Shown here: piece after piece, positions 1 to 55,939 of the stretch | How the letters are laid out: every line of letters starts with the position of its first letter | How positions within the stretch are numbered: the first letter of the stretch is position 1 | Source of the DNA: a virus | Taxonomy: Duplodnaviria; Heunggongvirae; Uroviricota; Caudoviricetes | DNA length: 55,939 nt | Direction: 5' to 3' (one strand) | Virus record (IMG/VR): IMGVR_UViG_2698536620_000014 | The notes under the pieces: generated by a model | Told to the model about the DNA's origin: nothing | Seen by the model: only the letters and a program-made list of their open reading frames with translations | Database searches by the model: none | Translations under genes and position numbers: made by a program

Positions 1-1236
1 CTACGATAACCGCGCATTCAACATGGCTACCTGTTCGTCGTTCATGTCATCAATCCACATACCGTAAATTTCATACACCATCTGCGCAGTTTCATGCCCC
101 ATCTGGCTGGCTATAAACGCCGGGTTCGCTCCTGCCGTCAACAGCCAGCAGGCAAAAGTATGCCGCGTATGGTACGGATTACGGCGGCGAATACCAGCAC
201 GTTTTACTGCTGCATTCCATCTCGCACCCAAACTGCTTACCGAGTAATAAGGTTTCTGTTTTCCGTTACACACTCTGGGCATGAAAACAAAATGCAGTTT
301 TTGCTTTTCGGTTCTGCCGTACTCCCGATGATAAAAAGTGATTTCGCTTTTGCGATGATGCCCGGTCAGTTTGTATTGCTCCTTCAGTGCTTCAAGAGCA
401 GGCTGCAGTAGTGTTACCGTCCGGATCCCCGCATTTGTTTTTGGGGGACCGAACATATCCAGTATCGTCAGGTTTCTTCTGACATTCACAACTCCCTTCT
501 CGAAATCCACATCCTCCCACGCCAGAGCAGCCAGTTCCCCGTGACGAAGCCCGGAGTATACGGCAAATTTCCACAAGTTCTGGCTCTGTCCTTTTTCACT
601 TTCCATTAATGCATTGAATTCTGTTTTAGATAACGGGTCAGGCTTTATTCTGTTTCTCTGTAATTTCTTTACTCCTTCAAATGGTTTGGTTGATATAAAT
701 CCCGACTGATACGCAAAACGTAACAACGAACAGAGCAGGGCGATATAGTTATCAACTGTGCGCACGGTTCTTCCTTTTTTGTTGGATCTTGGATTATCCA
801 GGTAAAGCGTTTCTCCATGCAGCAGTTCATTCCGGTAGTTTAAGATATCGCTATAACGAATATGCGATATCGGAGTACTCTCACAAATTATTATCCTGAG
901 TGTTTTTAATTGTGATTTCGTTTTCTTCATTGTGTTTGTTGTTAACTCTGTTTCTTTAATTTTTGTCCAGATATCACAAAGCTCCCCGAACGTTTTTATG
1001 ACCCTCGTTGTCACCATTTTTGCCCCAGTGCTGGACTGGGGAAAACGTCTTAAATACTCAAACTCACCGGAATTGATTTCATGAACTATCAACGCTCTTA
1101 AATTCCCGGCTTTTTTAATGTTACTGTTAGTAACCTCCCAGCCTTTCAATGTTTCCCGACATCGTTTTCCTCGAAACATGAACCAGATGCGAATGTATTT
1201 ACCTCGAATCTCGACACCTGTTGGTAATTTAGACAT
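1..1236 (-). CDS. intR: Phage tyrosine integrase (Rac-type), 411 aa
   Basis: Full-length ORF with stop at 1-3; followed by the Rac early-region gene order (xis, ydaC, ralR, recT, recE). Symbol assigned from context. Confidence 0.85.
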   Translation of the reverse strand: MSKLPTGVEIRGKYIRIWFMFRGKRCRETLKGWEVTNSNIKKAGNLRALIVHEINSGEFEYLRRFPQSSTGAKMVTTRVIKTFGELCDIWTKIKETELTTNTMKKTKSQLKTLRIIICESTPISHIRYSDILNYRNELLHGETLYLDNPRSNKKGRTVRTVDNYIALLCSLLRFAYQSGFISTKPFEGVKKLQRNRIKPDPLSKTEFNALMESEKGQSQNLWKFAVYSGLRHGELAALAWEDVDFEKGVVNVRRNLTILDMFGPPKTNAGIRTVTLLQPALEALKEQYKLTGHHRKSEITFYHREYGRTEKQKLHFVFMPRVCNGKQKPYYSVSSLGARWNAAVKRAGIRRRNPYHTRHTFACWLLTAGANPAFIASQMGHETAQMVYEIYGMWIDDMNDEQVAMLNARLS

Positions 1237-1237
1237 A

Positions 1238-1453
1238 TCATGAGTCTTTGATAAACTGATTTATCTTTGGATAGTTATACCAGATAATCCCTCGCTTACT
1301 GTCTGGCTTCCCTAAAGGAGATACTCGTTTGAAGTGGAAGCCTTCCACCCAACAGTTCTGGCGGTATGCTTCAATTTGTCTGGCCCCCAGACCAGTGCGA
1401 AGCATCAGGCCGTATTCAACCATCCACTCTTCATTAAAGATTACTTGTGCCAT
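1238..1453 (-). CDS. xisR: Excisionase-like protein (YdaQ/XisR-like), 71 aa
   Basis: ATG at 1451-1453 (M9 of the track ORF) gives [15 protein letters not shown]...; small basic protein directly upstream of int. Confidence 0.7.
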
Positions 1454-1552
1454 CGCATCACCTCTGGCAGGCGCCAATGTTAGACTTAAATTGACGCCCG
1501 ATGTTGATTATTAATAATCAGCTATGAAGTTTTAATTTGAATACAATGCAAT

Positions 1553-1741
1553 TCACGAGGACTGAAGTTTCTCGCAATTAAAATTTATCAGTTTTACTTT
1601 CTGCTCTCTGGAAACGCCTGCTTCTTTTTTACCTGAGAGCATTTTTTCGCATTCTGATTTCGTTAGTTTAGATTTTGAATATCTTGTCCAGTTAGTAGGA
1701 GTGCCACCTTCCTTTTCAATAGTGGCGGTAATTTTATACAT
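1553..1741 (-). CDS. ydaC: YdaC-like small protein, 62 aa
   Basis: ATG at 1739-1741 preceded by GGAGGTG; product MYKITATIEKEGG... Confidence 0.65.
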   Translation of the reverse strand: MYKITATIEKEGGTPTNWTRYSKSKLTKSECEKMLSGKKEAGVSREQKVKLINFNCEKLQSS

Positions 1742-1928
1742 GAACACCTCCATTATTATTTCCAGTGGTTCGTTTATTTCATCGTTCGAGTGCTTCTTTT
1801 TCACTTCCACCATAACCGGTTCGGGATTCGCATCCGTTACACTTCGCTCGGTAATATCCTGAAATGGCTTTCACCGTTACTGATGGACAACCACAAAATG
1901 GACATGGTTTAACATTGTCATATCTCAT
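1734..1928 (-). pseudogene. ralR: Restriction-alleviation protein RalR/Lar, interrupted by in-frame TGA after codon 49
   Basis: Minus-strand ATG at 1926-1928 gives MRYDNVKPCPFCGCPSVTVKAISGYYRAKCNGCESRTGYGGSEKEALER then TGA (plus 1779-1781); the same frame continues NKRTTGNNNGGVHV to TAA at 1734-1736, which would give the 64-aa length I recall for K-12 RalR. Confidence 0.55.
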
Positions 1929-1983
1929 AATTTTTCTCATAAAAATATTTCAAGTTGGCGGTGCATTACACCGCCAGGCTGAA

Positions 1984-2793
1984 TTATTCCTCTGAATTAT
2001 CGATTACACTGTATTCCCCGGTTAATACAGAGGAATCTGCAGGATCGATTGTCAGTGGTTCCTTTTCATCCATTGATACTGCACGCTGGATCTCAATTGA
2101 TACGGGCAGATATTTGAACAGGCGACGAATAGCCGTTTTCTTTGCCATTTCTTCCCAGTGAGTTACCCACGGCCCGTTATTACCAGCTTTACTCTGGCTG
2201 CGCACCAGCTCAATCTGTTTGCGCGTCATAACTTCAAACTGAGTACCTCCGTCTTTCAGTCTTGCGACAGCATAGACGTGGGTAACAGGGGCATCTTCGT
2301 TTTCTCCTGGGCGGTGTATTAACTTTTCATCAAGGCCAAATTCGAAATTAAACTCGTCACCTTCACGGACAACACGGGCTGACAGGCTGGCGATTTGACC
2401 TGAACGGCGAGCCAGATCAATCATGCCGCGATAGCCAATGATTAGCTGAACGTTTTTTTTACCGCTCTTTTCGTTTTTATTACCAAAAGGCAGTAAATAT
2501 GCATGACCGAGGGCGCTACCGGGCTCAAGTCCGAGCTGTGAACACTGTACGATTGCACTGACAAAACTCATAGTGTCACAGTTTCCTAACGCCGGAACTT
2601 TACGAATTTCTGTGGTGGCGATACGGATCATACGTTCAGCCGTCATATGGCGTGGAAGAGCTGCTGCCAGTTGCTCTTTCATTGATGGCTGGTTAATAAA
2701 ACTAATCACGTCGTTATTTTTAATTGCTGCTGGTGCACGGTTTCCCTGAGTTTTTTGCAGATCGGCTTTTGCGATTGGTGGTTGCTTAGTCAT
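1984..2793 (-). CDS. recT: RecT single-strand annealing recombinase, 269 aa
   Basis: Start at M20 of track ORF ([13 protein letters not shown]...); overlaps recE stop, as in the Rac recET operon. Confidence 0.9.
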
Positions 2794-5386
2794 TTGCATA
2801 TTCCTTAGCCCAGCGGGGCAGTGATAACGTCTTAATAGCTGGCCATTCATCGGTATTGAGGCAGTCAGCCAGGGTTCGCAGATTGCGGTGATATTCCAGC
2901 TGACCTGCCAGTTTTGCTTCTTCGCCCATCATGAAAATTTCAACCGGATAACGTCCGCATTCAATAGTTGTGCTGGCAACCAGAAAAACGAAAGTTGGCT
3001 GCACTCCAAACTGTGCTTCATAACCGTCACTGTAGAATGCATCCTGAACGTGATAGCGGTAGTCGTAATAAGCGGTTTTGAATCGTTGAATATCCGCCGT
3101 AGTTTTCACGTCCATGATCCAGTGAAATTCAGGGATAATTTTGTCCGGACGGCACCGACACAAAATTGCTGTTTCAGGATCTTCCCAGTAAATTGATGAT
3201 TCAGCGTGTCCGGCGCTTTCAACAAGCCATTGCCCCAGCGGCAAAGCCATAACGCTCTGATACATGAGTTCAATTTTCCGGCCTTCTTCGGCAGTGATAA
3301 CCGTTTTTCCTGTGCTTGCGCATTCCCTCAGAAACGCTTTCTCTTCTTCTTTTCCGGAGTTTGTCCGGCGGTTAAATTCAGGTGCTACGATAAAGCGGTT
3401 ACTGAATTCTTCCGGCTCAAGTACCCGGCAGTGGAAAGCGGTTCCTAAATCGAGCGTTTTTGTCTTTGTGGTGTCCACGGGGGCATTTTTACGCCACAAA
3501 TACAGTGCCGGAGTATCAGCAATGTCATCGAGCTGAGACTTACTGACACCGGGACCCGCGTGGTAATTCTCATTCGAAATTCCGTAATAAATACCTGGCT
3601 CTATGTCTTCTACGATTACGGGATCTGCGACTTCGCCAGTTTCATCACTGCAATCGCGATGCGGATCGCTGCCAGCATTCTCATTGTGCGGATGTTCAGC
3701 GCCTTCCATTTCCTCCGGATCATTTTCCTTAGCTTCAACCTGACTCTCTTCATCGAATGTTTCCTGGTATGTTGCGTCGCCCATCACCGCACCACAGTCA
3801 GGGCAGTTATCCCCGCCAGTCTGGCCGCAGGCATTGCAGGCTATTTCCGGTTCCTGTTGCACTACTGGCTCAGGTTGATTCATATCCGGGCTGGTTTTTT
3901 CCGTTTCTGGCTGGTTCTGGTACACACAATCGCGAGTCTGGATCCCCTTTACCCATTTCGGATCGTTCGGGTCGCTAATTCCGTCAACAAATTCACCACG
4001 TGATGCAGCAAGCAATTTATCGGCATCGACAGGATTTTTTGATGGAATGTTTTTCCGGGCTTCATGGAGTTCTGCCCGCAGTTCCTGATATTTCGCATCA
4101 ACAGAATTTACCTGTGACTGAGCATCCAGCGGCTGCGTGTCCTGATGATGTTCAGTTGCGTCCGGTTCCATTGTTTCAGCCTCTCCCTGTTCAACTGCCG
4201 TTGTTCCAGATGGTTGCGGTTTTTCTTCATCATCCTGTTTTCCTTCTTCTGTTACTCGCTGCGGCATCGGGGCAGAGGAGCGACCGCAGGCAATATCCAC
4301 GATTTCCGGATCAGGGTTGGCATGATCGGTTTCAGTCAGTACTTTGTTCAGATATTCAGTGACGTGCGCGGGGATGACCTCGATCCCAATTGGTGCTTCT
4401 TTTACGGACGCAACCACGATGGCGCGGGAATAATCCAGCCCGCCAGGCATGGTGATGAATTTGTCGCGGAAAACAGAAAAGGGCGGTTTATTTTCAGCGA
4501 TAATTTCCTCAATGCGTTTAGCGTGTGCCGGATGAAGGTTATAGATGTCCAGATCCATTGAACGGGCCAGTACGCCAGTGGCTACGTCCCGCGCCAGTGA
4601 CGTCAGATCGTGTACGAAACCTTCGCCGCGATCGGTGAGGTTTCCGCCGCCAGCATTAGCACCGGAAGCCGTGCGAGTGATGTGTGAAACACGATTACCC
4701 TTCATCCACTCTTTTGTCAGCAGTCCTCGATCGGTGTAGTCAGCGTTCAGGTATGCTTCGAAAAAAGCAGTTATCAGTCCCAGGTTTGAATTACCAGGAT
4801 TAGGGAAAACTTTGTCAGTGTCACGAACCAGTTTGTGGAGTTCGCGAATTTCCAGCGGGTCGAGCAGGCTGGTTTTGTGGGAAACAGCCAGGGCAGTAAC
4901 AGCCGGTAGTTCTTCAGCCCGAGCAATGTGTAATGCCTGGAGTCCGTCGCGTGAAACGTGCGTTACCGGTTTTTCGCTGCCGTGTTGAGCAAGCCAACGA
5001 ATGGGCAGTTCCTGGCCAGAAATTGGGAGTAGCATATTCTCCTCAATCTCAGGCATGTCTTCGCCGTTGACGTTGGTATTGCCTTGATAGTGAGCGTTGT
5101 CTGGTGCTGCTCCCGGTTTTAGTTCCCATGTCATGGAGTCTTTGCTGAGTTGATAGCGTTCACTCCAGGTAAAATCGATCTCACCTTCAGCGGGCAGGTC
5201 ATTAACGACAGGAAAATTCGTGGCAACAGCTTTAAAATAGCTGCTCAGTTTTTTACCTGACTTAACGATCAGGTAGTCCAGAGTGGCACAGGTCGATTCA
5301 AAATCGTTGCTTGCCCACAGGACGACGTCAGGTTCACCGGATGATTTTTTCGCTTTCCGTAACAGGAAGAGTGGTTTTGTGCTCAT
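2786..5386 (-). CDS. recE: RecE exonuclease VIII, 866 aa
   Basis: 866-aa ORF, same length as K-12 RecE; acidic Cys-rich middle region; operon with recT. Confidence 0.9.
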
Positions 5387-5487
5387 TGTTTTTTAACCTC
5401 AACTCAGATTAAAATTCGTTTTGTTCAGTGAATGATCTTGCCGGATACACACTGTTCATAGCCTGCGCCATACGCAGGCTATTTCTT

Positions 5488-5763
5488 TCAGATTTCACCT
5501 TTTAATTTCATTGCAATTAGAGTTGCCAGAAATTCGGCTTTTTTTTCTGCGGGCAGATTCTTTCCGATATGCACCAGGCACATTTTTTTGACACCTTCAT
5601 CAAGTGTTTTTACGTTGCCTGATGGACCATCGATATCAACCACAGTGAATGGGGTTTCTTTATTTTCTGTTTTAATTACGTAGCCAATGCGCTTTCCTTC
5701 CAGATTCACCTCGTGAACAATGTCATCGGTAGTTACAACAGTGGCTTCATAATTGGTAATCAT
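5488..5763 (-). CDS. racC: RacC, 91 aa
   Basis: ATG at 5761-5763 preceded by AAGGAG; product MITNYEATVVTTDDIVHE... Confidence 0.75.
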   Translation of the reverse strand: MITNYEATVVTTDDIVHEVNLEGKRIGYVIKTENKETPFTVVDIDGPSGNVKTLDEGVKKMCLVHIGKNLPAEKKAEFLATLIAMKLKGEI

Positions 5764-5837
5764 GTTTTTCTCCTTAATTAAGGTTGAGCGAATACCTGCC
5801 ATTTCTGGCATAAATTCAGTTTCGAATAGTCAATTAA

Positions 5838-6008
5838 TTAAAGTTCATGTGCCATCTGGTCTTTTTCGGCACAAGCTTCACTGCAATATTTTCTCGGTTC
5901 GTCTTTTGATAAAATCCCGTGCATGAAGTGAAGCATTCTTTCAATAGCTTTGCTTTCTTCAACGTCTTTTTTGCAAAGGTGGTAAGCACATTTTATTTTC
6001 TTAGTCAT
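5838..6008 (-). CDS. ydaE: YdaE-like small Cys-containing protein, 56 aa
   Basis: Not in ORF track (<60 aa). ATG at 6006-6008 overlaps kilR stop by 1 nt; product [56 protein letters not shown]. Confidence 0.6.
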   Translation of the reverse strand: MTKKIKCAYHLCKKDVEESKAIERMLHFMHGILSKDEPRKYCSEACAEKDQMAHEL

Positions 6009-6229
6009 CACCATGACTCCGCCTTTACAGGTAAACCATCACGACCGAGGAAGACTTTAATCATGCGGTCAGTAATGCATGTTTTTGTGGTCAGGTTACG
6101 AATATATAGTTTTCGCTTTTTAATATTGTTTGCCGAGGCAATATATGTCCGGCCTTCATGAAGAACATAATCGCCAGGAGTCACACACTGACGTGGTATT
6201 TCATCAGTTCCGAAGTGATGTGCAATCAT
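6008..6229 (-). CDS. kilR: KilR, FtsZ-targeting killing protein, 73 aa
   Basis: Start at M5 of track ORF ([14 protein letters not shown]...); 73 aa as in K-12. Confidence 0.8.
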
Positions 6230-6670
6230 AATTATCTCCATTTTTACAAATGAACTTTGTTGATGCGGTGCCTGGTGCCTCCAGGTGACTGCAACCAGTT
6301 AACAATTACAGTCGGCTTTCCCACCCAAACCAATAAGGACTAACATGACTTTTAACTGTGCCACGTGCGCTTAGCCGCATTCACCGCATCACAAAATTCA
6401 CTTTAAAAAGGGCGGACATCAGCCGAACTTCAAGAAAAAAACTGATGCCGCCAGGACTACACACAGCAATGTCGTTATTTACAACCGGAGGCGCACTCCC
6501 ACCATTTAAATTTAACAGACAAGACCGACTCTTTATGGATATCGGAAATGCGCCTTCGTGTTGTGCCCGGTTTTATTTCACCACCTCCGGGCTTCGGTGG
6601 TCTCGGCTATACCCCTACAGCGAGAGCTTGTGTTAACATTTCAATACCCTTACAGTTGAGAGTTATTGAT

Positions 6671-7159
6671 ATGTTGGATGTATTTACTCCATTGTTGAAA
6701 CTTTTTGCTAACGAGCCACTCGAAATACTTATGTATACGATTATCATTTTTGGTCTCACTCTCTGGCTGATACCGAAAGAGTTTACTGTCGCATTCAATG
6801 CTTATACTGAAATACCTTGGCTCTTTCAGATTATCGTTTTTGCCTTTTCTTTCGTGGTCGCCATTTCCTTCTCAAGATTGCGAGCACATATTCAAAAGCA
6901 TTATTCATTACTACCAGAGCAACGAGTATTGCTTCGTTTATCTGAGAAAGAAATCGCTGTATTTAAAGATTTCCTTAAAACAGGAAATCTTATTATCACT
7001 TCTCCTTGCCGTAACCCGGTTATGAAAAAATTAGAACGGAAGGGCATCATTCAACATCAGAGTGATAGCGCAAACTGTTCTTATTATCTCGTCACCGAAA
7101 AATACTCCCATTTTATGAAGTTATTCTGGAACAGCAGGAGTAGACGTTTTAATCGTTAG
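6671..7159 (+). CDS. sieB: SieB superinfection exclusion protein, 162 aa
   Basis: Internal ATG at 6671 (MLDVFTPLLKLFANEPLE...); two hydrophobic helices near the N-terminus. Confidence 0.8.
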   Translation: MLDVFTPLLKLFANEPLEILMYTIIIFGLTLWLIPKEFTVAFNAYTEIPWLFQIIVFAFSFVVAISFSRLRAHIQKHYSLLPEQRVLLRLSEKEIAVFKDFLKTGNLIITSPCRNPVMKKLERKGIIQHQSDSANCSYYLVTEKYSHFMKLFWNSRSRRFNR

Positions 7160-7311
7160 CTTACTGTGTGCTTCTCCAACCATCGGCGCGCACCAGTTTC
7201 GGTTTTAAATGTTTTGCTTTTGGTATACGTCATGGCAGTGAACGTTCCATCCTGGTTGGGGAACACGCCGCACACCAGGGATTCGTTGTTGCCGAGGTCG
7301 ATTTTTTGCAT
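7156..7311 (-). CDS. ydaF: YdaF-like small protein, 51 aa
   Basis: Not in track. Minus-strand ATG 7309-7311 to TAA 7156-7158: MQKIDLGNNESLVCGVFPNQDGTFTAMTYTKSKTFKTETGARRWLEKHTVS; convergent with sieB. Confidence 0.5.
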   Translation of the reverse strand: MQKIDLGNNESLVCGVFPNQDGTFTAMTYTKSKTFKTETGARRWLEKHTVS

Positions 7312-7321
7312 TTTGCGAATC

Positions 7322-7456
7322 TCACATCTTGTTGCTGTGTATAGCGACTTCTGCCTGCCAGAGATCCCAGTCGTTGCTGCGTAAAGCCTGCACAGCCTGG
7401 TTGTAAGTGATACCGCAACAATCCATCAAATACTGAACTACTTCGTAATGCACCAT
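7322..7456 (-). CDS. ydaG: YdaG-like small protein, 44 aa
   Basis: ATG at 7454-7456 preceded by GGGGAGAG; product MVHYEVVQYLMDCCGITYNQAVQALRSNDWDLWQAEVAIHSNKM. Confidence 0.55.
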   Translation of the reverse strand: MVHYEVVQYLMDCCGITYNQAVQALRSNDWDLWQAEVAIHSNKM

Positions 7457-7746
7457 CTTATCTCTCCCCTTAACGCCGGGTGGCGGAACTGAAACCTGCT
7501 GCACTGCAAAATCTGAACCCTGCCGTCATGTTCATACGCCTCGGGCTGGCTACTTAACCCCTGACCACTGCCTGGTAACTCGAAGTATTGCCCTGCGTTC
7601 TGTGGGGCGGGGTGGGTTGGTAGGTATATAATGTACTTTGTGTTCATTGATGTAAAGTACTATAAGTACATTTTGTGTGTAAAAAAATGAGATGGGATAA
7701 AGTGAAGCACAAACCCGGAGGGGGACGCTACCGGATTTATGCTGGT

Positions 7747-8184
7747 TTAAGAGGCTTTTTGTTTTTTCTTTCGTGCTAGCTCTTCGTAAATTGCATTGTA
7801 CTTCTGTTTTTTCTCCTCAAGAGTTTTTAAAAGTTCATCTGTCTCACTGTCAGGGAGCTCGTCCAGAAGGTCAATGATGATTTTTTGTCTTGGATTTAAC
7901 TCCTGATAGAAACGTACCTGTCCACTTTCTTCTGTATCCTCTCCCAAAAGATAGGTTGGTGTTGTTCCAATGAGTGTTGCTAATTCCCTTAATTTCTCTC
8001 GGCGAGGAATTGTTTCGCCATTAAACCATTTGCTAACCGCTTTTGGTGTTAATTTCATTCGACGGGCAATTTCTGCCTGCCTTCCATGTTGTTCATAACC
8101 AGCGTTTTCACAGGCTAGCGCAAGCCTACTGGCGAACTCTTTACGCGCTTTATCTTCATGAACCATAAGTTCAATGATATTCAC
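7747..8184 (-). CDS. racR: RacR prophage repressor (HTH, XRE-like)
   Basis: HTH-like segment GRQAEIARRMKLTPKAVSKWFNGETIP; divergent from ydaS-ydaT. Start uncertain: GTG 8184 or ATG 8166; an in-frame stop lies just upstream. Confidence 0.8.
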   Translation of the reverse strand: MNIIELMVHEDKARKEFASRLALACENAGYEQHGRQAEIARRMKLTPKAVSKWFNGETIPRREKLRELATLIGTTPTYLLGEDTEESGQVRFYQELNPRQKIIIDLLDELPDSETDELLKTLEEKKQKYNAIYEELARKKKQKAS

Positions 8185-8245
8185 TCTTGAATGTACTGTC
8201 AGTTCTGTTATAGCATGTACTCAAAGTTCACATTGTGAGGGTGAT
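8185..8245. promoter_or_regulatory. racR / ydaS divergent promoter-operator region
   Basis: 61-bp intergenic region between divergent racR and ydaS with repeated TGTACT motifs (aatgtactgtcag ... catgtactcaaag). Confidence 0.4.
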
Positions 8246-8500
8246 ATGAACCAGAAAACACTTGAAGATGTAATCAAAACTGTTCGCGTTTCTGTTGTGG
8301 CCGACGTTTGTGGTGTCAGCCAAAGAGCAATCTACAAATGGATGGATAACGGAAAATTGCCTCGCACAGAATATACCGGCGAAACAAATTACGCTGAAAA
8401 AATCGCTCATGCATCAAACGGATTATTTTCTGCTGATGTAATTTTAACTATTGGCAGAAATAAAACTACTACGAAAAAGCTGATGGGAGTTGATTCATGA
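8246..8500 (+). CDS. ydaS: YdaS-like HTH protein
   Basis: ATG at 8246 after GTGAGGGTGAT; product MNQKTLEDVIKTVRVSVVADVCGVSQRAIYKWMDNG... The track's upstream ATG at 8174 would overlap the racR start. Confidence 0.7.
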   Translation: MNQKTLEDVIKTVRVSVVADVCGVSQRAIYKWMDNGKLPRTEYTGETNYAEKIAHASNGLFSADVILTIGRNKTTTKKLMGVDS

Positions 8501-8919
8501 AAATCAAGCATGAGCACATCGAGTCAGTGTTGTTAGCCCTGGCAGCCGAAAAAGGGCAGGCATGGGTAGCCAATGCCATTACTGAAGAATATCTGCGCCA
8601 GGGGGGCGGCGAATTGCCCCTGGTACCAGGCAAGGACTGGAATAATCAGCAGAATATCTATCACCGTTGGTTGAAAGGTGAAACGAAAACGCAAAGAGAA
8701 AAAATTCAGAAGCTGATCCCAGCAATTCTGGCAATCCTTCCGCGCGAGCTGCGTCACCGACTCTGCATCTTCGATACCCTGGAACGCCGTGCATTACTGG
8801 CGGCGCAGGAAGCGTTAAGTACGGCAATTGATGCGCATGATGATGCAGTCCAAGCCGTTTACCGGAAAGCGCATTTCAGCGGCGGCGGGTCTTCCGACGA
8901 TTCTGTCATTGTTCATTAA
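8497..8919 (+). CDS. ydaT: YdaT-like protein, 140 aa
   Basis: 140-aa ORF coupled to ydaS by ATGA overlap; same size and position as K-12 YdaT. Confidence 0.8.
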   Translation: MKIKHEHIESVLLALAAEKGQAWVANAITEEYLRQGGGELPLVPGKDWNNQQNIYHRWLKGETKTQREKIQKLIPAILAILPRELRHRLCIFDTLERRALLAAQEALSTAIDAHDDAVQAVYRKAHFSGGGSSDDSVIVH

Positions 8920-8931
8920 GCAAAAGTTTCC

Positions 8932-9789
8932 ATGCTGTTTGTGCTTATTCTAAGCCACCGGGCAGCATCATACGGGGCAATTATGGCCGCATTACCATAC
9001 ATGCAACTGTACATAGCTGATTACCTGGCTGACACCATGCATTTGTCAGCAGAGGAGCATGGTGCGTATTTGTTGCTGATGTTCAATTACTGGCAAACAG
9101 GAAAGCCAATACCTAAAAACAGGCTGGCAAAAATTGCCCGTCTGACTAACGAGCGATGGGCTGATGTTGAACCATCCTTGCAGGAGTTTTTTTGCGATAA
9201 CGGCGAGGAATGGGTGCATCTTCGGATTGAGGAAGATCTGGCATCAGTCAGGGAAAAATTAACCAAAAAATCAGCCGCAGGAAAAGCATCTGTTCAGGCC
9301 AGAAGAAGCAGAAAGGAAGCAGATGTTCAAACAAAACAAGAGAGAAATTTAACAGGTGTTCAAACAGATGTTGAAGTGGTGTTTGAACATGATGTCAACA
9401 CAAAGGCAACTAATAAAGATACAGATAAAGATCTAAAAACAGATCCCCCCCTAAATCCCCCCCGGGGGAATCGAGGTGTCAAAAAGTTTGACCCTCTGGA
9501 TATTGCTTTGCCGAACTGGATTTCTGTCTCGCTTTGGCGTGAGTGGGTTGAATTTCGCCAGGCATTGCGAAAACCGATTCGAACGGAGCAGGGCGCTAAC
9601 GGGGCGATACGGGAGCTGGAAAAATTCCGCCAGCAGGGTTTTTCACCTGAGCAGGTGATTCGACACAGCATCGCCAATGAATACCAGGGCTTGTTCGCGC
9701 CGAAAGGTGTTCGACCTGAGACGTTACTCCGACAGGTTAACACCGTCTCGTTACCGGATAGTGCGATCCCGCCAGGCTTCAGGGGGTAA
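8932..9789 (+). CDS. ydaU: YdaU-like replication/primosomal protein, 285 aa
   Basis: 285-aa ORF directly upstream of the DnaC-like gene; position and size as Rac ydaU. Confidence 0.8.
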   Translation: MLFVLILSHRAASYGAIMAALPYMQLYIADYLADTMHLSAEEHGAYLLLMFNYWQTGKPIPKNRLAKIARLTNERWADVEPSLQEFFCDNGEEWVHLRIEEDLASVREKLTKKSAAGKASVQARRSRKEADVQTKQERNLTGVQTDVEVVFEHDVNTKATNKDTDKDLKTDPPLNPPRGNRGVKKFDPLDIALPNWISVSLWREWVEFRQALRKPIRTEQGANGAIRELEKFRQQGFSPEQVIRHSIANEYQGLFAPKGVRPETLLRQVNTVSLPDSAIPPGFRG

Positions 9790-9795
9790 CTGACC

Positions 9796-10542
9796 ATGAA
9801 AAATATTGCGACAGGCGACGTTCTTGAACGTATCCGCAGACTGGCCCCGTCACATGTAACCGCGCCATTCAAGACGGTAGCGGAGTGGCGCGAGTGGCAA
9901 CTTTCCGAAGGCCAGAAACGTTGTGAGGAGATCAACCGTCAGAATCGTCAGTTGCGGGTGGAAAAAATTCTGAATCGCTCTGGCATCCAGCCATTGCACC
10001 GCAAATGCTCGTTTTCGAATTACCAGGTGCAGAACGAAGCGCAGCGATACGCGTTGAGTCAGGCGAAATCCATCGCTGATGAACTGATGACCGGGTGTAC
10101 AAATTTTGCGTTCAGCGGAAAACCTGGTACCGGGAAGAACCACTTAGCGGCAGCTATCGGGAATCGCCTGCTGAAAGACGGTCAGACAGTGATTGTGGTT
10201 ACCGTGGCTGATGTTATGAGTGCCCTGCACGCCAGCTATGACGATGGGCAGTCAGGCGAAAAATTTTTGCGGGAACTATGCGAAGTGGATCTGCTGGTTC
10301 TTGATGAAATTGGCATTCAGCGCGAGACGAAAAACGAGCAGGTGGTGCTGCACCAGATTGTTGATCGCCGGACAGCGTCGATGCGCAGCGTGGGGATGCT
10401 GACAAACCTGAACTATGAGGCCATGAAAACATTGCTCGGCGAGCGGATTATGGATCGCATGACCATGAACGGCGGGCGATGGGTGAATTTTAACTGGGAG
10501 AGCTGGCGTCCGAATGTCGTCCAGCCAGGAATTGAGAAGTAA
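9796..10542 (+). CDS. ydaV: DnaC-like replication ATPase (helicase loader), 248 aa
   Basis: Walker [18 protein letters not shown] and Walker B LLVLDEIG in the translation. Confidence 0.85.
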
Positions 10543-10564
10543 TTTTTACCGGGAGGAAATTTTT

Positions 10565-11326
10565 ATGGAGACTGTTTTTGACGCACTGAAAGCAATGGGA
10601 AAAGCCACATCCATAGAACTTGCTGCGCGACTTGATATCAGTCGTGAAGAAGTGCTGAACGAACTATGGGAACTGAAAAAAGCTGGTTTCGTTGATAAAA
10701 GCGCGTACACCTGGCGTGTGGCTGATAACAACGTTCAGCAGGAACAGCCAATGCAGGCAGAACTGCCGGAAGAAACCACCACGGCAACTGTAGTGAAAAT
10801 CTCAGAGTGCGATTTAACCGCGACGATTGAACAACGCGGACCACAAACGGCGGATGAACTGGCTACGCTGTTCGGTACAACATCCCGCAAAGTTGCTTCA
10901 ACGCTGGCAATGGCAATCAGCAAAGGACGCCTGATTCGCGTAAACCAGAACAGTAAATTTCGTTACTGCATGCCGGGCGATAATTTACCAGCAGAGCCGA
11001 AAGCTGCATCGGTAGCGGAAACTGATGGTAAAGCCTTTCCTCAGCCAGCCGGTGTTGCGTTACCAGTACAGGAAGCGGCAACACAGGAAGATATTAAAAC
11101 AGAAACTGTGGCGGACATTGTGCAGTCGCTGCCATCGTTTACTGAAACGCAAGCGGATGACCTAGTTTTACCATCGCTGCATATGGCAAACCGCGAACTG
11201 CGTCGGGCGAAAAATCATGTCCAGAAGTGGGAGCGAGTCTGCGCCGCGCTGCGGGAGCTGAACAAGCACCGGGATATTGTCCGACAGATTGTCGATTCCT
11301 CCAGTCGTATTGTGTCGGAAAAGTGA
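10565..11326 (+). CDS. YdaW-like protein with N-terminal winged-helix-like region, 253 aa
   Basis: ATG 10565 preceded by GGGAGG; product [46 protein letters not shown]... Appears full-length here. Confidence 0.6.
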
Positions 11327-11341
11327 TTGCCGGAGGCGCTT

Positions 11342-11758
11342 ATGGCAAAAGTTTTTACACAGGAAGAGCGTGAAAAAATTAAGGAGCAGGTTGTTGAGTT
11401 GGTACGCCAGAGTGGGCGCGAGACGTTAAGGCAACTGGAGGCCAAGACAGGTGCGACAAGATATCTGATGAGCATTCTTGCCAGAGAGTTGGTTGCCAGT
11501 GGCGATGTATACAACTCTGGCTATGGGTTATTCCCGTCTGAACAGGCTCGTAAGGATTGGAAAAACGCCCGCAAAAAACTATCCAGGGCAAAGGTGAAAA
11601 AAACGGTTGTGGTTGATCCTGACCTTATCTGGTCATTACCAGACGGAGAAATACGCCGCTATGACAGGCGTCAGAACATAATCTGTCGCGAGTGCCGGAA
11701 GAGTGAAGTTATGAAACGTGTACTGGCATTTTATCAAGGAAATCTTCGGTATTTATAG
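11342..11758 (+). CDS. Hypothetical basic protein, 138 aa
   Basis: ATG 11342 after GGAGG; C-terminal CxxC (CRECRK). Confidence 0.55.
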   Translation: MAKVFTQEEREKIKEQVVELVRQSGRETLRQLEAKTGATRYLMSILARELVASGDVYNSGYGLFPSEQARKDWKNARKKLSRAKVKKTVVVDPDLIWSLPDGEIRRYDRRQNIICRECRKSEVMKRVLAFYQGNLRYL

Positions 11759-11896
11759 ACGTTACTAGATCAAAGAGCATTAGTTCATATGTAAATTGAC
11801 ATTTTTCTGGCACAGGGGAGAGCTAGCGTGGTTGTCCGCTTTGTGCCAATAGCGGACATTGCTGGCTCATGGTATGTTAGTTTAAGGAGGCAGGTT

Positions 11897-12919
11897 ATGC
11901 CCTGTATTTCGCTGTGGTATAATAGTTGCGCAATTGATACAAGGGAGCGTTACATCGTGAAAATTGTTTTCGAGGTTAATGGAAAGAAAGTTCCACTAAA
12001 ATCTTTAAAATACATAAGCAAAAAAGATCAACTCGAAGTAATGAAAAACTGGTTCTTTGAAAACTTTGAAGATCCGGCAAATGCTTGTCCGTATGAAAGT
12101 AGAGAAGGTGGCTATGCTTACATATATGGCGGGCCGTATGATGCGAGCGAAGAACTACAATCCATCTTCGGTCAATATGTTAAATCTGAGTATATTGAGG
12201 AATTAGTAGATGAATTACAAACACAATGTTTTGACTGGTCTGGAAACTCAAATAATATAGATGATTGGTACGATGATGATATCTACGACGCTGTAACGTC
12301 TTCCGGTAATCCGTATTTAAAATTCATTGATAATATCGATAAAATAAAAAAACTTGCAAAAGATAAAACTGAACAACAGCAAAAAAACCACTTGCTTAGT
12401 TTGCTCTACACGAATGTTATTACAGCTTTGGAAACGCTTTATGTTGAGCTATTCATTAATTCTATAGAGAAAGATGATGTCTACATAGCCAATTGTATAG
12501 AAAAAGGTAAGACTGAATTTAAAGTAAGCAAAGATATTGCTGCGTTGCCTTTCAAGGGTGAACCCATCGAGAAAATTAGGGGAGAGCTAATCAGGTCAAT
12601 CAAGGAACACTTGATCAGTGCAAGCTGGCATAGCACTAAAAAGGTAATCGACCGCTATGAAGCTACATTCGATATAAAAGTACAAAAAGACTGTCCGATA
12701 GAAGCTATTGAATTGGCAACCCTCAATCGAAATCACTTAGTGCATCGTGGTGGAAAGGATAAAGAAGGGAACCTCGTAGTGATTACAGACCAGGATCTTG
12801 AAACGCTGATTGAAAATGCATCGAACCTGGCAATTATGCTCTACAACAGTTTAAATGTAGCAACGAATAAAACCACCATTTTGCAACCAGATGACAAACC
12901 GTTCATTCATGAATTTTAA
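11897..12919 (+). CDS. Hypothetical protein with C-terminal HEPN-like R-x4-H motif (candidate RNase toxin); AT-rich
   Basis: ATG 11897 with AAGGAGG 6 nt upstream; alternative in-frame GTG 11957 with AAGGGAG. C-terminal ATLNRNHLVHRGG matches the HEPN RNxxxH signature. Coding region visibly AT-rich against GC-richer flanks. Confidence 0.6.
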   Translation: MPCISLWYNSCAIDTRERYIVKIVFEVNGKKVPLKSLKYISKKDQLEVMKNWFFENFEDPANACPYESREGGYAYIYGGPYDASEELQSIFGQYVKSEYIEELVDELQTQCFDWSGNSNNIDDWYDDDIYDAVTSSGNPYLKFIDNIDKIKKLAKDKTEQQQKNHLLSLLYTNVITALETLYVELFINSIEKDDVYIANCIEKGKTEFKVSKDIAALPFKGEPIEKIRGELIRSIKEHLISASWHSTKKVIDRYEATFDIKVQKDCPIEAIELATLNRNHLVHRGGKDKEGNLVVITDQDLETLIENASNLAIMLYNSLNVATNKTTILQPDDKPFIHEF

Positions 12920-12934
12920 TAGCGCAGGTCATAC

Positions 12935-13936
12935 ATGGATATTCGCACACGAAAGACAAAATTTTTAGAGTCGTTAGATTCAACTGAAGTGATACGCAAA
13001 GCAGTAAGTCTCGCTATAGATTGCATTATTGATAATCATAATAGTAATGAAGATACCCCCTTAGTTATTACCAGCTATGATGATCTCTGTAGAATCCAGG
13101 TGCTAAATTATGTACAGGAGTTTTGCGAAGCTGCATTCCCTGATATGGATGAATATTACTTTAGTCCTAACATACTTCGCATCAACGGCAAGACTAGTGA
13201 AGAAGCTTGTATTAACTTAATTAAACTCTTAAGAAGTACAAAAGGCATGCTATTCTGGTCCGATGCCCCATCGTGGTTCGCTAGCCTCCCCGACGGATTA
13301 TTCCATGTTGTTAACATTGATCAAAAAATCGTTACTCGCGGCCTTAATAAGAAAAACTCTAAGCCGACAATAATCAATAAAGATTACAGTGTAGATACAC
13401 TACTATCAGAGCTATTTTTGAATGGCGCACACATGGAGCAACCCAACGTACACAACGTTTCTGAGGGAAACATGAAGTTCTATGATGAATGCCATGCTGG
13501 ATTAATCAGACCAATACCCGCTCCAATAGGCGCGTCATACGATGAAGAGATCACAATTAATTCTCCAGATTGGCAAAAGCTCGCGTGTGTAGCTTTACGC
13601 CGCTATCAGTCGAAGGAATGTCATGACGGAATGCAATGGGATACAACCGATCATGGTTGGACTGATGTAATCGCGTATCCATTCGTCGAAGAAATACAAT
13701 CAATGGATAATAGTGGTTATCGACAATGTTTAGTTGGGCTGGTCACAATAAACAATTCAAATGCAAATTCTCCGTACCTATCTACCGTTTGGATACATCC
13801 ATTTTATCGCAGGAGAGGGTTATTAAGTAAGTTATGGCCAAAATTACAAGAGTTATATGGAAGTAACTTCGAAATTGAGCGACCTAATGAAAATATGAAA
13901 GCATTTCTGAAAAGTGCGAAACACGCAGATTACTAA
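12935..13936 (+). CDS. Hypothetical protein with C-terminal GNAT-like acetyltransferase motif; AT-rich
   Basis: 333-aa ORF 15 nt after the previous gene; C-terminal VWIHPFYRRRGLLSKLWPKL resembles GNAT motif A; N-terminal about 200 aa has no motif I recognise. Confidence 0.6.
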   Translation: MDIRTRKTKFLESLDSTEVIRKAVSLAIDCIIDNHNSNEDTPLVITSYDDLCRIQVLNYVQEFCEAAFPDMDEYYFSPNILRINGKTSEEACINLIKLLRSTKGMLFWSDAPSWFASLPDGLFHVVNIDQKIVTRGLNKKNSKPTIINKDYSVDTLLSELFLNGAHMEQPNVHNVSEGNMKFYDECHAGLIRPIPAPIGASYDEEITINSPDWQKLACVALRRYQSKECHDGMQWDTTDHGWTDVIAYPFVEEIQSMDNSGYRQCLVGLVTINNSNANSPYLSTVWIHPFYRRRGLLSKLWPKLQELYGSNFEIERPNENMKAFLKSAKHADY

Positions 13937-14556
13937 TTTATGAATCAGTCTGTGGAGTTAGGGTTGGTGTGAACAAGTAGGGTAAGAGCCTCAACGTGAT
14001 GCTATGCCGACCTGCTCCCTGAGAATTCACACAGAAGGCTGCTAGCAATGTCTGCAGATCGCTCAAAGCGGACTAAAATGTTGGCTTGTTTCTGACTTAG
14101 AGCATTTAAGGAAGTGCTGGTGGTGACTGGTTGTTGTGTTCCATTTCTACAGAATAAAATCACAGAAACTATACCCAATAGTTGTATTGAATCACTGACG
14201 AGACAGCCTCATATTTATCAGGACTGGTGTGCGTCTAATACAGGGGGTTGTCGTGCTGGTTCTCAAATGTGCGCTGGCTATTGCGGCTGTAATGGCAATT
14301 TATTGTCTTGCTGTTGTTCTTATGGAGCGGCTTTCTGATTGATTACATACTGGCTAGAAAAAAGGTGTTACCTTGGTTTATCTTTGTCCGGCAAGGTGCG
14401 CTCATTAATCTTAAGTAAATTTATTGCTCAAGTATTCAGATTACTTCTTATGGTTGAAGTCTCCTGTCAATGTAGAACCAATATATTTACAAAAATGAGA
14501 CCCGTCGGGGATAGCCCTGCCGGGTCTGACTGTTAAAGCATTTTTAATATGATCAT

Positions 14557-14895
14557 CTATTTTTTGGTGCTATAGACTTTTTCGCCCGAAAAGTCTGGAG
14601 CGACCCAAAAGTTAATATTAAACTGAGCATCATCGCTTAGTTCAACACGGTGCCAGTATTGTGGTGGGCTTGTTGCAAAAGCGCCAGCATTAATGACTAC
14701 TTTTATCTCCGGTTCAGTAGCATTCTCATCAGTAAAACCATAATATGTTACAGTGCCTTCCATTACGCACAACTGCCCAAAAACACCTGCTGCTGTATTA
14801 TGATGTGTTAATAACGCTGAAGGTACGTTCTCTTTTGTGAAGAACGGAGTTGAGCGTTTGATTACCCAATCTTTAGGAATTCTCTTGTGTGTCAT
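14557..14895 (-). CDS. Hypothetical protein, 112 aa
   Basis: ATG at 14893-14895 preceded by GGAGGAGGTGG; convergent with the AT-rich cassette; hairpin plus T-run downstream on the minus strand (about 14495-14525). Confidence 0.6.
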   Translation of the reverse strand: MTHKRIPKDWVIKRSTPFFTKENVPSALLTHHNTAAGVFGQLCVMEGTVTYYGFTDENATEPEIKVVINAGAFATSPPQYWHRVELSDDAQFNINFWVAPDFSGEKVYSTKK

Positions 14896-15708
14896 AACCA
14901 CCTCCTCCAAAACATGCATTAAAAATGCATCTTTTGGAGGGTTATGTCAAGCTGTTATGAAACACATAATTGATATGTTGATTAGAGGAGAAGATAGAAT
15001 AAATATGGTTGTTTTTCGTATAACTATTTGTTTTACTTTTAGTTTATGCATTCTGTGTGTTAGGAATAAGTTATTAAAGTTTAATCAAAAAATCTCGATG
15101 TAGTCCACATAGATTACTGTTACTGAACCTTATTGTGTGTATTAGTTGTGTTCTGAAATTTCAGCTTAATTATTTATGATGTATTTTTTAACGATAAATA
15201 TTTTCCCAGGATACCTTTACTGTGTATATAAATAAATTATATACGCATAAATAATGTAAAGGCGTCCTTTTAGATATATCTTATCAAATGTTAATGACTT
15301 GAGTGGGAAATATGATTCCAGCAACTTATCATGTGGCTACTTTATAAAAATAATGCCCATATAAAACAACAAGCGAAAAGGATTACGGATAAAAAAGGAG
15401 CGAGATGTGCGAACTTGTTATTTTCCATGTTTAACCACCTTAAATAATTGATGATGACGGGATGATTGCATCTGTAATGCTTTTATTGAAATGTTATGAT
15501 AAAAAAGAACTTTTGCATAACATTAAAATGTAATTTATCTAATCGTTTTTAATAATAAGTGTCGTATTTCTATCCTTGTACCAGCTATTTGATATGTAGT
15601 GTTTGTTCATGCTATGTGGGGCTTTACACCATAGCCAGTTTATTTATACTTTATTCGTCAGCCTGAACAACTGGCATCTGCTGCGCTGCGCCATCGAGAG
15701 ATTGAGAA

Positions 15709-16308
15709 ATGGCGCATATACAACTGGTCAAACAAACCTCTTCTGGTTTACTTCTCCCGGCGACGCCGGAGAGTTGCGATTTTCTGCATCAAATCAAAAT
15801 AGGTGAGTGGATACACGCAGACTTTAAGCGTGTGCGTAACTACGCATTCCACAAGCGTTTTTTCAAACTCCTGCAACTGGGATTCGATTACTGGACTCCG
15901 GTCGGTGGGGCGATCACGCCTCGCGAACGAGAACTGCTGTCTGGTTTCGTTGATTACCTGTGCGAATCAGTTGGTCGGGAACACACGCCAGCCCTGAGTG
16001 ATGCCGCAGAGCAATACCTTAACACCGTTGCGACTCGTAGAACCCGGGATACGGCGTTGCTAAAGTCGTTTGAGGCTTTCCGCGAGTGGGTAACCATTCA
16101 GGCCGGATTTTACACCGAGCATATTTATCCGGACGGTAGCCGTGGGCGTCGGGCAAAATCCATCGCTTTTGCGAATATGGACGAAGTCGAGTTTCAGCAG
16201 GTTTATAAATCTGTACTGAATGTGCTGTGGAACTGGATTCTGTTCCGTAAATTCTCCTCTCAGGAGGAAGTTGAAAATGTGGCCGCACAACTACTGGAGT
16301 TTGCGTAA
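15709..16308 (+). CDS. Lambdoid nin-region protein, 199 aa
   Basis: 199-aa ORF in the position of nin-region genes; translationally coupled to the next gene (ATGG overlap at 16308). Confidence 0.6.
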   Translation: MAHIQLVKQTSSGLLLPATPESCDFLHQIKIGEWIHADFKRVRNYAFHKRFFKLLQLGFDYWTPVGGAITPRERELLSGFVDYLCESVGREHTPALSDAAEQYLNTVATRRTRDTALLKSFEAFREWVTIQAGFYTEHIYPDGSRGRRAKSIAFANMDEVEFQQVYKSVLNVLWNWILFRKFSSQEEVENVAAQLLEFA

Positions 16309-16598
16309 TGGTGAATTTACGTAAAGCGGCTAAAGGCCAGATGTGCCAGATCAGAATCCCTGGCTACTGCAATCACAATCCCGAAACCTCTGTGCTGGCG
16401 CATTACAGGCTGGCGGGGACGTGCGGAACAGCGACAAAACCACATGATATGCAGGCGGCGATAGCCTGTAGCTCATGCCACGATCTAATCGACGGGCGGG
16501 TAAAAACCAGCGATTACACCAAAGAAGAATTGCGCCTGATGCATGCTGAAGGGGTTTTTCGCACACAAGAAATCTGGAGAAAGAAAGGTCATTTATGA
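16308..16598 (+). CDS. YbcO-like Cys-rich nin-region protein (putative nuclease), 96 aa
   Basis: 96 aa with CQIRIPGYCNHNPETSVLAHY...CSSCHDLIDG metal-binding-like Cys/His pattern; same size as DLP12 YbcO. Confidence 0.65.
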   Translation: MVNLRKAAKGQMCQIRIPGYCNHNPETSVLAHYRLAGTCGTATKPHDMQAAIACSSCHDLIDGRVKTSDYTKEELRLMHAEGVFRTQEIWRKKGHL

Positions 16599-17137
16599 TT
16601 TACCCAACGAATACAGGAAAAAGCGGAGAACACCTTCGCCTCACCACGCTGGAAAGTGTCTGGATTCAGGGAAAACTACGTATGTGGGGGCGCTGGTCGT
16701 ATATTGGCGGTGGCAGGTCAGGGAATATGTTCAATCAGTTGTTGGCATCCAAAAAACTGACGAAAACAGCCATTAATGAAGCCCTGCGCAGAATGAAAAA
16801 AGCGGGAATAGAGAAAGCTGAGCTGGAAGCGTTTTTGCGAGAGATGATCAACGGCAAGCAAAAGAGCTGGCTGGCGCATTGTACTGATGCAGAGGCGTTA
16901 TGTATTGATCGAGTCATAAGTGAGGTGCTGGCAGAGCATCCAGGATTGATTTGCATTCTCCGGCAACGCTATGAAGGGCGGGGGATGACTAAGCGCAAAA
17001 TGGCTGAATTGCTAAATGATGCACACCCAGAGTGGTGTTTTAGCACATGCGAAAAACGGATTGCTAATTGGTTAGCTGTTGCTGAGTATGCCCTATATAT
17101 TCCCATGCGTGAATCATTTGCTGAGAAAATGGCTTGA
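16595..17137 (+). CDS. Q-like late-gene antiterminator, 180 aa
   Basis: Last gene before the lysis region; contains an RWG-W motif (LRMWGRWSY) like Q-family antiterminators; followed by a terminator 80 bp downstream. Confidence 0.55.
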   Translation: MIYPTNTGKSGEHLRLTTLESVWIQGKLRMWGRWSYIGGGRSGNMFNQLLASKKLTKTAINEALRRMKKAGIEKAELEAFLREMINGKQKSWLAHCTDAEALCIDRVISEVLAEHPGLICILRQRYEGRGMTKRKMAELLNDAHPEWCFSTCEKRIANWLAVAEYALYIPMRESFAEKMA

Positions 17138-17215
17138 TTTCTTACGTATAAACTGCTTCAATTTTGCTATGCTTCGCAAAGCTGTATCGCGAGGCGGATT
17201 GCAGACATGGACATC

Positions 17216-17245
17216 GTAAAAAAACCGCTTAATGCGGTTTTTTTA
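17216..17245 (+). terminator. Rho-independent terminator downstream of Q (tR'-like)
   Basis: aaaccgc-ttaat-gcggttt hairpin (17222-17240) followed by T-run to 17244. Confidence 0.6.
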
Positions 17246-17564
17246 CGTCAGGAAAGCAGGGGAGAATGCTGCTAGTTGGGCAACTGGTCTTTCTGCTCCA
17301 AATTATAACAGAGACCAGTTATAGTTTCGGTGCTGTGTTTTTTTTACAATATTGTGATAACACATTGCTGGCGGGAGTTTTGATATTTCTTGGCAGGGGC
17401 TGATGATGCGTTATCCTGATGTCGTCAACTCATATAAAATGAGATGAGAGATCATTGCAGGGTGGTTTGTAATTCGCTGTTTAGCGGGACAATATGTTGT
17501 CTGATACAAGACACCCGACGCCTCAGATTACTATAATAAAGACGAAGCATCCTTTGTATTGACC

Positions 17565-17590
17565 AACCGCCTGTTTAGGCGGTTCTTTTT
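17565..17590 (+). terminator. Hairpin plus T-run (second terminator-like element in the Q-lysis intergenic region)
   Basis: aaccgcc-tgttta-ggcggtt stem-loop followed by cttttt; a TATAAT hexamer lies about 30 nt upstream (17532-17537). Confidence 0.4.
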
Positions 17591-18122
17591 GGGCTGGTTT
17601 ATTGTATGCCAAATGATTATTAAAAAGGTTGTGTTAATAACAAGATCCGAAATAATATGCCTGCATATTTTTATCTTGCTTATATTCTGCATATTGTGCA
17701 TAGCAGGCTCATCCCTGCAATCAAAACTGTATGATGAGTATTTTTTGTTTTCCTTTTTTCCAGTCATCTGATGATGACCTGCTTCTTTTTAATCCGGATC
17801 GACATCAGTTTTTTAAGATAATTCCTGCGAGTTATATGCATAAATGCCACAAACTCCGCATTTTATGTGGTTGGGAGTTGCCGGGCGCGCAGTGAGTTTG
17901 CTAAGAAAACTCCTGCATGGTGAATCCCCCTGTGCGGTGGGGTGATACCATTAACCTTTTCTGTCGCCGACAGGTATCACGAACATTTTGTTCACCGGGA
18001 GGCACCCGGCACCATGCACTTCAATAGATTCTCTCCACATTATGGATATTCTTTCAGAATATCCCACGCAGACTTTGTGTAAATGTTAACAAATGTGCGT
18101 TTTATTTGATCTGATTCGCTGT

Positions 18123-18152
18123 TTGAGCGTCCAAAACAACGGTATATATAAT
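18123..18152 (+). promoter_or_regulatory. Putative sigma70 promoter for the lipoprotein moron
   Basis: TTGAGC (18123-18128), 18-nt spacer, TATAAT (18147-18152); about 30 nt upstream of the RBS and ATG at 18182. Confidence 0.4.
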
Positions 18153-18181
18153 CCTTTACTATATGACATATGTGAGGAAAA

Positions 18182-18610
18182 ATGGGTTTTCGTAGCGCAT
18201 CAATTCTTACGTTGATTATTAGTGGGATTATTATCGGGTGCACTGATGCTGTATCGACAAATTATCATGACCGTACATCATATTACTCCGATAAAGCAAT
18301 AGAGACACAGTATGTGAGTTCATCTGAACGTACTTCTGATGTTAGTGAGGATATCCGTCTGTATGCCCATCAAATCAAGAGCGCCATCGAAAAACAGTTC
18401 GGGGATGCGAGTAAGTATTCAGGAAAAGAGTGTACACTGAGAATGCATATGGCCCCGAATGGCCTTCTACTGGAGGTTAAAAGAGAAAGTGGAGACCTCG
18501 ATTTATGTCGTGAAGCGATGAATGCGATAAAGAATGCTGATATACCTGCCCCCCCTTCGCCGGAAGTATATAAAGTATTTCAAAATGGGGTGCTGGATTT
18601 TAAACCCTGA
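18182..18610 (+). CDS. Lipoprotein with TolA C-terminal (domain III)-like fold, 142 aa
   Basis: Lipobox IIGC near the N-terminus; C-terminal YAHQIKSAIEKQFGDASKYSGKECTLRMHMAPNGLLLEVKRESGDLDLCREAMNAIKNADIPAPPSPEVYKVFQNGVLDFKP closely parallels the C-terminal domain of E. coli TolA as I recall it. Confidence 0.75.
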   Translation: MGFRSASILTLIISGIIIGCTDAVSTNYHDRTSYYSDKAIETQYVSSSERTSDVSEDIRLYAHQIKSAIEKQFGDASKYSGKECTLRMHMAPNGLLLEVKRESGDLDLCREAMNAIKNADIPAPPSPEVYKVFQNGVLDFKP

Positions 18611-18760
18611 TATTTATTGTTTTGTAATAAACGGTTTCGGCTTAGGTTTGTTCTGACACAGCTACGGCACTGAGCTAAATTTAGCGGATAGTCAGCTCTG
18701 AGCCAGTGGCGGACGTAACAACTACTATTGCTGAGATTTTAATGGATTGAGGAGCAAGAA

Positions 18761-19156
18761 GTGGGATTAAAGAAAATCGTTATGTTGACTTTTTGGGTCG
18801 GTTTTGTTGCGGGATGCACACCTTTACACCCTTCAGATTGCCACAAAACTACTGCTACAGGTAGTTGCAGTTCAGGACGCTGGGATGATCAGGATGAATG
18901 GGGGGCGCAAGCGCGGGGAATCAGAGCTGCAATTAATGCCAAACTTGATGAGCCGCATAACTGGAAAGGGAAAAAATGCAGGTTGCATATGGAATTCTCT
19001 CAGGATGGCACGGCGTTAAAAATATCTACCAGTAACGGTGATAAAGCCTATTGCGAAGCGATAAAGTCCGCAGCTCATAAAGCCAAATTTCCGGCCTTCA
19101 ACAATCCGGAAGTCTACAGAGATTTTCAGAAATCTGGCTTTGACATGCGAGGTTAG
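18761..19156 (+). CDS. Second, diverged TolA-domain-III-like lipoprotein, 131 aa
   Basis: GTG start after GAGGAG; lipobox VAGC; C-terminal KCRLHMEFSQDGTALKISTSNGDKAYCEAIKSAAHKAKFPAFNNPEVYRDFQ is paralogous to the preceding gene. Confidence 0.7.
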   Translation: MGLKKIVMLTFWVGFVAGCTPLHPSDCHKTTATGSCSSGRWDDQDEWGAQARGIRAAINAKLDEPHNWKGKKCRLHMEFSQDGTALKISTSNGDKAYCEAIKSAAHKAKFPAFNNPEVYRDFQKSGFDMRG

Positions 19157-19407
19157 CTCTTCAATTACTATATCTCATTCATAGCAAACTGACAGATTTG
19201 ATGATGTTCTATATACGAAACCTGTGATGTCAAGTCTGAGCTAATACAAATAAACATAATATCAGAGAAATACATTTTATTAGCTCGCTACGGCGAGCTT
19301 TTTATATTGCATCGTCTCCAGCATATATATCAATTAAGGCTCTGATTGATGTGTCTGAAAGCCTACACATAATAACTATGCCATCCGTTCCGTGCGGAGG
19401 TGAGGCT

Positions 19408-19623
19408 ATGAAATCCATGGACAAAATTTCAACAGGCATTGCCTACGGCACCTCCGCAGGCAGTGCTGGCTACTGGTTTTTACAGTTGCTCGATAGAGTA
19501 ACTCCGTCACAGTGGGCTGCAATCGGTGTGCTGGGTAGTCTGGTATTTGGCCTGCTGACGTACCTGACAAACCTTTATTTCAAGATTAAAGAAGATAAGC
19601 GCAAGGCTGCGAGAGGTGAATAA
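19408..19623 (+). CDS. Class II holin (phage 21 S-like pinholin), 71 aa, dual-start motif
   Basis: ATG 19408 after GGAGGTGAGG; [14 protein letters not shown]... with second Met at codon 4; two TM segments; stop overlaps the endolysin start. Confidence 0.85.
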
Positions 19624-20099
19624 TGCCTCCATCATTACGAAAAGTCGTTGCTGCTGCTATTGGTGGCGGAGCAATTGCTATAGCATCAGTGTTAATCACT
19701 GGCCCAAGTGGTAACGATGGTCTGGAAGGTGTCAGCTACATACCATACAAAGATATTGTTGGTGTATGGACTGTATGTCACGGGCATACAGGAAAAGACA
19801 TCATGCTCGGTAAAACGTATACCAAAGCAGAATGCAAAACACTCTTGAATAAAGACCTTGCCACTGTCGCCAGACAAATTAACCCGTACATCAAAGTCGA
19901 TATACCGGAAACAACGCGCGGCGCTCTTTACTCATTCGTTTACAACGTGGGTGCTGGCAATTTCAGAACATCGACGCTTCTTCGCAAAATAAACCAGGGC
20001 GATATCAAAGGCGCATGTGATCAGCTACGTCGCTGGACATATGCTGGCGGTAAGCAATGGAAAGGTCTCATGACTCGTCGTGAGATTGAGCGTGAAATC
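19623..20099 (+). CDS. SAR endolysin (lysozyme, phage 21 R-like); 3' end lost in assembly gap
   Basis: N-terminal signal-anchor-release segment ([23 protein letters not shown]) followed by a lysozyme-like core; ORF runs into the N stretch at 20100. Confidence 0.8.
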
Positions 20100-20342
20100 N
20101 NNNNNNNNNNNNNNNNNNNNNNNNNNNNNNNNNNNNNNNNNNNNNNNNNNNNNNNNNNNNNNNNNNNNNNNNNNNNNNNNNNNNNNNNNNNNNNNNNNNN
20201 NNNNNNNNNNNNNNNNNNNNNNNNNNNNNNNNNNNNNNNNNNNNNNNNNNNNNNNNNNNNNNNNNNNNNNNNNNNNNNNNNNNNNNNNNNNNNNNNNNNN
20301 NNNNNNNNNNNNNNNNNNNNNNNNNNNNNNNNNNNNNNNNNN
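20100..20342. other. Assembly gap (243 N)
   Basis: Run of N; removes the endolysin 3' end and the Rz/Rz1 5' ends. Confidence 0.99.
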
Positions 20343-20344
20343 CG

Positions 20345-20584
20345 AAAGCTGAAAATGATGCTCTGCGTGATGATGTTGCCGCTGGTCGTCGTCGGTTGCA
20401 CATCAAAGCAGTCTGTCAGTCAGTGCGTGAAGCCACCACCGCCTCCGGCGTGGATAATGCAGCCTCCCCCCGACTGGCAGACACCGCTGAACGGGATTAT
20501 TTCACCCTCCGGGAACGACTGGTAATGATGCAGGCCCAACTTGAAGGTGCTCAGCAATACATAACCGAGCAGTGTTTAAAGTAA
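20345..20584 (+). CDS. Rz i-spanin, C-terminal part (5' end in gap)
   Basis: Frame after the gap reads KAENDALRDDVAAGRRRLHIKAVCQSVREATTASGVDNAASPRLADTAERDYFTLRERLVMMQAQLEGAQQYITEQCLK, lambda Rz-like. Confidence 0.75.
   Translation, partial: KAENDALRDDVAAGRRRLHIKAVCQSVREATTASGVDNAASPRLADTAERDYFTLRERLVMMQAQLEGAQQYITEQCLK
20355..20525 (+). CDS. Rz1 o-spanin lipoprotein embedded in Rz (+1 frame)
   Basis: MMLCVMMLPLVVVGCTSKQ... with lipobox VVGC and proline-rich tail; true start may lie a few codons upstream inside the gap. Confidence 0.7.
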   Translation: MMLCVMMLPLVVVGCTSKQSVSQCVKPPPPPAWIMQPPPDWQTPLNGIISPSGNDW

Positions 20585-20721
20585 AATCTTAACTACAATA
20601 TGATTCATTTTGATGATTGTTTCATAAGGAACAGTGAAGTAAGATCTAAGAGGAGTTAAATTTTATACAGTATAATCATAATATTGCAGCAAGGTGGTTA
20701 TAATTGAAAGAATATTTAGAT

Positions 20722-22179
20722 ATGAATACATCTCATGTAAGAGTTGTTACTCATATGTGTGGGTTCCTGGTTTGGCTCTATAGTCTTTCAATGTTGCCAC
20801 CAATGGTTGTAGCATTGTTTTATAAAGAAAAAAGCCTGTTCGTTTTCTTTATAACTTTCGTTATATTTTTTTGCATTGGTGGCGGAGCGTGGTATACAAC
20901 TAAGAAATCTGGCATTCAATTACGTACCCGTGATGGGTTTATTATAATTGTAATGTTTTGGATTTTGTTTTCTGTTATTAGTGCATTCCCTTTATGGATT
21001 GACTCAGAACTTAATTTAACGTTCATTGATGCTCTGTTTGAAGGGGTTTCTGGAATAACAACAACAGGAGCAACTGTAATTGATGATGTTAGTTCATTAC
21101 CTCGGGCATATTTGTACTATCGGTCACAGTTAAATTTTATAGGTGGTTTAGGAGTTATTGTTCTGGCGGTTGCAGTATTGCCATTATTGGGTATTGGTGG
21201 TGCAAAGCTTTATCAGTCAGAAATGCCGGGGCCATTTAAGGATGACAAACTCACTCCCCGCCTGGCCGATACGTCACGGACACTGTGGATAACTTATTCT
21301 TTATTAGGTATTGCTTGTATTGTCTGTTATAGACTTGCAGGAATGCCTTTGTTTGATGCTATTTGTCACGGGATTTCCACAGTTTCGCTTGGTGGTTTCT
21401 CAACTCATAGCGAGAGTATCGGATATTTTAATAACTATTTGGTTGAGCTGGTGGCTGGTTCTTTTTCCCTGCTATCGGCTTTCAACTTCACTCTTTGGTA
21501 TATTGTTATTAGCAGAAAAACGATAAAACCTTTAATCAGAGATATTGAACTTCGTTTCTTTCTGTTAATAGCCTTAGGGGTGATCATTGTTACCTCTTTC
21601 CAGGTCTGGCATATAGGTATGTATGACTTGCATGGAAGTTTTATTCATTCGTTTTTTCTTGCCAGCTCCATGCTCACTGATAATGGTTTAGCTACGCAGG
21701 ATTATGCAAACTGGCCCACGCACACGATAGTGTTTTTGCTGTTGTCAAGTTTCTTTGGGGGATGTATAGGTTCAACCTGTGGTGGAATTAAGTCACTTCG
21801 ATTTCTTATACTTTTCAAACAAAGCAAACACGAGATAAATCAGCTTTCTCATCCCAGAGCGTTGTTGAGTGTAAATGTAGGAGGGAAGATAGTTACAGAT
21901 CGTGTAATGAGGTCTGTATGGAGTTTCTTTTTTCTTTATACTCTCTTCACGGTGTTTTTTATACTGGTGTTAAATGGTATGGGATATGATTTTCTTACAT
22001 CATTTGCAACAGTGGCTGCATGTATTAATAATATGGGATTAGGTTTTGGGGCTACTGCATCGTCATTCGGAGTGCTTAATGACATTGCAAAATATTTAAT
22101 GTGCATAGCTATGATTCTTGGTCGCCTTGAAATTTATCCTGTTATTATATTGTTTTCAGGTTTTTTTTGGCGCTCCTAA
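20722..22179 (+). CDS. trkG: TrkG potassium uptake protein (TrkH/TrkG family), 485 aa
   Basis: ATG 20722 (MNTSHVRVVTHMCGF...); polytopic membrane protein; same length as the Rac-encoded TrkG of K-12; AT-rich. Confidence 0.9.
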   Translation: MNTSHVRVVTHMCGFLVWLYSLSMLPPMVVALFYKEKSLFVFFITFVIFFCIGGGAWYTTKKSGIQLRTRDGFIIIVMFWILFSVISAFPLWIDSELNLTFIDALFEGVSGITTTGATVIDDVSSLPRAYLYYRSQLNFIGGLGVIVLAVAVLPLLGIGGAKLYQSEMPGPFKDDKLTPRLADTSRTLWITYSLLGIACIVCYRLAGMPLFDAICHGISTVSLGGFSTHSESIGYFNNYLVELVAGSFSLLSAFNFTLWYIVISRKTIKPLIRDIELRFFLLIALGVIIVTSFQVWHIGMYDLHGSFIHSFFLASSMLTDNGLATQDYANWPTHTIVFLLLSSFFGGCIGSTCGGIKSLRFLILFKQSKHEINQLSHPRALLSVNVGGKIVTDRVMRSVWSFFFLYTLFTVFFILVLNGMGYDFLTSFATVAACINNMGLGFGATASSFGVLNDIAKYLMCIAMILGRLEIYPVIILFSGFFWRS

Positions 22180-22316
22180 TATATGGCTGATTTATAATTG
22201 TGAGTTTAATATTATGTTGACTCACTCATTGATCCAATACCTAACTTTACCAGCAACACCTCCGCCCCCAGTAGCACTGGCTGCTGGGGTGCGTTTTATT
22301 CATAAAGCAAGGCTGT

Positions 22317-23105
22317 ATGAGCGAGAAATTAAAGATAGTCTATCGCCCATTACAAGAATTGTCACCGTATGCGCACAACGCCAGGACGCACAGTACTGAG
22401 CAGGTGGCACAACTGGTAGAAAGTATTAAGCAATTCGGCTGGACTAATCCGGTGCTGATTGACGAAAAGGGCGAAATTATTGCGGGTCACGGTCGTGTTA
22501 TGGCGGCTGAAATGCTCAAAATGGATTCTGTTCCGGTCATTGTTCTGTCTGGCCTGACGGATGAGCAGAAAAAGGCGTACCGCCTGGCAGATAATCGCCT
22601 GCCGATGAATGCTGGCTGGGATGAAGATCTGTTGCGGATGGAGCTGTCGGACCTAATCAATGCTGATTTTGATGTCTCCCTGACAGGCTTCATCCCGGCA
22701 GAAATTGATGAACTGTTGACGGATGTTTTGCCCGGTACAGGAAATGAGGAGGAGCCGTATACGACGAAAATTGATACGCCTGTTTATGAGCCGTCAGGCG
22801 GTAAACCGGATATCAGTGAACTGTACGACGATACGAAAACTCAGGAGCTGATCAGCCGGATACGTTCGGCGTCCCTTGATCCTGATATTGAGAAATTCCT
22901 CCTGTGTGCAGCAGAACGTCACACGGTGTTTAATTTCAGCAGAATTGCGGACTATTACGCTCATGCCCCCGCTGAAATTCAGTGCCTTTTCGAGGAGTCG
23001 GCGCTGGTGATCATTGATTATCAGCAGGCTATTGAAAATGGATTTGTCCGAATGACGCAGCGCATGGTGGAGATCATGCATGGCGGGGAGGAGGAATATG
23101 CGTGA
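22317..23105 (+). CDS. ParB-like nuclease domain protein, 262 aa (full-length counterpart of the short K-12 ynaK)
   Basis: N-terminal LKIVYRPLQELSPYAHNARTHS...IIAGHGRVMAA is a ParB/Srx-type motif. Confidence 0.75.
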   Translation: MSEKLKIVYRPLQELSPYAHNARTHSTEQVAQLVESIKQFGWTNPVLIDEKGEIIAGHGRVMAAEMLKMDSVPVIVLSGLTDEQKKAYRLADNRLPMNAGWDEDLLRMELSDLINADFDVSLTGFIPAEIDELLTDVLPGTGNEEEPYTTKIDTPVYEPSGGKPDISELYDDTKTQELISRIRSASLDPDIEKFLLCAAERHTVFNFSRIADYYAHAPAEIQCLFEESALVIIDYQQAIENGFVRMTQRMVEIMHGGEEEYA

Positions 23106-24030
23106 TGATTTTTGCGCCTTTATTCTGACTCACGGGCGACCGGACAAAGTTCTGACTTACCGGACGTTGCGTCGTGCTGGCTATACCGGGAAAATTTTTA
23201 TCGTTGTTGATGATGAAGATAAGACACGGCATCAGTACATGGCTGAATTTGGTGAACAGGTGCTGGTATTTTCCAAAGCCGATATTGCTAGTCGTTTTGA
23301 CGAAGCCGATAATTTTAGTGACCGCCGCTCAATTTTTTACGCCCGTAATGCCTGTTTCGACCAGGCAAAACTGGTCGGGTGTAAATACTTCATTCAGCTC
23401 GATGATGATTATCACGAGTTCCAGTTTCGGGTGGATCGCAACTATGACCAGGCCTATTTCCCGATAAGGAAACTGGATGAGATCCTTTCTGAAATGCTTG
23501 CGTACTACGAATCAATACCTGCTCTTTCCATCGCTATGTCGCAGGGCGGGGATTTTCTTGGTGACAATGGCGGCCATGCTTCGTGGGTGAAACGCAAGGC
23601 AATGAACAGCTTTATCTGTTCGGTTGATCGACCGTTCTCATTCATGGGGCGCATTAACGAGGATGTGAATACGTACACGAATCTCGGTCGCTGTGGTGAA
23701 TTGTTTATGACGATCGGTGCTGTCCAGTTAGGGCAGAAACAGACGCAGAAAAACAGCGGCGGAATGACCGAGCTGTATCTGGATTCCGGAACCTACGTTA
23801 AAAGTTTTTACTCCGTCATGTATGCGCCGTCGTGCGTAAAAATCTCACTTATGGGTGCCAGTCATAAACGCATTCACCATCAGGTCACCTGGAACAACGC
23901 TGCAGTAAAAATCCTTCACGAAAAATACAGGAAGAAGACACCCTGCATATCAATGGGGGTGACAAATGATTCCGTATTCGAAAGTCGAGTCTCTGGCAGC
24001 GTGCCGGATGACTGCACAACAAATCGCTGA
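23098..24030 (+). CDS. YdaY-like protein, unknown function, 310 aa
   Basis: ATG 23098 after GGAGGAGG; acidic DDD-containing segments (FIVVDDEDK, IQLDDDYHEF); paired with the ParB-like gene upstream of terminase. Confidence 0.6.
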   Translation: MRDDFCAFILTHGRPDKVLTYRTLRRAGYTGKIFIVVDDEDKTRHQYMAEFGEQVLVFSKADIASRFDEADNFSDRRSIFYARNACFDQAKLVGCKYFIQLDDDYHEFQFRVDRNYDQAYFPIRKLDEILSEMLAYYESIPALSIAMSQGGDFLGDNGGHASWVKRKAMNSFICSVDRPFSFMGRINEDVNTYTNLGRCGELFMTIGAVQLGQKQTQKNSGGMTELYLDSGTYVKSFYSVMYAPSCVKISLMGASHKRIHHQVTWNNAAVKILHEKYRKKTPCISMGVTNDSVFESRVSGSVPDDCTTNR

Positions 24031-24217
24031 CGTTCTGGATGTTGATCTGAACCGACTGAAAGAAAATCGGGAAGCAATGACAGATTTTTATGCGGCCATC
24101 CGTAAGGGCAGAGCGAAAGGTGAAGCCGAGTTACGAGCGGCATTGTTTAAGCTTGCCAGAAAAGGGGATGCCTTTGCTCTGCGCGAACTACTCAGGGTGG
24201 ATAAAAATCAGGACTAA
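23966..24217 (+). CDS. Hypothetical small helical protein, 83 aa
   Basis: ATG 23966 after GGGGGTG; overlaps the 3' end of the previous gene in another frame; directly precedes terS. Confidence 0.4.
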   Translation: MIPYSKVESLAACRMTAQQIADVLDVDLNRLKENREAMTDFYAAIRKGRAKGEAELRAALFKLARKGDAFALRELLRVDKNQD

Positions 24218-24220
24218 CTG

Positions 24221-25315
24221 ATGAGCAGACCGGACTGGGGGGCGTTGCAGCAGGAGTATATTGCTGAATACACCCGCTCCGGTATATCTCCGGTGGCATG
24301 GTGTGAAGCAAGGGGACTGAATTACGCAACAGCCCGTCGTTACATCAAAAAAACTCCGAAAAATGCGCAGACAGAAATGTGCAAAACTGCGCAAAAAAGT
24401 GCGCAGAAAAAATCTGCGCAGACTGCACAAAAGCGGAACGAAAAATCTCAGGAAAAAAAGCCAGTATTCGATGCGGGCCTGAATGAGGGCGACGCGGAGG
24501 AATTTTCGTTCTGTCCCGATGAATTCGGCATTTCTGACCAGCAGGCTAAGTTTGCGATGCTTGTTGCTCAGGGTAAAAAGCCGACAGAGGCGTACCGACT
24601 AGCCGGTTATGAGGGGCAAGGTGCGACAGCTAACAGCAACGCCAGTCGTATGCTTAGAAATGCCAGGGTTTTTCGCGCTATCAGCTACTTCCGCAATCAG
24701 TACCAGAAACGCTATACCGCAGACCTGGATTTACTAGTGAGTCAGTTGATGGCTATTGTCCTGGCCGACCCCAATCAGCTTGCACAATTTCGCCGTGTTA
24801 ACTGCCGTTATTGCTGGGGCGAGAATCATCTCTACCAGTGGCGCGATATAGCAGAATTCGACAAGGCAGCGGCGCAGGCTTCCAGAGATGGCAAACCCGA
24901 ACCGGAATATGGAGGCCTCGGCTTTGTTGATAACGCCATACCCAATCCGGACTGCCCGAAGTGCTGCGGTGAGGGAACGGGACAGCTTTATATGGCTGAT
25001 ACCACTCTGCTTGATGGGGATGCGCGGCAATTATATGCAGGGGCAAAATTCGGAAAATTCGGCGTTGAGATCCTGCTGGAGGATAAGGCTGCCGCCCGGC
25101 GTGAATTGTTGCGTTTGTTTTCTGCTGGCGGGGCTTTATGTGCAGATAAGCGGCTACGGGAACTGGAAATTGAACGGCGCAGAATGGAAAACCAGAAGCT
25201 GCGCAAAGAGATCGAAACGGTGGAAGATAATGAACATCCCCAGCCTGTGGCGATCAATATTAATGTGGTTGATGCCAGAGTAAGGAGTGATGAAGATGAT
25301 CTCTCCGACGCTTAA
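24221..25315 (+). CDS. Terminase small subunit, 364 aa
   Basis: N-terminal HTH-like segment, basic/Gln-rich linker, Cys cluster; immediately upstream of and overlapping the large terminase. Confidence 0.65.
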   Translation: MSRPDWGALQQEYIAEYTRSGISPVAWCEARGLNYATARRYIKKTPKNAQTEMCKTAQKSAQKKSAQTAQKRNEKSQEKKPVFDAGLNEGDAEEFSFCPDEFGISDQQAKFAMLVAQGKKPTEAYRLAGYEGQGATANSNASRMLRNARVFRAISYFRNQYQKRYTADLDLLVSQLMAIVLADPNQLAQFRRVNCRYCWGENHLYQWRDIAEFDKAAAQASRDGKPEPEYGGLGFVDNAIPNPDCPKCCGEGTGQLYMADTTLLDGDARQLYAGAKFGKFGVEILLEDKAAARRELLRLFSAGGALCADKRLRELEIERRRMENQKLRKEIETVEDNEHPQPVAININVVDARVRSDEDDLSDA

Positions 25316-26597
25316 TGTGCCTCAGGCGCGATTTCTTTCAATGCCCCATAAATTTAAAGCCTATATTGCTGGTTTTGGCTCGGGCAAAACATGGGTTGGG
25401 TGTGGCGGCATATGCAAGGGGATTTGGGAGCATCCAGGTATAAATCAGGGATATTTTGCGCCAACGTATCCCCAAATTCGCGATATTTTTTACCCTACAG
25501 TGGAAGAAGTTGCTGCTGACTGGGGATTGAACGTAAAAATTAATGAGGGAAATAAAGAGGTTCACTTTTATTACGGACGCCAGTATCGGGGAACCACTAT
25601 CTGCAGATCGATGGAGAAGCCACAAACGATCGTCGGTTTCAAAATTGGTAATGCGTTGGTGGATGAACTGGACATTTTGCCGAAGGAAAAAGCCAGAACG
25701 GCGTGGCGCAAGATAATTGCACGTATGCGTTATAAGATTGATGGACTTCGCAACGGTATTGACGTTACAACCACGCCGGAAGGATTCAAATTTGTCTACG
25801 AGCAGTTTGTTAAAGCCGTGCGTGAAAAAACAGAGCTGGCCTCACTGTATGGTCTGGTGCAGGCATCTACTTTCGATAATGAAAAGAACCTGCCAGCAGA
25901 TTACATTCCTTCGCTTCTTGAATCATACCCTCCAGAGCTGATTAAAGCCTATCTTCGAGGACAGTTTACTAACCTGACAAGTGGTACTGTTTACCATCAG
26001 TTTGACCGGAAACTGAATAATTGCGAAGAAGTGGAGCAGCCAGGGGAGCCGATTTATATTGGGATGGATTTTAACGTTGGAAAGATGGCGGGAATCGTCC
26101 ATGTGCTGCGTTTGGGGCTTCCATGTGCGGTAACTGAAATCATCAATGCCTACGATACGCCGGATATGATCCGCATCATTAAAGAACGCTTCTGGCTGTA
26201 TGATGGGAATGATTACCGGAAAGTGAGGGAAATTTATATTTATCCAGATGCTTCCGGGGATTCCAGAAAATCAAGTAACGCAAGTACGACGGATATAGCC
26301 CAGCTTAAGCAGGCTGGTTTTAACGTTGTGGTGAACAGCTCGAACCCGCCAGTAAAAGATCGCGTTAACTCAATGAATGCAATGTTCTGCAATGCCAATG
26401 GTGAGCGTCGCTATAAAGTTAATGTGAAGCGTTGCCCGTTATATGCCGAATCTCTGGAGCAACAGGTCTGGGATGAGAAGGGGGAGCCTGATAAAAAATC
26501 TGGCAATGATCACCCGAATGATGCCGGAGGTTATTTCATCGTTAAGCAATTCCCTATTGTCAAACCGACCGGAAGAGTCACATCACTTCGGATTTAA
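25287..26597 (+). CDS. Terminase large subunit, 436 aa
   Basis: Walker A-like GFGSGKT near the N-terminus; first gene of the head module. Confidence 0.85.
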   Translation: MMKMISPTLNVPQARFLSMPHKFKAYIAGFGSGKTWVGCGGICKGIWEHPGINQGYFAPTYPQIRDIFYPTVEEVAADWGLNVKINEGNKEVHFYYGRQYRGTTICRSMEKPQTIVGFKIGNALVDELDILPKEKARTAWRKIIARMRYKIDGLRNGIDVTTTPEGFKFVYEQFVKAVREKTELASLYGLVQASTFDNEKNLPADYIPSLLESYPPELIKAYLRGQFTNLTSGTVYHQFDRKLNNCEEVEQPGEPIYIGMDFNVGKMAGIVHVLRLGLPCAVTEIINAYDTPDMIRIIKERFWLYDGNDYRKVREIYIYPDASGDSRKSSNASTTDIAQLKQAGFNVVVNSSNPPVKDRVNSMNAMFCNANGERRYKVNVKRCPLYAESLEQQVWDEKGEPDKKSGNDHPNDAGGYFIVKQFPIVKPTGRVTSLRI

Positions 26598-26599
26598 TT

Positions 26600-28006
26600 A
26601 TGGCTGATATATCAACACCCAACCTCGACTATAACGATATGCTGGAGGCGTGGGATATTAACGACGCACTGATGGGCGGTACGCTTGAAATGCGCAGGCA
26701 GGGGGAAAATTATCTCCCAAAATGGCCTAACGAAGATGAAGACGCTTATAAAAAACGCCTGTCTGTGGCTACGCTACTTCCTGTGTATGAAGAAAGCATC
26801 AAGCAAAATATTGGGCGCATATTTGCAGAGCCGACAGTATTGAGTGAGGAAACGCCGGCAAAAATCAGGGAATATGCAGAAAATATCGACATGGAGGGGA
26901 GCCGACTGGATGTGTGGGCGCAGCAATTTTTCAGCCTCGCATTTCAGTATGGTGTGGCACATGCGCTGGTGGACTATCCACGAACGGATATGAAAGAGAT
27001 TCGGACAAAAGCCGATGAAAACGCGACCGGTGGTCGTCCGTACGTTACGATGCTGAATCCACGCCAGGTTATTGGATGGAAATCGAAAGTTGAAAAAGGG
27101 AAAGTTGTTCTCACTGATTTGCGTATAAAAGAGGTCATCATTATTGATGGTGATGATTTCGGGCAGAAGAAGGTGGAGCAGATCCGCCATATTATGCCCC
27201 GTCGAGTTGAAATTTATCGACGTAGCGAAGGCACTAATGGCGAATCTGTCTGGACGCTTCATGAGTCATGGAATACCAGCCGTGATGATATTCCTCTGGT
27301 AACACTGTACACGAAGAAAACAGGATTTATGCGTGGTACACCGCCATTGCTTAATCTTGGCTTGCTGAATATCAAGCACTGGCAAAGCCAGAGCGAGCAG
27401 GACAATATTCTTCATGTTGCCCGCGTTCCATTGCTGGTGGCCTACGGGCTGGACAGGAATGAAGAACTGACGGTTGGTGCATCCACCGCTACGATTTTTG
27501 AGGACAGAACAAAAAATGGCCTCGAATATGTTGAACATAGTGGCGCAGCGATAGAATCTGGCGAAACATCACTTGAGAAGCTGGAAAATCAGATGCGTCA
27601 TGCCGGCGCTAAACTTCTGCGTGCTGAAAATACATCCACCAAATCTGTTGATCAGACTAATGAAGAGCGAATGCAGGAAAACTCGCCGCTTTATACAATG
27701 GCGAACTCCCTCGAAGATGCCCTCGATAATATTCTCCAGATAATGGCGGAATGGATCGGAGAGAGTTGCGGTGGCAATGTGGATGTGCGCACTGAACTGG
27801 ATGTATCTGCCCAGGTGTTTGACTCATCCTCCGCGCTGGCTGTTCAGTCATTGCGTCAGGGCGGTGATATACGTCAGATTGATGCGGTTCGGGTGTTGCA
27901 GGCGTTGAAATTTATCGATCAGGATTCCCGTCCAGAGGAAGTGATCGATGAATTAAAAAATCAGAGTGTAATGCTGATGGAAATCAATGATGCAAACCGT
28001 GAATGA
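26600..28006 (+). CDS. Portal protein, 468 aa
   Basis: Size and position immediately after terminase; acidic C-terminus. Confidence 0.75.
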   Translation: MADISTPNLDYNDMLEAWDINDALMGGTLEMRRQGENYLPKWPNEDEDAYKKRLSVATLLPVYEESIKQNIGRIFAEPTVLSEETPAKIREYAENIDMEGSRLDVWAQQFFSLAFQYGVAHALVDYPRTDMKEIRTKADENATGGRPYVTMLNPRQVIGWKSKVEKGKVVLTDLRIKEVIIIDGDDFGQKKVEQIRHIMPRRVEIYRRSEGTNGESVWTLHESWNTSRDDIPLVTLYTKKTGFMRGTPPLLNLGLLNIKHWQSQSEQDNILHVARVPLLVAYGLDRNEELTVGASTATIFEDRTKNGLEYVEHSGAAIESGETSLEKLENQMRHAGAKLLRAENTSTKSVDQTNEERMQENSPLYTMANSLEDALDNILQIMAEWIGESCGGNVDVRTELDVSAQVFDSSSALAVQSLRQGGDIRQIDAVRVLQALKFIDQDSRPEEVIDELKNQSVMLMEINDANRE

Positions 28007-29102
28007 ACGGCTGCGTGATGAATCAATTGCTCATGCAGTCTGGATATCCCGCTATAGCACTGGCGTGGCTGCCAGAATGGTGAAAATACTGAATGACAGC
28101 GATGCGGAACTTACTGCTCGCCTGCTGATAGCACTGGACAGCCTCGATCCAGGTAGTTTTACCGTTAAGCGCCTGGAGTCACTTCTGGCGAGCGTCAGAG
28201 AGGTTAACCGCACTGCTATTAACAGCATGTTTACCAGTCTCTCCGGAGAGCTGAACGAGCTGGCAATTTATGAGGCTGGTTATCAGTTAAGTCTGTTTGA
28301 TTCTATGCTACCTGATTTTGTTGCTGATGTTCACCCTCTGGTTGGTATCTCTCCTGATGCACTTTATGCCGCTGCAATGGCGCGACCATTCCAGGGACGA
28401 CTGCTCAGTGAGTGGGCCTCAGATCTTGAGGCGGATCGGCTCAGACGCATAACAAATACAGTGCGTCAGGGTTTTTTGCTGGGGGATACCAATGAGCAGA
28501 TCGCAAGAAAAATTCGGGGACATGTCAGTAAGGGATTTCAGGATGGTGCATTGCAGATGAGCCGGGCTAATGCGGCCAGCATTGCAAAAACAGCGGTTGG
28601 ACATCTTGCTGCTACTGCCCGTGAGAGTTTTGCCAGCGCGAATAATGATTTGATTAAGGGTAAGCAATGGTTATCAACGCTTGATAATCGTACTACGCCA
28701 CAATGTCGAATCAGGGATCGCCTCAAATATACGCTGAATAATAAACCTGTAGGTCACAGCGTGCCTTATTTGCAGGGGCCGGGAAAAATTCATTTCTGCT
28801 GCCGCTCAACGGAAACGTTCATTCTGAAATCAGCGAAGGAACTGGGTATTGATGTTCGCGATATTTCCCCGGCTGAGCGGGCCAGCATGGATGGCGTGGT
28901 GGCCGGAGATACAACCTACAGGGAATGGTTTTTGCGTCAGCCTTACACCAGACAAAAACAGATTGTGGGGGAAAGCCGAGCAAAGCTGATTCGGGATGGT
29001 GGTATGTCGCCAGATGAATTTTACACCGATAAAGGCGAATGGCTGACGCTGAAGCAGCTCCGTGAGCGTGATGCACAGGTATTCAGAAAAGCAGGGATTT
29101 AA
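27987..29102 (+). CDS. Head morphogenesis protein (Mu F / SPP1 gp7-like minor head protein), 371 aa
   Basis: Follows portal with a short overlap; typical size. Confidence 0.65.
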   Translation: MMQTVNERLRDESIAHAVWISRYSTGVAARMVKILNDSDAELTARLLIALDSLDPGSFTVKRLESLLASVREVNRTAINSMFTSLSGELNELAIYEAGYQLSLFDSMLPDFVADVHPLVGISPDALYAAAMARPFQGRLLSEWASDLEADRLRRITNTVRQGFLLGDTNEQIARKIRGHVSKGFQDGALQMSRANAASIAKTAVGHLAATARESFASANNDLIKGKQWLSTLDNRTTPQCRIRDRLKYTLNNKPVGHSVPYLQGPGKIHFCCRSTETFILKSAKELGIDVRDISPAERASMDGVVAGDTTYREWFLRQPYTRQKQIVGESRAKLIRDGGMSPDEFYTDKGEWLTLKQLRERDAQVFRKAGI

Positions 29103-29121
29103 ATAAATCATTTATTACAAC

Positions 29122-29146
29122 AGGCTACCTTCGGGTGGCCTTTTTT
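29122..29146 (+). terminator. Hairpin (UUCG loop) plus T-run
   Basis: aggctacc-ttcg-ggtggcct followed by tttttt; lies inside the track's N-terminal extension of the scaffold ORF, arguing for the downstream start. Confidence 0.5.
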
Positions 29147-29206
29147 ATTGCTGCGATCCGGATGGTGAGCAGCGTAACTGTCGGAAGACTTAAACCAGGT
29201 ACTAAT

Positions 29207-29971
29207 ATGAAACTGAAAACGGTCGAGATTAACGGAAAACAATACGCAGAAATTGATACTGCTGGCCTGCCAGTTTATGTGCACGACGATGGTAAAGAAA
29301 TTGGCTTCGATGCACCGCTGGCGACAAAAAAAATTACAGAGCTTAATGGCGAGGCAAAAAATCATCGCCTGGCTAAAGAAGCTGCAGAGGAAAAACTGGC
29401 TAAGTTTGCCGCTATCGAAGACCCGAAGAAGGCGATCGAGGCACTGGAAATGCTGTCAAAAATCGACCAGAAAAAGCTGCTCGATGCGGGACAGGTTGAC
29501 CAGGTTAAGGCAGAAATTACGAAAAATTTTCAGCAGCAATTAGATGAAGAAAAGCAACGCTCTCAGATGCTGGAGAAGCAGCTTTACGATTCTATGATTG
29601 GCGGTAGTTTTGCGGGTTCAAAATATATTGCCGATAAAATTGCGATCCCGGCAGATTTATTACAAGCCCGCTTCGGGCAGGCATTCAAAGTGGAAGAAGG
29701 GAGGATCGTTGCTTATGACGCTTCCGGCAACAAAATTTATTCCCGCGCGAAGCCTGGCGAACTGGCGCAGTTTGATGAGGCGCTGGAGTTCCTTGTCGAA
29801 AATTACCCTCAGAAAGACTACATCCTGAAAGCCAGTGGCAACAATGGCGGCGGCTCCCGTCCGACACAGCATGATATTGGTCAGAAAACGATGAAACGCT
29901 CTGCTTTTGATGCACTGGATGTTGCAGGTAAGCAAAACGCATTGAAAGACGGTATCACAATCGTTGATTAA
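29207..29971 (+). CDS. Scaffolding protein, 254 aa
   Basis: ATG 29207 (MKLKTVEINGKQYAEIDTAG...); highly charged, helix-prone, Gln/Lys/Glu-rich; precedes the capsid gene. Confidence 0.6.
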   Translation: MKLKTVEINGKQYAEIDTAGLPVYVHDDGKEIGFDAPLATKKITELNGEAKNHRLAKEAAEEKLAKFAAIEDPKKAIEALEMLSKIDQKKLLDAGQVDQVKAEITKNFQQQLDEEKQRSQMLEKQLYDSMIGGSFAGSKYIADKIAIPADLLQARFGQAFKVEEGRIVAYDASGNKIYSRAKPGELAQFDEALEFLVENYPQKDYILKASGNNGGGSRPTQHDIGQKTMKRSAFDALDVAGKQNALKDGITIVD

Positions 29972-30069
29972 CACATTTGTCAGCTTCCGGATGGGAGCTG
30001 GTGTCAGGGCTGGATAGCTCATTACTCCATCTATTCACAATTACGCAAATTTTTAAGGAATATTTAATT

Positions 30070-31209
30070 ATGGCTGGAAATACCCTGACCGGGTTGATCC
30101 CGACTATTTATACCGCCCTGGATGTTGTATCCCGTGAGCAGGTAGGTTTTATCCCTGCGGTAGCAAAAAACGCAAAAGCTGACGCCGCAGCAAAAGATCA
30201 GACGGTAACCGCGCCAGTTGCGCCTGAGGCGAAAACCGAAGATATCGTACCGGGGCCGTCAGCTCCGAATACCGGTGATCAAAATATTGGCACTGTTGAT
30301 GTAAAAATTACTAAATCCAAAATGGCACCGGTTAAATGGAATGGTGAAGAACAACTGGCTCTTGGCCCTTCAGGGACTTACAACACCATTCTGGCTGATC
30401 AGTTCAAGCAGGCTTTTCGCGCCCTTGCAAACGAGGTTGAGGCTGATCTTGGTGCGTTGTATTTCGGTGCTTCCCGCGCCGTGGGAACCGCAGGGACAAC
30501 GCCGTTTGGTGTTAAAGATGATCTTTCTGATGCTGCTCTGGCTCGTCAGGTTCTGGAGGATAACGGCGCACCGACAACCGATCTGCAGATGGTGCTTGGC
30601 TCCACTGCCATTGCTAATTTGCGCGGAAAACAGTCTGTATTGTTTAAAGTGAATGAATCCGGCACTGAACAGCTACTGCGTGAGGGCGTGTTGGGGCGTC
30701 TGGAGGGATTCAATATTCACAGTTCGGCAGGTGTGAAACGAGCGCCAAAGGTTGCTGCAACTGGTTATCTCGTGAATGGAGAGAAAAAAGAAGGCGATGT
30801 TCTTATTTCCATTGATACTGGTTCGGGGAGTATTTCTGCAGGTCAGATTGTTACGTTCGCTGGTGATCCGAATCAGTATGTTGTGGCAGCAGCGACCAGC
30901 AATCTGATTACTCTTGCAGCGCCCGGACTGCGTCAGGATCTGGCCGATGATACTGCCATCACAGTTGTTGGGGCCTTTACTGCAAATATGGCGTTTGATC
31001 GCAACGCGTTTCTGCTGGCATCCCGTACTCCGGCAATGCCGGAAGGTGGCGATAATGCTGATGATGTAATGAATGTTACGGACCCGATTTCAGGGATTAC
31101 GTTCCAGATTGCACTGTATCGTCAGTATCGCCAGGTGCGCTATGAAGTTGGACTGGCATGGGGTGTTTCATCAGTGAAGCCGGCACATGGTTGTCTGATT
31201 CTTGGTTAA
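30070..31209 (+). CDS. Major capsid protein, 379 aa
   Basis: ATG 30070 after AAGGA; Ala/Gly/Thr-rich; followed by a strong terminator. Confidence 0.7.
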   Translation: MAGNTLTGLIPTIYTALDVVSREQVGFIPAVAKNAKADAAAKDQTVTAPVAPEAKTEDIVPGPSAPNTGDQNIGTVDVKITKSKMAPVKWNGEEQLALGPSGTYNTILADQFKQAFRALANEVEADLGALYFGASRAVGTAGTTPFGVKDDLSDAALARQVLEDNGAPTTDLQMVLGSTAIANLRGKQSVLFKVNESGTEQLLREGVLGRLEGFNIHSSAGVKRAPKVAATGYLVNGEKKEGDVLISIDTGSGSISAGQIVTFAGDPNQYVVAAATSNLITLAAPGLRQDLADDTAITVVGAFTANMAFDRNAFLLASRTPAMPEGGDNADDVMNVTDPISGITFQIALYRQYRQVRYEVGLAWGVSSVKPAHGCLILG

Positions 31210-31219
31210 ACATTCAAAC

Positions 31220-31239
31220 GGGGCTTCGGCCCCATTTTT
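31220..31239 (+). terminator. Rho-independent terminator after the capsid gene
   Basis: ggggc-ttcg-gcccc hairpin followed by attttt. Confidence 0.55.
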
Positions 31240-31251
31240 AATGGGGGGCAT

Positions 31252-31428
31252 ATGGCCGGATTAACTAAAGAGCAAAGAGCACAGCGTGAAGCCGCACAAA
31301 AAACGCAAATTGAGTTAGTGGTTATGGTGACCGATTATCAGATGTTTCCCGGCGCACCAACTATCGCTAATGTTCATCCTGATGAAGTTGACAACTGGAA
31401 GGCTATGGGCTGGAAAACTCAGGAGTAA
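31252..31428 (+). CDS. Small ORF, 58 aa (possible head decoration or packaging accessory protein)
   Basis: Not in track. ATG 31252 to TAA 31426-31428: MAGLTKEQRAQREAAQKTQIELVVMVTDYQMFPGAPTIANVHPDEVDNWKAMGWKTQE; its 3' end supplies the AGGAG RBS of the next gene. Confidence 0.35.
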   Translation: MAGLTKEQRAQREAAQKTQIELVVMVTDYQMFPGAPTIANVHPDEVDNWKAMGWKTQE

Positions 31429-31431
31429 CAC

Positions 31432-31827
31432 ATGATCACTTACGTGACCTGTGATGACGTTGATAATGCGTTTGGGAACGCCTGGACGAGTGAGAACGCT
31501 AAAAATAAAGCTGTTTTAATGGCTAATGCCTGGCTTAATGGCTTCAACCTGAAAATTAACCCATCCCGTATTCCGGAAGAGGTAAAACTTGCGGGAGCAT
31601 ATGCAGCCAGAATTGCCTCATTCGGTAAGTTGTTTCAGCAGAAAAATGATTCTGGCGTTGTTATCAGTAAAGCCGTGTCGGCTGACGGGGTCAGTGTATC
31701 GAAATCATTTTCTGAGTTGCCAGCAAACAGCACTGCATTGCTTGAACCCGATTTACAGCTTGCGATAGCACTGCTGAAACCGTACGGACTTAGTCGCTCA
31801 CAAGTCAGGGTTGTGAGGGGGGGATAA
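31432..31827 (+). CDS. Head-tail connector protein, 131 aa
   Basis: First of four small translationally coupled ORFs between capsid and major tail genes. Confidence 0.55.
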   Translation: MITYVTCDDVDNAFGNAWTSENAKNKAVLMANAWLNGFNLKINPSRIPEEVKLAGAYAARIASFGKLFQQKNDSGVVISKAVSADGVSVSKSFSELPANSTALLEPDLQLAIALLKPYGLSRSQVRVVRGG

Positions 31828-32210
31828 TGGGGCTTCGTGAAGAGATTCAGTCAGAGGTTGCCGCTGCTTTTGATGAGGATTTAGCGGACGCCGTGAGTGA
31901 TTTTTCTGGTTCTTACGTTACGCACCGGCACTGGGATCCTGTGACGGAAACTGGCGGCGAATCAACCGCAATCTATACCGGGCGAGGCGTGTTGACACGT
32001 TATAAGCTGGGCAGAATTGATGGGATTAATATTTTGCATGGTGACCTTAAATTAACCGCTCTGGTATGCGAGGTTACGGATAAACCAGCTGTCGACCATA
32101 TTATTGAGATTTATGATCCTGTATCAAGGCAGTTACAACGATACGAGGTAATTACAGCAAGTGTAGATCCTTCCGCATCAGTTTACTCTATCCAGTTAAG
32201 GAGAGCGTAA
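31827..32210 (+). CDS. Head-tail adaptor / head closure protein, 127 aa
   Basis: ATGG overlap with the previous gene; position in module. Confidence 0.55.
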   Translation: MGLREEIQSEVAAAFDEDLADAVSDFSGSYVTHRHWDPVTETGGESTAIYTGRGVLTRYKLGRIDGINILHGDLKLTALVCEVTDKPAVDHIIEIYDPVSRQLQRYEVITASVDPSASVYSIQLRRA

Positions 32211-32591
32211 ATGGCAAAGGCATGGGATATAGAACCGTCAATATTTGCCGGGATGATTGAGGAAGATGTAGGGCTGAAGATTCGCTACATCGCTATGCAG
32301 ATTCTTACTGCTATTGATATTGCTGCTCCGGTTGATACCGGACGTTTCAGAAATAACAACCTGGTGTCGTTACAGCATCCCGATTTTGGTATATCTGATA
32401 ACGTGGATCCGAACGGTACGATTGCTGTTCAGCGTGGGATCGGGGTTATTTCGAAAGCTGCAAATTACGGGGTTATTTATATCCAGAATAACCTTCCTTA
32501 TGCAGAGGCTCTTGAAAACGGTCATTCACAACAAGCGCCAACTGGCGTGTATGCCAACGCTTTTCATGGTGTTTTACAGGCTTACAAATGA
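32211..32591 (+). CDS. Head-tail joining protein (HK97 gp10-like), 126 aa
   Basis: Position and size. Confidence 0.55.
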   Translation: MAKAWDIEPSIFAGMIEEDVGLKIRYIAMQILTAIDIAAPVDTGRFRNNNLVSLQHPDFGISDNVDPNGTIAVQRGIGVISKAANYGVIYIQNNLPYAEALENGHSQQAPTGVYANAFHGVLQAYK

Positions 32592-32980
32592 AGTTTACTG
32601 AAATCAGAAATACGGTTATTTCCAGAATGACGGCACAGACGATTATTGATGGAAAAGACGTATTGTATCCGAACGGGCCAACGTTCGATCCTTCCGGTAA
32701 GTTAATCTGGGCGCGGTTAAGTAATATTCCCGGGCAGGCTGGAGTTAATGAAATTGGCGCGGGGCCGGTTGTTTATCGCACGGGGATAATCATTATTCAG
32801 TTATTTGTCCCCGCAGGTTCTGGTTCAAAACTCATTACTGAGACAGCCGATAAATTGCGGGAACTGTTTGAGTTTCAGGATGACGATCGTCTCAGTTACC
32901 AGGCTGTTTCCTCAATAGCCGTTGGCGAAAAGAATGGCTGGTTCCAGCTTAATCTTCAAATTCCATATCGCGCGCTCTAG
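32588..32980 (+). CDS. Tail completion / tail terminator protein, 130 aa
   Basis: ATGA overlap with the previous gene; precedes the major tail gene. Confidence 0.55.
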   Translation: MKFTEIRNTVISRMTAQTIIDGKDVLYPNGPTFDPSGKLIWARLSNIPGQAGVNEIGAGPVVYRTGIIIIQLFVPAGSGSKLITETADKLRELFEFQDDDRLSYQAVSSIAVGEKNGWFQLNLQIPYRAL

Positions 32981-33006
32981 CGCAATTAATGACATAGGAG
33001 GCTCCT

Positions 33007-33969
33007 GTGAGTTCAGGTGCAAAGGTTATCTCGGCATTTATCCGGGAGACGGTTGCAGGCACTACGCCAGCAAGTGGTGACTGGAGTTTATTAAAACGCA
33101 CAAGCTGGGGAGTAAAACCCACCCAGAATAAAGGCGAAAATAATGAGATTGGTGGCTCCCGGATGGCTCAGGGGGCGACGCCTGGCACTGTGGATGTCGG
33201 CGGTGATGTTGGTACCAAATTTCGCTGGGGTCAACATGATGATTTTCTTGCATCCTGTTTCGGCGCGGAATGGTCAGGCGATTCTCTGACAATGGGGAAT
33301 GAGCGAATAACATTTTCTCTGGCGACCTATGCGTCCGATGTCGGAATTGCCTCTGTCGTCAGAGGAGCGCAGGTTGGCTCATGGAAAATGCAGATCCCTA
33401 ACGACGGCGATATTACAGCGACCGTAACCTTTGCCGGACTGGACTGGGAATCAAAGGCCGATGATACGAATTTTATCAAAGGCGAACCTGTGGATAGTGC
33501 AGGAAAGCTACGTTATTCGTTTAAGGAGGTTTCAGCAGTAAGCCTGAATGGTGTTGCCGGAGGTAACGGTTTTTGTATCGACAGTTTTGATATTCAGTTC
33601 GATAACAAACTCCAGACACAGCGTTGTATCGGGACTGGCTCGCCTTATGCAGGAGCAAATATTCCGACTACTTTTACACCGTCCGGTACGGTGACGCTTT
33701 CATGGTCTAAAGCCGCGTGGGAAATCTGGAGTAAAACACTGACTGGAGAAACAGTTCCGTTCAGCTTCACGCTTTCGAATGGAGAGGGGGCATACACTTT
33801 CAGTTTCCCGAAGGTTCAGGTGTCAGGTGAATGGCCTGATGGGGGTAATAGCGACATTATCCAGGTTCAATTGAGCATTACCGCAGCAGATGAAGCACCT
33901 ACGATAACCAGAAAAAAAAATTCCCCGGCTGCCGTGATCGCAAAAGCCAGTGCTGAGGCGATTAGTTGA
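33007..33969 (+). CDS. Major tail protein, 320 aa
   Basis: GTG start after AGGAGG; Gly/Thr/Ser-rich beta-type composition; precedes the chaperone pair. Confidence 0.7.
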   Translation: MSSGAKVISAFIRETVAGTTPASGDWSLLKRTSWGVKPTQNKGENNEIGGSRMAQGATPGTVDVGGDVGTKFRWGQHDDFLASCFGAEWSGDSLTMGNERITFSLATYASDVGIASVVRGAQVGSWKMQIPNDGDITATVTFAGLDWESKADDTNFIKGEPVDSAGKLRYSFKEVSAVSLNGVAGGNGFCIDSFDIQFDNKLQTQRCIGTGSPYAGANIPTTFTPSGTVTLSWSKAAWEIWSKTLTGETVPFSFTLSNGEGAYTFSFPKVQVSGEWPDGGNSDIIQVQLSITAADEAPTITRKKNSPAAVIAKASAEAIS

Positions 33970-34017
33970 TTTTCCGTTATTCCTCCTGTGGTACTGCCCT
34001 ACAGGGGGACGCATTGA

Positions 34018-34479
34018 ATGAGGTTATGGATGTTTATTCTTAATCAGAAAATTATCATTGGTGGAGAACGCTGGTTTACGCCAATGAAGGACTTAAAACC
34101 TGTAGACGGGTTAAAACTGTTGGTGGCAAGCAGCGATAACGATCAGTATCGCTCCCGTAATGCATTAATCCGTCGCCACATTGAGAAAATGGATGCCAGT
34201 TTGCACGTCGGAACGAAGGAGTTTGATATTTCAAAGGTTTCCGAGGTGGATTCTGTTGATGATTTACTCATTGATAATGCCGCTCGTTATCTGCTGAAAG
34301 ACTGGAAAGGGGTTGGTGAACTGGTTAATGGTGTTGAGGTTGCACTGGAATATACGGCAGAACGAGGGATCGCGCTGCTTAAGCAGAATCCAGAGTTGTA
34401 CTGGCAGATCCTTGCAGAAGCAGCCAGCATCGCCCAGGGTAAAGAGCAGCAGAAGCAGGATACGATAAAAAAGCCATAG
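34018..34479 (+). CDS. Tail assembly chaperone (gpG-like), 153 aa
   Basis: Ends just after slippery A_AAA_AAG (34467-34473); immediately upstream of the tape measure gene. Confidence 0.65.
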   Translation: MRLWMFILNQKIIIGGERWFTPMKDLKPVDGLKLLVASSDNDQYRSRNALIRRHIEKMDASLHVGTKEFDISKVSEVDSVDDLLIDNAARYLLKDWKGVGELVNGVEVALEYTAERGIALLKQNPELYWQILAEAASIAQGKEQQKQDTIKKP

Positions 34480-34787
34480 CTGCCCAGCGGTGGTTATCGG
34501 AGTTCGGGGGAGAAAGGGGGGAAAAGGCAAGATGGAAGCGAGAAAAACTCAGGTTGCCACCGATACCGGAACCAGAAATAGACCCGGTGCTTAAGGAGTT
34601 GTTGTACGCCTATTCGGTAATATCCCGTGCCCGACGTTATGCTGGAATGGCTGGGGTGCCTTTGCCTTTATCTCTGACAGAGATAAATGAATATTTAGCC
34701 ACTCATCCGGTATTGATTGAGCGCGATGAATTTGAAGCAGTGATCTTTGCACTGGATGACCAGTATTTTCAGGAGCAGTGTGTGTAG
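34018..34787 (+). CDS. Tail assembly chaperone fusion (gpGT-like) by programmed -1 frameshift
   Basis: After a -1 slip at A_AAA_AAG the frame stays open through 34787 and is the same frame as the track ORF 34554-34787. Confidence 0.5.
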
Positions 34788-34952
34788 TTGTTAATTACGT
34801 ACACTCTGTTACAGAGATGTGATGGTGTCTTTAATTAAATCGATGATGCTCCTGGAGAAAAGCATTGCGTGGCCTCGTAATCGCTATATCTACTATTATG
34901 TCGCCTGAAACCCACTTCGCGGTGGGTTTTTTGTTGTCAGGAGTTTTAATAA

Positions 34953-37900
34953 ATGGCAGAGCAAACCTCGCGTCTCGCAATAATTATTGATAGCACTGGA
35001 GCGAAAAATAATGCTGACAATCTGACCTCCTCATTAGTCAAAATGACGCAGGCTGGGGAAACTGCTGCAAATAGCGCAGGGAAAGTGACTAAGGCAACAG
35101 AAGATGAGAAGAACGCGCTCGCAAAATTAAAAGCAGCTATTGATCCAGTTGGTGCCGCAATTGATACTGTCGGTCGACGCTATTCTGAATTAAAGAAATT
35201 TTTCGATAAAGGGCTTATTGATAAAGAAGAATATGAATTTCTTGTCCGTAAACTTAATGAAACCACAGAGGAATTGAGCGGGGTTGCGCAAGCGCAGAGA
35301 GAAGCCGAGAAGGCCGGAAAACTTGCTGCCGCCCAGCAGGAAGCGCAGGCTCAGGCCTTTCAAAGAATGCTGGACAAGATCGACCCTCTGGCTGCGGCGC
35401 TAAGAAATCTTGAACAACAGCATGATGAACTTAATGCTGCGTTTGCATCCGGGAAAATAAATGGTTCTCAGTTTGAGAATTATAGCCGAAAAATACAGGA
35501 AACACGGCGAGAGCTTACCGGAGAGGCTCAGGCAGAGCGAGAAGCAGCAAAAGCGCATGATGAACAGGTTGTTGCTTTGCAACGTCTGATTGCTCAACTT
35601 GATCCTGTCGGAACTGCTTTTAATCGTCTGGTAGAACAACAGAAACAGCTCAATGAAGCAAAAGCTAAGGGGATGCTTTCTCCTGAAATGTATGAGGAGC
35701 TTTCTGGAAAACTTCGTGCTATGCGGAGTGAGCTTGAGGTTACTCAATCACAATTAAGCAAAACCGGAATGTCGGCAAAACAAACGGCTTTTGCTATGCG
35801 CATGTTGCCTGTACAAATGACGGATATTGTTGTTGGGTTGTCCACTGGTCAGTCGCCATTTATGGTGTTAATGCAGCAGGGCGGCCAGCTAAAAGATATG
35901 TTCGGTGGGATTGGCCCGGCGATCAAAGGTGTAGGTTCTTATGTGCTGGGATTAATTAATCCTTTTACCCTGGCCGCAGCAGCCGTTGGGGTCTTAGGAC
36001 TGGCTTACTATAAAGGCTCTCAGGAGCAGGACGAATTTAATAAATCTCTTATTCTTACCGGAAATCAGTTGGGGACAACCAGCGGGCAATTGGGCGATAT
36101 AGCTCAACGTGCCGGGAATGCGGCTGATTCGACAACTGGTGCTGCGGCGGCAGTATTAAATCAGCTTGTGCGTTCGGGAAAGGTAGCGAGCAGTTCGCTG
36201 GAGCAAGTGACGACAGCGATAGTAAAAACGAGCGAAGTAACAGGAATATCAACCGAACAACTGGTTAATGACTTCAATGAAATTGCAAAGGATCCTGTCA
36301 GTGCCATATCAAAACTTAATGATCAGTACCATTTTCTGACACTTGCGACTTATAACCAGATTAAGGCGCTACAGGATGAAGGGAACCAGCAGGAGGCCGC
36401 CCGCATTGCGACAGAAGAATACTCATCCTCAATGATCCAGCGCACCAACCAGATTAAAGAAAATCTTGGTTATCTTGAGACTGCATGGAAAGCTGTCGCA
36501 GACTCCGCAAAATGGGCATGGGATTCCATGCTGGATATTGGCCGTGAGGCCTCCCTTGATCAAAAAATCTCAGATGTTCTCCGTCAAATTGATGAAATAG
36601 AAAAAAATACCCGACCCGGAGTTTTCGGGTTAGGTGGCATTGGAGATGGCGGAGCTCAAAATAAAAGGCTGGCACGATTAAAGCAGCAATTGGGCGTACT
36701 TCAAGCAGAAAAAATTGCTCAGGACGTACTAAATTCATCAATAAACGATTACAACAAGCGACAACAGGAAGGAATTGAACTCAGACAGAGAGCAGATGCC
36801 TTTTCAAAACAATATCAGACCCGGGAGCAGCAGAGAGCTAGTGAACTTGCAAAACTGGAAAAGCTAAAGAATCAGTATTCAAAGGAAGAATATAATAATC
36901 TTATCGCTCAAATAAATGAGCGTTATAAAGATCCAAAGCAACCAAAGGCGAAAGGTTATTCTGATGATGCAGCCCAACGAATGATTGATCATCTGAATCA
37001 ACAGAATGCGTTACTAAGTTCACAAGCTGAGTTGACCGTTAAATTAAGTTCCTCTGAACAGGAACTGGTTAAGTGGCGTCAGCGGATTGCCGACCTAGAG
37101 TCACGACCATCATCGAAATTAACCCAGGATCAGAAATCGCTTCTCTTACACCGGGAAGAAATAACCACGTTGATGGAGAAAAATGTTGCGATTGAAAAAA
37201 ATAACAGGCTAATCAAGGAATCCGCCGAAATAACAGCATGGCGTGATTCATTGCAGGCTTCGATTGATAATCGTCAGCAGGGGTATGATATTCAGATTGC
37301 TGGTTATGGGGTTGGCGATAAAAATCAGCAACGCCAGCAGGAATTACTGCGGATTGAACATGGATATAACAATCAGCGTCTGCAACTTGAACGTGACTAT
37401 GCAGATAAATCCCGTGGAATGTCAGATCATGTTTTTCAAGAGAAAATGCAGGCTCTGAATGATGCTCTGGAACGGGAAAAAGAAATTGTCAGACAGAAAA
37501 ACGAGCAGCTCGATATTCAGGCAGGAGACTGGGTTAGTGGTGCCTCCCAGGGATTCAATAACTGGCTGGATGACACTAAGGATATCAGTGAGCAGATAAA
37601 ATCAACCACGACTCAGATGTTTGATGGGATGACCGATGCGCTGGGTGATTTTGTCACGACAGGCAAGGCAAATTTTCGTTCTTTCGCTACTTCCGTGATT
37701 TCGGATCTTAGTCGAATAGCATTAAAGGCTTCAATTACTGGGATTTTCGACAGCATTAGTAACAGTTCTTCTGGGGGGATTTTAGGAACTATCGGGAGTG
37801 CTATTAGTAAATTTATTCCGAATGCAAAGGGCGGTGTTTATGAGTCTCCGTCATTGAGCACGTATTCGAACGGTATTTATGATTCCCCGCAATTTTTTGC

Positions 37901-38186
37901 TTTTGCAAAAGGGGCTGGTGTTTTTGGTGAGGCTGGACCGGAAGCCATTATGCCATTAACACGAACTTCCGATGGTTCTCTTGGTGTCAGAGCTATTAAT
38001 AGTAAAAGTGGTAATGGAGGCGGAGATATTACCTATGCCCCTGTATACCAAATCACTATTCAAAATGACGGCCAGAATGGAGAGATTGGCCCTCAGGCAA
38101 TAAAAGCACTTATGGGGATGGTTGATCAGCGGGTGCAGGGCAATCTGTTAAATATGCGACGTGATGGGGGAATGTTAAGTGGCTAA
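34953..38186 (+). CDS. Tail tape measure protein, 1077 aa
   Basis: Long coiled-coil-rich ORF (LAAAL, QQQ-rich repeats) with Gly-rich C-terminal region. Confidence 0.9.
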
Positions 38187-38517
38187 TACGGAAGAATTTC
38201 ACTGGTTACCAGAGGATGGAATGAAAACAGAAAATAAACCATCGATAAAAACTGTAAGATTTGGTGATGGTTATGAGCAACGAAGTCCAAATGGACTTAA
38301 TCATTCTCTGCGCGTTTTCACCTGTGATTTCAAAGTTGAGGCGAATGAACGTGATTCATTTGAAAAATTTTTAGCCCGGCATGAAGGCTATAAATCTTTT
38401 TTTTGGCGCCCGCCGGGTATTAACAGAAAAATCAGAGTGGTGTGTCGAACGTGGTCAGCGACAGAACATATCACCTATACCGATTTTTCGTGTCAGTTTG
38501 ACGAAGTGGTGATCTGA
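38179..38517 (+). CDS. Minor tail protein M (lambda gpM-like), 112 aa
   Basis: [16 protein letters not shown]...FWRPPG...FSCQFDEVV parallels lambda gpM. Confidence 0.85.
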
Positions 38518-39215
38518 TGCAGGACATACAACAGGAAACGCTGAATGAATGCATTCGTGCGGAGCAGTCGGCCAGCGTGGTGCTCTGGGAAATCGACCTG
38601 ACCGAGGTAGGCGGGGATCGCTACTTTTTCTGCAATGAGCAGAACGAGAAAGGAGAGTCTGTCACCTGGCAGAGTCGGCAGTATCAGGCCTATCCCATTC
38701 AGGGGAGTGGATTTGAGATGAACGGCAAAGGTGCCAGTGCAAGGCCAACGCTGAAAGTCTCTAATCTGCACGGCATGGTCACCGGGATGGCGGAAGACCT
38801 GCAGAGTCTGGTCGGCGGAACGGTGGTCAGGCGTAAGGTTTACGCCCGTTTTCTGGATGCGGTGAACTTCGTCAACGGAAACAGTGACGCCGATCCGGAG
38901 CAGGAGGTGATCAGCCGCTGGCGTATTGAGCAGTGCAGCGAACTGAGCGCGGTCAGTGCCTCCTTTGTACTGTCCACGCCGACGGAAACGGACGGCGCTG
39001 TTTTTCCGGGGCGCATCATGCTTGCTAATACCTGCACCTGGACCTATCGCGGTGATGAGTGCGGTTATCACGGTCCGGCTGTCGCGGATGAATATGACCA
39101 GCCAACGTCCGATATCACGAAGGATAAATGCAGCAAATGCCTGAGCGGTTGTAAGTTCCGCAATAACGTCGGCAACTTTGGCGGCTTCCTTTCCATTAAC
39201 AAACTTTCGCAGTAA
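38517..39215 (+). CDS. Minor tail protein L (lambda gpL-like), 232 aa
   Basis: Position after gpM; C-terminal Cys cluster (CSKCLSGCKFRNN). Confidence 0.85.
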   Translation: MQDIQQETLNECIRAEQSASVVLWEIDLTEVGGDRYFFCNEQNEKGESVTWQSRQYQAYPIQGSGFEMNGKGASARPTLKVSNLHGMVTGMAEDLQSLVGGTVVRRKVYARFLDAVNFVNGNSDADPEQEVISRWRIEQCSELSAVSASFVLSTPTETDGAVFPGRIMLANTCTWTYRGDECGYHGPAVADEYDQPTSDITKDKCSKCLSGCKFRNNVGNFGGFLSINKLSQ

Positions 39216-39220
39216 ATCCC

Positions 39221-39964
39221 ATGACACAGACAGAATCAGCGATTCTGGCGCACGCCCGGCGATGTGCGCCAGCGGAGTCGTGCGGCTTCGTGGTGAGAAC
39301 ACCGGAGGGGGAAAGATATTTTCCCTGCGTGAATATTTCCGGTGAGCCGGAGGAGTATTTCCGGATGGCTCCGGAGGACTGGCTGCAGGCAGAGATGCAG
39401 GGTGAGATTGTGGCGCTGGTCCACAGCCACCCCGGTGGTCTGCCCTGGCTGAGTGAGGCCGACCGGCGGCTGCAGGTGCAGAGTGATTTGTCGTGGTGGC
39501 TGGTCTGCCGCGGGGCGATTCACAAGTTCCGCTGTGTGCCGCATCTCACCGGGCGGCGCTTTGAGCACGGGGTGACGGACTGTTACACGCTGTTCCGGGA
39601 CGCTTACCATCTGGCGGGAATTGAGATGCCAGATTTTCATCGTGAGGACGACTGGTGGCGTAATGGTCAGAATCTCTATCTGGATAATCTGGAGGCTACA
39701 GGGCTGTATCAGGTGCCGTTGTCAGCGGCGCAGCCGGGCGATGTGCTGCTGTGCTGCTTTGGTTCATCGGTGCCGAATCATGCCGCCATTTACTGTGGTG
39801 ACGGCGAGCTGCTGCACCATATTCCTGAACAACTGAGTAAACGAGAGAGGTACACCGACAAATGGCAGCGACGCACACACTCCCTCTGGCGTCACCGGGC
39901 ATGGCACGCATCTGCCTTTACGGGGATTTACAACGATTTGGCCGCCGCATCGACCTTCGTGTGA
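39221..39964 (+). CDS. Tail assembly protein K (lambda gpK-like; MPN/JAB plus NlpC/P60 domains), 247 aa
   Basis: HSHPGG metalloprotease-like motif and a downstream Cys/His peptidase-like region. Confidence 0.85.
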   Translation: MTQTESAILAHARRCAPAESCGFVVRTPEGERYFPCVNISGEPEEYFRMAPEDWLQAEMQGEIVALVHSHPGGLPWLSEADRRLQVQSDLSWWLVCRGAIHKFRCVPHLTGRRFEHGVTDCYTLFRDAYHLAGIEMPDFHREDDWWRNGQNLYLDNLEATGLYQVPLSAAQPGDVLLCCFGSSVPNHAAIYCGDGELLHHIPEQLSKRERYTDKWQRRTHSLWRHRAWHASAFTGIYNDLAAASTFV

Positions 39965-40509
39965 AAACGGGGGCCGAAGCCATCCGGGCACTGGCCACAC
40001 AGCTCCCGGCATTTCGTCAGAAACTGAGCGACGGCTGGTATCAGGTGCGCATTGCCGGGCGTGATGCAGGCGAAAATGAATTATCTGCCCGTCTTAATGA
40101 ACCGCTGGCAAATGGTGCCGTGATCCACATCGTTCCGCGTCTGGCGGGTGCCAAAAGTGGCGGTGTGTTTCAGGCGGTGCTGGGTGCGGCGCTGATTGCG
40201 GTGGCATGGTGGAACCCTGTGGGCTGGCTGGGGGCCGCGGCTGTATCGGGTATGTATGCAGCAGGGGCCAGTATGATCCTGGGTGGTGTGGCGCAGATGC
40301 TGGCACCGAAAGCCAGGACGCCCACGGCAGCCAGTACAGATAACGGCAAACAGAACACGTATTTCTCGTCACTGGATAACATGGTTGCCCAGGGTAATGT
40401 TCTGCCTGTTCTGTACGGGGAAATGCGCGTGGGGTCACGTGTGGTTTCTCAGGAGATCAGCACGGCAGACGAAGGGGATGGTGGTCAGGTTGTGGTGATT
40501 GGTCGCTGA
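39862..40509 (+). CDS. Tail assembly protein I (lambda gpI-like), 215 aa
   Basis: MAATHTLPLASPGMARICLYGDLQRFGRR... matches my recollection of lambda gpI; overlaps the 3' end of K. Confidence 0.8.
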   Translation: MAATHTLPLASPGMARICLYGDLQRFGRRIDLRVKTGAEAIRALATQLPAFRQKLSDGWYQVRIAGRDAGENELSARLNEPLANGAVIHIVPRLAGAKSGGVFQAVLGAALIAVAWWNPVGWLGAAAVSGMYAAGASMILGGVAQMLAPKARTPTAASTDNGKQNTYFSSLDNMVAQGNVLPVLYGEMRVGSRVVSQEISTADEGDGGQVVVIGR

Positions 40510-40569
40510 TGCAAAATGTTTTATGAGAAACCGCCTGCGGGCGGTTTTGTCGTTTATGGAGCGTGAGGA

Positions 40570-43500
40570 ATGGGTAAAGGCAGCAGTAAGGGGCATACCC
40601 CGCGCGAAGCGAAGGACAACCTGAAGTCCACGCAGCTGCTGAGTGTGATCGATGCCATCAGTGAAGGGCCGGTTGAAGGTCCGGTGGATGGATTAAAAAG
40701 CGTGCTGCTGAACAGTACGCCGGTGCTGGACAATGAGGGGAATACCAACATCTCCGGCGTCACGGTGGTGTTCCGGGCAGGTGAGCAGGAGCAGTCACCG
40801 CCGGAGGGGTTTGAATCCTCCGGCTCCGAGACGGTGCTGGGTACGGAAGTGAAATATGACACGCCGATCACCCGGACCATCACGTCGGCAAACATCGACC
40901 GTCTGCGCTTTACCTTCGGTGTACAGGCACTGGTGGAAACCACCTCAAAGGGAGACAGGAATCCGTCGGAAGTCCGCCTGCTGGTTCAGATACAGCGTAA
41001 CGGTGGCTGGGTGACGGAAAAAGACATCACCATTAAGGGCAAAACCACCTCGCAGTATCTGGTCTCGGTGGTGGTGGATAACCTGCCTCCGCGCCCGTTC
41101 AGTATCCGGATGCGCAGGATGACACCGGACAGCACCACAGACCAGCTGCAGAACAAAACGCTCTGGTCGTCATACACCGAAATCATCGATGTGAAACAGT
41201 GCTACCCGAACACTGCACTGGTCGGCGTACAGGTGGACTCGGAGCAGTTCGGCAGCCAGCAGGTGAGTCGTAATTATCATCTTCGCGGGCGCATTCTGCA
41301 GGTGCCGTCGAACTATAACCCGCAGACGCGACAATACAGCGGTATCTGGGACGGAACGTTAAAACCAGCATACAGCAACAACATGGCCTGGTGTCTGTGG
41401 GATATGCTGACCCACCCGCGCTACGGCATGGGGAAACGTCTTGGTGCGGCGGATGTGGACAAATGGGCGCTGTATGTCATCGGCCAGTACTGCGACCAGT
41501 CAGTGCCGGACGGCTTTGGCGGCACGGAGCCGCGCATCACCTGTAATGCGTACCTGACCACACAGCGCAAGGCGTGGGATGTGCTCAGTGATTTCTGCTC
41601 GGCGATGCGCTGTATGCCGGTATGGAACGGGCAGACGCTGACGTTCGTGCAGGACCGACCGTCGGATAAGGTGTGGACCTATAACCGCAGTAATGTGGTG
41701 ATGCCGGATGATGGCGCGCCGTTCCGCTACAGCTTCAGCGCCCTGAAAGACCGCCATAATGCCGTTGAGGTGAACTGGATTGACCCGGATAACGGCTGGG
41801 AGACGGCGACAGAGCTTGTGGAGGATACGCAGGCCATTGCCCGTTACGGTCGTAACGTCACGAAGATGGATGCTTTTGGCTGTACCAGCCGGGGGCAGGC
41901 ACACCGCGCCGGGCTGTGGCTGATTAAAACAGAACTGCTGGAAACGCAGACCGTGGACTTCAGCGTGGGCGCAGAAGGGCTTCGCCATGTGCCGGGCGAT
42001 GTCATTGAAATCTGTGATGATGACTATGCGGGTATCAGCATCGGCGGGCGCGTGCTGGCGGTAAACAGCCAGACCCGGACGCTGACGCTCGACCGTGAAA
42101 TCACGCTGCCATCCTCCGGTACCATGCTGATAAGCCTGGTTGACGGAAGTGGCAATCCGGTCAGCGTGGAGGTTCAGTCCGTCACCGACGGCGTGAAGGT
42201 GAAAGTGAGCCGTGTTCCTGACGGCGTTGCTGAATACAGCGTGTGGGGGCTGAAGCTGCCGACGTTGCGCCAGCGCCTGTTCCGCTGTGTGAGTATCCGT
42301 GAGAACGATGACGGCACGTATGCCATCACTGCCGTGCAGCATGTACCGGAAAAAGAAGCCATCGTGGATAACGGGGCGCACTTTGACGGCGACCAGAGCG
42401 GCACGGTGAATGGTGTCACGCCGCCAGCGGTGCAGCACCTGACTGCCGAAGTCACCGCAGACAGCGGGGAATATCAGGTGCTGGCGCGCTGGGACACGCC
42501 GAAGGTGGTGAAGGGGGTGAGCTTTATGCTTCGCCTGACCGTGGCAGCGGATGACGGCAGTGAGCGGCTGGTCAGCACGGCCCGGACGACGGAAACCACA
42601 TACCGCTTCACGCAACTGGCGCTGGGACGGTACACGCTGACAGTCCGGGCGGTAAATGCCTGGGGACAGCAGGGCGATCCGGCGTCGGTATCGTTCAGGA
42701 TTGCCGCACCGGTAGCACCGTCGCGGATTGAGCTGACGCCGGGCTATTTTCAGATAACTGCCACGCCGCATCTTGCGGTTTATGATCCGACGGTACAGTT
42801 TGAGTTCTGGTTCTCGGAAACGCGGATTACCGATATCAGGCAGGTTGAAACCACAGCCCGCTACCTTGGCGCGGGGCTGTACTGGATAGCCGCCAGTATC
42901 AATATCAAACCGGGCCATGATTATTACTTTTATATCCGCAGTGTGAACACCGTTGGCAAATCGGCATTCGTGGAGGCCGTCGGTCGGGCGAGCGATGATG
43001 CGGAAGGTTACCTGGATTTTTTCAAAGGCAAGATAACCGAATCCCATCTCGGTAAAGAGCTGCTGGAAAAAGTTGATCTGACGGAGGATAACGCCAGCAG
43101 ACTGGATGAGTTTTCGAAAGAGTGGAAGGACGCTAACGATAAATGGAATGCGATGTGGGGCGTCAAAATTGAGCAGACCAAAGACGGCAAACATTATGTC
43201 GCGGGTATTGGCCTCAGCATGGAGGACACGGAGGAAGGCAAGCTGAGCCAGTTTCTGGTTGCCGCCAATCGTATCGCGTTTATTGACCCGGCAAACGGGA
43301 ATGAAACGCCGATGTTTGTGGCGCAGGGCAACCAGATATTCATGAACGACGTGTTCCTGAAGCGCCTGACAGCCCCCGCCATTACCAGCGGTGGCAGTCC
43401 TCCGGTATTTTCCCTGACATCAGACGGAAAGCTGACCGCTAAAAATGCGGATATCAGTGGTAGTGTGAATGCGAACTCAGGAACGCTCAACAATGTCACG

Positions 43501-43983
43501 ATTAACCAGAACTGTACGATTAAGGGCATGCTGGAGGCGACCCAGGTCAGAGGGGATTTCGTTAAAGCTGTATCAAAAGCCTTCCCGAAAAAAGTCGGTA
43601 CGTGGGGTAACACGGAAACACCAGACGGTACGGTTACAGTCACCATCAGCGATGATCATAACTTTGACCGCCAGATTATTATTCCGCCCATTATTTTTAA
43701 CGGTATAGCGTATGACGATCCGGGGAGCGGAAATAACCCAGGAGGCACGCGATACACGGGTTATGGTTTTGAAGTTCGCAAAAACGGCGTATTAATCGCA
43801 TCCAGAGAAACTAAAGGTGCCATTCCCGGTAGTTACAGTGCAGTTATTGATATGCCTAGTGGTGGTGGTAGCGTCACTCTGGAGTTTAAGATTTTCCAGA
43901 AAGGCAATCAGGGGGCAGGCAATATCACCGACTGTACGGTGATTGTGACCAAAAAAGCGGCTTCCGGCATCAGTATTCGTTGA
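40570..43983 (+). CDS. Tail tip / host specificity protein J, 1137 aa
   Basis: Lambda gpJ-sized ORF following gpI. Confidence 0.9.
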
Positions 43984-44053
43984 AATATTTATAACCCCAA
44001 TAAATGGCGTCAGGAATGACGCCTTTTTTATTGCAGAAAAGCGAGAGGTAATT

Positions 44054-44697
44054 ATGCGTAAACTTTATGCCGCCATTTTGTCCGCAGCCATTTGTCTGGC
44101 CGTATCCGGTGCGCCTGCATGGGCGTCTGAACATCAGTCCACGCTGAGCGCGGGGTATCTTCATNNNNNNNNNNNNNNNNNNNNNNNNNNNNNNNNNNNN
44201 NNNNNNNNNNNNNNNNNNNNNNNNNNNNNNNNNNNNNNNNNNNNNNNNNNNNNNNNNNNNNNNNNNNNNNNNNNNNNNNNNNNNNNNNNNNNNNNNNNNN
44301 NTTCAGCTATGCAGGAGACAAGAATCGCCAGCTGACCCGTTACAGCGATACCCGCTGGTATGAAGATTCCGTGCGTAACCGCTGGTTCAGCGTGATGGCG
44401 GGGCCGTCTGTGCGCGTGAATGAATGGTTCAGCGCGTATGCGATGGCGGGTGTGGCTTACAGCCGTGTGTCGACTTTTTCCGGGGATTATATCCGCGTAA
44501 CTGACAATAAGGGGAAAACGCACGATGTGCTGACCGGAAGTGATGACGGTCGCCACAGCAACACGTCTCTGGCGTGGGGAGCTGGCGTGCAGTTTAACCC
44601 GACCGAATCCGTGGCCATTGATATTGCTTATGAAGGCTCCGGCAGTGGCGACTGGCGCACTGACGGTTTCATCGTGGGTGTCGGTTATAAATTCTGA
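44054..44697 (+). CDS. lom: Lom/Ail-family outer membrane protein; middle of gene replaced by assembly gap
   Basis: Signal peptide MRKLYAAILSAAICLAVSGAPAWA before the gap; after it, beta-barrel C-terminus ...SGSGDWRTDGFIVGVGYKF closely matching lambda Lom. Confidence 0.7.
44165..44301. other. Assembly gap (137 N) inside lom
   Basis: Run of N. Confidence 0.99.
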
Positions 44698-44724
44698 TTA
44701 GCCAGGTAACACAGTGTTATGACA

Positions 44725-44750
44725 GCCCGCCGGTTCAGGCGGGCTTTTTT
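44725..44750 (+). terminator. Rho-independent terminator after lom
   Basis: gcccgcc-ggttca-ggcgggc hairpin followed by tttttt. Confidence 0.6.
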
Positions 44751-44761
44751 GTGGGGTGAAT

Positions 44762-46542
44762 ATGGCAGTAAAGATTTCAGGTGTACTGAAAGACGGCACA
44801 GGAAAACCGGTACAGAACTGCACAATCCAGCTGAAAGCAAAACGTAACAGCACCACGGTGGTGGTGAACACGCTGGCCTCAGAAAATCCGGATGAAGCCG
44901 GGCGTTACAGCATGGACGTTGAGTACGGTCAGTACAGCGTTATTCTGTTGGTGGAAGGATTCCCGCCGTCACATGCCGGGACCATCACCGTGTATGAAGA
45001 TTCCCGACCCGGTACGCTGAATGATTTTCTCGGTGCCATGACGGAGGATGATGCCCGTCCGGAGGCTCTGCGCCGTTTTGAACTGATGGTGGAAGAGGTG
45101 GCGCGTAACGCGTCCGCGGTGGCACAGAACACGGCAGCCGCGAAGAAGTCAGCCAGTGATGCCGGCACATCTGCCCGTGAGGCGGCAACCCATGCGACTG
45201 ATGCTGCAGGCTCAGCGCGTGCAGCCAGCACGTCAGCCGGACAGGCCGCGACTTCGGCTCAGGAGGCGTCTTCCAGCGCAGGAACGGCATCAACAAAGGC
45301 CACTGAAGCATCAAAAAGTGCTGCCGCTGCAGAGTCCTCAAAAAGCGCGGCGGCCACCAGTGCCGGTGCGGCGAAAACGTCAGAAACGAATGCTGCAGCG
45401 TCACAAAAATCAGCAGCCACTTCTGCATCCACTGCGACAACGAAAGCGTCAGAAGCCGCCACTTCAGCCAGAGATGCGGCGGCCTCCAAAGAGGCGGCAA
45501 AATCATCAGAAACGAACGCCTCCACAAGCGCCAGCAGTGCAGCCTCCTCGGCAACGGCGGCAGGAAATTCCGTGAAGGCGGCAAAAACGTCCGAGACGAA
45601 TGCTAAGTCTTCTGAAACGGCAGCGGAACAGAGCGCCTCAGCTGCGGCAGACTCTGAGACAGCAGCTGCATCATCGGCCCGTGAGGCGTCCATTAAGGCA
45701 GAGGAGGCAGCAGTCAGTGCCACCGCCGCCGGAAAATCGGCAGAAAGCGCCGCATCATCCGCTTCAACAGCCACAACGAAGGCTGGCGAAGCCACTGAAC
45801 AGGCCAGCGCAGCAGCGAGGTCTGCTTCCGCAGCGAAGACATCCGAAACGAACGCGAAAGCGTCGGAAACCAGCGCAGAATCCTCAAAAACGGCTGCCGC
45901 ATCGTCCGCCAGTTCGGCGGCGTCATCGGCATCATCTGCGTCTGCTTCAAAAGATGAGGCGACCAGACAGGCGTCAGCAGCGAGGGGCAGCGCCACGACG
46001 GCATCCACGAAGGCGACAGAGGCTGCTGGCAGTGCGGCAGCGGCAGCACAGAGCAAAAGTACGGCGGAATCCGCGGCAACGCGCGCCGAGACAGCAGCAA
46101 AACGGGCAGAGGATATTGCATCCGCCGTGGCGCTTGAGGATGCGAGCACGACGAAAAAGGGGATAGTACAGCTCAGCAGTGCGACCAACAGCACTTCCGA
46201 GTCACAGGCGGCAACGCCAAAAGCCGTTAAGGCCGCGTATGACCTGGCTAACGGGAAATACACCGCACAGGATGCAACGACAGCACAAAAAGGAATTGTC
46301 CAGCTCAGTAGTGCAACCAACAGCACATCTGAAACGCTTGCTGCGACACCGAAAGCAGTGAAAGCAGCTAATGACAATGCGAATGGTCGGGTACCTTCTG
46401 CCCGTAAGGTGAATGGTAAGGCGCTTTCAGCGGATATAACACTGACGCCGAAAGATATTGGTACGCTTAACTCAACAACAATGTCATTCAGCTATGCAGG
46501 AGACAAGAATCGCCAGCTGACCCGTTACAGCGATACCCGCTG
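44762..46542 (+). other. Side tail fibre gene, diverged 5' copy; reading frame runs into lom-derived sequence and a contig junction
   Basis: ATG 44762; near-identical to the N-terminus of the stf at 46814 for about the first 130 codons, then diverges in the Ala/Ser/Thr repeat region; after ...LNSTTMS (46486) the sequence is the 56-57 nt lom segment also found at 44302-44358, then a single N. Confidence 0.5.
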
Positions 46543-46749
46543 GNTCGCGTAACTGACAACAAGGGGAAAACGCACGATGTGCTGACCGGAAGTGATGACG
46601 GTCGCCACAGCAACACGTCTCTGGCGTGGGGAGCTGGCGTGCAGTTTAACCCGACCGAATCCGTGGCCATTGATATTGCTTATGAAGGCTCCGGCAGTGG
46701 CGACTGGCGCACTGACGGTTTCATCGTGGGTGTCGGTTATAAATTCTGA
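46487..46749 (+). other. Second partial copy of the lom 3' region (contains single-N contig join at 46543)
   Basis: Matches 44302-44358 and 44494-44697 of the first lom copy with at least one substitution; about 136 nt of the first copy is absent at the N. Confidence 0.5.
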
Positions 46750-46776
46750 TTAGCCAGGTAACACAGTGTTATGACA

Positions 46777-46802
46777 GCCCGCCGGTTCAGGCGGGCTTTT
46801 TT
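46777..46802 (+). terminator. Rho-independent terminator (copy of the lom terminator)
   Basis: Same gcccgcc / ggcgggc hairpin plus T-run as at 44725-44750. Confidence 0.6.
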
Positions 46803-46813
46803 GTGGGGTGAAT

Positions 46814-49800
46814 ATGGCAGTAAAGATTTCAGGTGTACTGAAAGACGGCACAGGAAAACCGGTACAGAACTGCACAATCCAGCTGAAAGCAAAACGTAAC
46901 AGCACCACGGTGGTGGTGAACACGCTGGCCTCAGAAAATCCGGATGAAGCCGGGCGTTACAGCATGGACGTTGAGTACGGGCAGTACAGCGTTATTCTGT
47001 TGGTGGAGGGATTCCCGCCGTCACATGCCGGGACCATCACCGTGTATGAAGATTCCCGACCCGGTACGCTGAATGATTTTCTCGGTGCCATGACGGAGGA
47101 TGATGCCCGTCCTGAGGCACTGCGCCGCTTTGAACTGATGGTGGAAGAGGTGGCGCGTAACGCGTCCGCGGTGGCACAGAACACGGCAGCCGCGAAGAAA
47201 TCAGCCAGCGATGCCAGCACATCAGCCCGTGAGGCGGCAACCCGTGCGACTGATGCTGCAGGCTCAGCACGAGCAGCCAGCACGTCAGCCGGACAGGCCG
47301 CTTCGTCGGCTCAGTCTGCGTCTTCCAGCGCAGGAACGGCATCAGCAAAGGCCACTGAAGCATCAAAAAGTGCTGCCGCTGCAGAGTCCTCAAAAAGCGC
47401 GGCGGCCACCAGTGCCGGTGCGGCGAAAACGTCAGAAACGAATGCGGCAGCGTCACAACAATCAGCTGCCACTTCTGCATCCACCGCGACCACGAAAGCG
47501 TCAGAAGCAGCCACCTCAGCCAGAGATGCGTCGGCTTCAAAAGAGGCGGCAAAATTATCAGAAACGAGCGCAGCTTCGAGCGCCAGTAATGCCGCTTCCT
47601 CGGCAACGGCGGCAGGAAATTCCGCGAAGGCGGCAAAGACGTCTGAGACAAACGCTAAGTCCTCTGAAACGGCAGCAGCACAGAGTGCCTCCGCAGCAGC
47701 AGGCTCAAAAACAGCGGCTGCGTCGTCTGCCAGTGCAGCGTCAACAAGTGCCGGGCAGGCCTCAGCCAGTGCTAGCGCCGCCGGAAAATCGGCAGAAAGC
47801 GCCGCATCGTCCGCTTCAACAGCCACAACGAAGGCTGGCGAAGCCACTGAACAGGCCAGTGCAGCAGCGAGGTCTGCTTCCGCAGCGAAGACATCGGAGA
47901 CGAACGCGAAAGCGTCGGAGACCAGCGCAGAATCCTCAAAAACGGCTGCCGCATCGTCCGCCAGTTCGGCGGCGTCATCGGCATCATCGGCGTCTGCTTC
48001 AAAAGATGAGGCGACCAGACAAGCGTCCGCAGCGAAGGGCAGCGCCACGACAGCATCCACGAAGGCGACAGAGGCTGCTGGCAGTGCGACGGCGGCAGCA
48101 CAGAGCAAAAGTACGGCGGAATCCGCGGCAACGCGCGCCGAGACAGCGGCAAAACGTGCAGAGGATATTGCATCCGCCGTGGCGCTTGAGGATGCGAGCA
48201 CGACGAAAAAGGGGATAGTACAGCTCAGTAGTGCGACTAATAGCACGTCTGAAACGCTGGCGGCAACGCCAAAGGCAGTAAAAGCAGCCAATGACAATGC
48301 TGAGAAACGTCTGCAGAAAGACCAGAACGGCGCTGATATACCCGATAAGGGACGCTTCCTGAACAACATTAACGCGGTCAGTAAAACAGACTTTGCTGAT
48401 AAGCGTGGTATGCGTTATGTGCGGGTTAACGCTCCTGCAGGTGCAACATCTGGAAAATATTACCCTGTTGTTGTTATGCGTTCTGCTGGCTCAGTAAGCG
48501 AACTGGCATCAAGGGTCATTATCACCACGGCAACGCGAATCGCAGGCGATCCGATGAATAACTGCGAGTTTAACGGATTTGTTATGCCTGGTGGCTGGAC
48601 TGACAGGGGGCGTTATGCTTATGGAATGTTCTGGCAATATCAAAACAATGAACGAGCCATCCACTCAATAATGATGAGTAATAAGGGCGATGATTTGCGC
48701 TCTGTGTTCTATGTTGATGGCGCTGCTTTCCCTGTTTTTGCGTTTCTCGAAGATGGCCTGTCAATATCCGCACCTGGTGCTGATCTCGTTGTTAATGATA
48801 CGACCTATAAGTTTGGGGCAACAAATCCGGCGACTGAATGTATCGCGGCGGACGTTATCCTTGATTTTAAGAGTGGGCGTGGTTTTTATGAGTCTCATTC
48901 GTTAATCGTTAACGATAACTTGTCGTGCAAAAAACTTTTTGCCACAGACGAAATTGTAGCGCGTGGTGGTAATCAGATTCGAATGATAGGTGGGGAGTAT
49001 GGTGCATTATGGCGTAATGATGGCGCTAAAACTTACCTGCTGCTTACCAATCAAGGTGATGTTTATGGTGGCTGGAATACATTAAGACCGTTTGTTATTG
49101 ATAACGCAACCGGCGAACTGGTTATTGGAACCAAACTGTCTGCAAGTCTGAACGGTAACGCATTGACAGCAACAAAGCTGCAAACGCCAAGACTGGTTTC
49201 TGGTGTTGAGTTTGATGGTTCCAAAGATATTACTTTAACCGCCGCGCATGTGGCTGCTTTTGCCAGAAGGGCAACGGATACATATGCCGATGCGGATGGT
49301 GGCGTTCCATGGAATGCCGAATCAGGCGCTTACAATGTCACCCGCTCTGGCAACAGCTATATTCTGGTTAACTTCTATACCGGAGTCGGAAGTTGCCGGA
49401 CCTTGCAGATGAAGGCGCATTACAGAAATGGTGGTCTGTTCTACCGTTCTTCAAGAGACGGTTATGGTTTTGAGGAAGACTGGGCAGAAGTTTATACCTC
49501 GAAAAATCTTCCACCAGAAAGCTACCCAGTCGGTGCACCAATCCCGTGGCCATCAGATACCGTTCCGTCTGGTTATGCCCTGATGCAGGGACAGACTTTT
49601 GACAAATCTGCTTACCCGAAACTTGCAGCCGTTTATCCGTCAGGTGTGATCCCTGATATGCGTGGCTGGACGATTAAGGGCAAACCTGCCAGTGGTCGGG
49701 CCGTATTGTCTCAGGAACAGGACGGCATTAAATCGCATACCCACAGCGCCAGCGCATCCAGTACGGATTTGGGGACGAAAACCACATCGTCGTTTGATTA

Positions 49801-50212
49801 CGGCACTAAATCCACGAATAACACTGGTGCGCATACCCATAGTTTAAGTGGCAGCACGAATGCAGCTGGTAATCACAGCCATAGAGATGGCCGTCGATTT
49901 AACCCCAGTGTTTTTAAAGATACTTATCAATATGGTTATACAAGCTCAGGTCAAAATACCTGGGGTGTACAAGGCTCAGTAGGTATGTCTACGGGGTGGT
50001 TAGCGAATACCAGTACAGATGGTAATCATAGCCACTCACTGTCCGGCACAGCAGCATCTGCAGGTGCACACGCGCATACTGTCGGTATTGGTGCTCATAC
50101 GCACTCCGTTGCGATTGGTTCACATGGACATACCATCACCGTTAACGCTGCGGGTAACGCGGAAAACACCGTCAAAAACATCGCATTTAACTATATTGTG
50201 AGGCTTGCATAA
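46814..50212 (+). CDS. stfR: Side tail fibre protein (StfR-like), about 1132 aa
   Basis: ATG 46814 after GGGGTG; long Ala/Ser/Thr-rich repeat region; His-rich C-terminus (GAHTHSLSG...GNHSHSLSG...[24 protein letters not shown]) typical of fibre tips; followed by tfa. Confidence 0.85.
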
Positions 50213-50796
50213 TGGCATTCAGAATGAGTGAACAACCACGGACCATAAAAATTTATAATCTGCTGACCGGAACTAATGAATTTATTGGTGAAGGTGACGC
50301 ATATATTCCGCCTCATACAGGTCTGCCAGCAAACAGTACCTATATTGCACCGCCAGATATTCCGGCTGGCTTTGTGGCTGTTTTCAACAGTGATGAGGCA
50401 TCGTGGCATCTCGTTGAAGACCATCGGGGTAAAACGGTTTATGACGTAGCGTCAGGGGACGCGTTATTTATTTCTGAACTCGGTCCGTTACCGGAAAATG
50501 TTACCTGGTTATCCCCGGAAGGGGAATATCAGAAGTGGAACGGTACAGCTTGGGTGAAAGATGCAGAAGCAGAAAAACTATTCCGGATCCGGGAGGCGGA
50601 AGAAACAAAAAACAGCCTGATGCAGGTAGCCAGTGAGCATATTGCGCCGCTTCAGGATGCTGCAGATCTGGAAATCGCAACGGAGGAAGAAACCTCGTTG
50701 CTGGAAGCCTGGAAAAAGTATCGGGTGTTGCTGAACCGTGTTGATACATCAACTGCACCTGATATTGAGTGGCCTGCGGTCCCTGTTATGGAGTAA
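50212..50796 (+). CDS. tfaR: Tail fibre assembly protein (Tfa), 194 aa
   Basis: ATGG overlap with the stf stop; size and position of lambdoid Tfa. Confidence 0.85.
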
Positions 50797-50908
50797 TCGT
50801 TTTGTGATATGCCGCAGCAACTTGTCATGGCAGGATACTGCGGCTGATTTGTGAATTTAAATAGTGTGTTTATTGCTTTATATATAAAGGATTTAATGGA
50901 TTACATAT

Positions 50909-52279
50909 CTATGATATCCCTGAAATGTCCTCTTCAAGCTCTTTTACTGATTTCGCAATTTTAAATTTAAATTTTCTCTCTATTTCACTATTGCTAAGTT
51001 TTTTTTCATTCTCTTTCCCTATCCACATAGAAACAATTTCTCGTTTCTGAGATATATGTAGATTGTCAAAGTTAGGTATGTATTTAAAAGTCTCCGCTCT
51101 ACCCCTGCGGAGTTCATAGAAAGTTTTAATCAAAGACTTTGGTTTTATTTCTGATGAAAGGCCGAATCGGCGGATAAGATTATTGATCGTATGATTAACA
51201 GCTCGAAGTTGAGCTGTTGACGTTATTTGTGAGAAGTACGATACCCATCCCAATCGTTTACCTTCAAACACACATCCCGTAATTCTAAGATTTAGTTTCC
51301 ACTGACAATATGCAACAGCTCGTTCTTTATCGCGCTTATTTTTAGCTTGTAGTAGAGCGTGTCTATATGCAGTAAAAATTTTTGCTAAGGATGACTCAAA
51401 TCTAAGAATGCTCTCATGTTTTATCAATAATTCTCGATTTTTTATGTGGTAGCCCAAAAAGTTGAAACTTTCATCCAAGCTGCCTACTTTGGATTTTGAG
51501 TTCTCTTCATTTAATGGATGTGGGTTTAAATTTAATGATTGAAGCTTATCAATGATATGAGAAGCTATTTTTGTTGCTTGATATTTTGGTGTTAAAATAA
51601 GAATGTCATCAACGTATCGCATGTACCATATGTCATGCATTTTATTGATTTCATCATCGAAATTAGATAGTGATATTTCAGCTAAAATGTTTGATATCGC
51701 TAATCCCTGAGGTACTCCTCTGGTATTATTAGGGATACCTTTGCTTCCTGTGGTTCCACTTACAGTAGGCACGATTAATGATGATGTTATTAACTGTCTA
51801 ATTTCTTTTTTTCTAATTTTATTTTTTATTGCATTAATTATCAATTTATGTTCAATTGAAGGATAGAAACTTTTAAGATCTATTTTTGCATATTCAGCAT
51901 ATAGACTGTTGTTTAATGCTTCTTTCAATGAGTCAATTACTGTATGTGGTAGTTTTAATCTGGACTTAGGATATATTTCCGTAAGGCATTCACAGAGAGC
52001 TCTAAGAGTAATTCTGTCCCTAGCAGTTGGTATGGAAATCTGTCTGGGTGTAGAGTTAGCGCCTTTAGATATTAATTTTTCTTTATATGCTGTAAATTTG
52101 TAATTGCCAGAATTAACCTTTTCAAAAATGAAAGTGATCTCATTTTTTATTGTCAAATCAAGTTTTGATGGGCGAATCCGATCTATGCCAATCGCTCCTG
52201 ATTCTTTGATTTTTTCAGAGTATACTTTTAGAAGATTTTTTTTCGAGAATGACTTTTTAAAAATTCTGCTTGCAGTCAT
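50909..52279 (-). CDS. Reverse transcriptase (defence-associated type: retron-like or UG/Abi-like), 456 aa
   Basis: RT motifs in translation: KIDLKSFYPSI, GVPQGLAISNILAEISL, YMRYVDDILIL (YxDD active site), FNFLGYHI. ATG at 52277-52279 lies 23 nt inside the upstream membrane-protein ORF. AT-rich. Confidence 0.85.
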   Translation of the reverse strand: MTASRIFKKSFSKKNLLKVYSEKIKESGAIGIDRIRPSKLDLTIKNEITFIFEKVNSGNYKFTAYKEKLISKGANSTPRQISIPTARDRITLRALCECLTEIYPKSRLKLPHTVIDSLKEALNNSLYAEYAKIDLKSFYPSIEHKLIINAIKNKIRKKEIRQLITSSLIVPTVSGTTGSKGIPNNTRGVPQGLAISNILAEISLSNFDDEINKMHDIWYMRYVDDILILTPKYQATKIASHIIDKLQSLNLNPHPLNEENSKSKVGSLDESFNFLGYHIKNRELLIKHESILRFESSLAKIFTAYRHALLQAKNKRDKERAVAYCQWKLNLRITGCVFEGKRLGWVSYFSQITSTAQLRAVNHTINNLIRRFGLSSEIKPKSLIKTFYELRRGRAETFKYIPNFDNLHISQKREIVSMWIGKENEKKLSNSEIERKFKFKIAKSVKELEEDISGIS

Positions 52280-52808
52280 AGTCAATCCAAAGATATATTA
52301 ATGGGAGTATATAAAGTGCGGCAGTAATAAATATTCGAAGTAATATCCATAAAATAACAATTATTTTTTCTTTTTGTGTGGGGATCCTCGTCTTAAGTCC
52401 AACTTGAGTTACCCTTGAAATTTTATCATCTATGTCACGGTGATTCTCAACCTCATTGAGCAAATTAAAATATTTTTCTTTCTGTTCAAGAGATAACTGT
52501 TGACTGGTGGTAATGTCAAAATAGAGTCGCTGTAGTGCAATATAATTCCTTCTCATGGCTATTGCTCGACCACGAAAATCTAGGTTAGATACGATCAGAG
52601 AAATACCCAGTAGAGCCACTGAAAGTATCGCCGCAACGACATCTGTATTATCTCCTAGAACCTTTGGAAATCGCAACGTTACAATTGAAAGTACCGCACT
52701 CAATATAGCATACCAAACGAGGATAAATTGAGAGTGTTTTTCAAGCCATTCTAGTCGATGGTGCGCTTGGATACGTGCTTTATATGTAAACCAAATATTG
52801 TCATGCAT
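52257..52808 (-). CDS. Multi-pass membrane protein co-transcribed with the RT (candidate effector), 183 aa
   Basis: ATG 52806-52808 after AAGGA; hydrophobic helices LVWYAILSAVLSIVTL, VVAAILSVALLGISLIVSNL and IIVILWILLRIFITAALYILPLIYLW. Confidence 0.7.
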   Translation of the reverse strand: MHDNIWFTYKARIQAHHRLEWLEKHSQFILVWYAILSAVLSIVTLRFPKVLGDNTDVVAAILSVALLGISLIVSNLDFRGRAIAMRRNYIALQRLYFDITTSQQLSLEQKEKYFNLLNEVENHRDIDDKISRVTQVGLKTRIPTQKEKIIVILWILLRIFITAALYILPLIYLWIDYDCKQNF

Positions 52809-53030
52809 AAAAGATCCTTTTTAAAAGCGGAAGGGGCAGGATATATTGGAACCGTTGAACATCCTGCCCGGCAGGATCAGTGAGCATAAGCTCAACAGTA
52901 AAATATTACTGTTCATTATCAGAGCCGCCCTTGCATGCGCAAGAGGAAAAACCTGCCCCATCCCTTTGAATTATTACAATTTAATGATCTTAAAGTCAAT
53001 ACAAGTGAATGGTGTCCAGAGATGATGAAC
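52809..53030 (-). ncRNA. Structured non-coding region upstream of the membrane-protein/RT operon (candidate RT-associated ncRNA or operator)
   Basis: Four copies of a GGGCAGGAT-type arm in alternating orientation (52833-52842, 52861-52869, 52870-52877, 52952-52959) plus a small cttgc-atgc-gcaag hairpin (52930-52943); no ORF. Confidence 0.3.
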
Positions 53031-53279
53031 TTAATGAACAAACCACTCGTCAGCAGACTCCCAGGTATCTTTCAGAGTCTCCTGAACAAAAGTTTTAGCT
53101 GAATCTTTATCAGCGGTGCGCGTAACAGAAAGGCCATCGTTGCTGGTGGCTTTTACGATCACTTCTACATCGTCATAACGTTTACTGATGCGTCGGGTTA
53201 ATTCTTCCTTTAACGCATCCACAGCACCGGTTGGCATTTTAGTCATTTTTTCTTTGGCTATGCAGATTTCAATACGCAT
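53031..53279 (-). CDS. DinI-like protein, 82 aa
   Basis: [35 protein letters not shown]...[17 protein letters not shown] resembles E. coli DinI as I recall it. Confidence 0.8.
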
Positions 53280-53339
53280 AAAAGTCCCCTACACTGTATT
53301 TGTATACAGTATTATTTTTAACTGTATGGATAAACAGTG

Positions 53340-54437
53340 TCAAGAGGTCTTATTTCTGCTCCTTTGGAGTTCTTCAAAACGATTATGTAAAGATTTCGGA
53401 TACAGTTCGGTATATACCTGCCATAGCACGTTTAATGAACGATGCCCTGTAACCTGAGCGACTTCCTCAATACTAAAACCAGCCTCAAATAAGCGACTTG
53501 CCCCTTCTCTACGCAAATCATGGTATCTCAGATCTTTAATACCTAATTTGCTTCTTACCCTCTGAAATCCTGCGGTAACAGAAGTGCTGTTATATGGAAA
53601 AATGAATTCTGATTTTTTGGGTTGTCGCTGGACGATATCCCAGGCTTCCCCAAGCAAGGCAACTTTCATATGGTTGCCTTCCTTTTTACGTGGATCTTTC
53701 CTGTCTCTTACTAGTATAGATTTTTGTTCCTGGTCGAGATCTTCCCATCGTAACCGGCATACTTCTCCGATTCGCATACAGGACCACACAGAAAATTTGA
53801 GGATATCAACGAACGGAATTTTTGAGCATTTATGAGTAGATCGTTGTTGAAGGCCTTCAATGAGCATGTTCAGTTCATCAGATGCTGGTCTACGATTACG
53901 ACGGTTTGATTTACCAATCAAACCGAGTTTAAGTAGATATGGACGAGCGCTTTTCGCCGGGTTTGATGTGTAATTGATTCCGTATACAGGTTTTGCCGCA
54001 TCCAGAACACTGCCAAGATAACTAACATCGTGGCTGACTGTTGCTGGGCCTGCACCAGCGTTGTTTCTTAGCCTGCAATGTTCAATTACGTCATTTTCTG
54101 TCAGTTCAGATAGTTTGATCGCGGAGATGTCACTATCCATAAGCAGTTCCAGCACATATCTTTTAGTACGGCCTGCTTTACCTCCGGCATTTGGGTCATT
54201 TAAATATTTGTGTAGTAAGTCACGGACTGTAAGTCCGTCAACAGCATTTGATGATGGAATGCCATATAGATCTAATTCCATCACTTTCTGTGCGCCCCAT
54301 GTTTTGGCATGAGCATGTTTAGGGAATGTTTTGCTTTCCCTGTAAGTGATAACACCTTTTTCTTTGATAATCACATTACAGCGATAGCGTGGTGTGCCAT
54401 CGGATTTTAGTCGTTTCTCTATGTTATAGTACGCCAT
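53340..54437 (-). CDS. Tyrosine integrase adjacent to dusA (candidate DusA-associated integrase), 365 aa
   Basis: C-terminal catalytic region with HDLRREGASRLFEAGFSIEEVAQVTGHRSLNVLWQVY (H-x-x-R ... Y); divergent from dusA with an 88-bp spacer. Confidence 0.85.
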   Translation of the reverse strand: MAYYNIEKRLKSDGTPRYRCNVIIKEKGVITYRESKTFPKHAHAKTWGAQKVMELDLYGIPSSNAVDGLTVRDLLHKYLNDPNAGGKAGRTKRYVLELLMDSDISAIKLSELTENDVIEHCRLRNNAGAGPATVSHDVSYLGSVLDAAKPVYGINYTSNPAKSARPYLLKLGLIGKSNRRNRRPASDELNMLIEGLQQRSTHKCSKIPFVDILKFSVWSCMRIGEVCRLRWEDLDQEQKSILVRDRKDPRKKEGNHMKVALLGEAWDIVQRQPKKSEFIFPYNSTSVTAGFQRVRSKLGIKDLRYHDLRREGASRLFEAGFSIEEVAQVTGHRSLNVLWQVYTELYPKSLHNRFEELQRSRNKTS

Positions 54438-54456
54438 TACACGACCTCGTTATTTC

Positions 54457-54493
54457 GGGTTCCCATAAAGCGTGGGAACCTGTGCGGGAACCT
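54457..54493. repeat. Inverted and direct GGGAACC repeats in the int-dusA spacer (candidate integrase-binding or att-associated sites)
   Basis: gggttccc (54457-54464) is the inverted partner of gggaacc (54474-54480); gggaacct is directly repeated at 54486-54493. Confidence 0.35.
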
Positions 54494-54525
54494 AACGCGA
54501 GAAAAATAGCCTGAAATGTTCAAAA

Positions 54526-55563
54526 ATGCACGATAATCCTGAAACACAGAAAACTAATCAAACCAGCGTGATGCCTGAAAAAACTGGCGCTTACTGGAGT
54601 TCTCGGTTTAGCATTGCTCCTATGCTCGACTGGACGGACAGACATTGCCGCTATTTCTTGCGTCTGCTTTCCCGCAATACGTTGCTGTATACCGAAATGG
54701 TGACCACAGGGGCGATTATTCACGGTAAAGGTGATTACCTGGCGTACAGTGAAGAAGAACATCCGGTAGCGTTGCAACTCGGCGGTAGCGATCCGGCGGC
54801 GCTGGCACAGTGTGCGAAGCTGGCAGAAGCGCGTGGATATGATGAGATCAACCTGAATGTCGGCTGCCCGTCTGACCGGGTGCAGAACGGCATGTTTGGT
54901 GCGTGTCTGATGGGTAATGCGCAGCTGGTTGCCGACTGCGTGAAAGCGATGCGCGATGTGGTGTCGATTCCAGTGACGGTGAAAACGCGTATTGGCATCG
55001 ATGACCAGGACAGCTATGAATTTCTCTGCGATTTCATCAACACCGTTTCCGGCAAAGGCGAGTGTGAGATGTTTATCATCCACGCACGTAAAGCCTGGCT
55101 TTCGGGGTTAAGCCCGAAAGAAAACCGTGAAATCCCGCCACTCGATTATCCGCGTGTGTATCAACTGAAGCGTGACTTTCCGCATCTGACAATGTCGATT
55201 AACGGTGGTATCAAGTCGCTGGAAGAGGCCAAAGCACACCTGCAACATATGGATGGCGTGATGGTCGGGCGCGAGGCGTATCAGAATCCGGGTATTCTGG
55301 CGGCGGTAGACCGGGAGATCTTTGGTTCCTCGGATACCGATGCCGATCCGGTGGCGGTAGTGCGCGCCATGTATCCGTACATTGAGCGTGAACTCAGCCA
55401 GGGGACGTATCTCGGCCATATTACCCGGCATATGTTGGGCTTGTTCCAGGGTATTCCTGGCGCGCGGCAGTGGCGGCGTTATTTAAGTGAAAATGCCCAT
55501 AAAGCGGGTGCAGACATTAATGTGCTGGAACACGCGCTCAAACTGGTGGCGGATAAGCGTTAA
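54526..55563 (+). CDS. dusA: tRNA-dihydrouridine synthase A, 345 aa
   Basis: Dus-family core with [22 protein letters not shown]...[14 protein letters not shown]...; host housekeeping gene. Confidence 0.9.
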
Positions 55564-55696
55564 CTTTTCACCAAAAAGTAGTCAAATTCACCACGCCCTG
55601 CGCACCGTCGCGGGGCGTTTTGCTGTTAAATCAATAGATTATTTTTGGCATGATTCTTGTAATGCCAGCAAGAGATTTCATATTTGGGAGAGCATC

Positions 55697-55939
55697 ATGC
55701 TGGAACTACTTTTTGTGATTGGCTTTTTTGTCATGCTGATGGTCACCGGCGTTTCGTTGCTGGGCATTATCGCCGCGCTGGTTGTGGCGACGGCCATTAT
55801 GTTCCTCGGCGGTATGCTGGCATTGATGATTAAGTTGCTGCCGTGGTTACTACTGGCGATTGCGGTGGTGTGGGTTATTAAGGCGATTAAAGCACCAAAA
55901 GTGCCGAAATATCAGCGTTATGACCGCTGGCGTTACTAA
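55697..55939 (+). CDS. pspG: Phage shock protein G, 80 aa
   Basis: ATG 55697 after GGGAGAG; MLELLFVIGFFVMLMVTGVSLLGIIAALVV... small inner-membrane protein downstream of dusA, as in K-12. Confidence 0.85.
   Translation: MLELLFVIGFFVMLMVTGVSLLGIIAALVVATAIMFLGGMLALMIKLLPWLLLAIAVVWVIKAIKAPKVPKYQRYDRWRY

Follow-up and report, generated by a model that had tools for sequence, protein, structure and literature searches.

A Trp50-to-opal allele of the prophage toxin gene ralR circulates in Escherichia coli and most likely encodes an inactive 49-residue product

The left end of the window analysed here, a stretch of 55,939 nt recorded as a caudoviricete (IMG/VR record IMGVR_UViG_2698536620_000014), carries on its minus strand the leftward early operon of a Rac-type prophage, recE-recT-ralR-ydaC-xisR-intR, in which ralR stops after 49 codons. 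The locus thus raises the question of whether this stop is real, whether it is the ancestral or the derived state, and what it leaves of the function of RalR. Translation of positions 1734-1928 (minus strand) yields MRYDNVKPCPFCGCPSVTVKAISGYYRAKCNGCESRTGYGGSEKEALER, a stop, NKRTTGNNNGGVHV and a second stop. The ralR CDS occupies positions 1779-1928, with its ATG at 1928 and 49 codons followed by a TGA (1779-1781), as an earlier note on this DNA had read it; in an identical sequence PGAP predicts an unflagged 150-nt ralR CDS (RefSeq WP_001443846.1) and not a pseudogene. Past the TGA the frame is open, as that note had claimed, and the former 3' end of the gene (1734-1778, minus strand) comprises 14 sense codons, rather than the 15 counted there, and the original TAA (1736-1734). 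The full frame accordingly amounts to 49 + 1 + 14 = 64 codons, which is the K-12 length. This former 3' end is now untranslated. Both the start codon (ATG, 1741-1739) and the Shine-Dalgarno sequence (GGAGG, 1751-1747) of the next gene downstream, a DUF1187 gene (ydaC), lie within it, and the start of ydaC overlaps the old end of ralR by 8 nt (ATGTATAA), including the TAA, in agreement with the earlier reading. Of the surrounding genes, recT (1984-2793, minus strand) lies upstream of ralR, as identified from the ORF list and from PGAP annotation of NCTC10444, where the sequence is identical, and the ORF list and PGAP also place recE at 2786-5386, xisR at 1238-1453 and intR at 1-1236, all on the minus strand. 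A GC-rich hairpin (GGCGGTG...CACCGCC, at about 1957-1975) is situated between recT and ralR.

The closest characterized system is the RalR/RalA pair of the K-12 Rac prophage (b1348/b4714, PMC4041452), with which the window shares the gene order recT-ralR-ydaC and the antisense ralA gene. The ralR sequences are 99% identical at the nucleotide level, and RalA and both 16-nt pairing elements are the same in the two; the toxin frame of the window, however, ends at codon 49 instead of 64 and lacks W50, N51, K52 and R53, and its DUF1187 gene encodes 62 amino acids instead of 69. In MG1655, ralR (b1348) is 195 nt long and encodes 64 amino acids with a tryptophan at position 50. Comparison with K-12 over 461 bp, covering ralR and the downstream gene, revealed four differences. 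The first is a single base in a T-run upstream of ralR, which has five T in the window (1941-1945, just upstream of an alternative in-frame ralR ATG at 1940) and six in K-12, and the last is one base in the stop codon of the downstream gene. Only two differences fall within ralR, namely nt 145 A>C, synonymous in Arg49 (AGA in K-12, CGA at 1782-1784 of the window, minus strand), and nt 150 G>A, which converts the TGG of Trp50 to the opal codon TGA at 1779-1781. The mutated base is at position 1779 (A on the coding strand, T on the plus strand). The single G-to-A change at a Trp codon, proposed earlier from the sequence alone, is thus what the MG1655 alignment displays at codon 50, with a synonymous AGA>CGA at codon 49 beside it. 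The 45 nt that follow the new stop are 100% identical to K-12, and the match of the open frame to the K-12 gene end is therefore not due to chance.

An error of sequencing or assembly, with TGG as the true codon, would account for such a change by the general chance of a single wrong base, and nothing further speaks for it. The same base is present in 308 independently assembled complete genomes, in the RefSeq protein WP_001443846.1 and in at least 1,000 contigs carrying the exact 49-residue protein; these population data rule the error out and leave it a negligible probability, and they likewise exclude an event private to one strain. Among the matches listed, the whole 461-bp region was 100% identical in 40 of 40 complete E. 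coli genomes. Exact matches to an 81-nt query centred on the mutated site were then counted in 5,426 complete E. coli genomes: the haplotype of the window (CGA-TGA) occurred in 308, and the K-12 version (AGA-TGG) in 1,110, a count swollen by laboratory derivatives of K-12 and B. Overall, the W50-to-stop allele is present in about one-sixth of the complete E. coli genomes that carry ralR, and its carriers include O26, O103 and O111 strains as well as human, bovine, avian and environmental isolates.

The two substitutions within ralR, 5 nt apart (AGA>CGA at 1784 and TGG>TGA at 1779), are completely linked on the 81-nt background, and neither of the single-step intermediates CGA-TGG and AGA-TGA yielded an exact match on this background in the 5,426 complete genomes. 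The linked pair could be the product of a single multi-base event, of a small conversion patch, or of two steps with subsequently lost intermediates. In O157:H7, CGA occurs together with TGG, on a different background.

The direction of the change is settled by the other haplotypes and by outgroups. Five other E. coli ralR haplotypes (92-99% identical, O157:H7 among them) have TGG and a 195-nt gene, TGG is likewise found at codon 50 in the species representatives of E. ruysiae and Shigella flexneri, the RalR proteins of E. albertii and E. marmotae are full-length (64 amino acids), and the Salmonella and Citrobacter homologues retain W50 within RWNKR or RWNRR. These sequences show that TGA is the derived state, reached from a 64-codon ancestor. 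The opposite polarity, with an ancestral short form and the 64-residue RalR of K-12 as a stop-loss extension, has a parallel in the neighbouring gene: K-12 rcbA reaches 69 amino acids through a TGA-to-AGA change, while every other haplotype encodes 62 amino acids covering the full DUF1187 profile. For ralR itself this polarity is ruled out by the outgroup species and genera, all of which have W50-N-[K/R]-R, by a WNxR motif invariant across the family, and by Pfam and TIGRFAM profiles that run beyond the new stop; its probability is vanishingly small. Reference alleles that end at the same position, which the earlier note would have taken as evidence against a truncation, do exist (the 308 complete genomes and at least 1,000 contigs), but all are copies of one derived allele and consequently provide no evidence for an ancestral short form.

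As for the neighbour, the ydaC frame of the window ends at a TGA (1553-1555, minus strand) after 62 amino acids, as it does in all five other non-K-12 haplotypes sampled, whereas in K-12 this codon is AGA and the frame continues to 69 amino acids. On this comparison K-12 rcbA looks like a stop-loss derivative, with a polarity opposite to that of ralR. The variant base, at window position 1555, lies 2 nt upstream of the 5' end of RalA.

What the stop takes from the protein was examined with family profiles, an alignment and a structural model. The 49-residue product retains the zinc ribbon (C9, C12, C30 and C33, with C9, P10, F11, C12 and G13 forming CPFCG). It scores 126.9 bits against the NCBIfam RalR model NF007260 (cut-off 113), aligning to profile positions 1-49 of 64, compared with 166 bits for the 64-residue form. 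Against Pfam PF14354, a profile of 58 positions, it reaches 39 bits (cut-off 28.6) over positions 2-52 only, and the 64-residue protein 53.5 bits over positions 2-58, so that truncation costs 14.5 bits; with TIGR03655 the score falls from 55.3 bits for 64 residues to 40.3 bits for 49, only just above the cut-off of 39.6. The product of the window therefore resembles the Lar family (PF14354, TIGR03655) in having a short helix after the CPFCG...CxxC zinc ribbon, in its location in a phage or prophage early region and in scoring above both cut-offs. Where it departs from the family is the C-terminal motif. When 1.84 billion cluster representatives were searched with an HMM, 3,968 Lar-family members were recovered at E <= 0.001, of which 76 single-domain representatives of 45-80 amino acids, less than 50% identical to one another, were aligned to K-12 RalR; they form the top of the score-ranked list and are thus biased towards query-like sequences. 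C9, P10, F11, C12, G13, C30, C33, W50, N51 and R53 were invariant in 76 of 76. None of these representatives ended before R53, and each had at least two residues after it, the tail varying from 2 to 29 amino acids. Bias of the ranked sample notwithstanding, conservation in 76 of 76 without gaps is, at the level of the alignment, unambiguous. With a stop in place of W50, the RalR of the window is missing the family-invariant W-N-x-R motif, before which 0 of 76 representatives end.

An AlphaFold2 model of a 64-residue homologue (mean pLDDT 78) predicts a beta-hairpin at residues 17-30 and a single helix at 43-52, the last turn of which would be removed by the stop. Foldseek comparison of this model with the PDB retrieved generic zinc ribbons only (Elf1/ELOF1, eIF2-beta and RNA polymerase C11, all with E > 0.1) and no nuclease fold, and a sequence search of solved structures returned only spurious matches to CbpD.

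These losses can be set against published work on K-12 RalR. The "restriction alleviation" under which the earlier note listed the gene is its older name; the current annotation is that of the DNase toxin of the RalR/RalA system (Guo et al., 2014, PMC4041452), where RalR was toxic on expression and cleaved DNA. Changes recovered by error-prone PCR at residues 14, 37, 39, 49, 51 and 52 reduced toxicity, a four-residue replacement at 43-46 abolished it, and a purified residue-52 mutant, written inconsistently as K52Q and K52G in that paper, failed to cleave DNA (PMC4041452). Two of the six residues needed for toxicity or DNase activity, 51 and 52, are located past the stop at codon 50. The effects of point mutants at these two positions, together with the conservation of the motif, make it most likely that RalR activity is abolished or severely reduced. 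As the role of RalR is disputed, having been described as restriction alleviation (King and Murray, 1995, as cited in PMC4041452) and as that of a DNase toxin (Guo et al., 2014), "inactive" can be argued only for toxicity and the DNase assay.

It would be a different matter if the zinc ribbon and most of the helix sufficed and the 15 C-terminal residues were dispensable or modulatory, so that the 49-residue protein were still functional. The four Zn-binding cysteines and CPFCG are indeed kept, the HMM scores exceed curated cut-offs, PGAP calls the gene intact, and the allele is common and free of a second lesion in the sampled copies; the variable tail of 2-29 amino acids after R53 even suggests that residues 54-64 are probably dispensable. 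The same cannot be said of the residues before them, given that all 76 representatives have W50, N51 and R53 and none of them ends earlier, and that changes at 51 and 52 cut toxicity and a residue-52 mutant had no DNase activity (PMC4041452). A functional 49-residue RalR is accordingly regarded as unlikely.

A second way in which activity might survive is through the stop codon itself. UGA is the leakiest stop of E. coli, and read-through inserts Trp (PMC7918605), which is here the ancestral residue, so that near-cognate tRNA-Trp reading of the UGA would restore wild-type 64-residue RalR, and the allele would be a leaky hypomorph with a lower toxin dose; some wild-type protein may still be made. 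The frame downstream is open and identical to K-12, and the linked AGA>CGA could in principle affect termination. The ralR TGA is followed by A, which does not constitute the strongest termination context. The open frame, however, is equally explained by a young allele and by the overlap with the ribosome-binding site of ydaC, O157:H7 combines the synonymous change with TGG, and natural isolates generally terminate efficiently at UGA. A leaky-stop hypomorph is therefore considered quite improbable. The more specific proposal, that the opal allele is not null but tunes the dose, rare tRNA-Trp read-through supplying about 0.1-1% of normal 64-residue RalR, is held to be very doubtful. If it were true, a full-length Rac-like prophage would retain a little Lar/RalR activity without incurring self-toxicity, the linked AGA>CGA would modulate termination efficiency, and the recurrent W50-to-stop, N51D and R53Q alleles would reflect selection for attenuation rather than neutral decay.

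Two kinds of recoding were also considered and rejected. The ydaC frame is open upstream to an ATG at 1813 (an 86-codon ORF, 1553-1813), which makes a fusion of RalR(1-49) to YdaC formally possible; no slippery motif for a programmed +1 frameshift at CGA-UGA into this frame is present, and a P-site tRNA-Arg on CGA should not be able to re-pair on GAU. Selenocysteine recoding of the UGA has no reason behind it, Trp being the ancestral residue.

The partners of ralR at the locus are intact. The RalA antitoxin sRNA is encoded in full length on the plus strand at 1557-1735 (Rfam RF02694, 225.1 bits against a gathering threshold of 170, model positions 1-179 of 179), has no differences from K-12 and corresponds to it in coordinates. 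Its 16-nt pairing element (TGCTTCTTTTTTACCT, 1619-1634, plus strand, in ralA) is identical to that of K-12 and forms a direct repeat with the 16-nt pairing site in ralR (AAGTGAAAAAGAAGCA, 1791-1806, minus strand, codons 41-46); this pairing site was defined experimentally by Guo et al. (2014, PMC4041452). The ralR target is likewise intact and equal to K-12, and 9 nt separate its end from the new stop downstream. With RalA and its target preserved and ralR truncated, the locus looks like a type I toxin-antitoxin pair in which the toxin has been disarmed and the antitoxin persists. The DUF1187 gene (ydaC/rcbA homologue, 1553-1741, minus strand, antisense to ralA) encodes a 62-residue protein (WP_001302840.1 in PGAP) that matches Pfam PF06688 with 132 bits over profile positions 1-61 of 61. 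It retains its GGAGG ribosome-binding site 5 nt upstream of the ATG, and its translation is thus probably independent of ribosomes arriving from ralR.

A comparable situation is offered by the hok/sok copies of E. coli K-12, which are mostly inactive according to the introduction of PMC4041452: there too a small toxin ORF has been disabled by simple mutation while the antisense RNA gene and the locus remain. The families are unrelated, Hok being a membrane peptide and RalR a zinc-ribbon protein, and for the ralR of the window inactivation is what we infer. Phage lambda Ral occupies an equivalent position in a leftward early operon, and restriction alleviation has historically been attributed to both proteins, but Ral has no meaningful similarity to RalR (24% identity, PMC4041452) and is not a member of the family.

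Taken together, the locus is best explained as a genuine, circulating W50-to-opal allele of ralR whose 49-residue product is most likely null or a strong hypomorph, and we consider this explanation to be probable. A 64-codon ancestor acquired TGG>TGA, which is inherited together with the adjacent synonymous AGA>CGA; the resulting protein would keep the zinc ribbon and lose the last helix turn and the W-N-x-R motif, and would most likely be non-toxic and inactive. RalA and its target would persist as an antitoxin without a toxin to repress, and the DUF1187 gene would be translated from its own ribosome-binding site. Such a pattern would fit either ordinary decay or a disarming of a prophage-borne toxin favoured by selection. 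The sampled copies of the allele are free of secondary decay and the prophage still has head, tail and lysis genes, which suggests that the allele is recent or tolerated. Counter to this explanation stand the intact zinc ribbon, the RalR and Lar HMM cut-offs that are passed and the absence of a pseudogene flag in PGAP. The gene, the system and the allele, the last as a RefSeq protein, are already catalogued, and the literature search retrieved no relevant description of a truncated ralR allele; new here are the polarity of the change, the frequency of the allele and the argument against the RefSeq "toxin" annotation.

Other variants of ralR were encountered during the survey. Two fairly common alleles, R53Q (P0036, 360 contigs) and N51D (P0038, 339 contigs), each change a residue of the invariant C-terminal motif. 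In P0012, ralR appears to have been fused to ydaC by a deletion running from one 16-nt RalA-pairing repeat to the other; P0015 is a second ralR-ydaC fusion with a different junction. The gene seems to have been disabled repeatedly in E. coli. A 2.9-kb contig of an "uncultured Roseburia sp." MAG (L012, CALWLV010000260.1) carries an E. coli Rac ralR whose translation matches K-12 RalR; the contig almost certainly belongs to E. coli and was mis-binned.

Beyond the early operon, the two ends of the window carry different integrase genes, intR (1-1236) on the left and a dusA-adjacent tyrosine integrase (53340-54437) on the right. From position 1 to about 46.4 kb it follows the NCTC10444 Rac prophage at ttcA (99.2-99.96% identity over 1-44.2 kb and 96% over 44.3-46.4 kb), and positions 46546-55939 follow the end of a dusA-integrated prophage that is present in 57 genomes (98.9% identity to an O177:H21 strain). 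The junction lies in the tail-fibre region (~44300-46800), which contains tandem tail-fibre genes with N-terminal domains (44756-46552 and 46808-50212). A Rac-like left part and a dusA-prophage-like right part that meet at the tail fibres suggest recombination between prophages or an inversion, or else a composite assembly. The right part harbours, flanked by the tail-fibre assembly gene and the integrase on the dusA side, a cluster of the DRT type of anti-phage prophage cargo (50909-52808, minus strand), comprising a defence-associated reverse transcriptase (PADLOC RT_UG17, 527 bits; Pfam RVT_1) and, overlapping it upstream, a SLATT_5 two-transmembrane effector (RTasSLATT, 189 bits); in the O177:H21 annotation a DinI-like gene stands beside this pair. 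Two further sRNAs were detected at gathering level with Rfam, STnc100 at 17885-18071 (plus strand, 86.6 bits) and IS009 at 50555-50753 (plus strand, 224.8 bits), the latter inside the tail-fibre assembly gene.

The W50-to-stop change in ralR is a commonplace nonsense polymorphism of an accessory prophage gene and does not define a new kind of system. Its consequences are, in the first place, a matter of annotation hygiene, for the RefSeq name "endodeoxyribonuclease toxin RalR" is carried unflagged by the 49-residue product in hundreds of genomes, including those of O26, O103 and O111 strains, and inventories of toxin-antitoxin or anti-restriction systems probably err for these strains if they count this product among the active toxins. 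The natural allele series of 64-residue, W50-to-stop, N51D and R53Q forms can also be used to approach the question of whether RalR acts as a DNase toxin, in restriction alleviation, or in both ways.

Follow-up and report, generated by a model that had tools for sequence, protein, structure and literature searches.

The segment at positions 10565–20584 of a Caudoviricetes record (IMG/VR IMGVR_UViG_2698536620_000014; the window, i.e. the whole stretch analysed, is 55,939 nucleotides of gapped draft scaffold) raises the question of whether it is the part missing from the Rac prophage of E. coli K-12, or belongs to another lambdoid lineage with nothing but the early region in common with Rac. A sequence-only reading had proposed the former, and its coordinates prove exact: they run from the ATG of ydaW (10565) to the final base of the Rz stop codon (20584). 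We give a probability of about 0.9 to the reading that the window carries a Rac-lineage lambdoid prophage of full size, in which 10565–20584 is the delayed-early/late-regulatory segment plus lysis cassette, lost from K-12 Rac.

A blastn alignment with K-12 Rac (NC_000913.3, 1411899–1434958) displays colinear matches at window positions 1–7622, 8491–11014, 20343–22570, 34128–35887, 44302–44513, 46560–49852 and 50027–50777, with 94.5%–99.9% identity. The match at 46560–49852 is accompanied by a second one (94.5%) at 44509–46243. Identity directly flanking the 10565–20584 region is 98.3%–99.6% on the left and right, and blastn gives no K-12 Rac match between the two flanks.

K-12 Rac can be derived from such an element by three deletions of 9,123, 11,557 and about 8,370 bp. 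The proposed loss of 10565–20584 was thus found, but it is one of three. The element retains about 29 kb absent from K-12, in three stretches: from the 3′ end of ydaW to the 5′ end of Rz, from ynaK to ydaY, and from the tape measure gene to lom. The flanks of the 9,123-bp deletion are 98%–99.9% identical to K-12 Rac; its left breakpoint follows 11014 and its right one (Rz codon ~8) is inside the N gap at 20100–20342. Deletions 2 and 3 span 22571–34127 (left breakpoint 22570) and 35888–44301, and removed head and tail genes of K-12 (11.6 kb and ~8.4 kb). Other differences in K-12 are an IS5 insertion in lom, exchanged immunity genes, and exchanged DNA to the right of tfaR.

The fragments left in K-12 are ydaW′-′Rz, ynaK′-′ydaY and ynaA′-′lomR, and each of the three junctions shows a 2-bp microhomology. 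At deletion 1, ydaW codon ~150 is fused to Rz codon ~8; K-12 b1361 consists of 150 aa of YdaW and 36 aa of out-of-frame Rz sequence, and K-12 Rz is missing its first 7 codons alone. Because of these fused or truncated open reading frames and the 2-bp microhomologies, the K-12 junctions are read as footprints of deletion. That the K-12 arrangement is instead ancestral, and that insertion or recombination brought the 9-kb segment into the element, has nothing more in its favour than that lambdoid phages can in general gain modules; it is scarcely credible with 150 real ydaW codons running into out-of-frame Rz, with K-12 ynaK and ynaA being 5′ fragments of longer genes, and with the undeleted junction twice as frequent among complete genomes (intact S-R-Rz-trkG junction in 691 of 5,426, K-12 junction in 338). 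A different lambdoid lineage that acquired the Rac early region by mosaic exchange is also very improbable, if slightly less so. The immunity genes are indeed exchanged, lambdoid phages are mosaic, and Rac-SA53 shares backbone genes only (83%–96% identity) and has its own lysis cassette; but K-12 Rz/Rz1, trkG, ynaK, ydaY, ynaA, lomR, stfR and tfaR all match colinearly, and every K-12 junction maps within an intact gene of the element. As the late remnants match colinearly, and not the early region alone, the different lineage is rejected. From the 94.5%–99.9% identity of these matches, ynaK, ydaY, ynaA, lomR, stfR and tfaR are judged to be pieces of the element's late genes. On this alignment the element is the undeleted form of Rac, far less degraded as had been proposed, and E. 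coli K-12 keeps a deleted remnant only. The segment at 10565–20584 is just what K-12 Rac lost, through one 9.1-kb illegitimate deletion.

The early-left arm (1–7622, minus strand) aligns with 7,623 bp of K-12 Rac at 98.7% identity. Its annotation, taken from the NCTC10444 copy (99.95% identical), comprises intR (1–1236), xisR, a DUF1187/rcbA-like gene, ralR, recT, recE (2786–5386), racC, ydaE, kilR, ydaF and ydaG, together with sieB on the plus strand. The RalA sRNA accompanies ralR at 1557–1735 on the plus strand (Rfam, 225 bits). To the right, ydaT (cII-like, PF06254), ydaU (DUF1376, PF07120) and ydaV (DnaC/IstB-like helicase loader, PF01695) at 8497–10542, plus strand, form a block 98.3% identical to K-12. 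The claim that int through ydaV matches K-12 therefore holds for 1–7622 and 8491–11014, but fails in the immunity region between them (7623–8490), where blastn shows no DNA similarity to K-12 Rac. This region encodes a 139-aa HTH_3 repressor (7747–8166, minus strand) and an 84-aa cro-like HTH protein (8246–8500, plus strand), whose similarity to RacR and YdaS is confined to the helix-turn-helix motif.

The segment itself begins with the full-length ydaW that had been recognized at this position (10565–11326, plus strand, 253 aa; PF07789, E = 2e-100, profile positions 1–155 of 155). It displays an N-terminal winged-helix-like region followed by DUF1627. A DUF977/LygF-like gene follows at 11342–11758, plus strand (PF06163, E = 3e-31; phrog_142, E = 1e-46); PHROG names it ‘Ren-like exclusion protein’, and lygF is annotated at this position in Rac-SA53 and MN652886. 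The next block (11759–15708) has a GC content of 37.6% vs 49% in the flanks and carries cargo: a low-GC gene for a predicted RNase with HEPN_RES_NTD1 and RiboL-PSP-type HEPN domains (11957–12919, plus strand), a low-GC gene for a 333-aa protein that has a GNAT acetyltransferase fold at its C terminus and no known fold in its N-terminal half (12935–13936, plus strand), and a DUF1971 (YeaR/TehB-C-like) gene (14557–14895, minus strand; PF09313, E = 2e-26).

The expected nin-region genes are present on the plus strand as irsA (DUF1367, PHROG ‘NinB/Orf-like’, 15709–16308; PF07105, E = 6e-98) and the nuclease gene ybcO (16308–16598; PF07102, E = 5e-45). The Q-like antiterminator gene is likewise found, as a DUF1133 reading frame at 16595–17137, plus strand (PF06576, E = 3e-107; phrog_753 ‘Q-like’, E = 2e-79). 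The Pfam Q model PF06530 scores 26.1 bits on this protein against a cut-off of 26, and a search for a solved-structure relative found none; the Q function is putative, from family annotation and gene position. The irsA-ybcO-q block is 83% identical to that of Rac-SA53 and MN652886.

About 400 bp downstream of Q, at 17508–17590 on the plus strand, a consensus scan and reading of the sequence point to a candidate late promoter PR′ (AAGACA-18-TATAAT, 17508–17537) and a strong intrinsic terminator, candidate tR′ (17565–17590). It is the position that suggests these roles, promoter and terminator consensus matches in the region being no commoner than in shuffled sequence. An STnc100-family sRNA element is at 17885–18071, plus strand (Rfam RF02076, 86.6 bits vs a gathering score of 47). 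Two plus-strand lipoprotein genes then follow, as the earlier reading had noted, at 18182–18610 and 18761–19156; their translations show the lipoboxes IIGC and VAGC, and both have the TolA C-terminal (domain III) fold (PF06519, E = 2e-23 and 1e-14). A promoter-like site (18123–18152) and a terminator (19282–19299) are around them. These two genes and the HEPN, GNAT and DUF1971 genes are regarded as cargo (morons), and are probably expressed from the prophage.

The lysis cassette (19408–20584, plus strand) is of the phage 21 type. Pinholin S (19408–19623) is a P21-type holin that, as in phage 21/DLP12, matches PF04971 over its full length (E = 2e-35) and retains the dual start MKSM (M1/M4). The SAR endolysin R (19623 to ~20120; PF00959, E = 2e-45) matches phage 21 R21 (PDB 3HDE, E = 3e-110) and K-12 RrrD (4ZPU, E = 9e-111) over all 165 residues each, differs from RrrD at 3 of these, and keeps the G/A-rich N-terminal SAR helix and E35/D44/T50. 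Both proteins are thus what they had been named. Rz (~20120–20584, plus strand, with embedded Rz1 to 20525) is present with its stop codon, but the N gap (243 N) hides its first ~75 codons, the Rz1 start codon and the last 7 R codons; all are intact in the NCTC10444 copy, which is the source of the Rz score (PF03245, E = 4e-53). The cassette differs from that of phage 21/DLP12 in being set in a Rac backbone and followed by trkG.

The potassium transporter cargo gene trkG (20704–22179, plus strand; PF02386, E = 1e-144; 37.7% GC) is 99.6% identical to K-12. Full-length ynaK (plus strand, from 22317), of which about 85 codons are left in K-12, encodes a 262-aa ParB_N-domain protein (PF02195), and a TAGT-family glycosyltransferase gene is at 23080–24030, plus strand (PF20691, E = 4e-34); 22317–24030 matches phrog_620 and phrog_842. 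A complete head, neck and tail module, as had been claimed, occupies 24221–44164 on the plus strand: terS, terL (headful type), portal, minor head protein, scaffold and P22-family major capsid protein; adaptor, head closure, tail completion, tail terminator, tube and chaperone (ydaY); tape measure (34953–38186), gpM/L/K/I/J-like proteins and the start of lom. Compared with PHROG or Pfam profiles, each of these proteins has its full length, and no inactivating mutation was found in any readable late gene. The module shares 99.94% identity with contigs where lom-stf-tfa-sitDCBA-uspF follows the same J protein. In the phage collection its best match is Salmonella phage SPF_0923, and among the high-coverage matches are ten ‘vB_EcoS’ records, which were predicted as prophages by PHASTER and do not come from sequenced virions.

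The right end is less straightforward. Positions 44302–46543 (plus strand) hold the 3′ part of lom and the initial ~1.8 kb of a Rac-type side tail fibre gene, and share 99.2% identity with Rac-type lom-stf in L008. At 46482/46483, however, stf ends in a junction back into lom, with the 10-bp microhomology GTCATTCAGC; a single N follows at 46544, and from 46545 on the window no longer follows Rac but matches, at 99.3% identity, the right end of a prophage integrated at dusA. Both attL and attR are missing from the window. We somewhat favour the view that a contig of a dusA-integrated prophage was attached here to a Rac contig, across a gap in the scaffold. The displayed intR ... tfa-RT-int-dusA order would then not be one physical prophage, and the Rac-like prophage itself would have tfaR-(sitABCD)-attR at its end, as do its closest relatives. 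Mis-joining would be explained by the repetition of lom and stf in the genome: lom 3′-stf is present twice, the copies (93.9% identical) being Rac-type and then 99.3%–100% dusA-prophage-type, and lom copies a few SNPs apart would break a short-read assembly. The N-run lengths also differ from those of relatives (243 vs 240, 137 vs 93, 1 vs 134), and the 12-kb arrangement occurs in none of 5,426 complete genomes, the best matches spanning 9.9 kb. Among the matches listed for contigs with an identical J protein (25 read, six shown; protein indexed in 517 blocks), three of the six run on lom-stf-tfa-sitDCBA-uspF-ompN, and the other three stop inside lom or stf. On the other hand, the contig before the N ends in this stf-to-lom junction at a 10-bp microhomology, which assemblers normally do not invent; the junction may stem from a true duplication, or from true recombination between the two prophages.

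From homology and gene order, derepression would start rightward early transcription through the cro-like gene, ydaT, ydaU, ydaV, ydaW and the DUF977, NinB-like, YbcO and DUF1133 Q-like genes. The Q-like protein may then allow polymerase from the candidate late promoter to pass the terminator into the lysis genes, trkG, ynaK, the glycosyltransferase gene, the head genes (headful packaging) and the lambda-like tail genes. Lysis would involve depolarisation of the membrane by the pinholin, release and activation of the SAR endolysin, and disruption of the outer membrane by the Rz/Rz1 spanins.

As far as its genes can be read, the element looks genetically complete. The suggestion that it is inducible is not established, and for mitomycin C is probably wrong: Pfam finds HTH_3 as the sole domain of the 139-aa repressor, with no peptidase S24 domain, and since this autocleavage domain is lacking the element is probably not SOS-inducible. 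Nor does the Rac part of the window have a perfect LexA box. Sp10 of O157 Sakai, with the same repressor defect, is not mitomycin C-inducible and gives no visible particles, yet excises spontaneously and transfers at low frequency (PMC2669165). We see an even chance that the prophage is functionally cryptic, i.e. not DNA-damage-inducible and producing few or no infectious particles. The attL–attR distance of about 52.5 kb in NCTC10444, cargo included, may exceed the capacity of a T=7 headful capsid with terminal redundancy, and the prophage-prediction status of the ten ‘vB_EcoS’ records agrees with crypticity. Against it, the readable lysis, packaging and morphogenesis reading frames are all intact, and near-identical copies from diverse hosts (human, calf, pig, chicken, wastewater) suggest recent mobility.

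The region is present at 99.5%–100% identity in 12 complete RefSeq genomes, at ttcA with both attL and attR. Full-sized Rac-like prophages are already in print, e.g. Rac-SA53 (KU052037; Jobling 2016, as cited in PMC5917428); Sp10 and CP-933R are described as rac-like, at ttcA (PMC4632033), and Rac as incomplete in K-12 but intact in EDL933 (PMC6379469). As such prophages are published and the element is common in sequenced E. coli genomes, it is an ordinary one and not novel.

With K-12 Rac the element shares, in the same order, intR/xisR, ralR-RalA, recET, racC, kilR, sieB, ydaT-U-V, Rz1, trkG, stfR and tfaR, and its near-identical relatives occupy the ttcA site too, with attL and attR as in K-12 Rac; unlike the latter, it has no IS5 insertion, no pinR-ynaE to the right of tfa, and unrelated repressor and cro-like genes. 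Rac-SA53 and ‘Escherichia phage Rac’ MN652886 display the same backbone: intR ... ydaT-U-V-W, lygF (DUF977), a variable cargo block, irsA (DUF1367), ybcO, q (DUF1133), a moron site after q, then lysis genes. The shared genes are only 83%–96% identical, however, and Rac-SA53 has hok/mok and rem in the cargo block in place of the HEPN, GNAT and DUF1971 genes, the toxin genes eplBA and eltIIa at the place of the TolA-domain lipoprotein genes, another holin and endolysin set, and, in the first 32 kb of its record, no trkG between lysis and packaging genes. Sp10 (O157:H7 Sakai) and CP-933R (EDL933) resemble the element in ttcA integration, ExoVIII/RecT-type recombination, a DnaC-type helicase loader, a complete morphogenesis set and a repressor that lacks a peptidase domain (PMC2669165, PMC4632033). 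By published description, their 99% identity to K-12 Rac is limited to the leftmost 8 kb, whereas the element matches the late remnants of K-12 as well.

The window is a lambdoid prophage, as judged by its open reading frame listing, its composition and megablast searches against complete E. coli genomes. The region at positions 10565–20584, from the start of ydaW to the stop of Rz, is found at 99.5%–100% identity, with 92% or more of its length covered, in 12 complete E. coli genomes (megablast). One of these relatives, NCTC10444 (locus L001), shows 99.955% identity to window positions 1–20099 and 20343–40484, and was used as a proxy for unread bases. The RefSeq annotation of NCTC10444 gives the order ttcA, intR, xisR, ralR, recT, recE, racC, ydaE, kilR, sieB, ydaF and onward to ydaT, ydaU and ydaV. 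There follow DUF1627, DUF977, two hypothetical genes, DUF1971, DUF1367, DUF1364, DUF1133, two TolA-like genes, essD, rrrD and a “lysis protein”, and then trkG, ynaK and the terminase to tail genes.

The window was aligned by blastn with positions 1408000–1438000 of K-12 MG1655, which contain the cryptic Rac remnant (NC_000913.3 1411899–1434958). Window positions 1–7622 correspond to K-12 intR to ydaG (98.7% identity). The early-left operon, ralR/RalA-recT-recE-racC-ydaE-kilR, and sieB lie in this single 7,623-bp block, as do intR and xisR, at the same 98.7%; the RalA sRNA is at 1557–1735 (Rfam, 225 bits) and SieB matches PF14163. Positions 8491–11014 correspond to K-12 ydaT to mid-ydaW, i.e. 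the ydaT-ydaU-ydaV-ydaW replication block, a 2,524-bp stretch of 98.3% identity that reaches as far as the K-12 deletion point within ydaW. Between these two blocks, positions 7623–8490 have no match in K-12, and racR/ydaS are replaced. The sequence-only reading had the element match K-12 Rac from int through ydaV; this holds for the two flanking blocks but not for 7623–8490. Further to the right, K-12 matches are found at 20343–22570 (Rz1, trkG and the 5′ part of ynaK, 99.6%), at 34128–35887 (ydaY and ynaA, 99.9%) and to the right of 44301 (lomR, stfR and tfaR, 94.5%–96.7%). The late markers Rz/Rz1, trkG, ynaK, ydaY, ynaA, lomR, stfR and tfaR are colinear with K-12, in blocks of 99.6%, 99.9%, 96.7%, 96.7% and 94.9% identity. 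The whole-element alignment thus supports assignment to the Rac lineage, with early and late blocks at 94.5%–99.9%. Together with gene-by-gene profile matches, its colinearity confirms that this is a Rac-type prophage that keeps the ydaW–Rz segment.

Three stretches of the window are not in K-12: 11015 to ~20137, 22571–34127 and 35888–44301. The right end of the first was set by way of NCTC10444, since the window reads N at 20100–20342; the K-12 sequence resumes at L001 position 29474. The junctions bear the footprints of deletion in K-12 rather than of insertion into the window element. The first deletion (9,123 bp) fuses ydaW at codon ~150 to Rz at codon ~8, with the 2 bp TA common to both ends. 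Thus the K-12 “YdaW” consists of 150 genuine residues followed by 36 out-of-frame residues from Rz, and K-12 rzpR is missing only its first seven codons. The second deletion (11,557 bp) runs from ynaK codon ~85 into the tail-chaperone gene (ydaY), whose 3′ part is kept, with AA shared; of ynaK, K-12 retains no more than the first ~85 codons. The third (~8,370 bp) fuses the tape measure gene to lom, with CA shared. This gives an exact account of how K-12 Rac turned cryptic, through three deletions, all at microhomologies of 2 bp, and explains the odd K-12 “genes” ydaW, rzpR, ynaK, ydaY, ynaA and lomR as fusion fragments. It should be of use for interpreting phenotypes of those loci or for rebuilding an active Rac. 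The K-12 junction of the first deletion is present in 338 of 5,426 complete genomes, and the uninterrupted S-R-Rz-trkG junction in 691 of the same 5,426.

The window starts exactly at the intR stop codon; thus attL and ttcA fall outside. A search of the window for the Rac attR sequence found none, and attL is likewise not in the window. The integration site is seen in 99.9%–100% identical copies (NCTC10444, O78 strain 3 and the related locus L008), where ttcA and the ttcC′ attR flank the element.

The ydaW gene is full length, with a winged-helix-like N-terminus followed by DUF1627, and a DUF977/LygF-like gene comes directly after it. Past a low-GC block there are DUF1367 (irsA; “NinB-like” in PHROG), YbcO and a DUF1133 Q-like protein. 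The last matches PF06576 (E-value = 3e-107) and the “Q-like” phrog_753 (E-value = 2e-79), and scores 26.1 bits against the Pfam Q model PF06530, for which the cut-off is 26. A PDB sequence search with this protein yielded no relative, and kinship with the structurally solved Q proteins was rejected on this ground. About 400 bp downstream of the Q-like gene, positions 17508–17590 hold a promoter-like site and, at ~+20, a strong terminator hairpin; by these consensus matches they are a candidate PR′/tR′ for the predicted Q. Another hairpin, flanked by runs of A and T, is present at 17218–17245, just past the Q stop codon. Between Q and the moron genes, positions 17885–18071 match the STnc100 sRNA family (Rfam, 86.6 bits). 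Apart from it, no RNA element was detected in the gene-poor 1.8 kb of 13937–15708 or downstream of Q, also when the threshold was relaxed.

The lysis cassette is of the phage-21 type. The holin matches PF04971 (E-value = 2e-35) at profile positions 1–63 of 64, and its N-terminus, MKSMDK, has the dual starts of the S21 family at M1 and M4. The endolysin matches R21 (PDB 3HDE) across all 165 residues (E-value = 3e-110) and is identical to RrrD (4ZPU) at 162 of 165 residues, i.e. there are three differences. It has an N-terminal SAR helix, and the catalytic E35, D44 and T50 are seen in the translation; its last 7 codons are within a 243-N gap. The first half of Rz and the start codon of Rz1 are hidden by the same gap; both genes are intact in NCTC10444 (PF03245, E-value = 4e-53). 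What can be read in the window is the last 62 codons of Rz and almost the whole of Rz1, which is proline-rich and has the lipobox VVGC.

A complete late morphogenesis module after trkG had been proposed, and the head and tail proteins are indeed full length against profiles. For the head and packaging these are small and large terminase (headful type), portal, minor head protein, scaffold and a P22-family capsid protein; for the neck and tail, adaptor, head closure, tail completion, terminator, tube, chaperone, tape measure and gpM/L/K/I/J-like proteins. Between trkG and terS, at 22317–24030, ynaK encodes a full-length 262-aa protein with a ParB_N domain. It overlaps the start of a gene of the TET-associated glycosyltransferase family (TAGT, PF20691) just upstream of terS, and the two may form a DNA-modification or packaging-linked pair.

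The unclassified low-GC cargo consists of a standalone NTD1-HEPN (RiboL-PSP) protein, a GNAT-fusion protein and two lipoproteins with TolA domain III. The low-GC block, at 11759–15708 (37.6% GC vs. 49% in the flanks), holds three cargo genes. The gene at 11957–12919 displays the HEPN four-helix fold and the conserved Rx4-6H motif that mark HEPN ribonucleases. PADLOC recognised neither the HEPN nor the GNAT gene. In an Aeromonas mobilisable island the two recur side by side, 15 bp apart as here. The idea that they form an obligate toxin-antitoxin pair is nevertheless weakened by more distant HEPN or GNAT homologues, which are solitary and lie near integrase genes, at prophage ends or in defence islands. 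In the gene-poor low-GC stretch there is a 37-codon open reading frame at 14229–14342 encoding a very hydrophobic peptide (MRLIQGVVVLVLKCALAIAAVMAIYCLAVVLMERLSD), at roughly the position of hok/mok in the Rac-like prophages Rac-SA53 (KU052037) and MN652886. Rfam and Pfam gave no support for it.

The two lipoprotein genes with TolA C-terminal (domain III) folds are in tandem at 18182–19156 and have their own promoter-like site and terminator. Such an arrangement is the usual anatomy of a moron. At this site past Q, Rac-SA53 has toxin genes instead. As a speculation, the TolA-domain lipoproteins might be decoys against Tol-dependent colicins or filamentous phages. The first TolA-like gene is annotated by PGAP as a tolA pseudogene in NCTC10444, yet start codon, signal peptide and lipobox are all present in the open reading frame. 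With these genes, all the features that the sequence-only reading had placed in the segment were recovered by profile and PDB matches: full-length ydaW, nin-type genes, a Q-like gene, lipoprotein morons, pinholin and SAR endolysin. The HEPN, GNAT-fusion, TolA-domain and ParB-like plus glycosyltransferase proteins are reasonable, unproven candidates for prophage-encoded exclusion or DNA modification.

The window has three N runs, at 20100–20342 (243), 44165–44301 (137) and 46544 (1), where near-identical relatives have 240, 93 and 134 bases. These lengths argue against deliberate length-preserving masks, which were rejected, and show the runs to be scaffold gaps of a draft assembly. The window is thus made up of four or more draft contigs, with one break in Rz and two in lom. 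Its sequence from 46545 onwards is 99.3% identical to the right end of a dusA-integrated lambdoid prophage, in the order lom-stf-tfa, UG17 reverse transcriptase, SLATT protein, dinI-like gene, integrase and dusA. The part at 50909–55563 comprises the UG17-class defence-associated reverse transcriptase (PADLOC, E-value = 1e-158), the associated SLATT protein, the dinI-like gene, the tyrosine integrase and dusA. An Rfam IS009 match (224.8 bits) was noted within the tail fibre assembly gene at 50555–50753.

The 3′ end of lom and the first ~1.75 kb of stf are duplicated, at 44494–46243 and 46546–48295 (93.9% identical); the first copy is of the Rac type and the second of the dusA-integrated prophage type. 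A real rearrangement is a possible explanation, but a repeat-induced mis-join is favoured. The contig before the single N terminates at the stf-to-lom junction, with a 10-bp microhomology (GTCATTCAGC, 46483–46492), and the double lom-stf arrangement of 44302–50796 was found in none of the complete E. coli genomes. The exact sequence of the stf-to-lom junction had no hit in a search of genome contigs. The closest Rac copies continue lom-stf-tfa-sitDCBA-attR-uspF-ompN. Among the contigs listed with an identical J protein, three of six continue in the same way and the other three end within lom or stf. In the closest complete relatives, the iron/manganese transporter genes sitABCD are between tfaR and attR (L003 8376–12227, L005 4642–8493, L008 17906–21757), and are thus cargo inside those prophages. 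The NCTC10444 element is therefore about 52.5 kb from attL to attR.

The immunity module at 7623–8490 encodes a 139-aa HTH_3 repressor and an 84-aa cro-like protein. It shows no DNA homology to K-12 racR/ydaS (blastn), and BLASTP similarity to RacR and YdaS is limited to the HTH motif (12/33 and 6/18 identities). The RacR/YdaS pair, a marker of the Rac lineage, is thus absent, and the element is of a different immunity type. Differing immunity types are usual among lambdoid relatives. Rac-SA53 also lacks RacR/YdaS and has dicA/dicC. Beside the exchanged module, ydaT (cII-like) is kept at 98% identity.

The cautious suggestion that the element is inducible gains no support from these data. An SOS-inducible temperate phage would be expected to have either a repressor with an S24 autocleavage domain of the LexA/CI type or an antirepressor under LexA control. 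HTH_3 is the sole domain in the 139 aa of the repressor, which has no S24 domain. No perfect LexA box was found in the Rac part of the window; the only two, at 53294–53337, are in the dusA-prophage part, upstream of the dinI-like gene. GenBank records named “vB_EcoS-...” match the late region, but were rejected as evidence of inducibility; according to the preprint they were predicted with PHASTER from Illumina contigs and are not sequenced virions. The repressor of Sp10, a Rac-like prophage of O157 Sakai, is also without a peptidase motif; Sp10 was not induced by mitomycin C, but showed spontaneous circularisation and low-frequency transfer to K-12, into the Rac attR (Asadulghani et al., PMC2669165). 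By analogy, Sp10-like behaviour would be the best guess for the window element, and a mitomycin test would thus probably be negative.

Identity is 98%–99.9% across all three K-12 deletion junctions. The lineage may represent the progenitor of K-12 Rac, still living and free of the deletions, possibly an active temperate phage with spontaneous, SOS-independent excision that moves trkG between E. coli strains (and sitABCD in relatives), with cargo that is possibly anti-phage or host-modifying beyond the defence catalogues. This reading is a tentative one, with a probability of roughly 0.3.

Full-size Rac-like prophages at ttcA are already known, and many RefSeq genomes contain annotated copies of this very element. 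Sp10 and CP-933R (of EDL933) at ttcA were described by Liu et al. (PMC4632033), and Rac was noted to be incomplete in K-12 but intact in EDL933 (Ramisetty and Sudhakari, PMC6379469). “Full-sized Rac-like prophages” are also described by Jobling (PMC5917428). The window element carries little weight as a discovery, since Sp10/CP-933R and Rac-SA53 precede it. Rac-SA53 and MN652886 share with it a common backbone, ydaW-lygF-variable block-irsA-ybcO-q, at 83%–96% identity to the window.

Follow-up and report, generated by a model that had tools for sequence, protein, structure and literature searches.

A two-gene cassette within a Rac-like prophage

The window, by which we mean the whole stretch of 55,939 nucleotides that was analyzed, contains a Rac-like E. 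coli prophage in which an AT-rich cassette carries two adjacent open reading frames on the plus strand, as the preliminary description had reported. Gene A (11957..12919, +; WP_014639476.1, 320 aa), assigned from its ORF and RefSeq annotation, corresponds to DS-33A and encodes a putative HEPN RNase that is the defence effector, and gene B (12935..13936, +; WP_000354966.1, 333 aa), assigned from its ORF and annotation, encodes a GNAT-fold protein of the DS-33B type. The short motifs described earlier were all found in place, comprising AAGGAGG (11884-11890) before ATG 11897, TGgTATAAT (11915-11923), AAGGGAG (11941-11947) before GTG 11957, ATLNRNHLVHRGG in gene A and VWIHPFYRRRGLLSKLWPKL in gene B. 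Two starts had been proposed for gene A; GTG 11957, which yields the 320 aa protein, is almost certainly the true one on sequence comparison, because it is the RefSeq/PGAP start and an equivalent first residue is present in every orthologue. ATG 11897 falls away, as the extended -10 element lies 3' of it and a transcript from this element could not include it. That element (TGgTATAAT, +), read from the sequence, is the likely cassette promoter and is kept as TGGTACAAT both in Serratia grimesii and in an Enterobacter derivative without gene A. A generic promoter and terminator scan gave no enrichment overall and did not list the extended -10, which it misses because there is no -35 match.

The GC contents of gene A (0.361), gene B (0.391) and the cassette (0.390) compare with 0.498 for the upstream replication genes and 0.471 for the whole window. 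The compositional contrast noted earlier thus holds on the upstream side but not on the downstream side, where GC is 0.358 at 14074-15700 and drops to 0.27-0.31 at 14900-15600, so that the low-GC tract runs past both genes. The edges of the insert are given by comparison with other genomes. The backbone of related E. coli prophages matches the window to ~11860 and then again from ~14040, and an unrelated S. grimesii locus has exactly 11834-14073 in common with it; in a SMEK-carrying prophage backbone homology is back at 14040, while S. grimesii homology stops at 14073. Judged from these two comparisons, the insert is genuine and not a fluctuation in composition, which fits the earlier view of horizontal insertion, at a site that proves to be a variable hotspot.

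Both edges coincide with the arms of a 46-nt imperfect inverted repeat. The left arm and hairpin (11821..11866, unstranded) contain the 30-nt core GTCCGCTTTGTGCCAATAGCGGACATTGCT at 11834-11863, and the right arm (14041..14086, unstranded) contains an inverted copy of this core at 14044-14073; the core pattern occurs twice in the 56-kb window against 0 occurrences expected. The left arm folds at -26.8 kcal/mol (z -3.2) and the right arm, on the plus strand, at -22.1 kcal/mol (z -2.3), and the left arm is where S. grimesii homology starts and where the match to prophages with different cargo stops. Read directly, the sequence showed no evident target-site duplication beyond the inverted repeats, and we refrain from using the word transposon for the cassette. 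No RNA family was found by Rfam across 11000-16500, and a phage GenBank collection held no copy of the cassette, with only the DUF977 tail matched.

The 30-nt inverted hairpin repeats that flank the cassette also flank other defence systems elsewhere. In other phages the same short hairpin repeats bracket DarTG, 3HP, PD-T7-1-like and FRG/PDC-S15 genes, and the slot that the cassette occupies here holds DarTG, 3HP, PD-T7-1-like or PDC-S15 in other genomes. This suggests that the repeats mark a defined slot for the exchange of defence cargo among lambdoid prophages. The best explanation is that the region forms a ~2.2-kb mobile cargo cassette, made up of a promoter, gene A and gene B, in an accessory-gene slot 3' of the lambdoid-prophage replication genes, and that it corresponds to DS-33, an anti-phage system already in the literature.

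Gene A couples a PF18870-type domain to a HEPN domain

The AF2 model of the gene A protein (pLDDT 88.5) contains an N-terminal alpha+beta domain (~aa 1-115; 11957..12301, +) of the HEPN_RES_NTD1 type (PF18870) and a domain of the RiboL-PSP-HEPN type (~aa 140-308; 12374..12880, +) with the all-alpha HEPN fold. The window protein itself matches PF18870 over aa 26-92 with an E value of 1.9e-4 and 22.2 bits, below the cut-off of 27.4, and taken alone has no match to PF18735 at E<=1. PF18870 is matched by 40 of 60 homologues at E<=1e-3, more distant proteins with only the N-terminal domain in common score above or close to its cut-off, and PF18735 is matched by 26 of the 60 aligned homologues (best E 7e-11). 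Gene A is accordingly a probable member of the two families, judged by its homologue family and fold and not by the window protein's own scores. PADLOC-DB v2.0.0 returned no significant model for gene A (best E 0.009, to unrelated models).

The catalytic motif R258-N-H-L-V-H263-R264 (R-x4-H; 12728..12748, +) lies within helix 248-263 of the model, and R258, H263 and R264 are invariant across the 60 homologues, which bears out the HEPN signature recognized earlier. Invariant positions in the N-terminal domain are P45, G58-G59-P60, F71 and W94. Elsewhere PF18870 domains precede a RES domain (in aRES), a PIN_8 domain or other C-termini within one protein, and the N-terminal domain of gene A may thus represent a swappable module that acts as an infection sensor or regulator. 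The best reading of gene A, drawn by analogy, is that it would function as a single-protein, infection-activated RNase and a HEPN counterpart of aRES.

Gene B joins a novel N-terminal domain to a GNAT fold

The gene B protein was modeled by AF2 with a pLDDT of 90.3 and a pTM of 0.84. Its C-terminal part (~aa 176-333; 13460..13933, +) adopts the GNAT fold that had been proposed from the sequence, with protein acetyltransferases as the top structural matches. The motif-A-like segment R292-R-R-G295-L-L297 (13808-13825, +) is degenerate relative to the Q/R-x-x-G-x-G/A pattern of the acetyl-CoA pyrophosphate loop: R292 never varies and 37 of 46 sequences carry G295, while the last position is L, M, I or F and never G or A. 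The score against PF00583 is 19.9 bits at a cut-off of 20.7. We regard gene B as a probable acyl-CoA-dependent acyltransferase.

The N-terminal alpha/beta domain (~aa 1-175; 12935..13459, +) is novel. Its invariant residues are K7, D29, C30, N34, R100, D110, P119, R135 and N138, no family was matched by more than one member in Pfam scans of all members, and Foldseek searches of gene B against the PDB returned GNAT matches only and none for this domain. A radical SAM protein was the best PDB-sequence match of a 20-sequence profile, and at E 0.036 we did not consider it credible. Full-length relatives of gene B are scarce (~10 clusters at 50% identity), and stand-alone 160-aa relatives of the GNAT domain are likewise unclassified. 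Gene B had no match in PADLOC-DB v2.0.0; PADLOC, NCBIfam and PDB sequence searches with both proteins gave nothing useful, and PHROGs returned two families of "unknown function" only. A seemingly conserved 273-aa partner 3' of gene B in marine bacteria was discarded upon finding that the two 273-aa proteins are unrelated, and the other neighbors have no family in common.

The cassette corresponds to the published system DS-33

The preliminary description knew of no characterized system with a HEPN and GNAT pairing, a statement superseded by the DefensePredictor study (Science 2026, PMC13092281; preprint January 2025, 10.1101/2025.01.08.631726), in which this pair is already published, cloned, tested and named as DS-33. 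Table S6 of that study lists WP_014639476.1 and WP_000354965.1 under the working id "GNAT" as defensive TRUE and DS-33 (PMC13092281). The window protein A is identical to the tested DS-33A at 320 of 320 residues, and the gene order, with an A-B spacer of 15 bp, is the same. Window protein B agrees with the tested DS-33B at 332 of 333 residues, the sole difference being P289 (codon 13799-13801, +) in the window versus L289 in the tested clone. DS-33 itself is confined to a heat map and the supplementary tables (PMC13092281); neither the main text of the paper nor that of the preprint brings it up, the supplementary figure legends are silent on it as well, and a full-text literature search for both RefSeq accessions found none, the accession occurring only in supplementary tables.

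In the published assay the cassette was carried with its native promoter on a low-copy plasmid in E. coli MG1655, and plaque counts were expressed as -log10 EOP. DS-33 lowers the plating of T7, T3, Bas67 and Bas26 by 2-6 logs and hardly affects T5 (PMC13092281), which provides experimental proof by others, for an identical gene A and a one-residue variant of gene B, of the antiphage role suspected from the sequence. The first screen gave 4.70 for Bas26, 3.0 for T7, 3.48 for T3 and 2.30 for Bas67, with smaller plaques seen, and the wild type in two later replicates gave 3.78/2.60 for T7, 3.30/2.40 for T3, 4.0/1.98 for Bas67 and 5.0/5.90 for Bas26 (PMC13092281). Deletion of the HEPN gene abolished defence (-0.48 to 0.54 across all phages), so that gene B alone confers none, and R258A lost defence against all five phages tested (-0.30 to 0.78; PMC13092281). 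Deletion of the GNAT gene left defence intact, with 4.78/4.30 for T7, 3.30/3.30 for T3, 4.0/3.30 for Bas67 and 5.0/4.90 for Bas26 (PMC13092281). By the supplementary counts this deletion was equal to or stronger than the wild type, by +1.0 and +1.7 log for T7 and by +0.96 and +0.47 for T5 (PMC13092281). In the published assays, defence requires gene A and R258 and does not require gene B.

Genes A and B occur together and apart

An obligate pairing of the two genes is not supported, given that defence survives deletion of gene B and that the two genes separate in other genomes. Of the 80 related genome loci that were listed, 78 have no gene B within 6 kb of gene A. Lone gene A is found in Aeromonas taiwanensis (76% identity, adjoining sucD) and in Yersinia alsatica (75% identity), where a P2-like prophage carries it at the tin/old hotspot. 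Gene B without gene A is found in a Serratia ICE, in Marinomonas beside Abi_2, in an island with TerB, BrxC-like, helicase, Mrr and HEPN_Toprim genes, and also in Shewanella, Idiomarina and A. salmonicida. An Enterobacter B-only locus (86% identity) was set aside as evidence for an independent gene B, as it is actually a deletion derivative of the A-B cassette. These genomic distributions place A without B, and B without A, on further mobile elements and in defence islands, in agreement with the published deletions, and gene B is best described as an autonomous gene that accompanies gene A in some elements.

A different account would make DS-33 a true two-component system, in which the acetylation target of gene B is DS-33A, the RNA or tRNA that DS-33A acts on, or a product of the phage; gene B would so gate or damp the HEPN RNase as a brake or second sensor, with apparent dispensability reflecting a crippled B allele. 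Three observations speak for some functional tie between A and B. The 15-bp spacer and gene order are conserved in two E. coli prophage backbones, in S. grimesii and on a mobilisable island of Aeromonas, four settings in all, despite 14-21% protein divergence that leaves the pair at 86%/79% identity. All 45 homologues of gene B, and all 209 complete E. coli genomes with the gene, have proline at residue 289, and because the tested protein has leucine at this otherwise invariant position, "dispensable" may describe an already impaired gene B. The gain upon GNAT deletion, seen for T7 and T5 in both replicates, would suit a brake but falls within the day-to-day spread of the wild type (T7 2.60 versus 3.78; Bas67 1.98 versus 4.0), and gene B alone gives no defence. 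Also against this account, homologues of gene A at 54-76% identity and ~50 more distant ones occur without gene B, gene B at 39-75% identity occurs without gene A, and one cassette derivative has precisely lost A and kept B in a cluster of 142 member sequences. We consider the two-component account unlikely.

Two further explanations fare worse. Protection might arise indirectly, or from limits of the assay, when a foreign RNase is expressed, for example through slower growth, rather than by infection-triggered immunity, and the data, published without a mechanism, do consist of plaque counts on a low-copy plasmid with smaller plaques in the first screen. The effect is nevertheless phage-specific, with T5 hardly affected and T7, T3 and Bas26 down 3-6 logs; it requires a single catalytic residue, the slot elsewhere holds DarTG, 3HP, PD-T7-1-like or PDC-S15, and the sister architecture aRES is infection-activated, all of which render this explanation very improbable. 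A toxin-antitoxin module that stabilizes the prophage by addiction, as had also been raised for this pair, could comprise a HEPN toxin with a GNAT antitoxin or a TacT/AtaT-like GNAT toxin, both domains being known as TA toxins and the genes being tightly linked; this we give almost no weight and regard as already largely refuted, since clones that lacked either gene could be made, plated normally and grew as lawns in MG1655, so that at native expression the cells live with A in the absence of B and with B in the absence of A. Each gene moreover stands alone in many genomes, the HEPN protein has no MNT partner, and gene B, which has 333 aa, carries an additional domain and is not paired with an RHH protein, departs from GNAT toxins of ~160-180 aa.

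Proposed mechanism and meaning

To the explanation as a whole, with DS-33 as a mobile defence cassette, gene A as its infection-activated effector and gene B as an autonomous gene, we give a probability of roughly 0.75. The mechanism that we propose is modeled on aRES, which has the same N-terminal domain with a RES NAD+ phosphorylase, and on the solo HEPN protein HepS of Gifsy-1. DS-33A would be kept inactive in uninfected cells; its N-terminal domain would sense or pass on an infection cue; and the HEPN domain, probably a dimer as in other HEPN enzymes, would then cleave cellular and/or phage RNA. Translation would halt and the phage cycle would remain incomplete, an outcome of the abortive-infection type. 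RNA cleavage, its target, the trigger and abortive infection are steps that we infer by analogy.

The role of gene B is most likely separate from the defence by gene A against the tested phages, and may consist in another target range or in a modulatory or prophage-benefit function. Gene B could possibly be a new defence in its own right, encoded by a single gene and equipped with an unclassified sensor domain at its N-terminus. In our view doubtfully, the natural P289 form of gene B may work as an acyltransferase and thereby tune or gate the HEPN effector, maybe through acetylation of DS-33A, of its substrate RNA or tRNA, or of a phage trigger. If so, DS-33 would be a HEPN-GNAT two-component system of which the second component has so far been assayed as the rare L289 variant only. 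Given that the system was already cloned, tested and named, our analysis adds little as discovery; it remains a useful lead on how DS-33 works, through the sensor-like domain in common with aRES, the atypical allele (L289) behind the published "GNAT dispensable" result, and the inverted repeats as a possible defined slot for defence cargo.

Comparison with known systems

The C-terminal half of gene B has the fold of the GNAT toxins TacT, AtaT and ItaT and of the acetyltransferases HAT1, ESCO1, MYST and alpha-tubulin acetyltransferase. It differs from these toxins and protein acetyltransferases by its extra 175-residue N-terminal domain and by having no antitoxin partner, and its motif A is degenerate (R-R-x-G-x-L), with 10-20% identity to any solved GNAT.

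Component B of PD-T4-2 (Vassallo et al. 2022, PMC9519451) is a RiboL-PSP-HEPN protein of the same subfamily as gene A, and HHblits searches by the DefensePredictor authors returned it as the best defence homologue of gene A (probability 96.1, 55% of A covered; PMC13092281). The relationship is remote, and PD-T4-2 is a separate two-gene system selected against T4. HepS of Gifsy-1 (PMC13043305) resembles gene A as a single HEPN protein with an R-x4-6-H motif that a lambdoid prophage encodes in its accessory slot, 3' of the replication genes, and is inactive by default without a partner gene (PMC13043305). Unlike gene A, HepS is shorter than 250 aa, has its motif at R100-H105 and is without PF18870 (PMC13043305), and no sequence relationship was detected between the two; HepS restricts siphoviruses, senses a tail-tip protein and cleaves tRNA anticodon loops, whereas the strongest targets of DS-33 include T7 and T3.

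A sister architecture is seen in aRES, a PF18870-RES protein that leaves NAD+ intact until T7 infects and then depletes it (bioRxiv 10.64898/2026.01.28.702374). Like DS-33A, it is a stand-alone two-domain protein, with an N-terminal domain of the PF18870 type, that gives protection from T7 and occurs in defence islands; it differs in its effector, a RES NAD+ phosphorylase instead of a HEPN RNase, and has no GNAT neighbor described. Based on this common architecture we infer a link between the two, and given that a sensor-like N-terminal domain and T7 defence are common to both, DS-33A and aRES may read one infection cue through different effectors.

The cassette encodes the published defence system DS-33

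ORF calling of the window recovered the two same-strand genes described for 11760-13940, and the product of the first, gene A (+ strand; 320 aa, RefSeq WP_014639476.1), was found in the supplementary tables of the DefensePredictor paper (PMC13092281, Science 2026; preprint January 2025). In its Table S6, WP_014639476.1 and WP_000354965.1 form one entry with the working id "GNAT", defensive = TRUE and the name DS-33 (PMC13092281). Window A is identical to DS-33A, and gene B (12935-13936, + strand; 333 aa, WP_000354966.1) differs from the published DS-33B at one residue, 289 (codon 13799-13801). The A-B pair is already known, as DS-33, which corrects the earlier statement that no characterised defence system has a HEPN-GNAT pairing; neither the text of the paper nor that of the preprint discusses DS-33, its data being given in a heat map and supplementary tables.

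The published assay tested 24 phages against MG1655 carrying, on a low-copy plasmid, the transcription unit with its predicted native promoter (PMC13092281). The first screen gave -log10 EOP values of 4.70 for Bas26, 3.0 for T7, 3.48 for T3 and 2.30 for Bas67 (PMC13092281). The raw plaque table covers four genotypes in two replicates (-log10 EOP, replicate 1/replicate 2; PMC13092281). Wild type reached 3.78/2.60 against T7, 0.77/0.08 against T5, 3.30/2.40 against T3, 4.0/1.98 against Bas67 and 5.0/5.90 against Bas26. For the same phages in that order, Delta-HEPN gave 0.08/-0.30, 0.54/0.08, -0.48/0, 0/-0.18 and 0.52/0.30, R258A gave 0.78/0.46, 0.37/0.30, -0.30/0.30, 0.52/0 and 0.74/0.43, and Delta-GNAT gave 4.78/4.30, 1.73/0.55, 3.30/3.30, 4.0/3.30 and 5.0/4.90. 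Defence needs gene A and its catalytic arginine R258, and gene B, as the L289 allele, is not needed (PMC13092281). With these data for an identical A and a one-residue variant of B, the observation and main interpretation of the preliminary description, an antiphage module, are upheld overall.

Gene B is a co-travelling GNAT gene

In our view DS-33 is most plausibly a HEPN defence provided by gene A alone, with a GNAT gene travelling alongside it. The predicted model of B has two domains (pLDDT 90.3); motif A is degenerate with an invariant R292, and no family was found for the N-terminal 175 residues in Pfam scans, by profile search against PDB sequences or by Foldseek against the PDB. Residue 289, directly preceding motif A, is Leu in the tested DS-33B and Pro in the window and 45/45 homologues, and 209/209 complete E. 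coli genomes that have B match the window at all 61 nt spanning the codon. With L289 at an otherwise invariant Pro, the "dispensable" result may therefore be the readout of an impaired B allele. In each replicate Delta-GNAT equalled or exceeded wild type against T7 and T5, a gain inside the day-to-day spread of wild type. We regard a real functional link between A and B as doubtful. The alternative that A and B form a toxin-antitoxin module, also raised initially, is unlikely because both single-gene deletions are viable.

The occurrence of A and B elsewhere agrees with the single-gene reading. Among the 80 loci listed, B lies within 6 kb of A relatives only in E. coli-type sequences and Serratia grimesii. 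The pair with its 15-bp spacer occurs in S. grimesii, on two different prophage backbones of E. coli and on an Aeromonas caviae mobilisable island (A 86% and B 79% identical to the window proteins). That island also carries a relaxase and, near the pair, a SIR2 gene with a cREC_REC partner (L082 7212-8293), likely a defence pair. A is found alone in Aeromonas taiwanensis (76% identity), as a lone insert adjoining sucD, and in Yersinia alsatica (75%), where a P2-like prophage carries it at the tin/old hotspot. The Y. alsatica copy has a divergent 453-aa neighbour (locus L005 4338-5699, - strand) with an R-N-x-x-x-H-like segment, ESRNKIIHQP, that may be another HEPN protein.

B occurs without A on a Serratia conjugative element, beside Abi_2 in Marinomonas, on an island that also encodes TerB, BrxC/D-like, helicase, Mrr and HEPN_Toprim proteins, and in Shewanella, Idiomarina and A. 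salmonicida, the last three having no neighbour in common. In Enterobacter sp. NFIX59 (L095 3317-4575) gene A is precisely deleted from the cassette and B alone is left, the counterpart of window 11833-11933 (left repeat and promoter) being joined to that of 12858-14010; this B cluster has 142 member sequences. Separately, nine E. coli contigs encode a 320-aa chimera (protein P0148) of a DnaC-like first ~118 residues and B residues 133-333, mapping to window 9796-10150 fused to 13331-13936, which implies that some prophages have lost, by deletion, the remainder of dnaC, the DUF1627 and DUF977 genes, gene A and the beginning of B. A 3.3-kb contig labelled Collinsella sp. MAG (L002, JAIHTM010000277.1) also holds the cassette; compared with E. 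coli its A matches over 320 aa bar the GTG start and its B is 100% identical, and binning contamination is a likelier source than a genuine Collinsella gene.

The cassette occupies a hotspot with defined edges

The window is an Escherichia coli prophage of Rac-like type. Its 2181 bases at 11760-13940 are 100% identical to strain FORC_081, whose prophage adjoins ttcA and has intR, recET, kilR, sieB and ydaT/U. Four + strand genes lie upstream, DUF1376 (ydaU-like), DnaC-like, DUF1627 and DUF977 (ydaW-like). The proposed AT-rich contrast stands against these replication genes (GC 0.361 for A and 0.391 for B versus 0.498) and is weaker downstream, where low GC runs on to about 15650. Directly after the cassette, 14074-15700 (GC 0.358 overall, 0.27-0.31 at 14900-15600) holds a DUF1971 gene (14557-14919, - strand) and long stretches without convincing ORFs, and may be further cargo.

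The cassette occurs in 205-209 of 5426 complete E. coli genomes and the DUF977 gene in 3900; in other prophages the position is taken by QueH, by an alpha/beta hydrolase, or by a methyltransferase together with a SMEK-domain protein, so the suspected variable hotspot is borne out. The DefensePredictor study validated a SMEK-domain protein, under the name DS-27 (PMC13092281). A 30-nt element, GTCCGCTTTGNGCNNNNNNCNGACATTGCT, brackets the cassette. The window has just two copies, inverted relative to each other (11834-11863 and 14044-14073; 0 expected by chance), and each lies inside a hairpin (11821-11866 and 14041-14086). Homology with S. grimesii starts and stops at these elements, the flanks there being unrelated, and the Aeromonas copy of the pair is without the arms. 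On IMG/VR contigs, element pairs at other spacings enclose defence genes on either strand: DarTG (locus L111), the 3HP system (L101/L115), a PD-T7-1-like gene (L118) and FRG/PDC-S15 (L104, L126, L127, L129). Besides the window, loci with the element are L003, L092, L095 and L101-L147. The hairpin pair appears to delimit a cargo slot of lambdoid prophages, and no description of it was found in the literature searchable to us; its arms might serve as recombination anchors, terminators or processing sites. In MB56 (NZ_CP073936.1 2539786-2544416, match H6) an IS3-family ISSen4 element splits the cassette.

DS-33A joins a putative sensor domain to a HEPN domain

Of the two proposed starts of gene A, GTG 11957 is the one given in RefSeq and the residue at which all orthologues begin; ATG 11897 is unlikely because the extended -10 (TGgTATAAT, 11915-11923) lies downstream of it. 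The C-terminal half is a HEPN domain with the signature reported for it: R258, H263 and R264 do not vary in 60 homologues with identity down to 26%. RiboL-PSP-HEPN PF18735 is matched by 26/60. Confidence in the AlphaFold model of A is high (pLDDT 88.5). The N-terminal domain, about 115 residues, is probably of HEPN_RES_NTD1 type (PF18870), matched weakly by window A (E 1.9e-4, under the Pfam cut-off) and by 40/60 aligned homologues. PF18870 is fused to varied effectors, HEPN in the A family and PIN_8 or other C-termini elsewhere. Protein P0117 carries PIN_8 with a PF18870-like N-domain. At L058-L081, mostly alphaproteobacterial loci (match ~6001-6300 in each), only that N-domain is shared with A. 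Behind it come a GIGHNNPPE-like motif, which is conserved, and a C-terminus that is hydrophobic and often ends LPF, making up a different, uncharacterised effector module.

Beyond the R258 dependence of the plaque data, we infer for A an RNase activity, an RNA target, a trigger and an abortive outcome. The N-terminal sensor or regulatory domain would hold the C-terminal RNase silent until infection, upon which RNA cleavage by A would halt the infection. HepS of Gifsy-1, a HEPN protein acting solo from the corresponding position of a lambdoid prophage, resembles DS-33A in function, no homology between the two being detected; HepS is inactive by default and cleaves tRNA once triggered (PMC13043305). 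The antiphage RES-domain protein aRES joins PF18870 to RES, whereas DS-33A joins a PF18870-type domain to HEPN. aRES is a stand-alone defence protein active against T7; it depletes NAD+ only once cells are infected, and it arrests growth (bioRxiv 10.64898/2026.01.28.702374). Because PF18870 swaps effectors and aRES is activated by infection, DS-33A is most likely the HEPN counterpart of aRES.

Follow-up and report, generated by a model that had tools for sequence, protein, structure and literature searches.

Tandem lipoproteins bearing copies of the TolA C-terminal domain in the cargo slot of a Rac/mEp460-like Escherichia coli prophage

Background

The Tol-Pal system, through which colicins and filamentous phages enter the cell, is a textbook import system, and the natural defences known against such entry are specific immunity proteins, loss of the receptor and tol mutations. 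A further way of blocking this route comes from the laboratory: Levengood-Freyermuth, Click and Webster reportedly found in 1993 that cells with TolA domain III in the periplasm are tolerant to colicins and Ff phages, and leaky. Mobile elements also carry exclusion lipoproteins of the outer membrane, such as Cor (phi80/N15/HK022), Llp (T5), TraT (F) and Exc2 (ColE1).

TolA is encoded in the tol-pal operon and is composed of a transmembrane helix for TolQR, a long domain II and the C-terminal domain III (PF06519; PDB 1TOL, 2X9A, 3QDP/3QDR, 1S62). TolB, colicin N and the N1 domain of g3p all attach by strand addition to strand beta3 of this domain (A415-K420, with D418 and K420 as critical residues), with a KD for TolA of 1 uM for ColN and 40 uM for TolB (PMC4339652). 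The site of colicin A on TolA has also been defined (PMC3365938). Cells that produce the g3p N1 domain in the periplasm are resistant to colicin A and take up phage 4 logs less efficiently, an effect ascribed to TolA sequestration (cited in PMC10424213).

We hereby analyzed a window of 55,939 nucleotides (IMG/VR virus record IMGVR_UViG_2698536620_000014; "the window" is this whole stretch), for which two tandem TolA-domain-III-like lipoproteins, here ORF A and ORF B, had been predicted from the sequence. Their genes were compared with tolA, with the cargo of lambdoid prophages and with relatives on other elements, and the possible roles of the two proteins were weighed.

Results

A cargo slot between the antiterminator and the lysis genes

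The carrier of both genes is a Rac/mEp460-like E. coli prophage. The place assigned to them by the original prediction, between Q and the lysis cassette, was confirmed (Table 1). The upstream boundary of the slot is the antiterminator gene, named DUF1133 family protein by PGAP, and downstream the holin and endolysin genes run from 19408 onward; the prophage also has spanin genes.

Table 1. Features of the cargo slot and its boundaries (positions in the window)
Feature	Position	Strand	Basis
Q-like late antiterminator (Pfam DUF1133)	16595..17137	+	PHROG 753 'anti-termination protein Q-like', E 2e-79
Candidate late promoter AAGACA-18-TATAAT (17508-17537), then strong intrinsic terminator (17565-17590)	17508..17590	+	promoter/terminator scan
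Copy of STnc100 prophage sRNA element, immediately 5' of ORF A	17885..18071	+	Rfam RF02076, 86.6 bits vs gathering score 47
Putative sigma-70-like promoter match TTGAGC-18-TATAAT	18123..18152	+	10/12 consensus match
ORF A, 142-aa TolA-III-like lipoprotein (ATG 18182, stop 18608-18610)	18182..18610	+	ORF, profiles, alignment, model
ORF B, 131-aa diverged TolA-III-like lipoprotein (GTG 18761, stop 19154-19156)	18761..19156	+	ORF, profiles, alignment, model
Intrinsic terminator AGCTCGC-TACG-GCGAGCT + TTTTT, between ORF B and holin	19282..19305	+	scan; fold
Holin (essD-like), downstream slot boundary	19408..19623	+	PHROG holin families; RefSeq essD

The two genes had also been described as morons, and both their terminator and the variability of the slot agree with this description. 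A GC-rich hairpin followed by a T-tract (fold -13 kcal/mol, z -2.6) closes the unit after B, and among related prophages the same Q-like and lysis genes enclose different cargo at each locus: A and B in the window, A with tRNAs and nanS-p in loci L012-15, and A alone with copies of STnc100 in loci L016-19, these copies also lying on the flanks of the A gene in L016 and L017. The slot is identical in position to that of the lambdoid Q-to-holin cargo (stx1/stx2, nanS-p and other morons), which in Stx phages is occupied by stx, and variants of the A family are found in a Stx-phage-like order composed of tRNAs, A, a nanS-p-like esterase, DUF1378, DUF826 and the holin. What differs is the cargo itself, which consists here of envelope lipoproteins and there of a toxin. 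STnc100 elements border the slot (PMC12370729).

Transcription signals

The candidate late promoter and the terminator that follows it, whose hairpin folds at -14.3 kcal/mol, resemble a pR'/tR' pair and may act as one. Since A and B lie downstream of it, late expression under the control of Q is no less likely than expression from a promoter of their own. Such a sigma70 promoter had been proposed for the two genes, and the string on which the proposal was based is indeed present; an independent promoter is not established by it. Promoter-like sites in 2.7 kb number 11, against 7.3 +/- 2.9 in shuffled sequence, so that this match alone is no evidence of a promoter. Nor is it conserved: the -10 hexamer reads TGTAAT in A variants of 91% identity, whose upstream regions can be aligned, and conservation does not extend to the 66% variants, where the upstream region is unalignable. 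About 45 nt 5' of B are conserved in four unrelated contexts, namely a prophage, a plasmid and two chromosomes, and no convincing promoter hexamers were found in this stretch.

Lipoprotein signals and protein layout

ORF A is preceded by the ribosome-binding site GAGGA, 5 nt from the start codon, and its N-terminus is MGFRSASILTLIISGIIIGC; ORF B is preceded by GAGGAG, 6 nt from the start, and begins with MGLKKIVMLTFWVGFVAGC. When four genomic contexts are aligned, the pO157 orthologue of B has an ATG exactly where the window has GTG, which favours the GTG start over the later Met chosen by PGAP.

Both proteins have a positively charged n-region, a hydrophobic h-region and a lipobox of the form [LVI][ASTVI][GAS]C. 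The expected lipoboxes were found as IIGC in A (Cys20, 18239-18241) and VAGC in B (Cys19, 18815-18817). Every full-length homologue of A and B retains the lipobox Cys, as do 59 of the 76 short representatives of the family, and most of these 59 short lipoproteins end with a TolA-like motif of the ...FKNA.LDFKP/L type. Residue +2 is Thr in A and B. Asp at this position, which is the residue that retains lipoproteins in the inner membrane, occurs in none of the 59 family lipoproteins; outer-membrane targeting is predicted for both A and B.

In ORF A the signal peptide and lipobox are followed by a linker (residues 21-54) predicted to be disordered and by the TolA-III domain (55-142; 18344-18607), and the length of 142 aa is conserved across A variants. 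In ORF B a conserved, Cys-containing linker leads to a TolA-III domain of about residues 44-131 (18890-19153).

Two copies of TolA domain III

Formal alignment to TolA is significant for both proteins. Residues 55-142 of A align with residues 334-421 of E. coli TolA without gaps, 52 of the 88 positions being identical (59%; E 5e-28, phmmer, PDB), and A scores 82.6 bits against Pfam PF06519 (cutoff 25; 2.4e-23); the predicted similarity to TolA is confirmed. B is more distant (27/88 identical to TolAIII, 31%, E 5e-9; PF06519 54.6 bits against the same cutoff, 1.3e-14), and it is a diverged paralogue of A, as had been supposed, with 29% identity and E 2e-18. Structure prediction gives the alpha/beta fold of TolAIII, made up of a helix, a three-stranded sheet and further helices, for both. 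In the AlphaFold models the domain has a pLDDT of about 90, and A superposes at 0.6 A (88 residues) on 2x9a_B, the TolAIII of the g3p complex, and B at 1.2 A on 3qdp. The best Foldseek matches of both models are E. coli TolAIII, and structures of the TonB C-terminal domain (TonB-CTD) are also among the matches. The cysteines of the TolAIII disulfide (equivalents of C363 and C388) are present in A and B, which have both fold and disulfide in common with the E. coli domain.

The two copies differ at the ligand sites. The edge strand beta3 is kept in A (GVLDFKP, against APLDFKP in TolA, with LDFKP identical) and so is most of the colicin A site, where LLEVKR replaces LLDIKP and K379 and K396 are retained. 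In B the residues that contact colicin A are gone and beta3 is altered to FDMRG, so B may have a different ligand.

A and B are copies of the TolA C-terminal domain and not TolA. In both, the N-terminal transmembrane anchor to TolQ-TolR is absent and a lipoprotein signal is found instead; the helical, Ala/Lys/Glu-rich domain II is also absent, only 26-34 residues separating the lipid Cys from the domain, and the genes lie in a prophage and not in the tol-pal operon. Matches to the TolA profiles are confined to the last ~95 of their 362-387 positions. The NF007065 score of 107.8 bits falls short of the cutoff of 213; A does exceed the cutoff of TIGR02794 (75.6 against 59.45), solely by virtue of its C-terminal domain, and this accounts for the name 'tolA' in RefSeq.

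RefSeq labels both genes by this domain: A is 'tolA, incomplete, missing N-terminus', a pseudogene call of PGAP, and the entry for B has a truncated start. Both genes are under purifying selection, with dN/dS of 0.09-0.34 for the domain of A and of 0.07-0.09 for B in comparison with Serratia and Enterobacter orthologues. A is therefore no tolA pseudogene, and conservation of its signal peptide led to the same rejection. A recent capture of E. coli tolA was also rejected, as host tolA is not recovered when A is the blastn query.

Relatives on prophages, plasmids and chromosomes

Of 5426 complete E. coli genomes, 898 (~16%) carry the A family; among 50,697 sequenced phage records there is one carrier, a temperate relative of mEp460. 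Among the 80 loci listed in a scan of IMG/VR, only identical copies of A were found. Elsewhere either gene is found without the other. B is a member of a broad Enterobacterales family that is often found outside phages: its orthologues lie on pO157, near psiB/hok and in one case next to toxB, and as lone chromosomal genes in Enterobacter and in Serratia, where GmrSD/HEPN genes are adjacent. One relative is carried by an MPF_I conjugative plasmid, and another, on an IncF plasmid, directly follows the entry-exclusion genes exc1/exc2. Isolates from patients and animals commonly carry the genes, and relatives are also widespread in environmental Enterobacterales; distant representatives of the family lie on contigs of 1-2 kb, whose gene context is uninformative.

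Related genes are also found on small bacteriocin plasmids of clinical Klebsiella. On these ColRNAI plasmids a gene for a TolA-III lipoprotein is followed by one for a signal-peptide protein with a TonB C-terminal domain, and at a distance of 1-3 kb there is a colicin-like bacteriocin gene with its immunity and lysis genes; this arrangement comes from a few sampled plasmids that share one module. The lipoprotein (123 aa) has the architecture of A and B, composed of a lipobox (LLLTAC), a linker and a TolA-III domain whose beta3 reads APLDFRP; it is identical to A at 34 of 88 positions, and it is plasmid-borne, beside a bacteriocin operon. Both the Klebsiella pair and A/B are tandem two-gene sets of import-hub domains. 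The second gene is where they differ: in Klebsiella it encodes the TonB-CTD (121 aa) with a plain signal peptide, and in the prophage a second TolA-III.

No functional study of these proteins was found in the full-text literature, where the gene appears in annotation tables (PMC6854850) or, for the Klebsiella plasmid, in passing (PMC10269471), and PADLOC has no model or match for them. A "TolA" of CP-933O (EDL933_2012) listed as 32-fold up after ciprofloxacin (PMC11125564) was considered and rejected, as the supplement gives a tail fibre protein.

Discussion

The reading that we favour, with a confidence that stops somewhat short of even, is that A and B are decoys which give the lysogen tolerance to Tol-dependent agents by mimicry of the import hub. 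The two proteins would be lipid-anchored in the outer membrane, hanging from its periplasmic side by a linker of 25-35 residues, and, being devoid of transmembrane anchor and domain II, could not be energised by TolQR. They would compete with domain III of host TolA for its partners by beta-strand addition, capturing the translocation domains of group A (Tol-dependent) bacteriocins and the g3p N1 domain of pilus-dependent filamentous phages; the TolB N-terminus may also be bound. Capture beside the outer membrane would be unproductive, so that the lysogen would be tolerant, a lysogenic conversion or exclusion by import-hub mimicry. What we infer in this scheme is the localisation of A and B, their binding partners, their expression in the lysogen and the tolerance phenotype.

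The kept beta3 strand of A, the predicted tethering to the outer membrane and the genomic company of the relatives fit the decoy idea. A gene that works alone on many types of element suits a host-protective trait; near-absence from sequenced phage isolates, as against the frequency in E. coli genomes, also counts in its favour, as does purifying selection. Several points count against it. The sigma-70 match is neither above chance nor conserved, and downstream of the candidate late promoter strong expression is predicted only after induction, when tolerance would be of little use; a TolAIII tethered to the outer membrane could sequester the TolB N-terminus and produce a costly, leaky tol phenotype; B is changed at both the colicin A contacts and beta3; the association with bacteriocin plasmids comes from a few sampled plasmids with one shared module; and PADLOC has no model for the two proteins.

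The predicted principle, titration of the interaction between TolAIII and its ligands, is common to A/B and to the periplasmic TolAIII or g3p-N1 of the laboratory. The laboratory fragments are artificial, soluble, produced at high level and burdened with leakiness, whereas A and B are natural, conserved and carried by mobile elements, with a predicted lipid anchor. With Cor, Llp, TraT and Exc2 they share the condition of small envelope lipoproteins on mobile elements, and one A/B relative adjoins exc1/exc2; there is, however, no relationship of sequence or fold, and Cor and Llp block the receptor FhuA whereas A and B are proposed to mimic a periplasmic import hub.

A broader proposal, conceivable and to be taken with more reserve, is that tethered or secreted copies of TolA-III and TonB-CTD are a widespread and undescribed, toxin-independent 'import immunity' of prophages, conjugative plasmids and bacteriocin plasmids, in which the translocation epitopes of bacteriocins of groups A and B, and the g3p of pilus-dependent filamentous phages, would be intercepted on their way to the energised machinery of the host, and A and B would each serve a different set of ligands. 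If the mimicry is real, a mobile and dominant mimic of the import hub would add a broad-spectrum route to tolerance. The trait would be common, given the share of E. coli genomes with the A family and the B orthologues on pO157-type plasmids and in many Enterobacterales. It would bear on bacteriocin- and phage-based therapeutics and on competition in the gut, conjugative plasmids might thereby offset the phage liability of their pili, and natural, minimal TolAIII variants could serve as probes of which TolA interactions matter in vivo.

A and B could instead be late lytic helpers: made from the Q-dependent late transcript, they would tie up the N-terminus of TolB and so impair Tol-Pal, weakening the connection of the outer membrane to the cell wall and thereby aiding spanin lysis or virion release, or increasing the formation of vesicles. 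Their location on the late strand between the pR'/tR'-like element and the holin, where stx is expressed on induction, is in accord with this role. Moreover, the TolA substitutions D418P and K420P abolish TolB binding and give a full tol phenotype (PMC4339652), so competition at the TolB site could destabilise the envelope. We nevertheless consider such a role unlikely: B is cut off from the holin by a terminator, lysis functions are already supplied by the prophage's own holin, endolysin and spanin genes, and TolB binds TolA weakly. Genes of the B family are also common outside phages, as lone chromosomal and plasmid genes, and the only sequenced phage record with the family is a temperate one.

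Just as unlikely, in our judgement, is that A and B mask a receptor or channel by strand addition to a periplasmic segment of an outer-membrane protein, blocking tailed phages as Cor and Llp do. The fold shared by TolA-III and the TonB C-terminal domain, which appears among the fold matches, would allow it, and B, diverged at both known TolA ligand sites, shows the strongest constraint, linker included; the Serratia homologues beside defence-type GmrSD/HEPN genes point the same way. Against it stand A, with its TolA-specific beta3 and most of the colicin A contacts, the lack of a candidate target and of any match to known exclusion proteins or PADLOC models.

A conversion factor for host interaction or virulence, for example for serum or antimicrobial-peptide resistance or for adhesion like lambda Bor and Lom, which would act through envelope changes and not by excluding colicins or phages, is still less probable. 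A lipoprotein in a cargo slot, the B orthologue next to toxB on the virulence plasmid pO157 and the frequency in clinical and animal isolates are what such a factor might display, but the domain should, by prediction, be turned towards the periplasm and not the cell surface, it has no tie with host factors, and its relatives extend to environmental Enterobacterales and to bacteriocin plasmids.

That A and B are non-functional debris of a captured host tolA, as the PGAP call and the passing of TIGR02794 through the C-terminal domain only might suggest, is hardly credible, because the ORFs are intact, ribosome-binding sites and lipoprotein signals are conserved down to variants of 66% identity, dN/dS is 0.07-0.34, the length of A is constant, and A, from which host tolA is undetectable by blastn, is no recent fragment. 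Whatever the function of the two proteins, their RefSeq labels are misleading and can be corrected.

Predicted lipoproteins with the fold of TolA domain III

The window is an E. coli lambdoid prophage of the Rac/mEp460 type. Hundreds of complete E. coli chromosomes have the 1.5 kb around the two genes at 100% identity, and phage mEp460_ev081 has it at 99.9%. ORF A (142 aa) and ORF B (131 aa) both have good Shine-Dalgarno sequences, and the lipoprotein signals attributed to them in the original prediction are borne out by their N-termini, MGFRSASILTLIISGIIIGC in A and MGLKKIVMLTFWVGFVAGC in B. The Pfam TolA C-terminal domain is matched with 82.6 bits by A and 54.6 bits by B (cutoff 25). The claimed likeness of the C-terminal part of A to TolA holds on formal alignment against solved structures: residues 55-142 correspond to E. 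coli TolA 334-421 without gaps, and the two C-termini coincide (E 5e-28, 52/88 identical). B matches the same region with E 5e-9 (27/88 identical) and, with 29% identity to A (E 2e-18), is indeed a diverged paralogue. Structure prediction agrees, since the AlphaFold domains are confident in both proteins (signal and linker of A are disordered) and the top Foldseek match of either model is E. coli TolAIII, with fits of 0.6 Å over 88 residues (A) and 1.2 Å over 86 alignment columns (B). A and B are intact, conserved lipoproteins, probably located in the outer membrane.

The linker of B (residues 20-45, 18818-18895) reads PLHPSxCHKTTATGSCSSGRWDDQDEWG and is near-invariant across genera in all B-family members; its two extra cysteines are placed around a small hairpin in the model. 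This conservation is far beyond the needs of a passive tether.

Intact genes distinct from tolA

In RefSeq NZ_CP033250.1 (PGAP), A is annotated as a "tolA" pseudogene that lacks the N-terminus and covers the domain only, and B starts at the internal Met8 (18782), losing the charged n-region of its signal peptide. Both calls look wrong. In fact, A-family variants at 91%, 74% and 66% identity all have 142 aa and keep the lipobox, with dN/dS of 0.09-0.34 over the domain; dN/dS of B is 0.07-0.09 against its Serratia and Enterobacter orthologues (dS ~1), and the pO157 orthologue has an ATG at the exact position of the GTG at 18761. Such cross-context alignment supports the longer lipoprotein frames for both genes. 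Blastn with ORF A gave matches in 898 of 5426 E. coli genomes and host tolA was never among them, so that A is not a recent tolA fragment. Moreover, the features that define TolA (the TolQR-coupled transmembrane helix, the long helical domain II and the tol-pal operon context) are absent. A and B are real genes, distinct from TolA.

A family of short TolA-III proteins

When 1.84 billion representatives were searched with a profile, 583 matched, and architecture was surveyed in the best 150. Of these, 76 have a length of 100-170 aa. A lipobox, a linker and a TolA-III domain are combined in 59 of the 76, and a few carry an ordinary signal peptide instead. None of the 59 shows the Asp at +2 that signals retention in the inner membrane, and most of these short lipoproteins end in a TolA-like ...FKNA.LDFKP/L-type motif. 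Both A and B match PHROG 5772, an entry without function label, and either gene is present in only 1 of 50,697 sequenced phage records. A and B are thus members of an extensive family of short, predicted secreted proteins with a TolA-III domain, encoded by prophages, plasmids and chromosomes alike.

The B family comprises 368 clusters at 90% identity, from Citrobacter, Enterobacter, Serratia, Klebsiella, Raoultella and Shigella. The gene is solitary in Serratia, flanked by nrdDG and a GmrSD/HEPN pair, and in Enterobacter, among housekeeping-type genes. E. coli orthologues lie on pO157-type plasmids 3' of psiB/psiA/hok; for example, on the EHEC virulence plasmid pO157 (NZ_CP018238.1, 5815-6246) a ~88% identical orthologue is found between that region and toxB. 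The pO157-type B region occurs at 80-90% DNA identity in ~526 plasmid records of complete E. coli genomes.

Klebsiella ColRNAI plasmids of 10-13 kb encode a 123-aa TolA-III lipoprotein (lipobox LLLTAC) and, directly 3', a 121-aa protein with signal peptide and TonB C-terminal domain (PF03544, 42.5 bits), 1-3 kb from colicin-like tRNase bacteriocin, immunity and lysis genes. The TolA-III gene overlaps the start of the TonB-CTD gene in NZ_CP107420.1 (6445-7178) and in two further loci (L104, L106), and on the Klebsiella IncF plasmid NZ_CP155660.1 (3689-5279) the same gene comes directly after exc1 and exc2, which are entry-exclusion genes. The sampled bacteriocin plasmids share one module and are non-independent observations. 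A further family member adjoins a thioredoxin-like gene on a conjugative plasmid of the MPF_I type. Group A and B bacteriocins and phages use two periplasmic hubs, TolA domain III and the TonB C-terminal domain; truncated secreted copies of both, paired on a bacteriocin plasmid, are the strongest contextual hint of function.

Ligand sites and a possible decoy function

Colicin N, g3p-N1 and the N-terminus of TolB add as a strand to beta3 of TolAIII (A415-K420, with D418 and K420 critical), with a KD of 1 uM for ColN vs 40 uM for TolB (PMC4339652). Colicin A uses the edge opposite to beta3 (L375-P380), where K368, K379 and K396 offer cation-pi contacts (PMC3365938). Site mapping indicates that both ligand sites are well kept in A; in B the beta3 strand character is kept, the colicin A contacts are gone and the charge at D377 is reversed.

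TolA ligand residues and their counterparts
Site	TolA	A	B	Klebsiella plasmid protein
beta3 (415-421)	APLDFKP	GVLDFKP	SGFDMRG	APLDFRP
Colicin A strand (375-380)	LLDIKP	LLEVKR	ALKIST	LNSAIA
K368, K379, K396	K, K, K	H, K, K	E, S, H	S, I, T

The most economical model, which we hold tentatively, is that A and B act as TolAIII decoys, tethered to the outer membrane and not energised. They would intercept TolA-binding epitopes on their way in, near the exit from porins or pili, and might compete for the TolB N-terminus too. Periplasmic TolA domain III reportedly acts like periplasmic g3p-N1, at the cost of leakiness. Titration from the ligand side by periplasmic g3p-N1 brings colicin A resistance and a 4-log fall in phage uptake (PMC10424213).

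A lytic-cycle role, in which A and B would weaken Tol-Pal and aid lysis or vesiculation, is unlikely: it fits their late-operon position, whereas the terminator ahead of the holin, the many non-phage contexts of the family and its single sequenced phage record, a temperate one, argue against it. Masking of another envelope protein by the TolA-III fold, Cor- or Llp-like, is also unlikely, though less so for B. A virulence-type role is improbable, and decay to pseudogenes, contradicted by the kept 142-aa length and lipobox and by dN/dS of 0.07-0.34, is very improbable indeed.

No functional study of these lipoproteins was found in a full-text literature search. The TolA-III homology itself is not new, since it is visible in RefSeq names; our analysis adds that A and B are intact and conserved within a large short-TolA-III family, with a preserved beta3 ligand strand, and that exclusion genes, bacteriocin operons and a TonB-CTD partner are associated with relatives. 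We class A and B as putative mobile-element envelope exclusion or conversion lipoproteins acting via import-hub mimicry, and the decoy hypothesis concerns a gene as common as A (898/5426 E. coli genomes by blastn).

The cargo slot between Q and the lysis genes

Features of the Q-to-lysis region
Feature	Coordinates	Strand	Remarks
NinB-like gene		+	first in gene order
HNH/YbcO-like gene		+	second in gene order
Q-like antiterminator	16595-17137	+	third in gene order; PHROG 753, E 2e-79
Bidirectional terminator hairpin	17219-17246		AAAAAACCGCTTAATGCGGTTTTTTT; directly 3' of Q-like gene
Non-coding sequence			~1 kb between Q-like gene and ORF A
Promoter-like site AAGACA-18-TATAAT, strong terminator within ~30 nt	17508-17590		candidate; resembles a pR'/tR' late-control unit
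STnc100 prophage sRNA element	17885-18071	+	RF02076, 86.6 bits vs gathering score 47
ORF A	18182-18610	+
ORF B	18761-19156	+
Intrinsic terminator	19282-19305		between ORF B and holin
Holin	19408 onward	+	then endolysin, spanin, trkG
trkG, potassium transporter	20704-22179		directly 3' of lysis cassette

A-family genes always have an antiterminator on one side and the lysis genes on the other; two unrelated Q types occur as this antiterminator. The slot holds A and B together in the window; elsewhere it holds A alone, with three flanking STnc100 copies (3704-3877, 4599-4803 and 4854-5061 in the related prophages L016/L017), or tRNAs followed by A, a nanS-p-like esterase, DUF1378, DUF826 and holin, which is the layout of Stx phages with A replacing stx. 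Since neighbours vary, A and B are independent units in a shared slot and no obligate pair.

The description of the genes as morons is partly sustained, by the slot and the terminator after B; a promoter of their own does not clearly fit. The proposed sigma70-like site upstream of A, TTGAGC-18-TATAAT, matches 10/12 consensus positions, no better than shuffled sequence (11 promoter-like matches found vs 7.3 +/- 2.9), the 91% variants have TGTAAT as its -10, and for the 66% variants no alignment of the region is possible. A and B lie downstream of the presumed late promoter, and from this position Q-dependent expression on induction is expected.

The STnc100 copy is directly upstream of A. The terminator in the family consensus has a U-tract that the 3' hairpin of this copy lacks, so that transcription might conceivably continue into A. 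Stx2 phages have a copy just 3' of stx2 (PMC12370729), and the element seems to mark cargo-slot boundaries.

Masked N runs occupy 20100-20342, 44165-44301 and 46544 of the window; the first is inside the endolysin/spanin region, whose genes are therefore only partly readable. The position of trkG after the lysis cassette matches that in the K-12 Rac prophage, and this second cargo gene has a low GC content (37.7% vs 47% for the window).

Follow-up and report, generated by a model that had tools for sequence, protein, structure and literature searches.

A ParB/Srx-like protein and a putative TAGT-family glycosyltransferase form a conserved phage gene pair with a possible role in DNA glycosylation

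Two adjacent phage genes, encoding a ParB/Srx-like partner protein and a predicted TAGT-family glycosyltransferase, form a strictly conserved two-gene module that we find across viruses of bacteria and archaea. We propose, with a probability of about 0.5, that the pair is an accessory, late-expressed, two-subunit glycosylation module that most likely acts on the DNA of the phage itself. In the literature that we searched, we found no functional description of the ParB-TAGT pair and no biochemical or nucleoside-level study of phages carrying it. The copy described here lies in an E. coli Rac-like prophage, which is genetically tractable.

Layout of the cassette and families of its proteins

The window (the whole 55,939-nucleotide stretch of IMG/VR record IMGVR_UViG_2698536620_000014) carries three intact ORFs immediately 5' of TerS and TerL, with the following features:

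22266..22299, + strand: terminator-like hairpin with a 10-bp stem and a T-rich tail, after the trkG moron (consensus scan only)
22317..23105, + strand: partner protein, full-length ynaK, 262 aa, with ParB/Srx N-domain, linker motif, helical C-domain and acidic tail
22317..22724, + strand: ParB/Srx N-terminal domain, partner residues 1-136 (Pfam, PHROG, PADLOC, tblastn, Foldseek and alignments)
22758..22793, + strand: partner linker motif Y148-T-T-K-I-D-T-P-V-Y157-E-P, within a predicted-disordered segment
22812..23102, + strand: TAGT-specific helical C-domain of the partner, and acidic tail, without a Pfam family or a solved relative
23098..24030, + strand: predicted TAGT-family GT-A glycosyltransferase, 310 aa, "GREB1-related protein" in RefSeq; its start overlaps the partner stop codon
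23401..23409, + strand: DXD motif D102-D103-D104 of the 310-aa protein, invariant in 34 homologs
23656..23664, + strand: N187-E188-D189 of the 310-aa protein (alignment of 34 homologs)
23743..23952, + strand: basic C-terminal module, residues 216-285 of the 310-aa protein, conserved, pI 9.7
23953..24030, + strand: C-terminal extension of the 310-aa protein, about 25 aa, overlapping the next ORF (alignment)
23966..24217, + strand: small ORF, 83 aa (phrog_309, 8.3e-23)
24221..25315, + strand: TerS (context)
25287..26597, + strand: TerL (context)

The intactness of both main ORFs and the position of all three directly before the terminase genes agree with the first-pass annotation. The hairpin delimits the cassette on its upstream side and was the sole exception in a search of positions 22100-24400 for repeats, parS-like palindromes and promoters, which otherwise returned nothing above chance. 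The second ORF is 316 aa long from a start at 23080 and 310 aa from the ATG at 23098; we prefer the latter, since it is preceded by a GGAGGAGGAA Shine-Dalgarno sequence and overlaps the stop codon of the ParB-like gene (ATGCGTGA). The small ORF, which RefSeq starts at 24008 (69 aa), resembles part of a small terminase subunit, is found, as cluster 7, in just 7 of the 42 loci and is kept in a sibling prophage without the pair. It belongs with the packaging genes, outside the conserved pair.

The partner was already suspected to be ParB/Srx-like, and this held: it scores 29.3 bits against Pfam ParB_N (cut-off 26.3), matches phrog_620 at 1.7e-90 and retrieves Noc, ParB-CDP and PadC (E 7e-7 over about 137 residues), as well as KorB, in Foldseek. 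The monomer structure models of the two proteins are moderate, with mean pLDDT of 74 and 68. Residues N21, G57-H-G-R60 (a GxxR-type nucleotide motif) and D92-N93 of the ParB/Srx domain are invariant among enterobacterial homologs; over 34 partners from across phyla, the Gly of the GxxR motif is kept in at least 90% and the Arg in at least 70%, and the motif is lost in a Porphyromonas phage. The domain also recurs in DNA methyltransferases: partner residues 10-144 match the N-terminus of the PADLOC MTase_II model at 1.5e-38, and the closest unpaired relatives, by tblastn, are ParB-N::adenine MTase fusions of up to 57% identity. The methyltransferase match is restricted to the N-terminal 135-144 residues, and Pfam detects no N6/N4 MTase catalytic domain in the partner. 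The protein is strongly acidic (pI about 4.5-4.6, net charge about -24), ParB-N domain included, which is unusual in a DNA binder, and it does not have the complete HTH DNA-binding domain of chromosomal ParB; both observations speak against a DNA target.

Beyond the ParB/Srx domain, a linker with the consensus Y-[ST]-x-x-[IVT]-x-x-P-x-Y-x-P is kept in 34 phylum-diverse partners and in a standalone partner from a Vibrio phage. It is degenerate in the Porphyromonas phage partner, where the first Y-[ST] is not clearly kept. The linker lies in a segment predicted to be disordered (pLDDT <50 over residues 137-155) and leads into a C-domain with the signature FLxxAAxRHxVFxxxxIAxYY...SALVIID..AIxxG. 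Linker motif and helical C-domain together are the TAGT-specific portion of the partner, roughly 110 aa. We found no partner::TAGT fusion among the best 150 C-domain representatives; the longer ones are merely extended N-terminally before ParB_N. The database name "partition protein" is unjustified, because structural similarity to ParB stops at about residue 140 and what follows is a conserved but unrelated domain, RefSeq shows no ParA gene in the vicinity in the near-identical EC2 prophage, and the match to NCBIfam parB_part reaches 38 bits, below the cut-off of 58. On these grounds the partner does not have the full HTH parS-binding domain, C-terminal dimerization domain and cognate ParA of a ParABS partition system.

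For the 310-aa protein, the first-pass annotation had left the function unknown, a statement now outdated: the protein matches Pfam TAGT (PF20691) at 118.8 bits (cut-off 27.5, 4e-34), over residues 14-228 of the 316-aa ORF and positions 4-205 of the 205 in the model, and a GT-A fold is found. Profile and structure searches thus led to an enzyme family, and to no structural or packaging family. Residues R14, D102-D103-D104, N187 and D189 are invariant and E188 is kept in at least 90% of 34 homologs, down to 58% identity; the DDD is retained in the Porphyromonas phage TAGT homolog, which is 27% identical. The acidic DDD motif that had been remarked on is the DXD motif of a GT-A glycosyltransferase. 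Together, R14, the DDD and N187-E188-D189 reproduce the R...DDD...ED pattern reported for DNA 5hmC GT-A enzymes and JGT; an R...DDD...ED[YF] site is common to 5mYOX-associated GT-A enzymes and JGT (bioRxiv 10.1101/2023.12.21.572611). By profile and alignment, the 310-aa protein is a TAGT-family GT-A glycosyltransferase with its catalytic signature R...DXD...ED intact.

Residues 216-285, mostly past the Pfam match and poorly modeled in the monomer, contain conserved features (GGMT, GTYVKSFYS, HH and W) and could form the surface that binds the partner or DNA. The C-terminal extension that follows is found in none of the other aligned homologs. PADLOC and NCBIfam gave no match for the TAGT protein or for the small ORF. 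Searches of the TAGT profile, and likewise of the partner C-domain profile, against solved structures gave marginal matches to gp54, a SusD-like protein and FadA, which are unrelated and which we take as chance.

Pairing, distribution and genomic context

The partner ORF lies directly 5' of the TAGT gene in all 41 evaluable species-level genome loci, which span Proteobacteria, Bacteroidota, Firmicutes, Acidobacteriota, Saccharibacteria and other phyla, and in 80 of 80 IMG/VR contigs. The longest partner and TAGT ORFs overlap in 39 of the 41 loci. The same pairing occurs in phages phi jlb1 and c5, in the archaeal virus HHTV-2 and in the Porphyromonas phage despite its TAGT being only 27% identical, so that the pair is present in viruses of Lactobacillus, Porphyromonas and haloarchaea. 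In Vibrio myovirus pv27, a standalone C-domain partner, with no ParB domain, is encoded upstream of TAGT, and this pair is situated among replication genes. The common E. coli forms of the two proteins, from clusters of 1812 and 2693 sequences, match the window versions end to end at 98% identity, and at least 80% of the 2.1-kb region is found in 867 of 5426 complete E. coli genomes. A solitary TAGT homolog has been reported in 288 of 753 GT-encoding phage genomes (PMC13216743); our results indicate that one large clade of these supposedly solitary enzymes is always accompanied by a dedicated partner protein.

The pair is the first element of the packaging operon and adjoins terminase genes belonging to at least three families, and ParB-N::MTase fusion genes occupy the same slot directly 5' of terminase genes; the suggestion that ParB-like genes recur beside terminase is thus borne out. 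In phage c5 the pair directly follows the cos site. Sibling E. coli prophages whose TerS and TerL are homologous have no cassette at all, or carry toxin genes in its slot. The cassette is accordingly accessory, and an essential role in packaging is disfavored. Between the two roles first put forward for the pair, packaging or DNA modification, the evidence therefore favors the second.

Acceptor search and proposed mode of action

We looked for genes that could supply an acceptor base. RefSeq annotates no TET/JBP protein, thymidylate-synthase-like hydroxymethylase or DNA methyltransferase in the near-identical EC2 prophage, and no TET/JBP, hydroxymethylase or DNA methyltransferase was found across the whole 31.8-kb phage c5 genome. 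Among the conserved neighbors of 42 loci there is no TET/JBP, hydroxymethylase or other hydroxymethylpyrimidine source and no DNA methyltransferase, and a C5-MTase-like gene is nearby in only 5 of the 42. The first 50 kb of Vibrio phage pv27 include a thymidylate synthase beside a DHFR gene, which we take as ordinary ThyA. To our knowledge, all characterized TAGT-type enzymes transfer sugar onto a hydroxyl group. In unmodified DNA, hydroxyls are available at the ends alone. With no hmC or hmU source, only a canonical base, the backbone or an end of the DNA could serve as acceptor, and this would be new chemistry for the TAGT family. The want of an evident acceptor counts against DNA as the target, as does the fact that a family member, GREB1, glycosylates protein (PMC7968844).

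Two groups of related enzymes illustrate how this clade differs from known DNA glycosyltransferases. The T2/T6 beta-glucosyl-HMC-alpha-glucosyltransferase, which adds the second glucose on DNA in these phages, shares PF20691 (PMC13216743), the GT-A fold and the DXD motif with the 310-aa protein, whose PHROG product name is that of the T2/T6 enzyme. It acts on alpha-glucosyl-hmC, however, and needs a dCMP hydroxymethylase and an alpha-GT from the same genome, both absent from the EC2 prophage annotation and from phage c5. The T-even enzyme is also too remote to be detected by tblastn, and no ParB or C-domain partner has been described for it; the PHROG name is thus a misnomer for the clade of the 310-aa protein. 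The TET/5mYOX-associated phage GT-A enzymes and kinetoplastid JGT resemble the TAGT protein in the R...DDD...ED pattern and GT-A fold and act post-replicatively on DNA, but their substrates are 5hmC or 5hmU produced by a neighboring C5-MTase plus TET, or by JBP, whereas the window clade is without TET. About 65% of GT-A contigs are without any base-modification neighbor, and ParB-like and terminase genes have been listed, unexplained, as neighbors (bioRxiv 10.1101/2023.12.21.572611).

The partner also has parallels among DNA-modification systems. ParBc domains are commonly fused to phage DNA-modifying enzymes or encoded next to them (PMC12783734). The ParB-N::DNA adenine methyltransferase fusions share the homologous acidic ParB/Srx N-domain and the slot immediately 5' of terminase, but their effector is the fused methyltransferase, not a separate glycosyltransferase, and they have neither linker motif nor C-domain. 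A ParB-MTase encoded near a TerS gene nicks DNA (PMC3592412). The ParB-like ATPase DpdB, required for DNA base exchange by DpdA, is, like the partner, a separate ParB-fold protein with a helical C-terminal domain, an NTPase serving a DNA base-modifying enzyme (PMC10164549). DpdA-DpdB differs in its TGT-like transglycosylase effector, its ParB subfamily (DGQQR motif) and its cellular restriction-modification context, and we read the resemblance as a functional analogy only.

If DNA is the target, it would be glycosylated after replication and before or during packaging, giving protection in the next host; a pair heading the packaging operon is timed as one would expect for a modification shielding packaged DNA. 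The acidic partner (pI about 4.5-4.6) would bind the basic C-terminal module of the TAGT protein (pI about 9.7), and the ParB/Srx domain, probably nucleotide-dependent as DpdB is for DpdA, would recruit the enzyme to DNA or activate it there. Sugar would then pass from a nucleotide-sugar donor, UDP-glucose by analogy, to DNA. Such a target would provide a new route to DNA glycosylation and would bear on restriction evasion, type IV restriction, DNA-glycosylase defenses and sequencing artifacts. A more specific version, which we advance tentatively as the less probable form of this idea, is that the pair is a TET-independent system putting sugar directly on unmodified DNA (at an exocyclic amine, on the backbone or at an end), guided or activated by the subunit made of ParB/Srx domain plus C-domain. 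If true, the pair would represent a form of phage DNA hypermodification not described before, present in small phages, both temperate and virulent, that infect bacteria or archaea, and in the prophages of about one-sixth of sequenced E. coli genomes.

Targets other than DNA and remnants in K-12

The main competitor, which we consider unlikely, is protein O-glycosylation: the acceptor would be the partner itself, through a linker Tyr or Ser/Thr in the manner of glycogenin or GREB1, or another phage or host protein brought in by the partner as adaptor. GREB1, a human O-GlcNAc transferase with a related GT domain, to which the RefSeq label "GREB1-related" refers, shows that the family can use protein acceptors (PMC7968844) and keeps this alternative alive, although it is a 1949-aa eukaryotic multidomain protein whose target is ERalpha. 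The linker residues themselves argue the other way: in the Porphyromonas phage, where the pair is conserved, the partner does not clearly retain the first Y-[ST]. ParB-N is moreover a domain that the partner has in common with DNA methyltransferases in particular, whose genes take the same position, DNA is the substrate of most characterized TAGT-type enzymes, and a phage has no apparent motive to glycosylate a ParB-like protein. With a protein target, the pair would be the equivalent, in bacteria and archaeal viruses, of GREB1-type O-glycosylation.

A small-molecule or nucleotide target appears improbable. Here the ParB/Srx domain would bind a nucleotide and the enzyme would glycosylate a nucleotide-derived metabolite or signal, for example blunting host defense or shifting precursor pools. 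ParB/Srx domains bind nucleotides or act as NTPases, the partner carries the GxxR motif, the structural neighbors of the 310-aa protein include mannosylglycerate and glucosyl-3-phosphoglycerate synthases, which are GT-A enzymes with small-molecule acceptors, and a DNA acceptor is not evident. Yet the pair heads a late packaging operon and does not sit among early anti-defense genes, no metabolic gene is associated with it, neither protein matches PADLOC defense or anti-defense models except at the MTase N-terminus, and the standalone pv27 partner is without any ParB domain.

Still less probable is a packaging accessory, in which a ParB-like nuclease or DNA binder would aid terminase at pac or cos, as HNH proteins do in HK97-like phages, with the glycosyltransferase-like protein as a structural cofactor. 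The constant proximity to terminase genes across at least three families, the position directly after cos in c5 and the possibility of DNA nicking, as for ParB-MTase fusions (PMC3592412), would fit. Set against this are the E. coli prophages that have homologous TerS and TerL genes but no pair, or toxin genes instead, the pv27 pair with its replication-gene setting and absent ParB domain, and the invariance of the glycosyltransferase catalytic residues across phyla, which argues for enzymatic activity. Least probable of all is cell-envelope glycosylation (lysogenic conversion or superinfection exclusion, as by TarP or Gtr systems): no flippase or membrane-protein partner was found among the annotated genes, the late operon is silent in lysogens, strict ParB/Srx pairing has no rationale for an envelope target, and the pair also occurs in Cequinquevirus phage c5, which we take to be virulent.

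Whether DNA or protein is the target, the database names "partition protein", "beta-glucosyl-HMC-alpha-glucosyltransferase" and "YdaY-like" are corrected. The last of these had been given to the 310-aa protein along with the statement that both genes are short fragments in K-12. This is right for the first gene, of which K-12 ynaK is an 87-aa remnant, but K-12 holds no fragment of the 310-aa gene, because a deletion of 11.56 kb fuses window position 22570 to about 34128. The 316-aa ORF gave no BLASTP alignment to K-12 YdaY at E up to 100, and we rejected that identity: YdaY (119 aa) derives from another gene, and 116 aa of it are 100% identical to the C-terminal end of window ORF 34018-34479, a gene flanked by those for tail tube and tape measure.

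Layout of the locus and the two proteins of the pair

The window is a Rac-like lambdoid prophage of E. coli in which recET, immunity, replication and lysis genes precede a trkG moron and the pair, a ParB/Srx-like protein ("partner", full-length YnaK) encoded next to a glycosyltransferase. The 2.1 kb around the pair is 100% identical to strain EC2 (NZ_CP058571.1), and at least 80% of the region is present in 867 of 5426 complete E. coli genomes. The features are as follows:

20704-22179, trkG moron
22266-22299, terminator-like hairpin, 3' of trkG and 5' of three + strand ORFs
22317-23105, + strand, partner ORF, 262 aa
23098-24030, + strand, glycosyltransferase (TAGT) ORF, 310 aa, with a 316-aa alternative reading from 23080
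23966-24217, + strand, small ORF, 83 aa
24221-25315, small terminase subunit (TerS)
25287-26597, large terminase subunit (TerL), followed by the portal gene

The coordinates and sizes in the first-pass annotation were correct, and it had rightly called both larger genes intact; each protein is 98% identical over its full length to the common E. coli form. The TAGT start codon (ATG, 23098) comes after GGAGGAGGAA and, as ATGCGTGA, shares bases with the stop codon of the partner ORF. A C-terminal extension of ~25 aa (23953-24030), not found in other aligned homologs, runs 65 nt into the 83-aa ORF, or 23 nt if that ORF begins at the RefSeq start, 24008.

Profile, fold and catalytic motif all place the 310-aa protein in the TAGT family. 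It scores 118.8 bits against Pfam PF20691 (TET-associated glycosyltransferase, TAGT; cut-off 27.5) and 8e-104 against phrog_842, RefSeq names it "GREB1-related protein", and its best BFVD matches are viral TAGT models, one of them a T4-like phage's beta-glucosyl-HMC-alpha-glucosyltransferase. Across 34 homologs, down to 58% identity, R14, D102-D103-D104, N187, D189, GGMT221-224 and H260-H261 are invariant and E188 nearly so. The DDD triplet, already seen as an acidic motif in the first-pass annotation, is the DXD motif, and the protein's R...DDD...ED pattern is the one described in GT-A enzymes that act on 5hmC-DNA and in the base-J glucosyltransferase (bioRxiv 10.1101/2023.12.21.572611). The family also includes the T2/T6 enzyme that adds a second glucose to glucosyl-hmC (PMC13216743) and the glycosyltransferase domain of human GREB1, which O-GlcNAcylates ERalpha (PMC7968844). 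Although PHROG names it after the T2/T6 enzyme, the 310-aa protein cannot be that enzyme's functional counterpart, and it lacks the TET association from which the family takes its name.

Residues 1 to ~136 of the partner form a ParB/Srx N-domain (ParB-N; Pfam 29.3 bits, cut-off 26.3), which Foldseek matches to Noc, ParB-CDP, PadC and KorB over ~137 residues; N21, a GxxR-type motif (G57-H-G-R60) and D92-N93 are invariant among enterobacterial homologs. We rejected a partition ParB, as similarity ends at about residue 140, the NCBIfam partition model stays below threshold and no annotated ParA lies nearby. A type II methyltransferase model aligns through its N-terminus with the N-domain (1.5e-38), whose closest unpaired relatives in phages, up to 57% identical, are ParB-N::adenine-methyltransferase fusions. 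The conserved motif Y148-T-x-K-I-x-x-P-x-Y157-E-P lies in a segment predicted to be disordered, and a helical C-domain (FLxxAAxRHxVF...IAxYY...SALVIID..AIxxG) leads into an acidic tail. Sequence searches with the C-terminal half found no Pfam family and no solved relative. The C-domain family comprises ~1200 clusters at 50% identity; of the best 150, nearly all carry it at the C-terminal end of a protein of 250-300 aa and none has it fused to TAGT, and ParB_N was found in 7 of 8 longer members scanned.

Conservation and genomic slot of the module

A pattern scan with one genome per species yielded 42 loci spanning Enterobacterales, Bacteroidota, Clostridia, Veillonella, Acidobacteriota, Chlorobi, Saccharibacteria, Opitutia and others. 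The partner is obligate: in each of the 41 loci with upstream sequence, the ORF directly 5' of TAGT and co-oriented with it encodes the partner. With each gene taken at its longest reading, the two overlap in 39 of 41 loci, and the partner-TAGT arrangement recurs in 80/80 IMG/VR loci. Cultured viruses with the pair include Lactobacillus phages phi jlb1 and c5 (in c5 as ORF1 and ORF2, directly 3' of the cos site), haloarchaeal virus HHTV-2 and a Porphyromonas phage, in which the arrangement is kept with a TAGT only 27% identical. A small ORF, a large terminase gene (of at least three families: Terminase_6, Terminase_3 and T7-like) and a portal gene follow the pair.

The exception is Vibrio phage pv27, a 191-kb T4-like myovirus. 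Its pair sits within the replication genes, flanked by those for an exonuclease and a helicase, and the TAGT (44% identical) is preceded by a 139-aa ORF annotated as 'hypothetical protein' (L127 4459-4878). This protein matches the partner profile at 1e-55 and consists of the linker motif and C-domain only, without a ParB domain; the TAGT-specific part of the partner is therefore a ~110-aa module, and ParB-N is an add-on.

The ParB-like gene is split or truncated in Shigella flexneri (L003 7102-8008), as is the TAGT gene in a Bacteroides MAG (L041 7983-8836) and in several L. delbrueckii phages (phiLdb, Ld17 and LL-Ku); the module thus decays in some lineages.

The pair is accessory and dispensable for packaging. 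Among E. coli prophages with homologous TerS/TerL, that of strain ETEC1716 passes from the lysis genes straight to the small ORF and TerS, with the pair absent, and that of strain P393-F10 carries enterotoxin genes in the pair's slot. The ParB-N domain and the pre-terminase slot are common to the pair and to DNA methyltransferases: ParB-N::methyltransferase fusions lie directly 5' of the terminase genes in Streptococcus phage Javan506 and a metagenomic myovirus. A B. cereus prophage encodes a ParB-MTase with nicking activity near its TerS gene (PMC3592412), and phage DNA-modifying enzymes are noted to have ParBc domains, "precise function unknown", frequently fused to them or encoded nearby (PMC12783734). 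DpdB offers a precedent: this ParB-fold NTPase is a separate protein on which a DNA base-modifying enzyme depends (PMC10164549).

Candidate function of the pair

The partner is acidic (pI 4.5, net charge about -24; median pI 4.6 over 34 diverse members) and TAGT is basic (median pI 8.8). TAGT residues 216-285, with a pI of 9.7, are highly conserved, fall mostly outside the Pfam TAGT match and are poor in the monomer model, and we infer that the acidic partner binds this region. The ParB-N domains of the methyltransferase fusions are likewise acidic; acidity is therefore a trait of this ParB-N subtype and does not speak against its working with enzymes that modify DNA.

We give roughly even odds (about 0.5) to the pair being a two-subunit, late-expressed module that glycosylates phage DNA before or during packaging. 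Partner and TAGT would form a heterodimer, which ParB-N would target in a nucleotide-dependent manner; the donor would be a nucleotide-sugar, the acceptor DNA and the benefit anti-restriction. The weak point of DNA glycosylation is that a hydroxyl acceptor is not evident. The annotation of the near-identical EC2 prophage contains no TET/JBP, thymidylate-synthase-like hydroxymethylase or DNA methyltransferase, the complete 31.8-kb c5 genome likewise has no TET/JBP, hydroxymethylase or DNA methyltransferase, and none of these is a conserved neighbour across the 42 loci (a C5-MTase-like gene lies near 5 and an N6/N4 MTase-helicase gene near 7). The phage therefore does not supply the hydroxyl to which TAGT-type enzymes usually transfer, whether on hmC, on hmU or on a sugar that these bear.

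Chemistry and the GREB1 precedent support protein O-glycosylation, for which a possible site is the Tyr or Ser/Thr in the linker of the partner itself. This main rival is weakened by the degenerate linker motif of the Porphyromonas phage partner and by the methyltransferase parallel, and we consider it unlikely. A small-molecule target, an envelope target or the packaging role raised in the first-pass annotation is less likely.

Published work noticed "solitary" TAGTs without resolving them (PMC13216743), and ParB-like and terminase genes have been listed among GT-A neighbours, again without resolution (bioRxiv 10.1101/2023.12.21.572611); the 2013 paper defining TAGT may already mention the ParB-TAGT linkage. 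What is new is the arrangement in which a known enzyme family occurs: distinct, independent of TET and made of two components, one of them a dedicated partner with a so-far-undescribed domain. Part of the pattern has been seen before, and the function is one that we infer; the pair is widespread and conserved, bears on a question that published papers leave open and can be tested directly in E. coli.

K-12 comparison and other features of the prophage

The first-pass annotation had K-12 keeping short fragments of both genes. This holds for the first, of which ynaK is an 87-aa fragment, and fails for the second, of which K-12 has no remnant. Only the first 371 nt of the query align to K-12; a deletion of ~11.56 kb joins window 22570 to ~34128 at a short GCAG-type microhomology, removing two-thirds of the ParB-like gene and the glycosyltransferase, terminase, portal, head and tail-tube genes. 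The absence of a second-gene remnant follows from this deletion. The 310-aa protein was mislabelled as "YdaY-like": K-12 YdaY shows no similarity to it, and we rejected this identity. YdaY aligns at 100% identity over 116 aa with the C-terminus of ORF 34018-34479, between the tail tube and tape measure genes, and it is from the 3' part of this ORF that the deletion created the 'ydaY' ORF.

RefSeq flags EC2 ynaK (L001 20118-20375, window 22317-22574) as a C-terminally truncated pseudogene. Since the 262-aa ORF is intact and differs from the common 263-aa form by four substitutions and one Glu lost from the acidic tail, the flag looks like an annotation artefact. In the ETEC1716 prophage, the protein after TerL, in portal position (L133 6253-7689), is named 'anti-CBASS protein Acb1 family protein' by RefSeq and its equivalent in a second sibling prophage (L134) 'DUF1073'; the former is probably a naming quirk for a portal-like protein. 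The trkG potassium transporter gene, inserted as a moron, separates the lysis cassette from the late operon and has a terminator-like hairpin of its own; its slot in these two siblings is empty or holds enterotoxin genes.

Runs of N at 20100-20342 (243), 44165-44301 (137) and 46544 (1 base) hide parts of the lysis region, where the EC2 record has rrrD/rzpD, and of the tail-fibre region, and ORFs listed across them are artefacts. Two adjacent ORFs, 11828-12919 (363 aa) and 12935-13936 (333 aa), lie in a low-GC stretch (0.37-0.40) and had no match in PADLOC or NCBIfam; their EC2 counterparts are hypothetical in RefSeq, one frameshifted, and they may be moron or defence cargo.
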